Source of the DNA: Mobula hypostoma
Lineage: Eukaryota
Assembly (NCBI RefSeq): GCF_963921235.1
Contig: NC_086097.1
Span: 19,718,001 to 19,782,000 of the forward strand
Direction of reading: 5' to 3'
DNA length: 64,000 nucleotides
A program made the translations under genes and the position numbers. The notes beneath the pieces are model-generated. The model did no database searches and was not told the origin of the DNA. It saw nothing but the letters and a program-made list of their open reading frames with translations. This document shows, piece after piece, positions 1 to 64,000 of this stretch. Positions within the stretch are counted from its first letter, which is position 1; each line of letters begins with the position of its first letter.

Positions 1-66
1 CCCCGTGCTGGAAATGGCTGATGCCATTGGGCATAATTTAAAGATGATCAGAGGAAAGTATCAGAC

Positions 67-521
67 GAAGGCCCCAAATCCTCGGCTTTGTGTATCGCCT
101 GTTGCCGGGGCCGGGGTCGAAATGCTCGGCAGAGATGGTGCTCGGTGTCAAATAGGTGGTCGGAGGCTCGGAGTTTTTCGGACGGACTCGGAGTCAGACT
201 GTGGTCGGATGTTTCCGGGATGCTGCACCGGCAAGTTGGCGGCGCTGGAGGTTCACCGTCTATGTGAGATAATGGGACTTTCGAGTGACTCTGAGACTTT
301 TACTGTGCCATGGTCTGTTCTTATCAAATTACGGTATTGCTTTGCACTGTTGTAACTATATGTTATAATTATGTGTTTTTTGTTAGTTTTTAAGTCGGTT
401 TGTCATGTGCTTTCGTGATATCATTCTGGAAAAACATTTTTATCACTTCTTAATGCATGCATTACTAAATGACAATAAAAGGGGACTGCATGTCCTCATA
501 ATCATAATAATAATAATAATA
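67..521 (+). mobile_element. Non-autonomous retroelement or LINE 3' UTR copy with (ATA)n tail, inserted in a CR1 fragment
   Basis: Strong similarity to 38874-39330; AATAAA followed by a microsatellite tail. Confidence 0.7.
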
Positions 522-2516
522 GGGGGATGTCAGACGCAAGTTCTTTACACAGAGCGTAGTGAATGTGTGGAATGCCCTGCAAGGGTGGTGGTAGAAGAGG
601 CAGATACATCAGGGGCATTCAAGAAACTCTTAGACAGACACATTCCCACTGCTGTCTGAAAGGAGTTTGTACATTCTCCCCGTGACCGTATGGGTTTCCT
701 CCAGGTGCTCTGGTTTCCTCCCACAATCCAAAGACAAAACAGTTGGTTAAGTTAATTAGTCATTGTAAATTGTCCCGTGATTAGGCCAGGGATAAATCAG
801 GGGATTGCTGGGTGGTGTGGCTTGAAGGGTCAGAAGGGCCTATTCTGTGCTGTATCTCAATAAATAAAACAAATAATTAAATTATGATAGCAAAATGGAG
901 GAGGGAAGGGTTAGATTGATCTTGGAAAGGTTAAATGGTTGGTAGAAGATCATGGGTCAAAGGGCCTGGCCTGTGCTGTGATGTTCTATGTTCTCTTTTC
1001 AACAGTCCAGTGAGACTGACTCTCGCTGTTCCCCCTTCATAACCTCGACTGCTTTCTGGCAGTCCTGATGAAGCGTTTTGCCCTGAAACGGCAACTATAT
1101 ATTCCTTTCAACAGATGCTGCCTGACCTGCTGAGTTCCTCTAGCATTTTGTATGTTTTGCCTCAGTACGATGTTGCATTAATAGACTTCTTTCAGTCACA
1201 GGACCAACAGTATAACCCATCTTTATTCAGAGATTGCAAAGGCCCAGAACAGATGGTAATAATACTGAACAACCCTTTTCTCTCAACAAATCAGGGGCAG
1301 AACCTTGTCTCCAAGTGTCTCTCTACTCCTGTTACTGTAGATGGCAGCACTCCCATCATCCATCCAGCAGGGAGAGGCATTGAGCCCATTCTCGAGCTTT
1401 ACGCCTGGAACTCAACACCAGTTCTGTACTGAGGGAGAAGCAGACCATCAGAACTTTAGATGAAAAGACAATGGGGTGACCTGTTGGGCACCCTTTGAGA
1501 GAAGGGTAATGCAGTGTGATGTGACCAGGATGAACATTAAATTTTCCTGAATGCTATTGGTATCGCTTTGCTTTGGAAACTGAAGCAGAAAACCTCAGTT
1601 TATTAAAGAAGAACGATGCATAGCAAAGCAAATATAGCTCCTCCTCGTTTAACGAAGGACACTTTTGATGGCATCATTTCCGGTTTACCTGCCACCCTCG
1701 TGCCTCTCGTTGTCATTCTGGAGACGTGCAGTCCTTTCATCCCCCGTCTCTTCATCTCTTCAGCTGTCTGTTGTTTGTCTCTGATCCTGGAGACGTGCAT
1801 GCCTCTCCTCCTCTGTCTCTTCTTCTCTCATCTTCTTTTGTCCTGACTCTTTGATCCTGGCCTCATCCGATTCTTGTTCTCTCCCTCTCCTTGCCGCTTC
1901 CTGACGACGTTTGGCATTATCTTTTGACCATAATGTCCCCCTTCCCTTTCCACGCGGCATAATTAGGCTGACGTTTTTTTTACCCTAATGCTGGATAGAA
2001 GATACGAAGTACTAACACCAAAGGATGCTGATAATTCTTGATGATGTGGTTGGCGCTCTCCTAAATGGACGTGATATAGTCACCGCTGTCCTTTGACTGC
2101 AGCAAAGGGTTTTATGGATGTCTCGAAGTACGTCATTACAATAAGATTTAATTATCTCTTATTGATGGGTGGCAGTTAGATCTGCCCCAATCCTGCACAT
2201 GCTGATCGTGATTAGCAGAATGTGACCCTTCGAATTAGAGCTGCCCTGCCCTTTTGCTCCAGTAGGTGTCGCTGCTGAGGTTGGCCGTGCGCATGCGTCG
2301 GGCTGTCGCATCCCGATTTCCATGATGGCGGATCGGCTCTCGGGTGAAAGCGAGCCTGGTGATTTTGGCAAATGAGCAATTTTATATGAATATATAACCC
2401 TAAACTTTGCCTGTATTCTGCAAGTTGGCGCATTTTAATTCGATTTAGCCAAAAAAAGTGCCGCTGTAATGCACCGTTTGAACTAATTGGAGGTCACAAA
2501 CAAACAAACAGAGCAT

Positions 2517-3014
2517 AAACACAAAATACTCTGCAGATGCTGGGGTCAAAGCAACACTCACACACGCTGGAGGAACTCAGCAGGTTGGGCAGCATCCATG
2601 GAAACGACCAGTCAACGTTTCGGGCCGGAACCCTTCGTCAGGACTGAAGAGGGAAGGGGCAGAGGCCCTATAAAGAAGGTGGGGGGAGGGTGGGAAGGAG
2701 AAGGCTGGTAGGTTCCAGGTGAAAAACCAGTAGGGGGAAAGATAAAGGGGTGGGGGAGGGGAGGCATGGAGGTGATAGGCAGGAAAGGTGAAGAAGGAAT
2801 AGGGGAAAGCACAATGCGTAGTAGAAGGAGGCGGAACCATGAGGGAGGTGATAGGCAGCTGGGGGAGGGGGCAGAGTGAAACTGGGATAGGGGAAGGGAG
2901 GGAATTACCGGAAGTTGGAGAATTCGATGTTCATACCAAGGGGCTGGAGACTACCTAGACGGTATATGAGGTGTTGCTCCTCCAACCTGAGTTTAGCCTC
3001 ATCATGGCAGTATG
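2517..3014 (-). mobile_element. 5'-truncated Penelope-like element (GIY-YIG C-terminus plus hammerhead-bearing terminal repeat)
   Basis: [34 protein letters not shown]; 13-bp TSD ACAAACAGAGCAT at 2504-2516 and 3015-3027. Confidence 0.85.
2609..2646 (-). ncRNA. Minimal type I hammerhead ribozyme motif in PLE terminal repeat
   Basis: Minus strand CAGUC-CUGACGA-AGGGUUCCGGCCC-GAAAC-GUU-GACUG: stem I CAGUC/GACUG, catalytic boxes CUGANGA and GAAA, stem II GGG/CCC after an extra A, palindromic AACGUU in place of stem III. Confidence 0.7.
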
Positions 3015-3048
3015 ACAAACAGAGCATGAGAGTTTTAGTAGTATATAG

Positions 3049-3908
3049 TGTTACGAGAATACACATAAAATTAAGATGTTTGCTGGCCTGGGCTAGCATC
3101 AGTGGCATCAGCAATTGGTCTGCCACCTGCCCTCAGGGGAAGGAGAGATAAGGAACAATGGAGCAGCGTCTGGAGATGTGTAATGAAGGGACGTGGGAGA
3201 GAGAGCTGTCTGGAGCGGCTCCCCCCTTTGAACCCTGAACTGTTTGAAGTGATGGACAGGCGATACCCCAGCAGGGGGATAAAAAGGGACAGGTTCGCTA
3301 AGACACACACACGCCACCCGAGGTAACGAGACCCTGGAAGCGGTGCGCCTCTCACGAGTGGGTGAGAAGTGCCAGACAACGACAAGGGTGGAAAGGTACG
3401 ATCAGCGGGAACCCGGTGTGTGTCCGCCCTGGCCTGGGTGCCGGGTTCACTGCAGAGGATCGACCGCATCTGGAGGAGGGGTCACAGTCGGTGACCTCAG
3501 GTGACATCACCAAGGACCCGCCCAAAAGTTGCTTGTGAGCAATCTCGCTGATCTGTGAGTGAAGCTGTGCTGAATGATGAGTTGTTCCTGTTCTCTCTGT
3601 CTCTCTTCCCGCACGTTGTCCATCGCCATGGCAACGATTACTGCGAACTGAACTACTAACTGGACTGAACTTTGAGTCATTTTGAAATTTGGTCATTTAC
3701 CCCTAGACAACGATAGAGCTTGATTGATGCTGTTATCTTAATGCTGTGCACATGTGTGTTTATCATCACTGAACTGTTGCATTTATTATCCTTTCGATTA
3801 CTGTGTTGCTTGTTTCTTTAATAAAACTTTCTTAGTTCTAGTACTCCAGACTCCAACTGAGTGATCCATTTCTGCTGGTTTGGCAACCCAGTTACGGGGT
3901 ACGTAACA
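3049..3908 (+). mobile_element. Solo LTR (Gypsy-like)
   Basis: Termini TGTTACG...CGTAACA; 4-bp TSD ATAG (3045-3048 and 3909-3912); AATAAA near 3820. Confidence 0.85.
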
Positions 3909-4442
3909 ATAGATATTAAACCAAGGTCCTATCTGCTCTCTCAGGCAGAAGTAAAAGGTGCCAATCACACTATTCCAAGAAGCACATTTACATGGAGTGC
4001 TGCCACAAAAAGAGCAGTATCCATCATCAAAACCCCACCACCACCCAGGCCACGCCGCCTCTTTGCTACTATCATCAGGCAGGAGGTATCGGGGCCTAAG
4101 GACCCACAGCACCAGGTTCGGGAACAACCAACAAGCTCCTGAACCAGTGCAGATAATTTCAACCACCACTGCTCCAAGCTGATTCTACGACCTACAGACT
4201 CACTTCCAAGGACACGAAGGATTCTGCAGATGCTGGAAATCCAGGGTAATACACCCAGAAGGCTGGAGGAACTCAGCAGATCAGGCAGCATCTACACAGG
4301 AGTAAAGAGTCAACGTCTCGGGCTGAGACCCCCCCATCAGGACAGACTTTCAAGGACCCTTTACATCTCATGTACTCAGCATTATTTTCTATTTGCATAG
4401 TGCGTCTTCCTTTGAACACTGGTTGTTTGTCCATCTGTTTGT

Positions 4443-4525
4443 ACATAGATTTCATATACAAAATATAGACATATAGATTTCATATACAAAGTAAAGACAT
4501 ATAGATTACATATACAAAGTTAGAC
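4443..4525. repeat. About 27-28 bp AT-rich tandem repeat, 3 copies
   Basis: acatatagatt(t/a)catatacaaa repeated. Confidence 0.8.
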
Positions 4526-5720
4526 ATCTTTGATGATAAATTTAGTTTGAACTTTGACACTCTTGCTGCATTCCAGCTAAATTTACCCTGAGCCCATGAT
4601 AAATTATCCAGCTATGACAGTGCTGTTTGTGGGAGTGTCCTGTAGCCAGATATGCTGTACTTCAGCAATAGTTCATGAGTCACAGAGCAACTTGGACCAT
4701 CTCCAGCTTTGAAGTGACACAATATAAATACACCTCTTTCCTGGAAGTAATTTGGAAGTTGTGTATCTCAGGTAGTCAACAGCTGGTTGAGTTGTTCTTG
4801 CCGACATCCATCTCATCATTTTTTTTATACAACTTGATCGCATATTTTTCTAGGTGATTATACACATCGGAGTTAAGCATTCAGACCATACATTTCCTGT
4901 TTTGCCTGGCGATAGACCATGCCACTGGATGGTTGATTGGTGGCCAGTAACTGACTCTTTGTAGTCTATATTTTGGGCATCAAATGCTCAAGTGTGCTGG
5001 TTGTTGGGAGAACTTGACCTGCAGGCAAGCCTCCACACAGGAGCAACTTTTCCTCCTCCATGAATGCTTAAGGCGGGGGAGGGGGTGGGGGGGGGAACGA
5101 TCAAGTTATAAAACAGGAACGAGATGAATGCTGCAAGATCGGAGAACAACTCAACCCAACGACATCCTTTCTGTTTACCACACAGAATAGCTATCACACT
5201 GTGGTCCATCATTGCACAGACCTCCAACGTCACACCCTGGAGTGGAACAGTTTCCAATCTGCCCCAACTCCATCCATTCAGAAAGACACCACGCTTTCAC
5301 CGATGCTGACTGCCACATCTATTTATGTCGAGGGTTCCACAACGTGCCAATTCCAACCACGGCTGCTCAGATCTGAAGCTATGGTTCAACTGCTGTATCA
5401 GTGAGTCCAAAGCACCATCAGGGACATCCAGGAAGTAGCAGGTTGCTCAGGGAAACAGGAACAGTGCAGAACCGACATTCCCCAACTGGGCCCAATCTGC
5501 CCCATGTTAGATGGCAGCACAAAACCAGCAATCAAGAATGCTGCTCCTATTGTCAGGACTGCCTAATGAAACTGGAACTCATCTCAATCGATCAACACCC
5601 ACTTCCGGTGCTCCCAAAGACCTGGAAACCATAGTCTTTGGCTGGCCCTGACAGCCTGCCCTTCCAGCCCTGGAAGGCTGCTGCAAGCAAGTTTCTCGCT
5701 GCACCTGGACCGCCAGCACT

Positions 5721-6562
5721 CTTTCCAGTCAAGATGGCGCCAGCGAGCAATGCTCCCTCGGTCCGCATCTTCCAGATAGCTCACGAAAATATCCTTTTCA
5801 CTTCTTTTCCGTCTGTTTAAGGTGAAATGTGTTTCTGGGACATTTAAGAGTTAGAGCCTGCGACTTACAGTTTGGAGATTGTTTGAGTGATCCAGCTCTT
5901 TGTTGTCTCCAAGAAGATTGAGGGAAGCGAGCACGTACTCGGAAGGCCTCGATGCGAAGAAACTTCAAGACAGGGCATGTGCCAATGTCTCGCCATTTAA
6001 AGCTTCCATTAATTCCTGATTAGAGCGTCGAGGCAGATTAAGACACAGAAGCAGATGCGAGGCAGGCGAGAGTCTCGGCGCAGACTGTGGCTTTTTGATC
6101 ACGGCTGGAGAAGGAGCCTGTGAGTGGCCTGTCACTGTGTGGCTCGCTGTGTGCCTTGCTGCACTCATATGGTACCCACTCTTTCGATGATGCCGTAGGA
6201 TGGTACAGTGGTTTTGCGTTTATGGATTGGACTACTGTGTTTATAGACTGTCAACTTCTTCTGACTTATGGTTTTTACATTGCGTTTTTTTATTACCCGT
6301 TCCTTTTCTGTTTTGTTGTGCGAAGGGAGGGGTTTGGGCGTTGATGTTCTGTTAGCTCTTTCATGTGGGGGAGGTATTGCTTTCTGAGGGTCATTTTGTG
6401 TGGGGGGAGGGGGATTTTGGGGGTTGATGATCACGATGCTATTCTTTTTTTGTACGGGGGGGTGTAGATTTGATGTTTCTCTCTGAAACAACTTTCATTT
6501 TCTTTCTTATTTTCATAGCTATCCGGCGGACACGTGCTTTGATAATAAATGAACCTTTGACC
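5721..6562 (+). mobile_element. Non-autonomous LINE-derived element
   Basis: 5' AAGATGGCG motif; 3' tail GATAATAAATGAACCTTTGA resembles tails elsewhere in the window (e.g. about 15210, 27765, 36010). Confidence 0.5.
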
Positions 6563-6659
6563 TCACCATACTTGTGATCACAGCCATAAACTCCAAAATT
6601 GACCTGGCAGCATGAACTGACAGAGAACCGCAGTTTTCTACCAAAGCCTCGCTTGTCCC

Positions 6660-7022
6660 TTTATTATGTGCCGTGTCGTATGACATGGGCAATCATGGTC
6701 TTTGTATGACCATGACTGTTACTGGTAAATTTTTCTACAGAAGAGGTTTGCCATTGCCACCTTCTGGGCAGTGTCTTTACGAGACGGGTGACCCCAGCCA
6801 TGATGAATGGTCTTCAGAGACTGTCTGCCTGGTGTCAGAGGTCACATAACCAGGACGTGTGATGTGCACCAGCCGTTCATACGAACATCCCCACCTGCTC
6901 CCATGGCTTCATGTGACCCTGATCAGTTGCTACACCTTGTCCAAGGGTGACCTGCAGACTAGCAGAGGAAAGGAGCGCCTTACACCTCCTTTGGTAGAGA
7001 TATATCTCTAACATGCCATCCA
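6660..7022 (-). mobile_element. SINE-like element with RTE-type 3' tail
   Basis: Minus strand GGCAATGGCAAACCTCTT...CACATAATAA tail, recognised from memory of RTE-dependent SINEs. Confidence 0.45.
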
Positions 7023-7129
7023 ACTGATTCTATAAAATAACAGAATCTAATTGTGAATTCTTCAAGTTCCCAGTTGCCTGATAGCGACTGTTTCTTCAAA
7101 ACACAGATTTCAAAAGTAAATGTGGTTCA

Positions 7130-7860
7130 AAACTTGCTTGCTTTGCCCTTGTCCTTCTACACTCCTGACTGTGGGGCTAGCGACTGCCCAAATACCATTT
7201 ATGAATTCACCAGTGACACAGCTGTTAGCCAAATCTCAGATGGCAACAAGGGGACGCATAGGAGCGAGATAGATCAGCTGGCTCTGTGGTGTGGCAACAA
7301 CGACCTTGCACTCAACATCAGCTATTGGGGACGTCGGGAGGACACACACCAATCCTCATCAAGGAGTCAGCACAGAAAAGGGGGGCAGCTTTGACTTCCT
7401 GGCCATCGACGTCTCACAGCATCTATCCTGGGCCCAACACATTAATGCGCTGGTGTATCATGGCTATACTTCGTTTGGAGTTTGAGGATATTTAGTATGT
7501 TACCAAAACACTTGCGAATTTCTGTAGTAGCGAGCATTCTGACTGGTTGCATCACTGCCTGACATGGAGGCTGCAATGCACAGAATTGGAAAAAGCTTCA
7601 GAGGACGGTAAACTCAACCATCTCCATCATGGACATTAGCCTCCCCATCATCAAAGGCATCTTTAATAGGCAATGCCTGAAAAAGTTTGCAACATTATTA
7701 AGGACTCTCACTACCCAATTTATTTCCTTTTCCCATTGCTGCCATCAGGGAGGTGGTACAGGAGCATGAAGACCTGCACTCAAAGATGTAGGAACAGCTT
7801 CTTACCCTCCACCATCAGATTTCTAAATGGTTCTTGAACACTACCTCACTATTCCTCTTC
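7130..7860 (+). mobile_element. Decayed Rex1/L2-like LINE 3' fragment
   Basis: Remnant RT C-terminus (...DQLALWCGNNDLALNIS...; LLPSGR-type end) with frameshifts. Confidence 0.65.
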
Positions 7861-8818
7861 TGTAGTAGTGAATGCTGCAGCTCTGCTAGAAAGAGCCCAA
7901 GCTTCTCATGGACAAGGGCGACAGGGGTATAACCAGCGACAGGTCACAGTACCCAGTCTTTGAAACACCTAGCTATTTCTTCATTGCTGCTGGTTATCTA
8001 ACAGGTCGGGGAGTACGTCACCCGGACCTCAAACAGCTCACCCCCACCCGCACTCTGAAATGCCAGCTTCACCAGCCATGTTGGTGTATGAAGAACAACC
8101 CCAGGCTTTTGTAACTCTGCTGCCCACTCCAATACTTATCCACTGATTGACGTCTCTAGAGTTCAAGTTCAAGTTGACTGTCTTTCTACCACTAAACTTA
8201 ATGAAGTTCCTCCGGGCCAGGGGGAACAATACAGTACATACAACTCACACACAACGCATAAAAGTAATATGACCACAAATAAATTAACAAGTAAAAAAAT
8301 ATATTCCAGAAGATTGACTTCAGCATGAAGTACATTATGGACACAAGTTAAGAAGTAAACGGTATAATACTATTGGCGCTTCATACATGTTGAGACCTGG
8401 GTGGTAGAAGAGAGTTCAGTGGGTCTCACAGCCCGGAGAAAGAAGCTGATTCCCACCCAAACAGGGCTTGTCCTAATTCTGCAGAACCTCCAGCCCGATG
8501 GTAGGGGGGTCAAAGTGATTATGGGGTGGCTAGGAGGGATCACTGACAATGCTAAGGGCCCTGCATATGCAGCAGTCCTGACAAATCAGATGGGCAGAAG
8601 AGAGACCCCAGTGTTCCTCTCAGCAGTCCTCGCAATACATTATAACAGCGGCTGTACATCAGAAATGCAATGTGACTTCCCATTCCCATTCTAACATAGT
8701 CAGCACGGATGAGTTGGGCCGAGGGGCCTGTTTCCAAGACTATTAACTCTATGACTTTAATAAACACATTGGTTCCCCACGGTATCTCAAGCAACTGACG
8801 AAAGAAGCATCCTCTTAC

Positions 8819-8911
8819 CTGTCTGCCACCAGGTATCCATCACTGGACATCTGCTGTCTCCAACTACCCGGTAATACCAGTCCCATGCCTCAGAATTGAT
8901 AGGTTCACCAA
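8819..8911 (-). CDS. ACSS1: ACSS1 exon 8
   Basis: (V)[33 protein letters not shown] acceptor, GTAAG donor; absent from the ORF track, read by hand. Confidence 0.93.
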
Positions 8912-11900
8912 CTGAGAATCAGTCAGAACAAGAAAATTAATTTCATTCTATTGAATGAGGCCCCAAAATCAACATCCTCAGAACACTGTAACCATGGTTA
9001 CCAAACAAGGGCCCAAGGCCTTATCACCTAAAGCTGGTGTCCAGTTAACAGCAGCACCCTTAGCAGCACTGATGTACAGAGGGACCTGGAGGTGCAAGTA
9101 CAGAGCTCCCCGAAGGTCGCATCACAAATAGGCAGGGTGGTAAGAATTAGGTATACTTGCTCAAACATCAGCCCATTGACTACAACATTTTTGAAGTCAT
9201 ATTGCAGCTGTCTTAAGATTTTGTTTAGACCACATTAGGAGTACTGTGTGTAGTTCTGGTCGCCACATTACAGGAAGGATGTGGAGGCTTCAGAAAAGGT
9301 ACAGAAGAGGTCCACTAGGATGCTGTTTGGATTGGAGAGAATTAACTACAAGGAGAGGTTGGACCAACTTGGGGTTGTTTCTCTGGAGCAGAGGCTGAGG
9401 GGTGACCGAATGTAAGTGTGAACCTGGGTCCCTGGCATTGTAATAGCATTATACTAACCAAAAGAATTTTTTAAAATGCTGAGGTGATTGGATGGGTTGA
9501 AGTATTACCATGGTAGAAGTTTATAATCTTACAAGAGGAGCAGATAGTCAGAATCTCTTTCTTTTGGTAGAAATGTCAAATATTAGAGGCATAGAAGTTG
9601 TGGCAAGGCAAAGGTTAAGATGATGTGCCGAGAGTCAATGTGCAGACAGTGTATGATCATCCAAGCTGAACGTGCTGTTGAGAACCTAATTCCTCTTTAT
9701 ACAGTTTCCTTCTTCAAGCCCAGCACTTAGGTAACCAGACAAGATAAGATAAAACTTCATTTATCACAAAGGAAATTATTGTTGCAAGGTTGCTCAGTCA
9801 GAAATAGATACTTTAAAATACAAAATGTAAGCATTGAGGCTTGGAAAAAATACAGAATGTGCATTAAAAAGTAATAGTGCAAAATACAGATGAGCAATGA
9901 AACCATATACTTATATACGTAAGGAGGAGGAGGAGATGTAGTCTTATAGCCGCAGGGAGAAAGGGTCTCCTGTGGTCTTCAGTGATGCGCCTCGGTGGAA
10001 TCAGCCGGTTACTAAAGCTGCTCCTCTGTTTGTCCAGTGTGTCATGGAGGGGGTGAGAGGGATTGTCCATAATGCTCCGTAGTTTCTGCAGCATCCTCCC
10101 CTCAGACACGACCACCAGGGAATCCAAACAAGAGAAAATCTGCAGATGTTCCACCCCCAGAACAGAACCAGCCTTCCGCACAAGCTTACCGATCTGCTTG
10201 GCATCTGCTGCTCTCAGCCTGCTGCCCCAGCAGACTACAGCTTGGAACAAAATGCTGGCCACCACTGAGTCGTAGAACATCTGCACCATAGTACTGCAGA
10301 CGTTGAATGACCGGAGCCTCCTCAGGAAGTACAGTCGGCTCTGTCCCTTCTTGTACAGAGACCCTGTGTTTTTAAACCAGTCCAGTTTATTGTCCAGGTG
10401 AGTTCCCAAGTTTTTGTAGTCCCAGACGACTTCCACATCCGTTCCCTTGATGGAGATGGGAATGCAGGGTGTTTTCACCTTCTTGAAGTCCACCACCAAC
10501 TCCTTTGTCTTGGTTACATTGAACTGCAGGTGATTCAGCCCACACCACTCAACAAAGTTGTCCACCACTCTTCTGTACTCAGCCTCTTGACCCCGGCTGA
10601 TACAGCCCACAATGGCCGAATCGTCTGAAACTTCTGCAGGTGGCAGGACTCTGAGTTGTATCTGACGTCCAAGGTGCAGATGCTGAACAAGAAAGGGGAC
10701 AAGGACAGTCCCCTGAGGTGCCCCTGTGCTGCTAACAACAGTATCTGATACACAGCTCTGCAATCTCACATACTGTGGCTGTCTGGACAGGTCGTCTGTT
10801 ATCCAGGACACCAGTGGAGCATCCACCTGTATCTCCGTGAGCTTACCCCCTGGTAAAGCAGGTCGTATGGTGTTAAAAGCACCGGAGAAATCAAAGGACA
10901 TGATTCTCACAGTGCTGCCTGGCTCATCCAGATGGGTGTAAGCGCATTGAGGCAGGAAGATAATGGCGTTCTCAACTCCAATATGTGGTTGGTCAGCAAA
11001 CTGCAGGGAGTCCAGTGATGGATTTATGATGGTCCAGGAGTGTGTCAGGACCAGTCTTCCTATTGATTTCATAACCTGTGAGGTCAGTGCCGATGGTCTG
11101 TAGTCGCTGGGCGTGGTGGGACATGTCTTCTTGGGTACTGGAACTAGGCAGGATGTTTTCCACAGTAGGACCCTCTCCATGCTCAGGCTCAGATTAAAGA
11201 TGTATTGAAAGACTGCACCCAGCTGAGTAGCACACACGTTGACTGCCCATGGGCTGATGCCATCTGGGCCCATGGCCTTGCCTGGGTGAAGCCTGCTGAG
11301 CTCTCCCCTTCCCTGCTCAGCAGTGACGGTCCACGTGTCTGTGCTCGTTGGCTCTCCGGTGTCCTCTCCAAGGGCAAGGGGTGAGGGGGAGGGAGCTGGG
11401 GGGGGAGGTGGATGGGTTGTAGAAAGGTAAACAGAAGCCTCCTCATCAAACCTGCTGAAAAACCAGTTTAACCCGTTGGCTCTGTCCCAGTCCCCTTCAA
11501 TCATGGTGTCTCTGGTCTTTGTGTAGCCTGTGATCGTTTTCATACCACTCCATGCATCCTTTGTGTTGTTCTGCTGCAGTTTTCTCTCCAGCGTTCTCCT
11601 GTAGCAGTCCATGCCCTGGGCAATCTTCTCCCTCAGTTCCCTCTGAAGCAGCCTCATCTCTTCCCTATCTCCACCTCCGAATGCCCTCTTCTTCCTGTTC
11701 AGAATGGCTTTGATGTCTTTGGTCACCCAAGGTTTATTGTTTGGGAAACAGCATACCGTCCTAGTTGGTACGGGCACGCAGGAGAGGAGCTACAGGGGCG
11801 CGGGCAAGTGGGAGACGAGCTACAGGGGCGCGGGCAAGCGGGAGACGAGCTACAGGGGCGCGGGCAAGCGGGAGACGAGCTACAGGGCACAGGCACGCAG

Positions 11901-14900
11901 GAGAGGAGCTACAGGGGCGCGGGCACGCGGGAGACGAGTTACAGGGGTACGGGCACTAAGCAGAGAAGCTACAGGAGTACGGGCACACAGGAGAGGAGCT
12001 ACAGGGGTACGGGCACACAGGAGAGGAGCTACAGGGGTACGGGCATGCGGCAGAGGAGTTATGGGGCATGGGCACGCGGGAGAGGAGTTACGGGGCACGG
12101 GCACGCGGGAGATGAGTTACAGGGGTACGGGCACTAAGCAGAGGAGCTACAGGGGTACGGGCACACGGGAGAGGAGCTACAGGGGCGCGAGCACGCGGGA
12201 GAGGAGCTACAGGGGCACGGGCACACGGGAGAGGAGCTACAGGGGCGCGGGCACGCGGGAGAGGAGCTACAGGGGCACAGGCATGCGGGAGACGAGCTAC
12301 GGGGCACAGGCACGCGGGAGACGAGTTACAGGGGTACGGGCACTAAGCAGAGGAGCTACAGGGGTACGGGCACACGGGAGAGGAGCTACAGGGGCGCGAG
12401 CACGCGGGAGAGGAGCTACAGGGGCACGGGCACACGGGAGAGGAGCTACAGGGGCGCGGGCACGCGGGAGAGGAGCTACAGGGGCACAGGCATGCGGGAG
12501 ACGAGCTACGGGGCACAGGCACGCGGGAGACGAGTTACAGGGGTACGGGCACTAAGCAGAGGAGCTACAGGGGTACGGGCACTAAGCAGAGGAGCTACAG
12601 GGGTACGGGCACACAGGAGAGGAGCTACAGGGGTACAGGCACACGGGAGAGGAGCTACAGGGGTACGGGCACATGGGAGAGGAGCTACAGGGGTACGGGC
12701 ACACAGGAGAGGAGCTACAGGGGTACAGGCACACGGGAGAGGAGCTACAGGGGTACGGGCACACGGGAGAGGAGTTACGGGGCACGGGCACGCGGGAGAC
12801 GAGTTACAGGGGTACGGGCACTAAGCAGAGGAGCTACAGGGGTACGGGCACACAGGAGAGGAGCTACAGGGGTACGGGCACATGGGAGAGGAGCTACAGG
12901 GGTACGGGCATGCGGCAGAGGAGTTACGGGGCACGGGCACGCGGGAGACGAGTTACAGGGGTACGGGCATTAAGCAGAGGAGCTACAGGGGTACGGGCAT
13001 ACGGGAGAGGAGCTACAGGGGTACAGGCACACGGCAGAGGAGCTACAGGGGTACGGGCACACGGCAGAGGAGCTACAGGGGTACGGGCACGCGGCAGAGG
13101 AGCTACAGGGGTACGGGCACATGGGAGAGGAGCTACAGTGGTACGGGCACACGGGAGAGGAGTTACGAGGCACGGGCACACGGGAGACGAGTTACAGGGG
13201 TACGGGCACTAAGCAGAGGAGCTACAGGGGTACGGGCACGCGGGAGAGGAGCTACAGGGGTACGGGCACACGGGAGAGGAGCTACAGGGGTACGGGCACG
13301 CGGCAGACGAGTTACGGGATACGGACACGCGGCAGAGGAGTTACGGGATACGGACACGCGGCAGAGGAGTTACGGGGATACGGACACGTGGCAGAGGAGC
13401 TACAGGGATACGGACACGCGGCAGAGGAGTTACGGGATACGGACACGCGGCAGAGGAGCTACAGAGGTGCGGGCACACGGCAGAGGAGCTACAGGGGTAC
13501 GGGCACATGGGAGAGGAGCTACAGGGGTACGGGCACGCGGGAGAGGAGTTACGAGGCACGGGCACACGGGAGACGAGTTACAGGGGTACGGGCACTAAGC
13601 AGAGGAGCTACAGGGGTACGGGCACGCGGGAGAGGAGCTACAGGGGTACGGGCACACGGCAGAGGAGCTACAGGGGTACGGGCACACGGCAGACGAGTTA
13701 CGGGATACGGACACGCGGCAGAGGAGTTACGGGATACGGACACGCGGCAGAGGAGTTACGGGGATACGGACACGTGGCAGAGGAGTTACGGGGATACGGA
13801 CACGTGGCAGAGGAGCTACAGGGATACGGACACGCGGCAGAGGAGTTACGGGATACGGACACGCGGCAGAGGAGTTACGGGATACGGACACGCGGCAGAG
13901 GAGCTACAGAGGTGCGGGCACACGGCAGAGGAGCTACAGGGGTACGGACACACGGCAGAGGAGCTACAGGGGTACGGGCACACGGCAGAGGAGCTGCAGG
14001 GGTACGGGCACAAAATGCTGGGAGAACTCAGCAAGTCAGAAAACATCTGTTTAGGGGAATAAACAACTGATGCTTCAGGTCAAGACTCTTCATTAGGGCT
14101 ACAAGGAAATAAAAGGAGCAATAGGATGCTCCAATGAGATTGCTCTGCTGAGAGCTGGCATGGACTCAACGGGCTGAATAGCCTCCTTCAGTTTTGTTAT
14201 AAATAAATAAATTAGAGCCCATCTGCCCTCTTCTGTCAGAGTCCTGGTCAACCAACATGGCCAAAAGCAGATGACAATAGCTGTCTCCGGAAGCAACAGT
14301 GATTAAACATGCAGGAAGGGTGATGTATAAATGCAAGCCCTGTACTCCAAGGGGCAGCAAACTGACCTGAGCCCAGTACTTTCAGCGAGGACCGGTCGTG
14401 TGACTTCACCCACTCGTCCCCGTACTTGAGTAGCAGACGGATTGCGGTAGGTGCCCCGTAGAACTGGTTGATCTTCATCCTTTCAACCATCTCCCAGTAA
14501 CGGCCTGAAACACAGGGCACAGATGCGAAGGGTCACTGAGCAGATGGAGCCCACAGGCAAAAGCCCACCACTGGCACCTTGCATCCCTTGATCCTGAGTC
14601 CTGCCGGACTGTTCGAGCCAGGAAGTCACAATGAACCCAAGCAAACTCACCATCAAATTCCGAGTCTGAACTCTGCGGGTTCAAGTGCAACTTTTAAGGG
14701 AAGTTTGGATAAGTACGTGGATGGGAGGGGTCTGGTCCAGGTGTGGACCAATGGCACTAGTTCAGCATTGTGTTGATTGGGCTATAAGGGCCTGTTTCGG
14801 TGTTGTAGTGCTCTTTGGCCTCCCTCTGCAACAGGATCCTTCGCTTCCTGACCAACCAACCATAATCAGTAAGGGTGGGCAACAGCACACTTATCTCCCA

Positions 14901-17900
14901 CATTGTTCACTCCTCTCCCCATAGCACTGAGGCTATGAAGACTGCCCCAGCTGCTCTGCTCTATACCCACTAATATGATGAACTGATACCGAGGCTTCGG
15001 GCCTACTCCGGGGTTCGGACCTAACGACTCATTTTGGTTCATAAATTTGTTGCTTGCTTTTACTGTTTGCATGATTTGAGTTTTTTCTCTATTTCTCTGC
15101 GCATCGGGTGTTGGTCTTTTTTTTTAATTGAGTTCTTTCAGGTTTCTTGCTTTGTGGCTGCCTGTAAGCAAACAAATCTCAAGTTGTATAATTTATACAT
15201 TATTTGGTGATAAATGTACTTTGAAACATCGTGGGTTGAAAAGCTTGTACTGTTCTGCCTGTTTTATGTTCTATGTTTCCGTTGAAGTTGGGTGAGACTA
15301 GAATTAAAGGTCATAAGTTAAGGTGAACTATTTAGGGGAACCTGAGGGGGAACTTCTTCACTCAGAGGGTGGTGAGTGTGTGCAGTGTAATTTCAGCCTG
15401 AGATGGTGGATGCAGGTTCAGTTTCAACATTTTAGAGAAATTTGGCTAAGTACATGGATGGGAGGGCTAAGGTCCACCTGCAGATTGATGGGACTAGTCA
15501 GAATAATAGTTCAGCATGGACTAGATGGGCTGAAGGGTCTGTTTCTACACAGTAGTGCTCTGACATCATGTTCTATGTAAATTAAGATCACAACACTTCC
15601 TCGCCATTCAATATAAACATGGCTGATCAATGTTGGTCTCAATTTGGACTGAGATCAGTTGGCATTCTTAAAAGTTAGAATGTTCCCGCGATGCAAGCCC
15701 TAAATCTCAGCAACACCCTCCAGTGGATTGCAATCATTCCATTATTAATCCAGTTACACGAGGACATTGAAACCAGAAAACAGAGGAAGCTGGGCTCTTA
15801 TCAGGTTATTTTCAGGATCAAGTCAACAGCTGGTAAAAAAGTCAATCATTCTGTGAATCCATGGGCACAATGTGCAAAATTCATCCTTTGTGCCTCACTG
15901 GACTCAAATCCTTCCAAAGCAGAACTAGATTATTTTTTTTTAAAAACTGTTCCGGGGCAGAGAGCAATGCAAAGATTCTAGGCAGCGGTCCCAGAGGATT
16001 TACAACATTCACTTAATCCCGCAGATGGCAATCTCTGAGCGACACCAAGTATCTGTTTGAAAAGCACTCTCTTCACATGGGCTCCAACACACGAGATGCT
16101 GGAGGAAATCAGCAGGTCAGGCAGCATCTACGGAAATGAATAACCAGTTGACGTTTCTGGCCGAGATCCTTCATTAGGGGTGAGAACCCCCATCAGAACC
16201 CATCACTACTGTTCCACCCTGGTTCCTGAGTTCTCCCATGGCATTCTGAGACCCCTGTCTGCCTCCTCATTGGATTTGAGACATAAAGGACCCTGACAGG
16301 CAATACCAAAGGAGAAGAGAGGAGGTTTCCCTGTGGGTTTTCGTATTGCAGCTCTTACAAAACTCTGGTTACACCACACTTAGGGTATTGTGTTCAGCTC
16401 TGCCCACACCATTACAAGAGGATGTGGAAGCTTTAGACAGGATGCTACCTGGACTTGATTAGATTAGATTCAACTTCATTGTCATTGTGCCGAGTACAGA
16501 TACAAAGCTAATGAAATGCAGTTGGCATCTAACCAGAAATGCAAAGAATATTGTTAGTTACAAAATAACTGCAAATAAAAAGTAAGTGCTACAGCACACA
16601 AATATAAACGTACTGAGACAGTACAATATGGGTGCAACACACACAAAAATTGCTGGTGAACGCAGCAGGCCAGGCAGCATCTCTAGGAAGAGGTGCAGTC
16701 GACGTTTCAGGTCGAGACCCTTCGTCAGGACTAACTGAAGGAAGAGCTAGTAAGAGATTTGAAAGTGGGAGGGGGAGGGGGAGATCCGAAATGATAGGAG
16801 AAGACAGGAGGGGAGGGATGGAGCCAAGAGCTGGACAGGTGATTGGCAAAAGGGATATGAGAGGATCATGGGACAGGAGGTCCGGGAAGAAAGAAAGGGG
16901 GAGGGGGGAAGCCCAGAGGATGGGCAAGGAGTATAGTGAGAGGGACAGAGGGAGAAAAAGGAGAGAGAGAAAAAAAATGAATAAAAATAATAAATAAATA
17001 AATAAATAACGGATGGGGTACGAAGGGGAGGTGGGGTATTAACAGAAGTTAGAGAAGTCAATGTTCATCCCATCAGGTTGCCTGAAACCTCGAATGTACC
17101 TCTTCCTATAGATGCTGCCTGGCCTGCTGCGTTCACCAGCAATTTTTATGTGTGTTGCTTGGAATTCCAGCATCTGCAGATTTCCTCGTATTTGCGACAA
17201 TATGGGTGCAATACTGCTTAGCGCTGTGATGTGAGGTCCAGCAGGGTCACAGCTCCCGCACCAGCAGGCACAGAAAGAGCTTCTTCCCTGAGGCTGTGAC
17301 ACTGCTGAACCTCACATCACAGCGCTAAGCAGTATTGCATCCGTATTGTACTGTCTCAGTACTTTTATATTTGTGTGCTGTAGCACTTTTTTTTATTCAC
17401 AGTTATTTTGTAAATAATACTATTCTTTGCATTTCTGGTCAGATGCTAACTGCATTTCATTGGCTTTGTATCTGTACTCGGCACAATGACAATAAAGTTG
17501 AATCTAATCTAAGCCTCAGGGAAGAAGCTCTTTCTGTGCCTGCTAGTGTGGGAGCAGAGGCTCCTATAGAGCCTACCAGATGGGAGGACAGTAAAAAGTT
17601 CATGGTTAGGGTGAGATGCATCCTTGATAATGCTTTTTGCACTGCCCAGGCAGCGTTTATAGTAGATGTTCTCAATGGTGGGCAATTGGGTGCCGATAAT
17701 CCGCTGGGCAGTTTTAACCACACGCTGGAGTGCTTTGCAGTCTGATACGGGACAATTGCCATACCACACTGAGATGCAGTTGGTGAGTATGCTCTCAATG
17801 GTACAGCGGTAAAAGTCCATCAGTATCCTGGGACAGAGGTGAGCTTTCCTGATGCTCCACAGGAAATAAAGGCACTGTTGCACCTTTTTGATCAGGATGA

Positions 17901-20900
17901 GGAGTTCAGGGACCAGGTGAGATCCTTGGAAATGTGGACACCAAGGAATTTGAAGCTTGATACATGCTCCACTACAGCTCCGTTGATGTAGATGGGGACA
18001 TGAGTGTGGCTCCTAGCATGCCTGAAGTCCACAATAATCTCCTTGGTTTTCTGGGTGTTAAGAGCCAGGCTGTTGTTGGCACATCATGCAGCCAGGTGCT
18101 GGACCTCGTCCCTGTAGACCGTCTCATCATCCCCTCTGATCAGGCCAACCACCGTGGTGTTGTCTGCGAACTTGATTATGGAGTTAGAACCATGTACAGG
18201 AACGCAGTCATAGGCGAAAAGGGAGTACAGAAGAGGGCTCAGCACACAGCCTTGAGGCACGCCGGTGTTCAGGGTGAGAGTGGAGGAGGATAGATTGTCT
18301 AACTTAACAGATTGGGGTCTGTTAGTCAGAAAGTCCAAGGTCCAATTGCAGAGGGATGAGCTGATACCAAGCTGGCGAAGTTTGGTGATCAGCTTGGAGG
18401 GGATCACAGTATTGAATGCCGAACTAAAGTCAATGAACAGCGTTCTGACGTAAGAGTTGGGGCTGTCCATGTTGGTCAGGGCAGAGTGAAGTGCCATGGA
18501 GATGGCATCCTCAGTTGACATGTTGGTGCGATAGGCAAATTGATGGGGGTCCAGGCTAGTGGGCAGACAGGATTTCAGATGTGATAGCACCAGTCTCTCA
18601 AAACACTTTGCAATGATGGGGGTGAGTGCAACTGGGCAGAAGTGGAGTCATTCAGGCCGGTGGCAGTGGAATGCTTCGGCACTGGCACGATGGTGGCGAG
18701 CTTGAAGCTTGTGGGGACAACTGCCTAGGCCAGGAACAGATTAAAAATGTCCGTGAAGACCCCGGCTAACTGCCCTGCACAGACTCTGAGCACACGGCCA
18801 GGTATTCCATCCGGACCAGCTGCCTTCCGTACATTCACCCTGCTCATGGTGGCGCAAACATCGGAGGTGGAAAGTGAGAGAGGCAGTTCACCAGGTGGGA
18901 GATCCGCTTTGAGGGTGACCTCCTTGTTCTCTCGGTCAAAGCGAGCGTAGAAGTAATTAAGCTCATCAGGGAGGGAAGCAGAGCTGGAAGGGGGCACAGT
19001 ACTAGGTGGTTTGAAGTCTGTAATGACCTGTATGCCATTAGAGAAAATATCCTAGCCAATCTTTACTATCCGACCTCAGCGAAGCTGGTCATTACCACAC
19101 CACGATCTGTGGGATCTACTATGCTCAACCAGGCCCATATTACAGTAATGATTCCTTGTTCGCAAAACACTCCAACCCACTGAGATAACAAAGAGAATGA
19201 CCTTTTCACTTTGATATCCCTCACTGCAATGTCAGCTGTCTATTCCAACAGCAATTTAGATCAGTCAACTGCTTCATTTTAGACCAGGAGTCATAAAAAG
19301 GCCAGGCCAGATAAGCAAGGCAAGGTCTTTCTCTCAGAGGGACTCATTTAGGAAATTACATGACTTCTTACTATGATCTGTCTTCACTAATTTTCATTTA
19401 ATGTCATCTTATTTAATCCATATTCTCAAAACTGACTAGAAAGTCTGAGATGACAAATTGGAATTTTAACTCGTGTTCTCAAGATTATTGAAACTATTAC
19501 AGCAGAATGAGGGAAGAAGTGGCTGGGGAATGCTGTGTTGGGGATTGGGGGAGGGAAGGGTGGGGGAAAGGAGAGAGGGAGGGGTTGGGAATGAAGGTTG
19601 GGGCTGTGGGGAAGGGAGGAGTTAGAGAATGAAGGGAGGGTCTGGGGAATGGAAGGAGGTTTAGAGAATGGATGGAGGGAGGGTTTGGGGAATGGAGGGA
19701 GGGAGGGTTTGGGGAATGGAGGGAGGCTTAGAGAATGGAGGGAGGGAGGGTTTGGGGAATGGAGGGAGGCTTAGAGAATGGAGGGAGGGAGGGTTTGGGG
19801 AATGGAGGGAGGGAGGGTTTGGGGAATGGAGGGAGGGAGGGGTTGGGGAATGGCAGGAGGGAGGGAGGATTCGGGGAATGCAGGGAGGAAGGGTTTGGGG
19901 AATGGAGTGAGGGAGGATTTGAAAAATGGAAGGAGGGGCTGGGGAAGGAAGATCACTGAGCCTGTGGACAAAAGGAACACAGCAACGAGTACAATCTTGT
20001 TGTCCTGACCTGGGTTGGGGTACACAGGGGTGCTCTCAAACAGAACAGTGGTTCCTCCATTACACAGGGGCCCATACACAGCGTAACTGTGGCCGGTTAT
20101 CCATCCAATGTCTGCGACACAGCCAAACACATCGCCATCGCGGTAATCAAACACGTACTGCAGAGAGATCAGGAGAAAGGCAAGCGCAGTATTATCTCGG
20201 AGCATCACACAGTCATGCACAGCTCTTCATTGAAAATACAACCAAACTCAGCGGTCAGCATAACGCTCTACGGCGCCAGCTATAAGATCAGGGTTCGACT
20301 TCCTCTGCAGTCAATAAGGAGTTACATGTTCTGCCGGAGACCGAGTGGGTTTCTTCCAAGTGCTCTGGTTTCCGCCCACATTTCATATCCCTACCCGTGC
20401 AGGTTAGGGATAGTGAGCTGTGGGCATGCTATGTGGCGACACTTGTACTGTACAAGTCCACAATTTATTTATTGAGATACAGTGCGGCCCGTCGAGACGC
20501 ACTGCCCAGCAATAACCCAACTTAATCTTACCCGAATTTACAATGACCAACTTACCTACCAACCGGTACGTCTTTGGATTGTTGGAGTACCCAGATGAAA
20601 CCCACGCGGATGAAACCCGCACGGTCACGGGGAGAATGTGCAAACTCCTTACAGGCAGCACTGGGAGTTGAACCCAGGTCACCTGCACTGTAAAGCATTG
20701 TGCTAACTACTACACTACCCTGCCACCCATGTGACAAATAGAGCTAATCGGTCTCACCATCACCCACCCATTTACACTAATCATACACTCGTCTAATTTT
20801 TTTTCTCTGTACAATCTCATGAACTCTGCTCTAGAATCTACCACTGATCTATAGTGGAGGGGGATTTCACCAACAGTGAACAGTTAACCTACCAAACTGC

Positions 20901-23900
20901 ATGCCCTGGGGCTGTGGGAAGAAGCTGCAGTACCAAGAAGAATCCCCTGCAGTGGGAAGTTAATCAGCCTTTTATCTAATTCAATTTCATACAGTGAGGT
21001 TTAACTGGAGTTAACCTTTATAATGGTGAATCACCTCAAGCAAGGAGCATTTCTAACAAACTCTCAGGATTCTTAATTGTTTTGTAGCAACGAGTTTCTA
21101 TGTAGCTTAGGCACAGTCACTGAGGTAATCAAACAGCCAACAAATTTTGATGTCAATTCACAACTTCAAAACCAGTTGAACAGCTTGGGTCTGCATTCCA
21201 CACCTACCCTGATGCTTGTATTGGTCAGAGTCACAAAGAAAAGGATATAACTACTAAACATAGGGCTGCTTATTTAAACTGGGGTATACGGAAGTTTCTT
21301 ATCTCAGAGACAGGTGTATTCTGGATTTCTCTGCCCCCTGAGGTTGGTGGAGGCCAAATCATTAGATGAAATTAAGGTGAAATTAGATAAATATTAGAGT
21401 TGAGGATTCGCCAAGACGTTGGAGAGGCTGGACTTGGAGTATGTGTACAATTCTGGTCACCTGCTTACAGGAAAGTATCAATAAGCTTGAAAGCCTGCAG
21501 AGAACATTTTACAAGGATGTTGCCTGGACTTGAGGAACATCTAGCCTGGGCTTAGAGATTGAATAGGTGAGGGTGTTATTCCCTGAAGCACAGGAGAAAG
21601 AGAGGAGATCTTGTGGAGGTGCACAAAATTATAAGGGATACATGTATATATAGGGTAAATGCATGCAGGCATCCCTCAGGTTAGAAAAGATTAGAACCAG
21701 ATTTAGAACCAGATGTCATAATTTGAGGAATTTCATCACTGATTGTGGAATGAGCTGCCAGTGGAATTGATACACACAAGTTCAATTGCAACTAGTTAGG
21801 AGAAGTTTGGATAGGTACATGGATGAGAGGGGTATGAAGGGCCATGATCCAGGGGCAGGTTGAATTGAATTGAATTGACTTTATTTCTTACATCCTTCAC
21901 ATACATTGAGTAAAAATCTTTAGGTTACGTCTCCGTCTGAATGTGCAATGTGTAAACTATAGTAATTTGTCATAAATAGTATGTACAGTAAGATATACAA
22001 CAGAACAGTCAATATAGCTTAGAAAGACGATTGTGGCAGTGTGAATTAATCAGTCTGATGGCCTGGTGGAAGAAGCTGTCCCGGAGCCTGTTGGTCCTGG
22101 CTTTTATGCTGCAGTACCATTTCCTGGATGGTAGCAGTTGGAACAGTTTGTGGTTGGGGTGAACCAGGTCCCCAATGATCCTTCAGGCCCTTTTTATGCA
22201 TCTGTCTCTGTAAGTGTCCTGAATCCTGGGAAGTTCACATCTACAGATGCGCTGGGCTGTCCGCACCACTCTCTGCAGAGTTCTGAGGGAAACACAGTTC
22301 CCATACCAGGCAGTGATGCAGCCAGTCAGGATGCTCTCAATTGTGCCCCTGTAGAAAGCCCTTAGGATTTGGGGACTCATGCCAAACTTCTTCAACCGTC
22401 TGAGGTGAAAGGCGCGCTGTTGTGCTTTTTACACCACACAGCAAGTATGTACAGACCAAGTGAGGTCATTAGTGATGTGTATACCGAGGAACTTAAAGCT
22501 GTTCACCCTCTCAACCCCAGACCCATTGATGTCAATAGGGGCTAGCCTGTCTCCATTCCTCCTGTAGTCCACAACCAGCTCCTTTGTTTTTGAGGGGGAC
22601 GAAGCAGAAGACCAGGCCCAGCACTGTCCAGATGGGCTGAAGGGCCTGTGTATGTGCTGTATTACTCTTTGACTCTATGAGGTTATGGAGAACTGGCACA
22701 TATGAGGAGTTGAGGCAGTTTAAGGAGTTGAATGGTGGGACAGGTTTGAAGGGCCAAGTGACGAACTCCTGCTCCTATGCTCTTAAATTCTTGCATTGTG
22801 TGTCGCAGCCCAGACACATTCCAAGTGGGCACATCACTGCAGAGTGGGTGAATGTCACAATGTCAAAGGCAAAGTCTTTCAAAACCAAAGTCCCAATATC
22901 CTGGTATAGCAATTCCAACACACAGGAGAGCAAGAGGCCACCGAAAGTAATGGACACAGTCGAGACCCTCATTAGCACAGACTTCCTACAACTGACTTTG
23001 CACATTCTCCCCAGGACCATGTGGGTTTCCTCCAGGTGCTCTGGTTCCCTCCCACATTCTAAAGATGTGCGAGCTGATTGGTTAATTTGTCACATGGGTG
23101 TAATTGGGCAGTGCAGGCTCGTTGAGTATGAAGTGCCTTTTACCATACAGTATCTCTAAATAAAAATAGTCTCTCATAACAGATCTCATGCCACTCAATT
23201 AAAGGGGAACAAGAAAGTTTTCCTCAGCAGTTCAGGCCAATATATACTCCTTAAGCGTAACAGATTTTCTGGTCATTGACACATTGTCCAAAATTTTGGC
23301 TCCTATACTTCCTGCCCGATACTAGCAGCTTGAGATAGATGGTGGGGATTCCATTCCATTCCATTCCACGTTCCCTACAAATCAAAAAATGTCACTGGCT
23401 GTGAGGCAATTTATTTCATAACCACACTCCTAAGATGTAGTTTGGGACAGTGATTTCTGGGCATACTATGTTGACACCAGCAGTGTGACAACACTTGCTC
23501 AACACATTCCTCGCTGATTTGATAACACAAAATGACACATTTCACTGTATGTTACAATGTACATACTGTATATCCATATGACATAACAGCAGAAATAGGC
23601 CACTCGGCCCAGGTCTGCTTCACCATTCAATCACAGTTGATTTATTATCCCTCTCAACCCCATTCTCCTGTCTTCTCCCCGTAACCTTTGATGCCTTGAC
23701 TAACCAAGAACCTATCATAGAGTTATAGAAAAGCTCAGCACAGAAACAGGCCCTTTGGTCCATCGAGTCCACACTAAACCATTTAAACTGCTTTGTGCTG
23801 GCAGCTCATTCCACACTCTCGCCACCCTCTGAGAGAAGACATTTCCCCTCATGTTCCCCTTAAACCATCAACCTCTGCTTTAAATATACTCAATGACTTG

Positions 23901-26900
23901 GACTCCACGGTCGTCAATGGCAATGAATTCTACAGATTCACCTTCCTCTGGCTAAAGAAATTTCTTCTCATCTCTGTTCTAAACGGACACCCTTCTATTC
24001 TGAGCCTGTGCCCTCTGGTCCTAGACTCACCCACAATAGAACACATCCTCTCCACATCCACTTTGTCTAGGTCTTGCAATATTCAGTAGGTTTCATTGAG
24101 ATCTTCCCCACCTCATTATTCTGAACTCCAGTGAGTGCAGCCCCAGAGCCAGCAAACACTTCTCATATGTTAACCCTTTCATTCCCAGAATCATTCTCAT
24201 GAACTTCCTCTGGACCCTCTGCAATGCCAGCACATCTTTTCTTAAATAAGGGGCTCGAAACTGCTCACGATATTCCAAGTGCAGTCCGATCAATGCCTTA
24301 TAAAGCCTGAGCATCACCTCCTTGCTCTTGTATTCTAGTCCTCTTGAAATGAATGCTAACTTTGCATTTGCCTTTCTTACCACTGACTCAATCTGCAAGT
24401 TAACCTTTAAGGAATTCTGCACGAGGACTCCCAAGTCCCTTTGGACCATTGATTTTTGGAATTTTCTCTGCATTTAGAAAATCGTCTACCCTTTTATTTC
24501 TTCTACCAAAGTGCACGACAATACACTTCCCTACACAATATTCCACCTGCCACTTCTTTTCCTATTCTCCCAATCTGTCCAAATCCTTCTGCAGACTCCC
24601 TCTGTCCTCAGCACTACCTGCCCCTCCATTTATCTTCGTATCATCCGCAACACTGGCCACAAAGCCATTAATTCCATCATCCAAATCGGTGACAGATAAT
24701 GTGGAAAGAAGTGGTCCCAACACCAACCCCTGCAGAACACCACTAGTCACTGGCAGCCAACGAAAAAGGCCACCTTTATTCCGACTCTTTGTCTTATGCC
24801 AATCAGCCAATCCTACCCACGCCAGTACTTTTCCTGCAATATCATGGGCTCTTATCTTGCTAAGCAGCCTCTTGTGTAGCACCTTGTCAAAGGCCTTCTG
24901 AAAATCCAGGGAAACAACATTCACTTACTCTCCTTTGTCTATCCTGCTTGTTATTTCCTCAAAGAATTCTAAAAGATTTGTCATTTCCCCTTAAGGAAAC
25001 AATGCTGAATTTGGCCAGCTTTATTATGCACCTCCAAGTACCCCAAAACCTCATCCCTAATAATGAACTCCACCATCTTTCCAACCACTGAAGTCAAGCT
25101 AATTGGCTTATAATTATCTTTCTTCTAGCTCCCTCCCTTCTTGAAGAGCGGAGTGATATTTTCCAGACCTCCAGAACCATTCCAGAATCTTGTGATTCTT
25201 GAAAGATCATTTGCAATACCTCCACAATCTCTTCAGCTATCCCTTTCAGAACCTAGGGGTGTACACCATCTGGTCCAGCTGATCGACCTTTCAGCTTCCC
25301 AAGCACCTTCCCATTAGTAATAGCAGCAACGCTAACTTCTGCCCCCTGACACTCTTGAATTTGTAGCATATTGCTGATGTCTTCCGCCACGAAGATGGAT
25401 GCAAAATACTTATTAAGTTTGCCTGCCATTTCTTGGTGCCCCATTACTACCTATCCTGTGGTCCAAAATCCACTCTCACCTCTTTTTTACTCTTTATATA
25501 TCTGAAAAATCATTTGGTATCTTCTTTGATATTTTTGGCTAGCTTACCTTCATATTTCATTTTTTCTCTCTTCATGGGGTTTTTTTAGTTGCCTTCTGTT
25601 GATTTTTTAAAAGCTTCCCATTCCTCTAACTTTCACCTAATTTTTGCACTGTTGTATTATATGCCTTCTCTTTTGCTTTTATGCTGTCTTTGCCTTTCCT
25701 TGTCCTCCCTTTAGAATACTTCATCTTTGGGTTGTATCAATCCTGCCGAATTTCCCCCAGGAAATCCAGCCAGTGTTGTTCTGCCATCATCCCTGCTGGT
25801 GTTGCCCTCCAATCAACTTTGGCCAGTTCCTCTCTCATGTCTCTGCAATTCCCTTTACTCCTCTGAAATAGTGATACATTTGACTTTATCTTCTCCCTCT
25901 CAAACTGCAGGGTGAATTATATCACATTATGATCACAGCCTCTCAAGGGATCCTTTACCTTAAGCTCCCTAATCAAATCCGGTCCATTACATAACACCTA
26001 TTCCAGAATTGCCTTTCCATTGGAGCAGGGGTTCCCAACCCTTCTTATGCAATGGACCCCATTAACCGAGCGGTCCCTGACCCCAGGTTGGGACCCGCTG
26101 CCCTGTTCAACCACAAACTGCTCTAAGAAGCTATCCCCTAGACATTTTACAAATTCCTTCTCATGGGATCCAGAATCAACCTGATTTTCCCAATCTATCT
26201 GCATATTGAAATACCCCATGACTATAATAACATGGCCTTTATTACATGCCTTTTCTACTTCCTGTTGAAATTTATATCCCACATCCTGGCTACTGTTCAA
26301 AGGCCTGTATGCAACTCCCATCAGGGTCTTTTTACCCTTGCAGTTTCTTAACTCTACCCACAAGGATTCTACATCTTCCAATCCTACTGTATGCCAGCTC
26401 TAAGGATTTGATTTGATTTTTTACCAACAGCCTCTCCAGCACCTCTGCCTACCTGCCTGTCATTTCAATTCAAGGTGGATGTTAAGCTCCCAACTATGGT
26501 CTTCTTTCAGCCATGTCTCAGTGATGCCCACAACATCATAACTGCCAATCTCTAACTGCATTACAAGATCATCTACCTTATACGATATATCTCATGCATT
26601 TAAATAAAGCACCTTCAGTTCTGTATTCATCACCCGTTTCGATTTTGCCCCCATGTTACACTGCAGCTCATCCCACTGAGTTATTTTTGGCTTCTCACCT
26701 GCCTGGCAATCCTCACAGTTTCACTACACAATGCCTCTGTTTGTAAACCAACTGCCCAACCTCAGCCCTATCACTCTAGATTCCATACCCTATCCTACTT
26801 AGTTTAAACCCTCCCTAACAGATCTAGCAAACCTACCCACGAGGAAATTGGTCGCCCTCGGGTTCAAAGTTCAAAGTACATATAGGTCACCATATACAAC

Positions 26901-29900
26901 CCTGAGATTCATCATCTGGCAGGCATATTCAATAATCCATAGTAGAATAATAACCATATTAGTTCAGGTGTAACCTGCCCTTTTTCTACAGGCCACATCT
27001 TCCGCAGAAATGAGAACCACTGCCCTCTGCGTAACTTTCTCAGCCACTCATTCTTCTGTACCATCATGTGACAAATAAAGCTGATATTTAGAAGTTTATC
27101 TTTAATAGAGGAGCAGGGATCTATATAATCCAAGTCCTTTGTTTCTAAACTCATGTGGCCCATGTTTACCAGAGCTTGGACCAGTCTCAAATTCTGACCT
27201 CTGGAACTGGGTACTCTCTGGTGCTTTGCGGTCTCTGAGGGAGTTCGGTGAGGTTTTGAGTGAAGCCTGCGGCCTGGAGGCCAAGAAGCCTGGAGACAGG
27301 GCATGAGCACATGATCGACTCCATTTCTCACTGATCTCACTAATTAAAGCATCGAGCATGATTGAGATCAACTAGGATGAAAGCAGAAAGTGAGTGGGTG
27401 TTCAGCGCTGTCTGCCTGCATCTGACCGGCCTCTCGCTCCCTCTCACTTGCTGCTACCAAAGGAAGGTGCCTGCGTTTGAACTGGTCTCTCTCTCTCTCC
27501 CTCTCGCTCGGTGCTGCCAACACAGCTATGAACGACACAGCGCTAAATTGAACTGAATTAAACTGAACATCCTAGACTGTTTTAACAACTCTGTAGTTTG
27601 ACGTTTTATATTCTACGTTTTTTACTCGTTTTTTTGCCGTTTGCACGATTTGTTCTTTTTTCCGTGTTGGGAGATTGATGTTTATCTTTGAACAGTTTCC
27701 ATGGTGTTTCTTTGTTTTGTGGCCGAATGCGGAATCTCAGAATTGAATACTGTATCCAAACTTTGATAATGAATGTACTTTGAATCTTTAACTAATTACT
27801 AATGATTGTGATATTATAATAAAGTTTTAAAAGGGGATAAAGAAGTTCATTAGTTCATATCCGCTACAAGTTAACAAAGGAAGGTTATGGGCACATGGGA
27901 TACCGTGTATATTTTTAAATCTTTCTGCAGATCTATTGTGAATTTCCAACATTTTCTGTCCCTACCTCAGATCCCCAGCATTCACAACCCTCCCCATCGC
28001 TTACCCTGTGTGTGACTGAAGCGTAGAGCAGGTAGCCAGCTTGTGTGTGCACGATGCCTTTGGGCATCCCAGTGCTCCCAGATGTGTACAACAGGAACAG
28101 CATATCCTCACTCTCCATGGCAACAGCATCACACATTGTTTCTTCTTTCTTCATTTCCTGAGGGGGGAAAAAACACAACACGGTTTAATCACATGATACA
28201 GTAAACCATAAGACGTACCAGTTGGTAGGCTAATTGGTGATTGTAAATTGTCCTGTGATTAGGCCAGTGTTAAATGGATGGGTTGCTGAGAAGTGCAGCT
28301 GTTTGGGCAGGAAGGCCCTGTTCCTCACTATCATCTCTAAACACATCGGGACCAGGTCATTTTGGCCCAATTAAGTGGCTGCCCCAATTAGTTGAAGTTT
28401 TATGGATCTCGTTAAAAACGTATAAAATGAGTAAACTACCATTTAACTGAGTAACAAATTATGTATTTAAATGAAATACAGAATAATTCAGAACACCAGC
28501 AATAGTACTACAGCACTATAAGACTGTATTATTTTCTAATAGTTCTCGATGGAGGAATTACATTGCCACGTTCTTCTGATTGATTGTAATTGAACAAAAC
28601 CAGCACGGACACCTTGTGTAGGTAGTGGTCTGCCTTCATACAACACTTTTGACTACTACATTCTCAGTATCTTCATTTTCATTGTAATATTCAAGATGAT
28701 TGTTGATATCTTCAAATCCTTTGTCATTCCTAACTTGCTGAAGTAGTGAAATCATTTAATTTTCACTCCCGGCCGTTTCTGGCATCTCCAAGCCTGAATG
28801 CTTGAAACCGCAGTGAACAAAACAGTTCTGATTTGTCTTATTTCTTATTTCTCACCAATTAGTGACAAAAATTTCTGCCCTTTGAACACATCACAGCTAA
28901 CTGACACTATTTAAAAACTCTTCACTCTAAACACAGCGTAGTATCTAAAGGTAGTAGAAACTGTTTGGCCACAGCTTGTAAAGAGTATTTATTTTCTCCC
29001 CATGACCAAGTGGATTTCCTCTAAATATCCTCCCACAGTCCAAAGACATACCAATTGGTAGGTTAATTGGTCATTGTATTGTCCCATGATTAGGCTGGGG
29101 TTAAATCGGGGGTTGCTGGGCTCAAGGGGCCAATTTCGCGTTGCGTTGCAATCAATAAATAAATAAAGTCTCCAGTCCCAATTAAGTGGCATAGTGTCCC
29201 AAATAAACGAAGGAACTCCTGGCTATTTTCTCAATCAGTTTTTGCTCCTCAAGAGTTGTCCCAAGTAAGCAGCTGCCCTGATTAGCTGATAGCCCAATTA
29301 ACCAGAATCCACTGTAAAATAAATTAGACAATAAGACAGAGGAGTAAATCAGGCCATTCGGCCCATTGAATCAGCTGTCATTCCATTATGGCTGATTTAT
29401 TATCCCTCTCAACCCCATTCTTCTGCCTTTTCCCAATAACCTTTGACACCCTTACAAATCAAGAACCTATCAACCACTTTAAGTATATCCAATGACTTGG
29501 CATCCATAGCCATCTGTGTCAATGAATTCCACAGATTCACTACCTAAAGAAATTCCTCATCATCTATATTCTAAACCTCAGTGATGTTGCTGCTGCTACT
29601 GCTACCACCGAACGTGTTGGGCGTTATGTTTGCTCTGTTTGTAAGTTTTCGTTGGAACATTTTATTGCTGAACCACATTCAATCCTGTGCACATGTGACC
29701 TGGTCTGGTTCCTGGTGAACCCCACCCCTCGCATTGCCCACTGGGAATCTGAAGTTCTTTATTCAACCAAAAGACAGAGGAGCTTGCTACTCTATTCCAT
29801 TTCTTTCCTGACCTCTCTTGCATTTTTGAACGGTACCTTGTAATTGGAAAAGCCAAGCATCAACCTCTCAACCAACAAAACTGGCAGATTGCAGTAGTGT

Positions 29901-32900
29901 ACAGTTCTGACCTCGGTACTACAGCAAGGATGTGGTTGCTTTAGAGAGAGCACAAAAGAGATACGTCAGGACCTGGCCTGGAATGGAGGCCTTAACTTAT
30001 GAGGAGAGACTGGATAGGTTGGACTTATTCTCGTTGGAGTGCAGGGGACTGGGGGTGACCTCACAGAGGTCTATAAAATTATGAGGAACATAGATAGTGT
30101 AGATAGTTTCAGTCGTTTACCTAGAGCACAGGAGTCTAAAACTGAGAGGGGAGAACTTAAAGGAGACATATGGAGTAGTTTATAAAGATGTTGGGGACCT
30201 GAATTATAGGGAAAGGTTGAATAGGTTATAACTTTATTCTCTGGAGCGTAGGAGAATGGGTGGAGATCTTATAGAGCTTTATACAATTATGAGGGGTATA
30301 GATACGGTAAATACAAGCAGTCTCTTTCCACTGAGATTGGGTGAGACTGGAACTAGAAATCATAGGTTTAGGGTGAAAGGTGAAATATTTAAGGGGAACT
30401 TCTTCACTCAGAGGGGGGAGTGAGTGTGAATGAGCTGCCTGCGGAAGTGGTGAATGCGGGTTCAAATGCACAATTTAAGAGAAGTTTGGATGAGTACATG
30501 ATTGGGCAGGTATGGAGGGCTGTGCTTCAGGTGCGGATCATAGAATAAGTACAGCACAGTACAGGCCCTTCGGCCCACGCTGTTGTGCTGACCCTCAAAC
30601 CCTGCCTCCCATATAACTCCCCACCTTAAATTCCTCCAATGGGACTAAGCAGAGTAACAGATCGGCAGGGACTGAAAGAGCTGAAGTGCTGTAGAGTTCA
30701 GTGACCGTGTTTCACACAGAGAGCAGTGGTTATATGGAACAAACTGTCAAATTAAGTGGTAGAGGCAGGAATGACTACAAAGTTTAAAAAGTATTTGGAC
30801 AGGTACTTGGATAGTATAGGAGCGGAGGGATAAGGTCCAATACAGGCAAATGGGATAAGCATAGAAAACCATGAATGAAACCACCAGAAGATTACTATGG
30901 CCATTTAAGGAAATGTTAGCCAGCCTGCCTGTCACAGGTACAAACCTTCTACTCAGTAGGGAGAAACTGTGGGGGGACAGGCCATGCTGAGAGAAAATTC
31001 TTCATCGCTGACCTTACAGGTAAGGAGCCTGACTTCAACCTCCCTCAAAGTCAGAGAGTCGGGAGAAATGGGCCACACTCAAAATGGGAATCGGGTTAAC
31101 AGCTCAGTTATCACTAAAGTCAGTGTTGGGACCTCAAATGCATATAATGTCTGGTCGAAGGATTAACGTATGTTTGTTTGTTTAAGGTTCGAAGTAAATT
31201 TATTATCAAAGTACAAATATGTCAACATATACAGCCCTGAGAATCATTTTCTTGTAGGCACACTCAATACATCCAAAATGGAATAACAACCATAATAGAA
31301 TCAATGAAAGACCGCACCAACTTGGGTGATCAACCAGCATGCAAAAGACAACAAACTGTGCAAATACAAAAAGAAATAAATCATAGTAATAATAAATAAA
31401 TAAGCAATAAATATCAAGAACATGAAATGATGAGCCCTTGAGAGTGACTCCATAAGTTGTGGGAACATTTCAATGATGGAGCAAATGAACTGGAGTGAAG
31501 TTATCACCTTTGGTTCAAGAGCCTGATGGTTGAGGATTAATAACTATTCCTGAACCAGGCAGTGTGAGGCCTGAGGCTCTTGTACCTTCTTCCTGTTGGC
31601 AGCAAGGAGAAGAGAACATGTCCTGGGTAGTGGAGGTCCCTAATGATTGATACTGCTCTCCGACGACAGCATTTCATGTAGATGCATGATGGACCGGACC
31701 ATATCCACTATTTGGAGACACAGTGTGGAACAGGCCTTTCTAGCCCAATGAGCCAAACTGCCCAGCAGCTCAGCAACCCACCTGTTTAACCCTAGCCTAG
31801 TCACAGGATAATTAACAATGACCAATTCACCTACTAACCGGGACGTCTTTGCACTATGGGAGGAACAGAGCTCCAGGGGGAAACCCATGTGCTCACAGGT
31901 AGGAACGTACGAACTTCTTCAGGAGGACACTGGAACTGAACTCCAAACTCTGACACCCCGATCTGTAGTAGGGTCACACTAAGCTACCATGGCCAGATCT
32001 GCTGATGGTATGATAGACTGGCAAGTCGGCCAGAGGAGTGAAGCGTAACTTTATCCAGTTCACCCTCAACAGAATCTGGGTGAATGACGGTTAAAGAATA
32101 AAGATCTTAACGATTATCTTTATTTGTCACACGTACATTGAAACGTACATGTGTCTTTGGAATGTGGGAGGAAACCAGGGTACCTGGAGGAAACCCACAC
32201 AGTCACAGGGAGAACATACAAGCTCATAACAGACAACGGCAGGAATTGAACCCCGATCGTTGGCACTGTAAAGCGTTATGCTAACCGTGCTGCCTTCTGT
32301 CTCACAAGTGGAAGGCGATCAATCACTTGGAAAATGTGATTGACCTCCTACCGCCCGACAGTCCCAAGGGAACCACACCTGTCCAATCATTAGGATTGGT
32401 TGTGGGGCTCCCTTGTTTCTCAAGTGGACACCTCAGGAGGCATCGGAAGACTGGACATCAGAGTGTGAGGCCCATCACATTGCACTGAGGAAAACACTTT
32501 ATTGGACCTGAACTGACCTGACCTGACCCTTACATGACCTGGCCTGACCTTAGGAGGCCAGTGCCTGAATCAACAGACTGGACATCAGAGTGCGAGACCA
32601 GTTGCATCACACTGAGGACGGCACTCTTCTGGACCTGTGATTGTACTTCCAGTGCAACACACCTTGACACTGGAGGAACTCAATGGGTCAGGCAGCATCT
32701 GTGGAGGGAAATGGACAATAGAGACCCTTCATCAGGACTTAAAGAGGGGAGAAAGCTATTATAAAAGGTGGAGGGAAAGAGTAGGGCTTGAACTGGTTGG
32801 TGACAGGTGGATCCATGTGGGAGGAGTGTGATAGGTCCGATGAGGGAGGAGGAAGAGTGGGAATGAGGTCAAAAACTGGGAGCTGATGGAAGAGACAAAG

Positions 32901-35900
32901 GGCTAAGCAAAGTGGATTCTGAACGGAGAGGATGGTGGGGGCATGGAATAAAGGGAACGAGGTGGGGAGTGTGAGGGTGCTGGTCAGATGGGGAATGAGA
33001 GGGTGAGGGTGGGAAATGACATAGCGTAATGGGGGCTGCTTGGATCAGGTGGAGGGAGTACAGAATAAAGGAGGAAAGAGACAGAGGAGAGCAGCATTGA
33101 TTATCTCCCCTCTTTCTTTCCAGCCCAGATAAAGGTTCTTGACCCAAAATATTAAGTGTCCAATTTTCCTCCATGGACATGCTGCCTGAGCCACTGAGCT
33201 GCCCAGAGTCTTTATGTTTTGCTCCAGGTTTCCAGCATCTGCCGGCATCCAGTATCTTCCATTCTCCTGCTTCCAGTGATGTGCGCACCTGTAACGCACC
33301 CCTCCCATCGCTCTGCTCCATTTATTTCCCAGGGAGTACGTGGTCTCTGTGTAGTTCTGCGCAATGCCATTACAGCCCGGGACATTCCAGAACTTGGGAG
33401 TTCAATTCCAGCGCTGTCTGTAAGGAGGTTGGACATTTTCACCATTAACTTCATGGGTTTCCTCCCACAGTCCAAAGACGTACCAGTTAGTAGGTTAAGT
33501 GGTCATTGTAGATTGTCCCGTGATTAGGCTAGGGTTAAACAGGAGATCTGCTGGGCAGTGTGGCTCATTGGCCCAGAAAGGCTTGTTCCCACTGTATCTC
33601 TAAATAAATAAATCCAACAACTGATGTTAGTGGCAATTTGCTGATTATAGCAGCAGCCTGCACAATGGCTGATGACTTTAATATATTGCCTCTGTGTAAC
33701 CTACACCTCCAAGAGGACCACAACCTTGTCATTGGGTTAGAAGGCTTGCATACCTCAATGACCCGGAGAGCTGTGCTGGCTGGAGTCAGGGCTTTAAGCT
33801 TTGGCTCTTGGTAGGGTCACCCATGCCAAACAGAGTCGAAGGGTAGAGGCTAGACTAAGAGTGGTTCACTGATCCTCCAGGGCTAACAACCCTGACTGGT
33901 AAAACAAGATTGTTACAGGAACAGCAATGAAGAACCCTTCGACATCTGAGAGTGACAGTATTCCTGAGTCTCCACCTGGGACTGGCATGACTGACAGTAG
34001 TGAAAACTGAGAGGAAGCTACTGACATGATGAAGGAAGCCCTGAACACCGCCAGAGATAGAGGAGCTTCATTGCTGCCCTAAACACTATACAGTCATAGA
34101 GTCGTGGAAAAGTACAGCACAGAAACAGGCCCTTTAGCCCATCTAGTCCATGCCGAACCATTGAGACTGTCTACTCTCATTGGCCTGCACCTGGACCATA
34201 GCCCTTCATACCCCTACCATCCATGTACCTATCCAAGTTTCTCTTAAACGTTGAAATCGAGCTCGCATGCACCACTTGTGCTGGCAGCTCATTCCACACT
34301 GTCACCACCCTCTATGAGCGAAGAAGTTTCCCCTTAAACTTTTCACCTTTCACCCTAAACCCATAACTGCTTGTTGTACCTCAGTGGAAAAAGCTTGCTC
34401 GCATTTACCCTATCTCTACCCCTCATAACTTTGCATACTTCTATCAAATCTCCTCTCAATCTTCTACGTTCCAAGGAATAAAGTCCTAACCTATTCAATC
34501 TTCCCTCATAACTCAGGTCCTCCAGACTCAGCAACATCTTTGTAAATTTTCTCTGCACTCTTTTAACCTTGTTTACCAGTGGTGTAACAGGCAGAGAGTA
34601 AGTAAGCAAGTGTAACCTCCAACCACACAGTTTTAGGTCTGGAAGTTTATCTTGAATTTCCATTTTGTTTATGTAAATAGTGAACAACAGAACACACACC
34701 CAATTGCACCCAGAATATACTTTCCAACTTCAACTCTTCATGGATGCTCAATAACATACACATATGAGAAAGCCAGCCAGATCCAACTTTCTTACTGCGC
34801 CCCAATCATTTTGGCGTTCCCCTTGTGATTTGAGAGGAGGGAAGGAGTTGGCCCTAATTATAGTGCTGAGCGAAAGGTAACAAACACCCACACGGGGGGA
34901 AAAGGGAACTCCACACAGCACAGAAGGTCTAAATGTTCAGCTCTGCAGGAGACCAAAGAGGTCACCTGGGATCACTGTGGTCCTGGTCTGAGACTGGGAG
35001 AATGCATTCCAGGTAAAGAACGAACTTTAGCTCAAGGTTAGAACCAATGACAGTGTAAATCGAGGGCACTCTGGAAGTTAATATTTTACACTTCCTTATC
35101 CTTGGACTTTGCCCGCATTAATTTAGTACAGGAACTCTTTAATGGCTTGGCATGATGCAACGTTCTAATCTTAAAAGGATCAGACACACATTATGCCTTA
35201 GCACCTAGAGTCAGAGAGTCATATAGCACAGAAACAGGCCCTTCAGCCCATATAGTCTGTGACCAACTCTTATTCAGCCTAGTCCCATTGACCTACACTG
35301 AGACCATAGCCCTCCATGCCCCGCCCACCCATGTACCTATCCAAACCTCTCTTACAAGGTGGTGTTGGTGATATACGGTAACATTTTGCGAACCAAACTA
35401 CTAGAAATACAACTGAATATACCTTTACTGAACTACCATCACTGCAAACCATGGCCTGGAATTTGTCTTTAAGAAATTTTTTGAACCATCTAAACGAACT
35501 AGCGATTTTACAATCTCCTGAAGGATTCGGCGAACTTGACTCTCGAGAACGCAAGTGGAAGCGAGCTTCAGGCCAGATTAAAGTGCCGAGGCCCCAGAGC
35601 AGAAAACGAACCAATGATCAGCCCACTACTCCTGGCCAGCTAAGATTCCCGCCACCTGAGCCCATTCTGTCTGCCTGCATTTGAACCTGAATCCCTCTCA
35701 TCCCACATCACCAGGTTTGGGAGCAGTCGTAGCCCTGCAGCCATCGGGCTCCTGGACCGGTTTCACTCGCCTCGGCAATGAGCTGCCTCCACAGCCTGTG
35801 GAGTCACCTTCAGGGACCCTGCAGCTCATGGTCCGTGCGTAACTCGTTTACTTTTTAATTATTTGTCTTCTTTTATACATTAGATGTTTGTCCTTCATTA

Positions 35901-38900
35901 GATCTTTGGTTTTTCGTGATTTCTATTGTGTTTCTTTGCTTTCTGGCTGCCTACAAGGAGAGGAATCCCAAGGCTGGTATACATACATACATGTGGTAAA
36001 CACACTTTGATAATAAATGTACTTTGATATTAAACGTTAAAATTGAACAAGCAAATTGAACGCTGTCAGAGCAGTGCTGCCAGGATAATCAAGGACACAA
36101 CCCACCCAGCCAACACACTTTTCGTCCCTCTTCCCTCTGGGAGAAGGCTCAGGAGCTTGAAGACTCGTATGGCCAGATTTGGGAACAGCTTCTTTCCAAC
36201 TGTGATAAGACTGCTGAATGGATCCTGACCCGGATCTGGGCCGCACCCTCCAAATATCCGGACCTGCCTCTTGGTTTTTTTGCACTATCCTACTTTACAT
36301 TTTTCTATTTTCTATTTATGATTTATAATTTAAACTTTTAATATTTACTAATTTTTACTATTTTTAATATTTACTATTTGTAATCCAGGGAGCAGGAAGT
36401 GCAGAATCAAATATCACTGTGATGATTGTACGTTCTAGTATCAATTGTTTGGCGACAATAAAGTATAAGTATTTACCACTTCTGGTGGCAGTTGTTCCAC
36501 ACTCTCGACCCCCCTTCTGAGAGAAGAAGTACCTTCCAGGATTCCCTTAAACATTTCACCTTTCACCCTTAGCCTGTGACCTCTAATTCTAGTCTCACCC
36601 AACTTCTGTGGAAAAAGCCTACTTGCATTTATCCTATCTCTATGGTATACCTCATAATCTTGTACCTTCTATCGGATTCCCCCTCATTTTCCTACACTTG
36701 GCGGAATAAAATCCTAACCTATTTAACCCTTCCCTGTAACTCGGGCCCTCAAGACCTGGCAACATCCTCTGTAAATTTCTCTCCACTATTACAAACTTAT
36801 TGATAACTTTCCTGCATAGGTAGACCAGAACTGCACAAAATACTCCAAAGTAAGCCTCACCAAGGTCCTATACAGCTTCAACATAACATCCAAACTCCTA
36901 AACCCAATACCTGTGTTAAAAAAATAGATTCACTCCAGTTTGCCTACCGGAGCAACAGGTTCACAGCAGATGCTATCTCATTATCTCTTCACTCAATCCT
37001 GGAACATCTGGACTGTAAAGATGCGAACATCAGGATGCCCTTTATCAACTGCAGCTTGGCATTCAATACCATTATCCCCTCAAAACTAATCAATAAGCCC
37101 CAAGACCTTGGCCTCAGTACCTCCTTGTGCAAGTGGATCCTCCATTTCCTCACTTGCAGACCCCACTCAGTTCGGATTGACAGCAACATTTCCTCCACAA
37201 TCTCCAGCAGCACAGGTGCATCACAAGGCTGTGTGCTTAGTCCCCCGCTCTACTCACTTTACACTTACGACTGTGTGGCTAGGCACATCTCCCATTCCAT
37301 ATTCAAGTTTGCTAACAACACCACTGCCGTTGACCGAATCAAAGGTGGTGATGAATCAGCATATAGGAGGGAGATTGAAAATCTGGCAGAGTGCTGCCAC
37401 AACAACCTCTCACTCAATGTCAGCAAGGCTGAGGAGCTGATTACTGACTTTAGGAGAAGGAAACCAGAGGGCCATGAGCCTCATCGGAGGATCAGAAGTG
37501 GAGCGGGTCAGCAACTTTAAATTCTTCAGAATTATTATTGCAGAGGACCTGTCCTGGGCCCAGCACATAATTGCATTTACAAAGAAAGCAAGGCAGCATC
37601 TCTACTTCCTTAGGAGTTTGCGAAGATTCGACACAACATCTAAACCTTTGACAAACTTCTATTGATGTGTAGTGGAACGTATATTGACTGGCTGCATCAC
37701 AGCCTGGTGTGGAAACACCAATGCCCTTGAACGGAAAATCCTACAAATAGTAGTGGATAGGGCCCATTCCATCGTGGGTAAAGCCCTCCTTACCACTGAG
37801 CACATCTACACAGAACTTTTTTAATATTTCTTATAGTAATTTGTTTTGTATTGCACTGCACTGCTGCTGCAAAACAACAAGTCTCATGACATACATCAGT
37901 GACAATAAACCTGATTCTGAGCCTGCTTACGGAGAAGATGACGTGATTTTGTCTGCAGAGAGCTGTGGAAGAAGATATTGACACATAATTGAACCAGAAG
38001 GAATCACGGACTGTGGAGGGGGCAGGAATGTGTTACTGACTCCAACATAGGATCAGCCACGATTGTATTGAATGCCACATCACCAAATGGTTGTTATTCA
38101 TATTCTTACATTCTCAGAGAAGACCAAACTAATTTTTTTCATCACAGCAATGTACCTCTTCAAGGGGAATGTCAATATTGGACATTGGGACTTCATTGTC
38201 TGTTCTCTTGGCCACTAGTACACGCCTGACTGAAGGACACATCTTCACAGCTTCGTCCACTGTTTTCTTCAGCTCGATGATCTTTCCACCCCTCACGGCC
38301 TGGTTGGTAGTGATCACAGTTTCAGACTGTGCTTTACGAAGAGAGAACACAACAGATTAAAAGGTTGTACAAGAAGAAAACAGCACAAGAGACTCAAAAT
38401 CCCACAAAGTTTTTTAATATATTACTTATTTATTAAGCTACAACATGGAATAGGCTCTTCCAGCCCTTCGAATTGCACAGCCCAGCAATCCCGATTTAAT
38501 CCTAGCTTAATTATGGGACAACTTACAATGACCAATTAACCTACTGGTACATCTTTAGACTGTGGGAGGAAACCGAAGCACTTGGAAAAGACCTGCGCGG
38601 TCACAGGGAGAACGTACTAACTCCTTCCAGGCAGCTGTGTGATTTGAACCTGGGTCGCTGGTACAGCAAAGCGTCTTATACAGGGCAGAAGGCTGCTGGG
38701 GGAGATGGCCTGCAAAGGTGCATCTTAGAAGCAGGGTAAGTGGAGGACCTTAGGATGTTATATAGAACAGTAGATCACAGTGCTGTCTCTTCAGCCCCCA
38801 ATGCCTGTTGTCTGCCCACCCTTTTTTGTCTATGATCAATCTAACCCTTCCCTCTCACATAGCCCTCCATTGTCCTGTTGCCGGGGCCAGGGTCGAAGCG

Positions 38901-41900
38901 CTCGGCAGAGATGGTGCTCGGTGCTGGAGGCTCAAAGTTTTCAGATGGACTCAAGAGTCGGCTGTGGTCGGGTGCTTCCAGGGTGCTGCATCGGCAAGTT
39001 TGCGGCGCTGGAAGCTCATGGCAGGAAGAGTTTCTCTTCCTTCTACCGTCTGTGTGAGATGATGGGACTTTCGAGAGACTTTGAGACTTTTTTTACCGTG
39101 CCTATGGTCTGTTCTTTATCAAATTATGGTATTGCTCTGCACTGTTGTAACCATATGTTATAATTATGTGGTTTTTGTCAGATTTTCAGTCTTGGTTTGT
39201 CTTGTGTTTCTGTGATATCATTCTGGAGGAACATTGTATCATTTCTTAATGCATGCATTACTAAATGACAATAAAAGAGGACTGCGTGTCCTCGTAATTT
39301 AATCTAATCTAATCTAATCTAATCTTATCTAAAAGTCTTGTAAATGTCCTCAATGTATCCGTCCCGACCAACACCCCCGGCAGCGAGTCCACATCAGAGT
39401 AATAGAGCCCAGAAACAGGCCCTTTGGTCCAACTCTTCCATAAACTAGCCCCATTTTCCCCTGTCCCTCTAAACATTTCCTATCCATGAGGTGGAGGAAT
39501 TGGGACTCTGAAGTGGAGGAATTGGGACTCTGAAGTTGAGGAAGAGGTCGTGGGGATACCTGGAGTCTGATAAACAGAAAACCAGGCCGGGGCATTGGGC
39601 AGGCGAGCATTACAAGGGTGGTGAGGGACTGGGTTGCAAACCAGACTGGGGTCAAGAAGGGGAGAACTGCTTTTGCCAACGTGATACACTACATCAAATG
39701 TTAATCATCTTTGCCAATAACTCTTCTTTCCCTCTCATGTTCTGCATGCCTCCTCAGCAGTGACCACCAAAAATCATAAAACCTGCAGATACTGTAAACC
39801 AGAAATAAAAACTGAAAATGCTGGAATGTTAACTGGAATATTCATAGAGCTGAAATATTACAACATAAAACATAGAACAATATAGCACAGGAGCAGGCTC
39901 TGCAGCCTATAATGTTGTGTTGAATCAATTAAATGAGTTTTCCTCACATTCATGTGCTTAGTCTGAAGACTGGGTTTCTCCTTCCACAGGTGCTGCACGA
40001 CCTGCTGAGCATTTGTACTGTTATCTACTTGGAAGGGAAGAATGGAAAATCAAATATTTGCAAATGACATGAAGGTTGGTGGTGTGGTGAATAGTGTAGA
40101 AGGTTGTTGTGGGTTACAACAGGACATAGACGGGATGCAGGACTGGGCAGAGAAGTGGCAGATGGAGTTCAATCCTGGAAACTGAAAGTTCGAAGTTCAA
40201 AGTAAAATTTATTATCAGAGCACATAAATGTCACAACACACAATCTCGAGATCCTTTTTCCGTGGGCATACTTAGCAAATCTATAGAACTGTAACTGTAA
40301 ACATCAGCAATTGTTAACTGTAAACAAACTGTGCAAATGCAGATATAAATAAATAGCAATAAACAATGAGCATGAAATAACAATATAACAGACTAGTTAA
40401 AGGTGTGTAGCTATCCCCTTTTGTTCAAGAGCCTGATGGTTGAGAAGTAGTAACCGTCCTTGAACCTGTTGGTACGAGTCCTGAGACGCCTGCATCTTCT
40501 ACCTGATGGCAGCAGTAGCATCAACTGTTCACTCCCCTCCAGAGGTGCTGCTTGACCTGCTGAGTTCTTCAGGGTTGTGTGTTTGTGTATGTGTGTTAGT
40601 GTGTTGTTTAAGATTTCCAGAATCCCTTGTGTTTACAAATTTAACTGATAGACTCTCACCATCCTGGATCCTGCCAGCTAGCGCTTCGGCACTGAAGCCT
40701 GCAAACACCACAGTGTGCACCGCCCCGATACGGGCACAGGCCAACATGGAGGCCACGGCGACTGGCGAGGTTGGCATGTAGATGGTCACCCGATCACCTT
40801 TCCGGATGCCTTGCCTTTTCAGGGTGTTGGCCACACGGCAAGTCAACTCCAGCAACTGCCTGAACACAGGGAATTGAACAGCAATTTCAGTCTCTTTATA
40901 CATTTCATTATTTCACGACACAGAGCTGAGAAGGCCCTTCTGGACCTCCGAGCCACACCACCCAGCAATTGCCGATTAACCCTAACCCAATCACGGGACA
41001 AGTTACAATGACCAATTAACCTACCTGGTACGTCTTTGCATTGTCAGAGGAAACCAGAGCACCCGGGGAAAACCCACGCATTCCACGGGGAGGACGTACA
41101 GACAGCGCCGGGATTGAACTCTAAACTCCAGAACACCCCTAGCTGCAATAGCGTCACACTAACCACTATGCTAGAATGCAGTCCACTCAGCAACCTGTTG
41201 GACCCCAGCATCTTCCTCCATTATCTCCTGTATCTCCTGTAAGCTCTCAAACTTCCTGTAGGTTTAGTCTAACATTGCAGCAATCTCGTTCATACCACCC
41301 ATTACTCGTGCGTGACAACATTGTGACTGAGAGACATAACGTCCTCCAGCACTCCCCTCTCCCCGAGCGCTGCAGGTAACTCTGAGATCACTACTCTTTG
41401 GGAATCAGTATCAAAATCAGGTTTAATATCACCGGCAAGTGTTGGGAAATTTGTTGTCTTTGCAGCAGCTGTACAATGCCATCCATTATAATAGAGAAGA
41501 AAATGTGAATTACAGGAAGTATATAAAATAGTTAAGTTAAATAAGCCAGTGAAAAAATAGAAATAAAATAGTTGTGAGGTAGCGTTCATGGGTTCAATGT
41601 CCATTCAGAAATCTGATGGCAGAGGGGAAGAAGCTGCTCCTGAACTGTTGAGTGTGTGTCTTCAGGCTTCTGGACCTCATCCCTAATGGTAGCAATGAGA
41701 ACAGGGCATGACCTGGGTGACGAGGGTCTTTAATGATGAACGGCATCTTCTTGAGGCATTGCTGCTGGAAAATGTCCTAGATACTGCAAAGAACCTGGGG
41801 AATCCAGATCATGATCCATTGAAAGTGACATCACAGGTAGACAGGGTTGTAAAGAGTGCTTTTGCCACATTGATCAGGGCATTCAGTACAGGAGTTGGGG

Positions 41901-44900
41901 CACAAGAGCCCCATTCTCCAGCTACTATTTGCAGACGCACACAGAGGACACACTGCAGGCTGCAGTCACAGTTCACCAAGGCTGGAAGGGCTTTCAGGTT
42001 AACGGTCCGCCTGAATCTCCATGATCCTCCATCAGAAGCCCCCACTTCGGATCACCATTGACGAACAACCTCTCACCACAATTGAACAGTTCACCTACCT
42101 GGGCAGCACCATCTCCAACGATGCTACGGTGGTAAGGGACATTGACAATCGACTGGCCAGAGCCAGAAGTGCCTTCAGGCGCTTCCAGAAACGCGTGCGG
42201 AAGAACCACCAGCTGCGACTGTCCACAAAAATCCAGGTGTACGGGGTTGCCATTGCCACAACACTCCTATGTGGCTCTGAAGCCTGGGTCTCGTACCACA
42301 AACAAATCTTGACGCTCAAGCGCCACCTCCGCTCCATCATGGATATCAGCTGGCAGGACCTTGTCTCCAACAACAAGGTCCTGGAGTAGACTCAATTTCC
42401 AAGCACTGGAGCCACTTTGCTGCTCAGGCAGCTTCACTGGTCAGACCAAGTGTCTCGCATGGACAACTCCAGGTTACCAAAAGCAGTATTCTACGGTGAA
42501 CTCTCTCAGGGCAAGAGAGATTGTGGTGCCCCGCGCAAGAGTTACAAAGCCCAACTGAAGCAGCTGCTCTCTCGGGAAAATATCGAAGTCAACAAGTGGC
42601 AGCAGCTGGCTTGTGACAGAGACCCTTGGAGAACGCTGATCTGTGGCACAGCCAAGAATGTTGAGGAATTCAGAAGAGCGACTGCTGAAGAGAAGAGGAG
42701 ACGCAGGAAGGACCCAAGCGCCCACATTCCAGATGTTCCCGTGTCTCTACTGTTCCAGAGTCTGCAGATCCAGAATTGGCCTCTACAGTCACCAACGATC
42801 GTGCCATCAACTCCTGAGGACTCTTCTTCCCTCCTGATCTTCGCAAGCGAAGAACCAGCCATCTCATCTCTCTGTGGCGCCATTTCAAAGTTGTACAAGA
42901 TGTTGGTGAGGCCGAATTTAGAGTTTTTTTTTAAGTAGTTCTGATCGCTTACCTACAGGAAAGATATCAATAAGCCTGAAAGCTTGCAGAGAAATTTCAC
43001 ACGGATGCTGCTGGAACTTGAGGACCTGAGTTATAGTGAAAACTTTAGTAGGTTAGGACTTTATTCCCTGGACCTCAGGGCAATGAGGGAAGATCTTATA
43101 GAGATATACAACATTATGTGGGATATCAGCAGAATCTCTTGTCTCATTTGCAGAGTTTACTCTGTGCAAATTAGTTTAGTTTCCAATATTTTAACAAAGA
43201 CTAATCTCAAAATTACTGTGTTGTGCTTCAGGCTATCTAGAGGTTGGGAAAGATGGTTCAGAAATTTCAGTTCATTTTGTTCGACAATCCACGGCCATAT
43301 TTTCCTCCAACCCTGCACTCACCTGTAGGTGACTCTCACTTCAGTTCCAGGCTCATCCCGCTCCCAGATTAAAGCCACTTTATCTGGAGATGTGTGGACA
43401 TGACGGTCAATGCAATTCACTGCTCGGGGAAAAACAGGAACAGAAAGGGTTAATGAATTTCATAGTAAATATAGCAGTGGAGATAACAAAGGCAGCTCAG
43501 AAAATGCAGAATGAATTTCAAAAAAACGCTAACGGGGAAGGCAAAGCCAGATAGAACTGAAGAATTGGACTTTGATAGAAAGTTGCAGAGTGGAGGCCCT
43601 GCATAAATGGTGTCGATCACTGTTCACTCAACACTCACCACAAACCATAATAGCCTGGTCTACAGGGAAGTTGATGACACCCCATTACGGTGGAATCCAA
43701 AGTCATGATCACATGACCCAACCTTGCCTGGGCACTGGTTCCCTGCTTCAGGATTGTGACCTGATTTGAGGATGCAAAGCTAAAGATGTCTTTGCAAAAC
43801 CTATTTCAATTTATTTTCTCCAAATGGCATGTTAACTAATTTATTACCAGCAACACTTTCAGTTCTTGTTTAATGGGATCATGTTAAGGAACAGGTTGAG
43901 AAGTGCTGTCTTAAGGCATTATTACCGGGACACAGGTAATAAACATCTTCATAACAGATATTGTTCAAATTTCTTTACATCTACAAAGACGTCCTTGAGC
44001 TCGACACATGCAGGGAATGTGATTAATTAACTTCCTCTCTACTCCACGTTGCCTACTTCAAGTCAATATGCTTCAGGGTGCCCTGACTGGGGCTAGGATC
44101 ACTCACTGTGCTCCCCAAGTCTCTACACCAAGGTTCCAGGTGTCATACTGCAAACACCTAGGGCTTTTCTCGTTCAAGCGAAGGCGGATGAGAGATGACT
44201 TGACAGAGGTGTACAAAATTAAAAGAGGCACAAGAGGACAAAGAGCATCTTTTTTTTTCCCAGGGCAGAAATAGCTAAATGGCTAACATCCTGTAAAGGT
44301 GAGGGGAGGAAAGTTGAGAGGAGATGTCAGAGGTAAGTGTTTTTCACACAGAGAGTGGTAGGTACCCAGAACACCCTAATGGGGATGGTGATAGAGACAG
44401 GTACATTTTGGATATTTAAGAGACTTGTTATTGGTTACAGGCTGTCGTTCTTGTCCTATGTTTGCTGTGGTAACCAATGTGGTGACAAATGGAACACACA
44501 CAAAATGCTGGAGGCCAGGCACCATCTATGGAAAAGAGTCTGAAGGAGATATTACATCAAGACCGAATTCCACCAGTGTGTTACTTTGGATTTATCTGCA
44601 GATTTTCTCAAGTTTGTGGTGACAAATGGAGACTGAAGGAACCTGTCATAAACACGCCAAAGGAGACTGCATCATGCAAAGCTGAGAGAGACGTTAACTC
44701 GGTCTCATTGGCCAGTCCCGCAGGCTTTCGCAGAGCTGCCCTCCCACTGTCTGGGATCCCTGCTGAAACAGGAGCCAGCAGACAGGATTCAAACAGGATG
44801 ATCGAGCTGACCACGTTTGTTACCAAAGGGTACAAACTTGGTGCAAAGGGAACAGGTTTATTCCGCATTACTATTGTGGCATCTGTTCTGAAGCACAATG

Positions 44901-47900
44901 TGGCTGTCTCACGAATCCTGCAGCCCAGTTCAATCCTGATCCATCCAGTTCTGTCTCTGGTGGAGTTTGTATGTTCACCGTGTGACCCCTTGGATTTCCC
45001 CTGGGTGCACCAGATTCCTCCCACATCCCAAAGATGTGCAATTTAACTGATTGCTGCCAATTACCCCCTCATGTAGGTGGCTGATGGGAGAATTGTAAGT
45101 GTTAATGGTTGTAAGTGAGCAAATATGTTAGAACATAGAACATTACGGCACAGAACGGGCTCTTCAGCACAACAACTTTGTTCAAAGTAAATGTATTATC
45201 AAAGTACAAACGTCACCATTTTCATTTTCTTGCGGCCATACTCAATAAATCTATAGAATAATAACCATAATAGAATCAATTAAAGACCGCACCAACTTGG
45301 GCAGTCAACCAGTGTGCAAAATACAACAAACTGTACAAATACCAAAAGAAAAAAAACAATAAAATAAATAAATAAGCAATAAATATCAAGGACATGAGAT
45401 GAAGAGTCCTTGAAATTGAGTCCATAGGTTGTGGGAACATTTGAATGATGGGGCGAGTGAAGGTGAGTGAAGCTATTCCCTTTGGTTCAAAAGCCTGATG
45501 ACTGAGGGCTAATAATTGTTCCTGAACCTGATGGTGTGAGTCCTAAACCTCTTGACGGCAGCGAGAAAAGAGCCTGACCTAGGTGGTGGGGGTCCCTGAT
45601 AATGGATGCTGCTTTCCTGTGACAACGCTTCACATAAATGTGTTCGATGTTGGGGAGGCTTTACCCATGATGGACTGGGCCGTAGCCATTATTCTTTGTT
45701 AGATTTTCCAGTTAAGGGCATTGGTGCTTCCAGACCAGACTGCGATGTAGCCAGTCAATATATTCTCCACTACACATCTGTAGAAGTGTGCCGACAATGT
45801 TGTGTATGTTACTCTCTCATTACAGAAATGCTGGAAGAACCTAACTGGTCAGGCAGCACCTACGGCGTGGAATTACATTACAGAGGAGTAACTCGGAGGA
45901 GGGGGATACACAGGAAGCTAGCGGAGAAAAGATGCGATGATTTTGACAGTATTGTGGATTGAATTTGGAGTGCCGTATGCAGTTCCAGTCACCACTTCAC
46001 AGGAGGGGTGTGTGAAGGCTCTGGAGAGGGTGCAGAAGTTCTCTGGGAAGTTGCCTGGATTACAGATTATCAGCTACAAGGAGAGGTTGAACAAACTTGC
46101 ATTACTTTCTCCAGATATTCGGAAGTTAAAAGGCGACCTGATGTAAGTTTATAAAATTATGACAGGCAAAATTAGGGTGGCGGGTCAGTCTTCCCAACAT
46201 CGAAATATCAAATACCAGAGGACAAGGATTTTAGGTGAGAAGGAGTAATTGGTGCCCTGAATGTGCTGTCAAGGGAGGTGGTAGGAGTTGTTCTGTGCTG
46301 TATTGTTCTGATTTATAAACTGTTTTCCTCGGTGCTGTAGAAAAGATATGAAATTATGGCAACGGCTCCTGAATAACTATACCAAAATTTTTGGGAAGTT
46401 TATGCTGCCTGAGGGGGAGAGGGAGTCAATCCAAGTTGGCAGCAACATCTCCAGCTCCATCACTCTGAGCACTGCCCCCAGGGCCGTGTGCTCAGCCTGC
46501 TGCAGTTCACGCTGCTGACTCATGACTGCCTTGCCAGATCCAGCTCAAAACGCATCATCATTCGCTGATGATACAACAGTGGTTGGCCTCTTCAGCAACA
46601 ATGATGAGTCTGTTGGCCATGGCAGATTTCAAACGTCGAACTCGAATGGGTCAAGGGCAGTGGAAGCAGACAGATCAATTGTCTTAGTTTCCTGCCATGT
46701 GCTTGGAGATGGAGGCTGCCATTTTGTGGAACTGTTTTACGTCCTCCATTTTGTGAGATGGAGTTGCTTTGCTTTCTGTGTTTTAAAGAAAACACAATGA
46801 TGTTTCAGGTAATCTGTGGGTCTACAGATCATTTCCAAATAAGAAGTTATTTGTGAGGAGTTCTTTGATATAACATAACATGCAGGTTTGTGAATGTTGG
46901 GATTGGTGTCTGCCTGGAGTGATCCGAGCTGGTTATTGAAGAGAACGAAGAGCCATAAATAACAGGAATTCTGCAGATGCTGGAAATTCAAGCAACACAC
47001 ATCAAAGTTGCTGGTGACGAAGGGTCTCGGCCTGAAACATTGACTGTACCTCTTCCTAGAGATGCTGCCTGGCTTGCTGCGTTCACCAGCAACTTTGATG
47101 TGTGTTGCTTGAAAGAGCCATAAATGACTGATTATCACTTGCTGGGAAGAGGGAATAAGAGGGCAATAAATGGATGCTAGCCTGGAGCAGAGCCAATAAA
47201 AAGGTGTTAAAAGTCAATCAGATGACCTACGTTGGAATGCAATACTTGATTTGGTAAGGAATGAGTATAAAAGTAGACACCTTGAGTGTGCTATCAGCTT
47301 GCTCTCAAGAGACCCACCATCGCAAGGAAGAACCCCCATGCCAGGGGTTGGGCGAAGAAAGGATCGATCACCTGGCCAATGGAGATCTCCTATTTCAGTG
47401 TTATAAATTGGACAAGTTGTCTGAGTGAGTACTGGTACACAGGGAACAGTAGAATTCATGGTCTAAGCTGTTGGCCCAGGGCCAATATAGTTACGTTGTT
47501 GTTTGCACAGAGACAATAAAGCGCGAGCTTCAATTAAGTACAAGTTGCATAGCGAATTTCCTAACCTAGCTCCGTTGACGAACAGTCAACAAGTCAGCAT
47601 ACAGAAAGGTGGAGAGGCTTGGCCAAATGGTGTGATAACAACAACCTGAGTCTCAACATGGACAATTCAAAAGAGATGATTGTGGACTTCAGGAAGACAC
47701 AGTTAATACCCTCCATTGCACATCAATGGCTCTGCCATGGAGAAAGTGAGGCACAAAGCTTTTGGTGTGCACATAATGGATGATCTAGCCGAGACCCACA
47801 ACACCTGATTAGCCAAGAAGGCAGAGCAGCATCTACACTTTCTGAGGAAGACTGAGGTGTGCAACTATACCCACCTCCATTCAAACAACTGTCCACAGCA

Positions 47901-50900
47901 GCACCCTCGAGTGTCAGGCTGTATCATTGTGTGGAAGCAGCAAGGCAATGGACCACAAGACCCTACAAAGGATACTAACCACTGCTGGGAGGATCACTGA
48001 GGTCTCCCTCGGCCCTATTTGTGACATTTACACGGACCACTGTATTTGAAGGATCTGGAACATTGTTGAGGATCCCTACCACCCATCCCACGATTTCTTT
48101 GACCCACTACCATCAGGGAGGAGGTACAGGAGCATCAAGGACTATGACTGACAGAATGGGTAACAGCTTCTTCCCTCAGGCTGTGAGACTGATGAATACC
48201 CCGCCACCACCGAGGTCTCGGCACTAGGACAGCAAGACATTCACTATTTACCTGCGCTGCACACTTCATGCATCTTGAATCATATTTTATTAACTTATTT
48301 GTGATAATATTTTGGTTTATGCGCTGTGTGTGATATATATTTTGTGAGTACACTGTGAATCGGAGGAGCTTTGTTTCATTTGATTGTATAAACTTGAACT
48401 TGTAGTTAAATGTCCACTGTGTATTGTTCTCCAGAGAGGTTGCCTGACCTGCTGAGTTCCTCTAGCATTTGGAGTTTGTTGCTCTGGATTTCCACCATCT
48501 GCGGCATCTCTTGTGCTAACGTTGTAACATCTGTTTATTGTGTCGTGAGAATTGTGTATAACATGCTAATTTCTGAGGCCTCCGTTAGTCAACCATGGAT
48601 GTTGAGGCTGAGCTGCCTAGATATGTAAGCAAGGGCAGTAAGGTACGGAGAGCACACTGCTGCCCATGTAGCGAGCTCCCTCTCTCCACACATTTGATGA
48701 ACCCAAAGGAACGGCAGAGACCGATACAGTTTGGTACCAGCAGTACCGCAGGAGTTGCCAGTCAGCGTTGAACTCAATGGTAGGACTGCCTTAGGGACTC
48801 CAGCTCCAGAGTTCTTCCCTCCTGGTTTGCTCCTGAAGCCTTCCCCATGAGTGGGTATGGTGAAACTTTGAGATCAGAGTTTTCCTTCTCCTAAATGAGC
48901 TGCCAGCCACGGCTGAGTAGACCGATCTGCCCGAAGCGACTAGTTTTAAGGTGCCAGTAACCCACCTTTGCCCCTTCTCTTGTCAGTAGAAACGGTAAAG
49001 CTGGGCCTAGTAGCTAAGCCACGTGTAAAGGCCAGGAGCTGGACTTGGTTGTCAGAGGCTATTTGAGGCACACACCATTGGGAGCATTTAATAGATAGTG
49101 GGAGTTTATCCCCACTGCCTTCCCTGGCTGTAACAATCTTAAAATTGTTAATTTATGTACTTTATATTCATCACGTTTATAATGCACTGTACTGCTGTAA
49201 GAAGGTGGCTAATTTTTAAGACTTTTATACAATAAACGAACTTGAGTTGTTAAGTACGTAAAGCAGGGAACAGTAGTGAGGAAACCTTGGGAGTGTTAAG
49301 GCTAGGAGTGATTAAAGGACAGAAATGATGATGGTAGCAGATGAAAGAAGCAAAAGGGCTGAGGTAAGTGTAAACAGTATCAGCTCACACTCTGTTAATT
49401 ATCACCTTGTAGTTTGTCTGTAATCTCATTCGCAGTGAAAGGTAGTTTATAAAGATTAAAGATTAGCTTTATTTGCCACATGTACATTGAAACACACAGT
49501 GAATTGAACCATCAAGCACATCTTTCTCTCCCCCTTGCTTTCTGCTTTCCGCAGGGATCGCTCCCTACGCGACTTCCTTGTCCATTCGTCCCCCCCATCC
49601 CTCCCCACTGATCTCCCTCCTGGCACTTATCCTTGTAAGCAGAACAAATGCTACACATGCCCTTACACTTCCTCCCTTACCACCATTCAGGACCCCAGAC
49701 AGTCCTTCCAAGTGAGGCGACACTTCACCTGTGAGTCAGCTGGGTGATATACTGCGTCCGGTGCTCCCGATGTGGCCTTCTATATATTGGCGAGACCCGA
49801 CACAGGCTGGGACACCGTTTCGTTGAATACCAACGCTCTGTCCACCAGAGAAAGCAGGATCTCCCAGTGGCCACACATTTTAATTCCACGTCCCATTCCC
49901 ATTCTGATATGTCTATCCACGACCTCCTCTACTGTAAAGATGAAGCCACACTCAGGTTGGAGGAACAACATCTTATATTCCGTCTGGGCAGCCTCCAACC
50001 TGATGGCATGAACATTGACTTCTCTAACTTCCGTTAATGCCCCACCTCCCCCTCGTACCCCATCCCTTATTAGTTTATTTAATATTTTTTTTAATAATTT
50101 TTTTATTTTCCCCCCTTTTTTTCTCCCTCTGTCCTTCTCACTATAACTCTTTGCCTGCTCTCCAACCTCCGGGCTCCCCTCCCCGCTTCTCTTTCTCCCC
50201 AGGCTTCCCGTTCCATGATCCTCTCCCTTCCCAGCCTGGTATCCCTTTTGCCAAACAACTTTCCAGCTCTTAGCTCCATCCCTCCCCCTCCTGTCTTCTC
50301 CTATCATTTTGGATCTCTCCCTCCCCCTCCAACTTTCAAATCTCTTACTATCTCCTCTTTCAGTTAGTCCTGACAAAGGGTCCCAGCCCGAAATGTCGAC
50401 TGTACCTCTTCCTATAGATGCTGCCTGGCCTGCTGCGTTCACCAGCATTTTTTGTGTGTGTTGCGGGAAATGTGCCATTTGTGTCAATGGCCAACACAGG
50501 CTGAGGATTGTGCCGTGGGTAGCCCGAAGGTGTCACCACACTTCCTGTGCCAACACAGCATGCTCACAACTCGCTAATCCTAACCCGTGCTTCTTCGGAA
50601 TGCTGGCGAAAACCAGAGCCCATGGAGGAAACCCACGCAGTCACGGGGAGGGTGTACAAACTCCTTATAGACGGCGGCAGGAAGTGAACCCGGGTTGCTG
50701 GCGCAATGTTTGTTACACTAACCGCTACGCTACTGTGTGATATTAGCAGATGCAAAAGCAAAGGTTAACTCAGTGAGTGACATACGTGGAAATGGCAGTT
50801 TTTGACAAGATAAACTGGGTTTATCTCTCTGACTCCTCATCTTCTTTTCTTCAGTCCTGATGAAGAGTCTCAGCCCAAAACGTCCACTGTACTCTTTGCT

Positions 50901-53900
50901 ATAGATGCTGCCTGACCTGCTGAGTTCCTCCTGTATATTGTGTGTCTGTGTGTAAACTAAGTTTCTGTTGGCTGTTCACTGAAAGAATTATAGTGGTCGG
51001 GGGGAGGAGGGTAATAAAGCCTTTTACACAGAGGGTGATCAGAAGTTGGTGTGGGAATGTGGAGGGGAATTTAAGTGATGTAATCAGCAACTCATGATGG
51101 GTAATTAGTGTAAGCTTTCGTGAAGCAAGAGGGCACAAACACCTTGAAAAGGGATCAAAAAACTGCGGGAGAGAAGGATTAAAAGGAGCCTCCTGCTGAC
51201 AACACAGTTGTCCTGGTGATCTCTGATCATTTATCAGCTAGTTTCTGCTGGTCAGAACATCTACCTCCAACACTTCCAGGAAATGTTCCGGCAATGATGG
51301 GCTATTCACTGAAAAACCTACAGAAACTACGGATGCTTTAAATCTGAAATAAAAGCAGAGAGTATCAACACTCAGCAGGGCAGGCAGCACTCATGAGAAG
51401 AGATAGAGTTATTGTGGTCACCATTGCCCTCTCCACCATTACATTTACATGGAGCACTGCCAGAGGAAAGCAGTATCCATCATCACCGTCCCCACTTCCC
51501 TGACCATGCTCTCTTCTCGCTACCACCATCGAGCAGGAGGTACAGGGCTGCAAGTCCCTCGCCGCCAGGTACAGGAACACTTAATATCCTTGAACCATCA
51601 GGCTCCTGAACCGGCATGGATAACTTCATTCACCTCAACTGATTCCATGACCCACAGACTCACTTTCAAGGACTCTTTACAACTCGTGTTCTCCATATTG
51701 TTTTCGTATACAACATTTGTCTTTTGCACTCTAGTTGTTTGTCAGTCTTTGTTGCACTGTGGTTTTCTGCAGATTCTATAATATTTCTTTATTTTTCCTG
51801 TAAATGCCTGCAAGAAAATAAATCTCAAGGTGGTGCCGTGGATTCAGTTAATTGGGACATATCGGGACCAGTACATTTTGGCATAATTAAGCAGCTGCTC
51901 CAATTAGCTGAAGTTTCATGGAAATAGATAAAAAAGCAAACTACTATTTAACTGAGTAACAAATTATGTATTTAAATAAACTATAGAACAAATTGGTACA
52001 CTATCAACACTACTACAGTACTATAAAACTGCGTATTAGTCCCATTAGTTCTCAATGGAGGAATCATGCTACCGTGTTCTTTCAATTAATCATAAATCAC
52101 AAAATCAGCACAAACACCTAGCATAAATAATGGACTGTCTTCATACTAATGTCGACAATTGCATCCTCCAAATTTTCATTTTAACATTCAAGATGATTGT
52201 CGATACTTTCAAATTCTTCATGGTTGTTGAAGTAGTGTAATCATTTCATTTTCACTCCCGGCTGTTTCTGCCATCCTCAAGCCTGAGTGCTTGGAACCAC
52301 AGTGAGCAAAACAGTTCTGAATTGTCATACTGTTTATTTCTCACCAACAATAAGTGACAAAAATCGTCGCTTTTTGAACACAAGCACACGCAACTGGCGC
52401 TATTTAAAAACTGTTTCCTTTAAGCAGAGAGTAGCGTCTCACAGCCACACAAATGCGCCCGTCTGAAGCTAGTTAGAAATAATCTGACAACAGTCTCCTG
52501 ACCCAGTTAAGTGGCACAGTGTCCCATAGAGAGAGTTAAGTGCACCAGGTTGCTGGGAGCTTACATCATGGATGACCTCACCCGGTCCCTTAATATCACC
52601 TCCCTGATCAGGAGGCCAAAGCCTAAGAAGACTGAGGCAAGCAAGGCCCCTCCCCCCTCCCCCCCCCCACCTTAATTGCCTTGTACAGAAGCACCTTTGA
52701 GAAGTTGCATCTCCATCTGGTATGGGAGCAGTCGAGCATCGGACCGGAAATTCCTACAAAGAACTGTGAGAATGGCTGAGAGGGTCATAAGGGTCTCCCT
52801 ACCATTCATCGGGGACATTTATCAGGAGCGTTGCCTACGCAGGGTCCTTAGTATAACCAAGGATCCCACCTATACACCTCTATCAAGTCACCTCTCATCC
52901 TCCTTCACCCTGGCTCGTCCATAAGACATGCTGTCTAACCCAGGTGAATTTACTGAATTGAATAATATTATGGAAGATCGTTCATATGTCGGGGTATCCA
53001 TAAGTCAGATGTTTGTAATTTGTGGACAGTTAATTTTCCAGTCAGTAGAAAATTGGATGGGCTTCAGTTGAGTTTCAGTGTGCTCTGGTAAGGAGTCAGC
53101 TTTTGTTTTAGAGATACAGCATGGTGACAGGCCCAAGGAAGGAGCCTGTGCCGTCCAGTTACACCCACGTGACTAATAAACCTACTCACCCATATGCCTT
53201 TGGAATGTGGGAGGAAACTGGAGTATCTGGAGGAGATCTACATGTCACGGGGAGAATGTGCAAACTTCTTTCAGGCAGCCACGGAGTTGTTAACTAACGC
53301 TGGCTATGGGGTGGTTTGTTGGGGGTGGTGTAGTGGTGCTGACCCAAATAAATGAAGAGAATCCCAGCTATTTTCTCAATTAGTTTTTGTTCTTTAAGAG
53401 TTGTCCCAAATAAGCAGCTGTCCTGATGAACCAATGGCCTCATTAAGTCCAGTTTTATTGTCATTTAACTATATAAATGTATATAACATATATAATGTAT
53501 ATAGAAACGAGACAACTTTTCTCTGAACCAGGGTGTAAAGTTCAGTAGTACGCATGACACACGATAACTTATGAAGGCAAGGTTAAAATCTACTGAGCAG
53601 GGTGTAAAGTGAATTCTGGGCTGGGTGATTCACTCAGTGTGACGCAGAAGGAAGCCATTCAGCCGATTGAGAATGCCAGCTCCCCACGAGAGCATACCAA
53701 TCAGTCGCAGCTTCCCTCTCTAGTTCACGTTTAAGATTATTGTAATCTGACTGTACATACATATGACCAAACAAAATAACATACCTCTGAATCATGGTGC
53801 ACCAAGGTGTATAAGGTGATAAAAGGAGTAGATAGAGTGAGAGCAACAAAGGGCAACAGAGAGCCCTTTTCCCCCCAGAGTGCAATGGCTAATACTACAA

Positions 53901-56900
53901 AGCATGATTTAAGATGATTGGAGGAAATTCTAGGGAGGAATGTCAGAGGTAGTTATTTTTACACACTGAGAGTGGTGGTGTGCGGAACGTGCTGCCAGGG
54001 GTGGTGGGAGAGGCAGATACATTAGAGACATTTAAGGGACTCTTAGATAGACATGTGGATGAAAGAAAAACGCAGCAATACGGGGGAGGGAAGGTTTAGA
54101 TTGATCTTGGATTAAGTCAAAAGGTCGGCACAACATCGCAGGCTGAAGGGCCTGTTGGTCTCACATTTTTGCCATTTAGTCTTTCTTGGGTCTCCAGCCT
54201 GTCACAGACATTCCCTTTATTCTGAAAATACTATGCAGATGCTGGAAATCTAAACCTCTGTCCTGAAGATGGATGATCAACATAAAATGTTAACCCTTTT
54301 TCCTCTCTCCATAGGTGCTGCCTGACCTGCTGAGTATCCCCAAAGGGAAACAGAGACGAGGCATAAATGGACCTTTTTCGTTAATGAGAGGAGTGCTACA
54401 AGGATCAATGGCTTAGATGAGGACACCAAAATATGATTGCTAAACTAACTGATAATGCAAAGATGGGGAAGGAAACTGTCATGAGGAAATAGTCTACAAC
54501 TGGATACTGATAAATCAGTACGACGTAGGGGCCTCTCTATTTCCTCATTACAGTTTGTAATGAGGTGTGGAGTGCAAGTGATTGTCCTAGTCACTTTTCC
54601 TGTGATCACAAGACCCTGTTGGACATCAGTGGTGTGGAATGTCACAACTCCAATTCATTGGTTTACTGACAAACGGCGGGGGAGTTGCACGGCTACTAGT
54701 CCCCAAGTCACGGCGATGCCTGTTTGCAGCCGCCCAGGGAGAGGCGTCGGAGTCGGACACTCCACTGGAGTACTGGAGGCAGTGCATTGCGGTGTCCAAG
54801 CTGGAGTTGGTACTGCCCTCCAGTGTTTGCTCAGCAGAAGACAAGATGTATTGTATTGCAGACTGCTGCAACCCTCAGGGAGTCATGGACTTGGACTATA
54901 TTTTTCGGTGTGACTGTATATTACTGCTACCTTATATGTGCCTTGTGTTATGTATGACTGTTGGTGCTGTGTTTTGCACCTTGGCCCAGCAGTAATGCTG
55001 TTTCTCTGTATTCATGTATGGCTGAATGATTATTAAACTTGAACTTGATAGGTAAATACAGGAGCAACAGCCTGGCAAATAGAGTACAATGTGGGGAAAC
55101 AAGGAACCATAAGCAGAAAAGAAAGCATATTAACTAAACAGCGTGAGATTGTCAAGCTCAGAGATGCAGAAGGATCTGAGCAGTCTAACTCAGCAGCCTG
55201 AAAAAGGCTGACATGCAGGTTACAACAAGAAATGAGGAACAAAATGTTATGGTTTATTGAGAGATTATACTTCAGATCATGAAACACCTGCAAGTTCTGT
55301 GTATAGTGCTAGCCTTCTTACAAAGGAAAGGATGTTAAAGTATTGGATGCGGTCCAGAGATTGAGCAAAGTAATAACAACTTTATAACCTGCATATGTTC
55401 ACCCTATCTATATCCATCATTATTTTGTATACCTCTATAAGATCTCCCCTCATTCTCCTGCACTCCAGGGAATGAAGTCTTAACCTTTTCAACCTTTCCC
55501 TTTAACTCAGGTTCTCAAATCCTGACAACATCCTTATAAATTTTCTCTGCACTCTTTCAAGCTTATTGACATCTTTCTTGTAAGTAGGTGACCAGAACTG
55601 CACACAATACTCCAAATTCAGCCTCACCAACATCTTGCACAACTTCAACATAACATCCCAAATGCTTGTATTCAATGCCCTGATTATGAAGCCAAAAGAT
55701 CTCTTTATGATCCTATCTATCTGTAATGTCTCTTTCCAGGAATTATGGAACTGCATTCCCAGATCTACCACACACCTCAGAGCCCTACCCCGGTTTGTCA
55801 AGTCAAGTCAAGTTTATTCTCATTTCGACCATAAGCTGCAGGTACAGTACACAGTGAAAACGAAACAATGTTCCTCCAGGACCATGGTGCCAAATTGCAA
55901 CACTTAACACTTGTCTGTGTTAAATTCCATCCGTCATTTTTCAGCCAATTTTTCCAGCTGATTCACAAGTTTTGACAGCCTTTCTCGCTATTTACTATGA
56001 CCCCAGGCTTGGTGTCATCGACAAAGTTGCTGATCCAGTTTACCAGATCTCAGTTCCAAACACTATGCTTTGTTCCCAAACTGTGGGGCTGGGTCCTAGA
56101 TCTTCAATAAGGGAAAAAGTCCTCTTTACATCTGGCCTGCCAAGCCCTTTTAGAAAGGGCTAAATGAGATCTTTTCTCATTTTTCGAAACTCCAGGGAAT
56201 GCAGTCCCATTCTAAGATGATGGAGACCCGAAGTCAATGATGGCCTAAGTTATACTGGGATGTAAGGGCCTAAGAAGGAGAAGGTGAAGGGTACAGTCCC
56301 ATTCTACTCAACCTCTCCTCATATGGCAAACCTACCATCCCTGCAACCAGTCCGGTGAATTCCCAAGTACGTCCTTCCATGGAGAAGGAGACTAAAACTT
56401 CAGTCCATACTCCTGGTTTTATTTAGGTTTTACTAAGACTTCCTTATTTCTATAATCAAATCCACTCGTCAGAAAGTCCCTAATTGCCTGCTGCATTTGC
56501 ACACCGGACTTCCACAGCCTGGGTTCAAGCACAACCTTTGAACCTCAACAATTGTTGGGGTGCCTCAAGAAGGTGGCATCCATCATTAAAGACCTTTACC
56601 ATCCAGAACATGCCCTCTTCTCATTACTACCATCAGGGAGGAGGCACAGGAGCCTGAAGCACACTCAACATTTCAGCTTCTTCCCCACCATCATCGGATT
56701 TCTGAAAGGATCATCAACACTACCTCACTTTCTGCACAACTTACTTATTTTATATGCATGTTGCTTATTGCAACTAGTAGTAATTTATATCCTGCTGCCA
56801 CAAAACAACAAATGTCACGACATGTGTCAGTGATAATAAACATTCTGATTCTGATTCTGAAAGGGTGGTTACTTTATGAGGGAAGATTGGGTGTGTAAGG

Positions 56901-59900
56901 CGTAGAACTGCACGATTTCAGATGAATGTGAACGAAGGACAGAAATATGAGATCCTGAGTGATCTCCTGCTTACGGTCAGGCAGGAGGTACATGAGCCTG
57001 AATTCCCACACATCACCAGATTCATGAATGGTTACTTTCCTACGCCCAGTACAATTCTAATCCCACCTCAGCAACAAAACACGATAGATCACCCTAATGC
57101 ACTACAGTGGATTTGCCCCAACTGTGTTTTTCATTTTTGTATGGCAGAATTTTTTAAATCTCTACACTGTCTTACATAATTTATATTCTGTGGGTCTGTG
57201 CCTATGTGCCTGTGATGATATTGCAAGCAAGTTTGTTTGTTGTACCTGTTCCTCAGAATGAGAATAAAAGCAGCTTGACGTGACTGAGTGGATGTGGGGA
57301 TAATGTTTCCTCTAGGGCAGGAAATCCCCCTTCGGCCCTTCAAGCCTGCACCGCCATTCTGAGATCATGGTTGATCATCTACTATCAATACCCGGTTCCT
57401 GCCTTGTCCCCATAACCCTTGATTCCCCTATCCATAAGATACCTATCTAGCTCCTTCTTGAAAGCATCCAGAGAATTGGCCTCCGCTGCCTTCTGAGGCA
57501 GCGCGTTCCACACCTCCACAACTCTCTGGGAGAAGAAATTCCTCCTCAACTCTGTCCTAAATGACCTACCCCTTATTCTTAAACCATGCCCTCTGGTACT
57601 GGACTCTCCCAGCATCTGGAACATATTTCCTGCCTCTATCTTGTCCAATCCCTTAATAATCTTATATGTCTCAATCAGATCTCCCCTCAATCTCCTTAAT
57701 TCCAGTGTGTACAAGCCCAGCTTCTCTAACCTCTCTGCGTAAGACAGTCTGGACATCCCAGGAATTAACCTAGTGAACCTACGCTGCACCTCCTCCACAG
57801 CCAGGATGTCCTTCCTTAACCCTGGAGACCAAAACTGCACACAGTACTCCAGGTGTGGTCTCACCAGGGCCCTGTACAAATGCAAAAGGATTTCCTTGCT
57901 CTTGTACTCAATTCCCTTTGTAATAAAGGCCAACATTCCATTAGCCTTCTTCACTGCCTGCTGCACTTGCTCATTCACCTTCAGAGACTGATGAACAAGT
58001 ACTCCTAGATCTCTTTGTATTTCTCCCTTACCTAAATCCACACCGTTCAGATAATAATCTGCCTTTCTGTTCTTGCTCCCAAAGTGAATAACCTCACACT
58101 TATTCATATTAAACACCATCTGCCAAGTTTCTGCCCACTCACCCAGCCTATCCAAGTCACCTTGAATTCTCCTAACATCCTCATCACATGTCACACTGCC
58201 ACCCAGCTTAGAACCATCAGCAAACCTGCTGATGTTATTCACAATGCCTTCCTCTAAATCATTGACGTAAATCGTAAACAGCTGTGGTCCCAATACCGAG
58301 CCCTGTGGCACCCCACTAGTCACCACCTGCCATTCCGAGAAACACCCATTCACTGCTACCCTTTGCTTTCTATCTGCCAACCAGTTCTCTATCCATGTCA
58401 ATATCCTCCCCCCAATGCCATGAGCTCTGATTTTACCCACCAATCTCCTATGTGGTACCTTATCGAATGCCTTCTGAAAGTCAAGGTACACCACATCCAC
58501 TGGATTTCCCGCGTCCATCTTCCTGGTTACATCCTCGAAAAACTCCAATAGATTAGTCAAGCATGATTTGCCCTTGGTAAATCCATGCTCGCTCGGCCCA
58601 ATCTTATCACTGCTATCAAGATATGCCGCTATTTCATCTTTAATGATGGACTCTAGCATCTTCCCCACTACTGATGTTAGGCTAACAGGGCGATAGTTCT
58701 CTGTTTTCCCCCTCCCTCCTTTCTTAAAAAGTGGGATAACATTAGCCATTCGCCAATCCTCAGGAACTGATCCTGAATCTAAGGAACATTGGAAAATGAT
58801 CACCAATGCATCCGCATTTCCGGAGCCACCTCCTTTAGTACCCTAGGATGCAGACCATCTGGACCTGGGGATTTGTCAGCCTTCAGCCCCATCAGTGTAC
58901 TCATCACCGTTTCCTTCCTAATGTCAATCTGTTTCAGTTCCTCTGTTACCCTATGTCCTTGGCCCATCCATACATCTGGGAGATTGCTTGTGTCTTCTCT
59001 AGTGAAGACAGATCCAAAGTACTTATTAAATTCGTCTGCTATTTCTCTATTTCCCATAACAATTTCTCCCAATTCATTCTTCAAGGGCCCAACATTGTTC
59101 TTAACTATCTTCCTTCTCTTCACATACCTAAAAAAACTTTTGCTATCCCCCTTTATATTCCTGGCTAGCTTGCGTTCATACTTCATTTTTTCTCCCCATA
59201 TTGCCTTTTCAGTTAAGTTCTGTTGCTCCTTAAAAATTTCCCAATCATTTGTCTTCCCACTCACCTTAGCTCTGTTATACTTCTTTTTTAATGCTATGCT
59301 ATCTCTGACTTCCTTTGTCAACCACTGTGGCCACTTTCCCCCCTTTGAATCCTTCCTTCTCCGGGGGATGAATTGATTTTGCACCTTGTGCATTATTCCC
59401 AAGAATACCTGCCATTTCTGTTCCACTGTCTTTTCTGCTAGGATATCCGACCAGTCAACTTTGGCCAGCTCCTCCCTCATGGCTCCATAGTCTCCTTTGT
59501 TCAACTGCAATACTGACACTTCTGATCTGCCCTTATCCCTCTCAACTCGCAGATAAAAACTTATCATATTATGGTCACTACCTCCTAATGGCTCCTTTAC
59601 TTCAAGATCACTTATCAAATCCTGTTCATTGCACAACACTAAATCCAGAATAGCCTTATCCCTGGTCGGCTCTCGTACAAGCTGCTCCAAAAATGCATCC
59701 CGTAGGCTCTCTACAAACTCCCTATCCTGGGGTCCAGTACCAACCTGATTTTCCCAGTTCACCTGCATGTTGAACTCCCCCATAACTACTGCGACATTTC
59801 CTTTGCCACATGCCATTGTTAACTCCCTATTCAACTTGCACCTAATATCCATGGTACTGTTTGGGGGCCTGTAGATAACACCTATTAGGGTCTTTTTGCC

Positions 59901-62900
59901 CTTACTGTTCCTCAGTTCTATCCACACTGATTCTACTTCTCCTGATTCTATGTCCCCCCCTTGCAAGGGACTGAATTTCATTCCTCACCAACAGGGCCAC
60001 CCCACCCCCTCTGCCCACCTTTCTGTCCCTTCGATAGCACGTATACCCTTGTACATTCAATTCCCAGGTCTGATCCCCCTGCAGCCATGTCTCCGTTATC
60101 CCAACAACATCATGGTTACCCATTCGCACCTGAGCTTCAAGCTCATCCGCCTTATTTCTGATACTTCCTGCATTCAGATACAGAATTTTTAACCCATTTC
60201 TCCTTTCTCTGTTTAAATCACTGCCTATTGTGCATAACCCAGCTCCCCCAACTCTCACCGGGCTATGCGCCCCTTGAATTTTGTTGTCCTTCTTAAATTT
60301 ACCTACTCTTTCTGCACATTTAACTCCATGCTCCGTCAGACCATCCCTCTGCACATGTATCCTCCTTATCACTCGTTCCGCCTCACCTTTCTCTACCTCA
60401 CACTTAATATCCCGGAACCGTGTAGTCCCCACCTGTCCTTTATACCTCATCTCGCTATCCTCTCTCACATTCTGGATCCCTGCCCCCTGCAAATTTAGTT
60501 TAAACCCCCCCAAGCAGCACTAGCAAACTTTCCTGCAAGAATGTTAGTACCCCTCCAGTTCAGGTGTAAATCGTCCCGTCGGAACAGATCCCACTTTCCC
60601 TGGAACAAAGCCCAATTATCTAAAAACCTGAAGCCCTCCCTCCTGCACCATCCTCTCAGCCACATATTGATCTGCATAATCCTTCTGTTCCACGCCTCAC
60701 TCACACGTGTCACAGGTAGCAATCCTGAGATTGTTACCCTGGAGGTCCTGCCCTTCAGCTTCGCACCTAACTCCCTGAACTCACTACACAGGACCCCCTC
60801 ACTCTTCCTACCCACGTCATTGGTCCCTACATGGACCACAACATCTGGATTCTTGCACTCCCTCTCGAGAATAACCTGCACCCGATCTGAGATGACCCGG
60901 ACCCCGGCACCAGGGAGGCAACATACCATCCGAGACTCCCGATCTCCCCCACAAAATCTCCTATCTGCCCCCCTGACTATAGAATCCCCTATCACTACCG
61001 CTGTCCTCTCTTCCCTCCTCCCCTTCTGAGTCGAGAGTCCAACCTCAGTGTCAGAGACAGGACCACTGCAACTTGTTCCTGGTAGGTCATCCCCACCAAC
61101 AGTATCCAAAACGGTATACTTATTGTTGATGGGAATGGCCACAGGGGTGCTCTGCTCTCTCTGCCTGCTCCCCCTCCATCTCCTGACAGTCACCCAGTTG
61201 CCTACCTCCCGACTTTTCGGTGTGACTACCTCCCGATCTCTGTCTCTGCCTCCCGAATGATCTGTAGTTCATCCAGCTCCAGCTCCAATTCCCTAACTTG
61301 CTCTGATAGGAGCTGCAGCTGGATGCACCTTCTGTAGGTGTGTTGACCCTGACCTCCCACATACTGCATACGGAGCACACCACTGCTCTAACTATCTCCC
61401 CCATTACCTGATCCCAGATTAATCAGATTTTTTATGCCATGGACCAATACCATTAATCAAGGAGTCCTCGGGCCCCAGGTTGGGAAGCCCTGCTGTAGGG
61501 AGAATCGAGAGAACTGCTTAAAGGCACATGGAGCAGGTCAATTTTTTTCCCTTCTCAGAGGGTCAGGGATCATTGGAACTCTCAGTCCATGTGACATAGG
61601 AGCAGAATCAGGCCATTTGGCTCATTGAATCTTCTCCACCATTCCATCATGGTCATAGAAAAGTACAGCATAAAAACAGACCCTTTGGCCCATCTAGTCC
61701 ATGCCGAACCTTTTAAACTGCCCTCTCCCATCAACCTGCACTGGGTCCATAACCCTCCATACCCCTATCATCCATGTACCTATTCAAACTTCTCATGAAC
61801 CTTGAAATCGAGCTCACATGCTCCACTTGTGCTGGCAGCGCATTTCACACTTTCATGACCCTCTGAATGAAGAAGTTTCCCCTCATGTTCCCCTTAAATT
61901 TGCACCTTTCACCTTTAACCCATAACCTCTAGTTTAGTCCCACCCAACCTCTGTGGAAAAAGCCTGATTGCCTTTCCCTATCTATACCCCTCATAATTTT
62001 GTATGCCTCAATCAAATCTCCTGTCAATCTTCTATGTGCCAAGGAATAAAGTCCTAGCCTATTAAATGTTTCCTTATAATTCAGATCCTCCAGTCCCAGC
62101 AATGTCCTTGTAAGTATTTTCCATACTCTTTCAACCTTATTGACATCTTACCTGTAGGTAGGTGACTAAAACTGCACAGAATACTCCAAATTAGGCTTCA
62201 CCAAGTTTCATACAACTTCAACATAACATCCCATCTCCTGTACTCAATACTTTGATTTATGAAGGAAAATAAATGGCTGATTTAATTTCCCTCTTTCACA
62301 ATCTCAGATTACTGCAAGGAGTTTTACACCAATACATGTGACCATTATTGCATTGTAGGAAGTGCAGTGGTCAAACAGCACACTTGTAGCTCCCACAGCA
62401 TCAGTCCAGAGCAACCAGATTGGAGACAGTGATTTAGTCTTCATTATTTAATTAAGGAGGGTTATGGTCTGGGTGCAGATCAATGGGAGTCGCCAGTTTA
62501 AATAGTTCAGCATGGACTAGATGAGACGAAGGGCCTGTTTCTGTGGCATATTTTTCTATGATTGTTTATCGGCCAACAACACTAACTCCCTTTTCTGCTT
62601 TGCAATAACGTCCATAAGACATTGGAGCAGAATTAAGCCATTCGGCCCATTGACTCTGCTCTGCCATTCCATCATCTTCCCTCTCAACCCCAATCTCCTG
62701 CTTTTTTCCCCATAACCTCTGACTCCCTGACCAACCACGAACATACCAACCTCCGCTTTAAATATGCCCAATGACTTGGCTGCCACAGCTGTCTGTGGCA
62801 ATGAATTCCACAGATTCACCACCCGCTGGCTAAAGGAATTCTTCTTCATCTCTGTACTAAAGGGATGTCTTTGTATGATGAGGCCTCCTCTTGCTCCTAA

Positions 62901-63719
62901 TTCATCGGGTCAAAAGTTCATATCAATTCCCACCCTTCACCTTGTCCTGCAGCTCAAAACCTGCTTGTTTTCTGACCCTTCCCCGTTCTGAGAAGAGGCC
63001 AGTGATCTGAGACGTTTCCGCAGCTTAACGGAGCCCTCAAAACAGCAAAGGGACGAGTGGAACAGAGGGGTGACATCGGGAGGTGGGAGAGAGGAGTAAC
63101 GGAGATGGGGGGGGAGGAGAGAGCAAGGGGTAAGGGAGGTCACAACGGGAGTAAGAAAAATGAGAAAACAGGTTTTGCAGTGGGAAGGATCGAAGAGGAG
63201 GAGGGAACTGGGTGAAGGGGCAAAGGGGACAGGAGGGCGAAGGGGACGGGGGTGGAAGGGCGAAGAAGATAGGGGGCAAAGTGGACATTGTGGTGGGAGT
63301 CAAAGTGGGTGGGGAGGAGGGCAAATTGGACGGGGGAGCAAGGTGGAAGGAGAGGAAGGAGAGGGAGCAAAGGGGACGGTGCGAGACGAGATCCGCCACG
63401 TTCTGAAACACTCACCCGAGACATTGAGCTGCCCGCCCTCGAACCATCGGATCTTGCCGCGGGACAGGTCACAGTCGCTCACCGTGTGGAAGGGGCTGAT
63501 CCAGGACAGCCGGTCCCTGGCCAGCGCCCCCCAGAACCGTTCGGCCTGTTGCAAGGAGAATTGCCGCAGAGCCGGGTAGTCCCGGACCCCGGCGAAAGCC
63601 GTCGCCTCGGGCATAAACGCCGAAATGTCGCCGGTGCAGCAGCACCGGGCGAGCAGCGAGCCGAGACGGTCGGGCAGGAGGACCCGGAGCGAGGCGAGCG
63701 GCTTCCCCACCAGCCTCAT
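8819..63719 (-). CDS. ACSS1: Acetyl-CoA synthetase 2-like, mitochondrial (ACSS1); 5' part, join of coding exons 1-8, 3' exons not found in window
   Basis: Eight GT-AG exons (304, 97, 200, 176, 153, 148, 138, 93 nt) splice in phase into 436 codons plus 1 nt. Motifs: [58 protein letters not shown]-binding [37 protein letters not shown] and DTWWQT. The Arg/Leu-rich N-terminus and the WERDEPG motif favour ACSS1 over ACSS2. Confidence 0.93.
9743..11771 (-). mobile_element. 5'-truncated Rex1/Babar LINE, RT pseudogene
   Basis: 637-aa ORF with [36 protein letters not shown] and [15 protein letters not shown]. Compensating frameshifts near 10630-10700 (the expected [21 protein letters not shown] is in another frame). 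(TTATC)-type tail. Confidence 0.88.
11767..14011. repeat. G-rich 29-30 bp minisatellite, about 75 units
   Basis: Consensus ACAGGGGTACGGGCACACGGGAGAGGAGCT; higher-order periods of 209 and 386 bp. Confidence 0.97.
14367..14504 (-). CDS. ACSS1: ACSS1 exon 7
   Basis: (G)[48 protein letters not shown] acceptor, GTCAG donor. Confidence 0.95.
16638..17196 (-). mobile_element. Penelope-like element 3' fragment with inverted terminal-repeat copy
   Basis: [13 protein letters not shown] end of ORF; inverted terminal repeat at about 17081-17196; 15-bp TSD ACAATATGGGTGCAA (16623-16637 and 17197-17211). Confidence 0.85.
16697..16732 (-). ncRNA. Minimal type I hammerhead ribozyme motif in PLE terminal repeat
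   Basis: Minus strand AGUC-CUGACGA-AGGGUCUCGACCU-GAAAC-GUC-GACU: stem I AGUC/GACU, stem II AGG/CCU, GUC cleavage triplet. Confidence 0.72.
19500..19950. repeat. Polypurine tandem repeat (GGGTTTGGGGAATGGAGGGAGGGA and shorter variants)
   Basis: Directly visible; begins about 60 nt into intron 6. Confidence 0.9.
20010..20157 (-). CDS. ACSS1: ACSS1 exon 6
   Basis: [52 protein letters not shown] acceptor, GTCAG donor. Confidence 0.95.
20250..20735. mobile_element. Two tRNA-derived SINEs (HE1/V-SINE-like) in opposite orientation
   Basis: B-box-like GGTTCGAC/GGTTCAAC and core GTGGGTTTCCTCC..GTGCTC.GGTTTCCTCCCAC. Further copies at about 645, 22995, 29000, 31720, 32105, 33345, 38440, 40920, 44900, 50470 and 53110. 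Confidence 0.7.
21860..22595 (-). mobile_element. Rex1/L2-like LINE 3' fragment
   Basis: [33 protein letters not shown]; (CAATT)n tail. Confidence 0.75.
23580..27130 (-). mobile_element. Decayed CR1 LINE (APE endonuclease, RT, ORF1 remnant) with nested inserts
   Basis: [52 protein letters not shown] and RDLGVLV; many stops and frameshifts. Confidence 0.88.
26025..26100. mobile_element. Tiny hAT (Charlie-like) MITE
   Basis: Terminal inverted repeats (TIRs) CAGGGGTTCCCAACC and GGTTGGGACCCGCTG; same family as 61430-61492; no clear TSD. Confidence 0.6.
28005..28157 (-). CDS. ACSS1: ACSS1 exon 5 (AMP-binding P-loop)
   Basis: [54 protein letters not shown] acceptor, GTAAG donor. Confidence 0.95.
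28343..29314. mobile_element. pogo/Tigger-like non-autonomous DNA transposon (copy 1)
   Basis: Right end CCCAATTAACCAGAATCCACTG|TA; body similar to 51836-53445; interrupted by a SINE. Confidence 0.7.
29890..30850 (+). mobile_element. Cluster of CR1 3' fragments
   Basis: Repeated [14 protein letters not shown] / RGDLIE / FFTQR-type remnants. Confidence 0.7.
33700..34085 (+). mobile_element. Bipartite non-autonomous RTE-like element
   Basis: 5' ACCTTGTCATTGG...GGTAGGGTCACCCATG and 3' TTCATTGCTGCCCTA motifs, recognised from memory of RTE ends. Confidence 0.45.
36930..37920 (+). mobile_element. Rex1/L2-like LINE RT fragment
   Basis: [33 protein letters not shown] and [14 protein letters not shown]; (ATTCTG) tail. 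Confidence 0.8.
38156..38331 (-). CDS. ACSS1: ACSS1 exon 4
   Basis: (A)[61 protein letters not shown] acceptor, GTACA donor. Confidence 0.92.
38874..39330 (+). mobile_element. Second copy of the 67-521 element, (AATCT)n tail
   Basis: Near-identical blocks, e.g. TTATCAAATTA.GGTATTGCT.TGCACTGTTGTAAC and GCATGCATTACTAAATGACAATAAAA. Confidence 0.75.
40660..40859 (-). CDS. ACSS1: ACSS1 exon 3
   Basis: [69 protein letters not shown] acceptor, GTGAG donor. Confidence 0.95.
41921..42868 (+). mobile_element. RTE-clade LINE 3' fragment inside a CR1 fragment
   Basis: LLFAD remnant, FTYLGSTIS...[12 protein letters not shown]...[23 protein letters not shown] and C-terminal [17 protein letters not shown] zinc finger. 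Confidence 0.85.
43323..43419 (-). CDS. ACSS1: ACSS1 exon 2
   Basis: CAG acceptor, (V)[31 protein letters not shown](R), donor GTGAG; absent from the ORF track, read by hand. Confidence 0.93.
46611..47591 (+). mobile_element. Solo LTR
   Basis: Termini TGTTGGC...GTCAACA; 4-bp TSD AGTC (46607-46610 and 47592-47595); AATAAA at 47515. Confidence 0.8.
46961..47112. mobile_element. Inverted PLE terminal-repeat micro-element
   Basis: 13-bp TSD AAGAGCCATAAAT (46948-46960 and 47113-47125); 31-bp perfect inverted repeat. Confidence 0.85.
48586..49140 (-). mobile_element. Non-autonomous RTE-like element
   Basis: Minus strand GGCAGCTCATTTAGGAGAAGGAAAACTCTGA and GGCAACTCCTGCG motifs resemble RTE 5' UTRs (from memory). 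Confidence 0.45.
49510..50465 (+). mobile_element. Penelope-like element 3' part (Cys-rich linker, GIY-YIG endonuclease, terminal repeat with mutated hammerhead)
   Basis: [16 protein letters not shown] and [17 protein letters not shown]...[27 protein letters not shown] with one frameshift; hammerhead core mutated (CTGACAA, GAAAT) at 50366-50401. Confidence 0.88.
51836..53445. mobile_element. pogo/Tigger-like non-autonomous DNA transposon (copy 2) with nested LINE and SINE pieces
   Basis: Left end GTGGATTCAGTTAATTGGG is complementary to the right end of copy 1; shared body. Confidence 0.7.
57318..61492. mobile_element. hAT MITE split by the CR1 insertion
   Basis: Left CAGGAAATCCCC, right GGTTGGGAAGCCCTG; 8-bp TSD CTCTAGGG/CTGTAGGG (57310-57317 and 61493-61500). 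Confidence 0.6.
57327..61425 (-). mobile_element. Near full-length CR1 LINE (ORF1 zinc finger plus SGNH esterase; ORF2 APE-RT), inactivated
   Basis: ORF1: [33 protein letters not shown]2: [51 protein letters not shown]. Frameshifts near 59980 and 58805; RT motif FADD changed to FADG. Confidence 0.93.
61655..62270 (-). mobile_element. CR1 3' fragment (same family as about 34100-34580, 36480-36910 and 55400-56050)
   Basis: Shared 3' UTR AAAGTACAGCA...GGCCCATCTAGTCCATGCCGAACC and RT C-terminal remnant. Confidence 0.75.
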
Positions 63720-63915
63720 GGTTCAGCCGTGTCGCTAGTGGTCCCGGGAACAGCAACGGATTCAGCGGAACTCGGGCAGCGACCGGACGCCGAACTGGGA
63801 ACCTGCCTCGGGGCGGGTGACGAAGTCCACATCTGGCTTGGGTTTCGCGTTCAAAATGTGATCGCGTCGCTCTCCAGCTCCTCCTATGATCCGCTATCCC
63901 ATCGTCCGCCGTTTC
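63370..63915. promoter_or_regulatory. CpG-rich island over ACSS1 exon 1 and putative promoter/5' UTR
   Basis: CpG density and GC content are visibly much higher than in flanking DNA; GC-box-like GGGGCGGG near 63810. Confidence 0.65.
63416..63719 (-). CDS. ACSS1: ACSS1 coding exon 1 (ATG, putative mitochondrial presequence)
   Basis: [15 protein letters not shown]...[16 protein letters not shown]...[10 protein letters not shown]; donor G|GTGAG (63415-63411), phase 1. Confidence 0.9.
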
Positions 63916-64000
63916 AGCAATTCCCTCTGATTAACATCTAAACTTCCCAACATTTGAGAAGTTTGTATAAGTACATGGATGCGAGGGGCATGGAGGGCTA

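Follow-up and report, generated by a model that had tools for sequence, protein, structure and literature searches.

Two minimal hammerhead motifs in introns of a ray ACSS1 gene, carried by truncated Penelope-like insertions and likely inert in the host pre-mRNA

Two introns of the ACSS1 gene of a myliobatiform ray carry, on the sense strand, a compact motif of the hammerhead ribozyme type. Do these motifs cut the pre-mRNA in which they are transcribed, or are they carried along in it? Positions refer to the window, the whole stretch of 64,000 nucleotides that was analysed (Table 1). At a probability of about 0.9, we read the motifs as the pseudo-LTR (pLTR) hammerheads of two separate 5'-truncated Penelope-like element (PLE) insertions, likely inert passengers in the ACSS1 pre-mRNA.

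The minimal hammerhead ribozyme (min-HHR) class of metazoan PLE pLTRs was described in 2014 by Cervera and De la Pena, with no cleavage by single motifs and low cleavage by dimers (PMC4209133). No cartilaginous fish is mentioned in the part of that article cited here, and its supplements may list some. Our own literature search, a narrow one, found no hammerhead ribozymes of elasmobranchs, and min-HHRs of rays may still have been published. Such minimal variants reportedly cleave as dimers, going by the title of a 2016 article by Lunse et al. The class itself being already known, the present locus adds a ray, with a very high copy number, to the animals with PLE min-HHRs.

The motifs and their place in ACSS1

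The exon translation matches the mitochondrial acetyl-CoA synthetase 2-like protein (ACSS1) of Mobula birostris (97%) and Hypanus sabinus (95%). A tblastn search with the Mobula birostris ACSS1 (P0012), covering the window and 100 kb on each side, placed the gene on the minus strand in 14 segments, from 63.7 kb in the window to 15.7 kb before its start. If the gene lacks a non-coding first exon, as the numbering presumes, copy B falls in intron 6, flanked by exons 6 and 7, and copy A in intron 8, flanked by exons 8 and 9, both in sense orientation, just where the initial annotation had put them.

Table 1. Hammerhead motifs, Penelope-like insertions and ACSS1 exons, in window coordinates
Feature	Position	Strand	Remark
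Copy A, minimal type I hammerhead motif	2609..2646	-	ACSS1 intron 8, predicted cut 2614/2613
Copy B, minimal type I hammerhead motif	16696..16733	-	ACSS1 intron 6, predicted cut 16701/16700
5'-truncated PLE insertion A, 498 bp	2517..3014	-	Last 34 ORF codons, 3' pLTR with hammerhead, tail
C-terminal end of PLE RT/GIY-YIG ORF (34 aa)	2911..3012	-	48% identity (25 aa) with the end of P0129, a protein of 904 aa
Insertion A, left 13-bp target-site duplication	2504..2516	.
Insertion A, right 13-bp target-site duplication	3015..3027	.
Sense part of PLE insertion B: last ORF codons, pLTR, tail	16638..17078	-	Upper end approximate
Inverted pLTR tail of insertion B	17081..17196	+	Precedes B in the ACSS1 transcript
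Insertion B, left 15-bp target-site duplication	16623..16637	.
Insertion B, right 15-bp target-site duplication	17197..17211	.
ACSS1 exon 6	20009..20158	-	tblastn and contig-aligned span; few letters shared with joints
ACSS1 exon 7	14367..14503	-	tblastn and contig alignment
ACSS1 exon 8	8819..8916	-	tblastn and contig alignment
ACSS1 exon 9	About 1.3-1.5 kb before window start	-	tblastn

Both copies show on the minus strand the core CUGANGA ... GAAA ... UH in type I order, stems I and II, an extra nucleotide separating position 9 from 10.1, and a palindromic ACGU at 15.2-16.2 with no stem III, so that the pattern listed in the initial annotation (stem I, CUGACGA, stem II, GAAAC, UH, and ACGU in place of stem III) is present at both sites. 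Copy A reads as stem I of 5-6 bp (6 bp by the descriptor), CUGACGA, a bulged A, a 4-bp stem II, GAAA and the palindrome; it keeps all 11 core positions and the G10.1-C11.1 pair, with H17 = U. Copy B has the same layout, with a 5-bp stem I including one G.U (by the descriptor), the bulged A and a 4-bp stem II, but with G.U at 10.1-11.1 and H17 = C. The triplet GUU, with U at H17, is slower than GUC.

These features are those of PLE min-HHRs, which share the type I order, a stem I of 4-5 bp, the extra nucleotide between A9 and 10.1, the palindromic 15.2-16.2 with no stem III, the pLTR position and an occurrence mostly as dispersed single copies from truncated elements (PMC4209133). The G10.1-C11.1 pair is highly conserved in min-HHRs, although it lay outside the descriptor of that study (PMC4209133). 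It was found in 75/207 sampled copies of the ray, against 101/207 with G.U; the sample comprises those of the 303 profile matches that have an ungapped 38-nt region at 24/38 or better, the other 96 having none. The G.U pair thus looks to be a subfamily trait rather than damage peculiar to B, and the term "apparently intact" in the initial annotation holds for A and needs qualification for B. Compensatory changes in the stems carry low information, as the stems barely vary across the 207 copies (0-3 both-side changes per pair).

The bare core pattern CUGAYGA-N5-30-GAAAC matches the window three times, slightly above chance (shuffle mean 0.47; 3/100 shuffles reach 3). Two of the matches are copies A and B, and the other (1065-1089, plus strand) is a decayed relative. 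The Infernal-type check proposed in the initial annotation was negative: Rfam covariance models gave no hammerhead match here at the gathering score or at E <= 10, as would be expected if the models need stem III.

The Penelope-like insertions

We ascribe the motifs to PLEs because of the ORF ends and target-site duplications that accompany them. Insertion A ends in a tail of about 97 nt past the predicted cut. Insertion B as a whole spans 16638-17196 between its duplications and includes an inverted tail, in which 17081-17158 matches 16711-16634 in reverse (93.6% over 78 bp). Of the 29 further loci retrieved for A, every one aligns to it, and many have an inverted partner. Relatives at 92-98% identity (loci L006 and L025) carry RT and GIY-YIG frames, with Pfam matches below the curated cut-offs (E 0.022 and 0.025), and the L025 frame is 44% identical (E 6e-45) to the 904-aa protein annotated with RVT_1 and GIY-YIG. 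An ORF with RT followed by a C-terminal GIY-YIG domain is therefore seen in the relatives, of which the window retains the last codons only, and the pLTR with its tail extension and frequent inverted 5'-truncated partner is also characteristic of PLEs, such a partner being present at B too. Together with the duplications, these frames bear out the identification of a PLE minimal type I hammerhead lacking stem III that had been made from the motif. Copies A and B are thus the standard ends of two separate truncated PLEs, from two subfamilies.

Among the relative alignments, 41 cover the core; each of these stops either at 2517-2519 or at 2546-2562, the 2517 ends being bounded by the end of the query, and none ends within 5 nt of the predicted cut. 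The two clusters are the two-ended tail of a PLE, for which Frangieh et al. 2024 give two RT start sites on uncut RNA as the explanation (PMC11167929). That work concerns PAc, the Poseidon PLE of Anolis carolinensis, whose hammerhead cut only with protein and was not needed for insertion in vitro (PMC11167929). As in PAc, the hammerhead of the ray element sits close to where the pLTR ends, the tail beyond the cut has two favoured 3' ends, and the copies seem to derive from uncut RNA (PMC11167929). The PAc hammerhead has been shown to cut with protein (PMC11167929), whereas the ray motif is a predicted ribozyme; the ray family may belong to the Poseidon or the Neptune clade.

Non-LTR retrozymes of animals are likewise hammerhead-bearing and PLE-derived, they occur in one chondrichthyan genome, and in Xenopus 8/9 of their dimers gave no cleavage (bioRxiv 10.64898/2026.07.22.740005). 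Retrozymes are tandem non-coding units, whereas A and B lie dispersed, as truncated ends of coding PLEs that keep ORF remnants and target-site duplications.

A joint 2502-3014 in the contigs of run X4 was considered as an empty allele of insertion A and rejected: the flanks of A themselves repeat, and there is an unsplit copy elsewhere. Some inverted pLTR pairs are arranged head to head, with a junction only a few bases from the 5' end of the hammerhead; they occur at C1:2546805-2546874, at C1:4659451-4659530 and, outside the window, about 43.8 kb before its start, and their truncation point may be tied to RNA structure. Furthermore, several ray RefSeq isoforms named after host genes contain the endonuclease frame of this PLE (P0121, P0124, P0128 and P0139); these are either exonised copies or annotation artefacts.

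Abundance, strand and decay

Exact copies of a 34-nt pattern that takes in both subfamilies number 52,705 in the genome (26,317 forward and 26,388 reverse), or one per 66 kb, while the reversed control pattern has 0 exact matches genome-wide; the family is not a chance match. The number exceeds those of PLE min-HHRs in the coelacanth (about 4,000) and Xenopus tropicalis (9,000), counted by different methods (PMC4209133). The dominant young subfamily, with 36,349 exact matches to its 34-mer when position 3 is left open, has U at 11.1, so that stem II closes with G.U, or with A-U should the bulged A take up the pairing. In this it is unlike the PLE min-HHRs with their G10.1-C11.1 (PMC4209133).

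Because of this abundance, two sense copies in the 79 kb of ACSS1 are unremarkable: 0.87 intact sense copies are expected there, and the probability of two or more is 0.22. The ACSS1 span contains, moreover, 15 further pLTR remnants that fail the descriptor (5 sense and 10 antisense), which the initial annotation did not list; nor did it point out the inverted tail of B.

Strand was compared in ACSS1 and in 1.60 Mb inside eight other long genes, all on the plus strand, which were found by Pfam exon matches to glypicans and the vinculin/alpha-catenin family. Sense was taken to be the strand on which the exon matches lie, an assignment that unannotated antisense transcription may blur, and the individual names of the eight genes are labels assumed from synteny. 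A profile search of the nine genes yielded 303 pLTR remnants, 145 sense and 158 antisense, of which 37 pass the min-HHR descriptor (17 sense, 20 antisense). Both intact copies in ACSS1 are sense (2/2); with ACSS1 set aside there are 15 sense and 20 antisense intact copies (p = 0.5), a sense fraction of 15/35 whose 95% interval (0.26-0.61) is compatible with depletion up to about 2.8-fold.

Decay of the core is alike on the two strands. In the 149 copies outside ACSS1 that reach 28/38 or better, the share of core letters that are not canonical is 8.0% for sense and 7.5% for antisense copies (p = 0.78). The two core Gs found in CpG context in these subfamilies depart in 46/298 cases and other core positions in 81/1341, a pattern that fits neutral decay. 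These family-level tests in ACSS1 and the eight other genes, whose power is limited, thus revealed no sign of host adoption in the form of strand bias or of slower or faster core decay. The lack of an intron strand bias is modest in-genome evidence that the motifs are quiet in host transcripts.

The conserved intronic hammerheads of amniotes, HH9/RECK and HH10, are single-copy, conserved across species and complete in stem III. The ray copies resemble conserved intronic hammerheads of amniotes in lying in a host intron on the sense strand (PMC6765202). Unlike those, the ray copies are numerous, young and minimal, and they show no sign of selection by the host.

The spacing of copies was also considered. 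In the other genes a sense neighbour within 14.1 kb was found for 8/15 sense copies, against 2/20 for antisense copies with an antisense neighbour; clustering of sense copies was rejected, since counted as same-strand intact pairs within 14.1 kb the figures are 4 sense and 1 antisense (permutation p = 0.23). An inverted partner lies within 1.5 kb of 13/37 intact copies (6 sense, 7 antisense).

In an older pLTR lineage, seen in 27/207 sampled copies, core position 6 is C (CUGCYGA). Exact pattern matches genome-wide number 1,679 with C at this position, 458 with the transition A6G and 68,478 with A6. The C count is above that of A6G, and the CUGCYGA copies therefore look like members of a lineage whose core was already non-canonical as it spread, and whose ribozyme was either dispensable or working differently. 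Other hammerheads with A6C show poor cutting in Mg2+ and a preference for Mn2+ (PMC7151607).

Predicted folds, transcripts and competing explanations

Nearest-neighbour folding takes no account of Mg2+, tertiary contacts or proteins; its small energy differences are soft, the long duplex reported below is not, and by the same method the native pLTR would misfold too, although it can presumably fold in the active element. As isolated 38-mers, A and B are predicted to form stems I and II, and the core G5-A6-C7-G8 pairs with C-G-U-H at 0.82-0.99, a predicted inactive rod. In sequence context the stems of A have a probability of at most 0.005. Those of B, folded with the inverted tail, have a probability of 0.000: the tail pairs at about 1.0 with the 3' strand of stem II, GAAAC, the cut site and the 3' strand of stem I (duplex -141.5 kcal/mol), and on this prediction B is trapped in a 78-bp duplex by the inverted tail, which precedes it in transcription. 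The best predicted co-fold of two copies is an inactive duplex, and a double hammerhead lies 7-14 kcal/mol above two monomer ensembles at 25 and 37 C (9.3-11.2 for B/A). Since the stem I strands of either copy could pair with those of the other, an A/B heterodimer is structurally not impossible.

Transcripts were available as contigs, which cannot show RNA ends, from four runs of two studies that we guessed to be RNA. The joint 14503-20009, with GT-AG ends, removes intron 6 in the contigs of 4/4 runs. Two contigs of 1801 and 2654 nt contain exons 6, 7 and 8 in order, and a third of 2539 nt contains exons 6 and 7 with exon 8 sequence as a loose end. Therefore, normally spliced ACSS1 mRNA is made, a result compatible with fractional cleavage and obtained from animals that possibly lack the two insertions. 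The pLTR repeats reach summed depths of thousands to over 100,000 in the contig sets, with all copies pooled.

These observations suit inert passengers. The hammerhead would serve the RNA processing of the element itself, where two pLTRs sit close in a tandem transcript, and the PLE protein would probably help. A single intronic copy, having no stem III, would fold into inactive forms (B into the long duplex with its inverted tail), would leave with its intron by normal splicing, and would then decay neutrally, fastest at CpG sites. The initial annotation had offered, as its fallback, that the copies are silent and for that reason tolerated; the even strands, the absence of faster sense decay and the predicted inactive folds speak for it.

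Its bolder proposal was that B and A pair across 14 kb through ACGU and that the double hammerhead cuts the pre-mRNA, altering splicing or freeing the segment with exons 7-8. Both copies are indeed sense, 14,088 bases apart, with compatible stem I strands, and Cervera and De la Pena, whose filter retained pairs less than 50 kb apart, observed low cleavage of dimers (PMC4209133). However, the layout occurs at chance frequency and is common elsewhere, as the sense neighbours described above indicate, and neither strand bias nor faster decay accompanies it. The junction at stem III between the partners would be 4 bp only, the double fold is predicted 9-11 kcal/mol above two monomers, and B should be sequestered by its tail; exons 6 and 7 are joined at GT-AG, with exon 8 after exon 7 in the long contigs. 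We found no support for this proposal and regard it as extremely improbable. A non-catalytic effect of double-stranded RNA, in which the B tail and a flanking inverted repeat form a hairpin that undergoes ADAR editing or shortens intron 6 for the spliceosome, deserves equally little credence. The arms are long and similar (78 bp at 93.6% and 182 bp at 91.8% identity), and inverted partners are frequent among intact copies, but they are found on both strands as a routine by-product of PLE insertion, and nothing ties the hairpin of B to a function.

A distinctly unlikely explanation is that the protein of expressed, active PLEs, or abundant pLTR RNA as dimer partner, refolds copies such as A, and that a small share of nascent ACSS1 transcripts is then cut, with an effect too small or too tissue-limited for a strand bias. 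Copy A keeps its full core and G10.1-C11.1, pLTR sequence is plentiful in the contig sets, and the strand test is compatible with a modest effect; against this, sense and antisense cores decay alike, and the triplet of A would be the slower one. The anole PLE hammerhead cuts only with PLE protein added, yet the protein-binding motif lies in the first 172 nt of the anole ORF, overlapping the hammerhead and tail, and no RNA-seq reads were found to end at the anole cut site (PMC11167929). The 97-nt tail of A may be insufficient. Very unlikely in our view is the wider form of this idea, in which the genome would hold tens of thousands of core-intact hammerheads in sense in introns, and expressed PLE protein would switch some of them on in trans, so that transposon activity nicks host pre-mRNAs transcriptome-wide, with copy A among the targets. 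Protein-assisted cutting of intronic copies, if true, would be a new retrotransposon route to damage or regulate host RNA, and annotated genomes of this kind would be a test ground, with thousands of copies for the strand test.

Besides the two insertions, the ACSS1 introns hold other repeats. The 182-bp inverted repeat around insertion B (16459-16640 and 17332-17512) extends the predicted intron 6 hairpin. Intron 7 contains a 30-bp minisatellite of about 75 copies (11767-14011) and, in ACSS1 sense, a long LINE RT/endonuclease-like open frame of 641 aa (9864-11789, minus strand); similar sense frames of 485 and 394 aa lie in intron 1 (57385-59984, minus strand). At 20653-20724 (minus strand) Rfam gives a tRNA match of 36.6 bits with no ARAGORN call, probably the head portion of a SINE derived from a tRNA. 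Just upstream of copy A, in intron 8, a solo-LTR-like element of 860 bp (3049-3908) has TG...CA inverted ends and a 4-bp flanking duplication, and its summed contig depth is very high.
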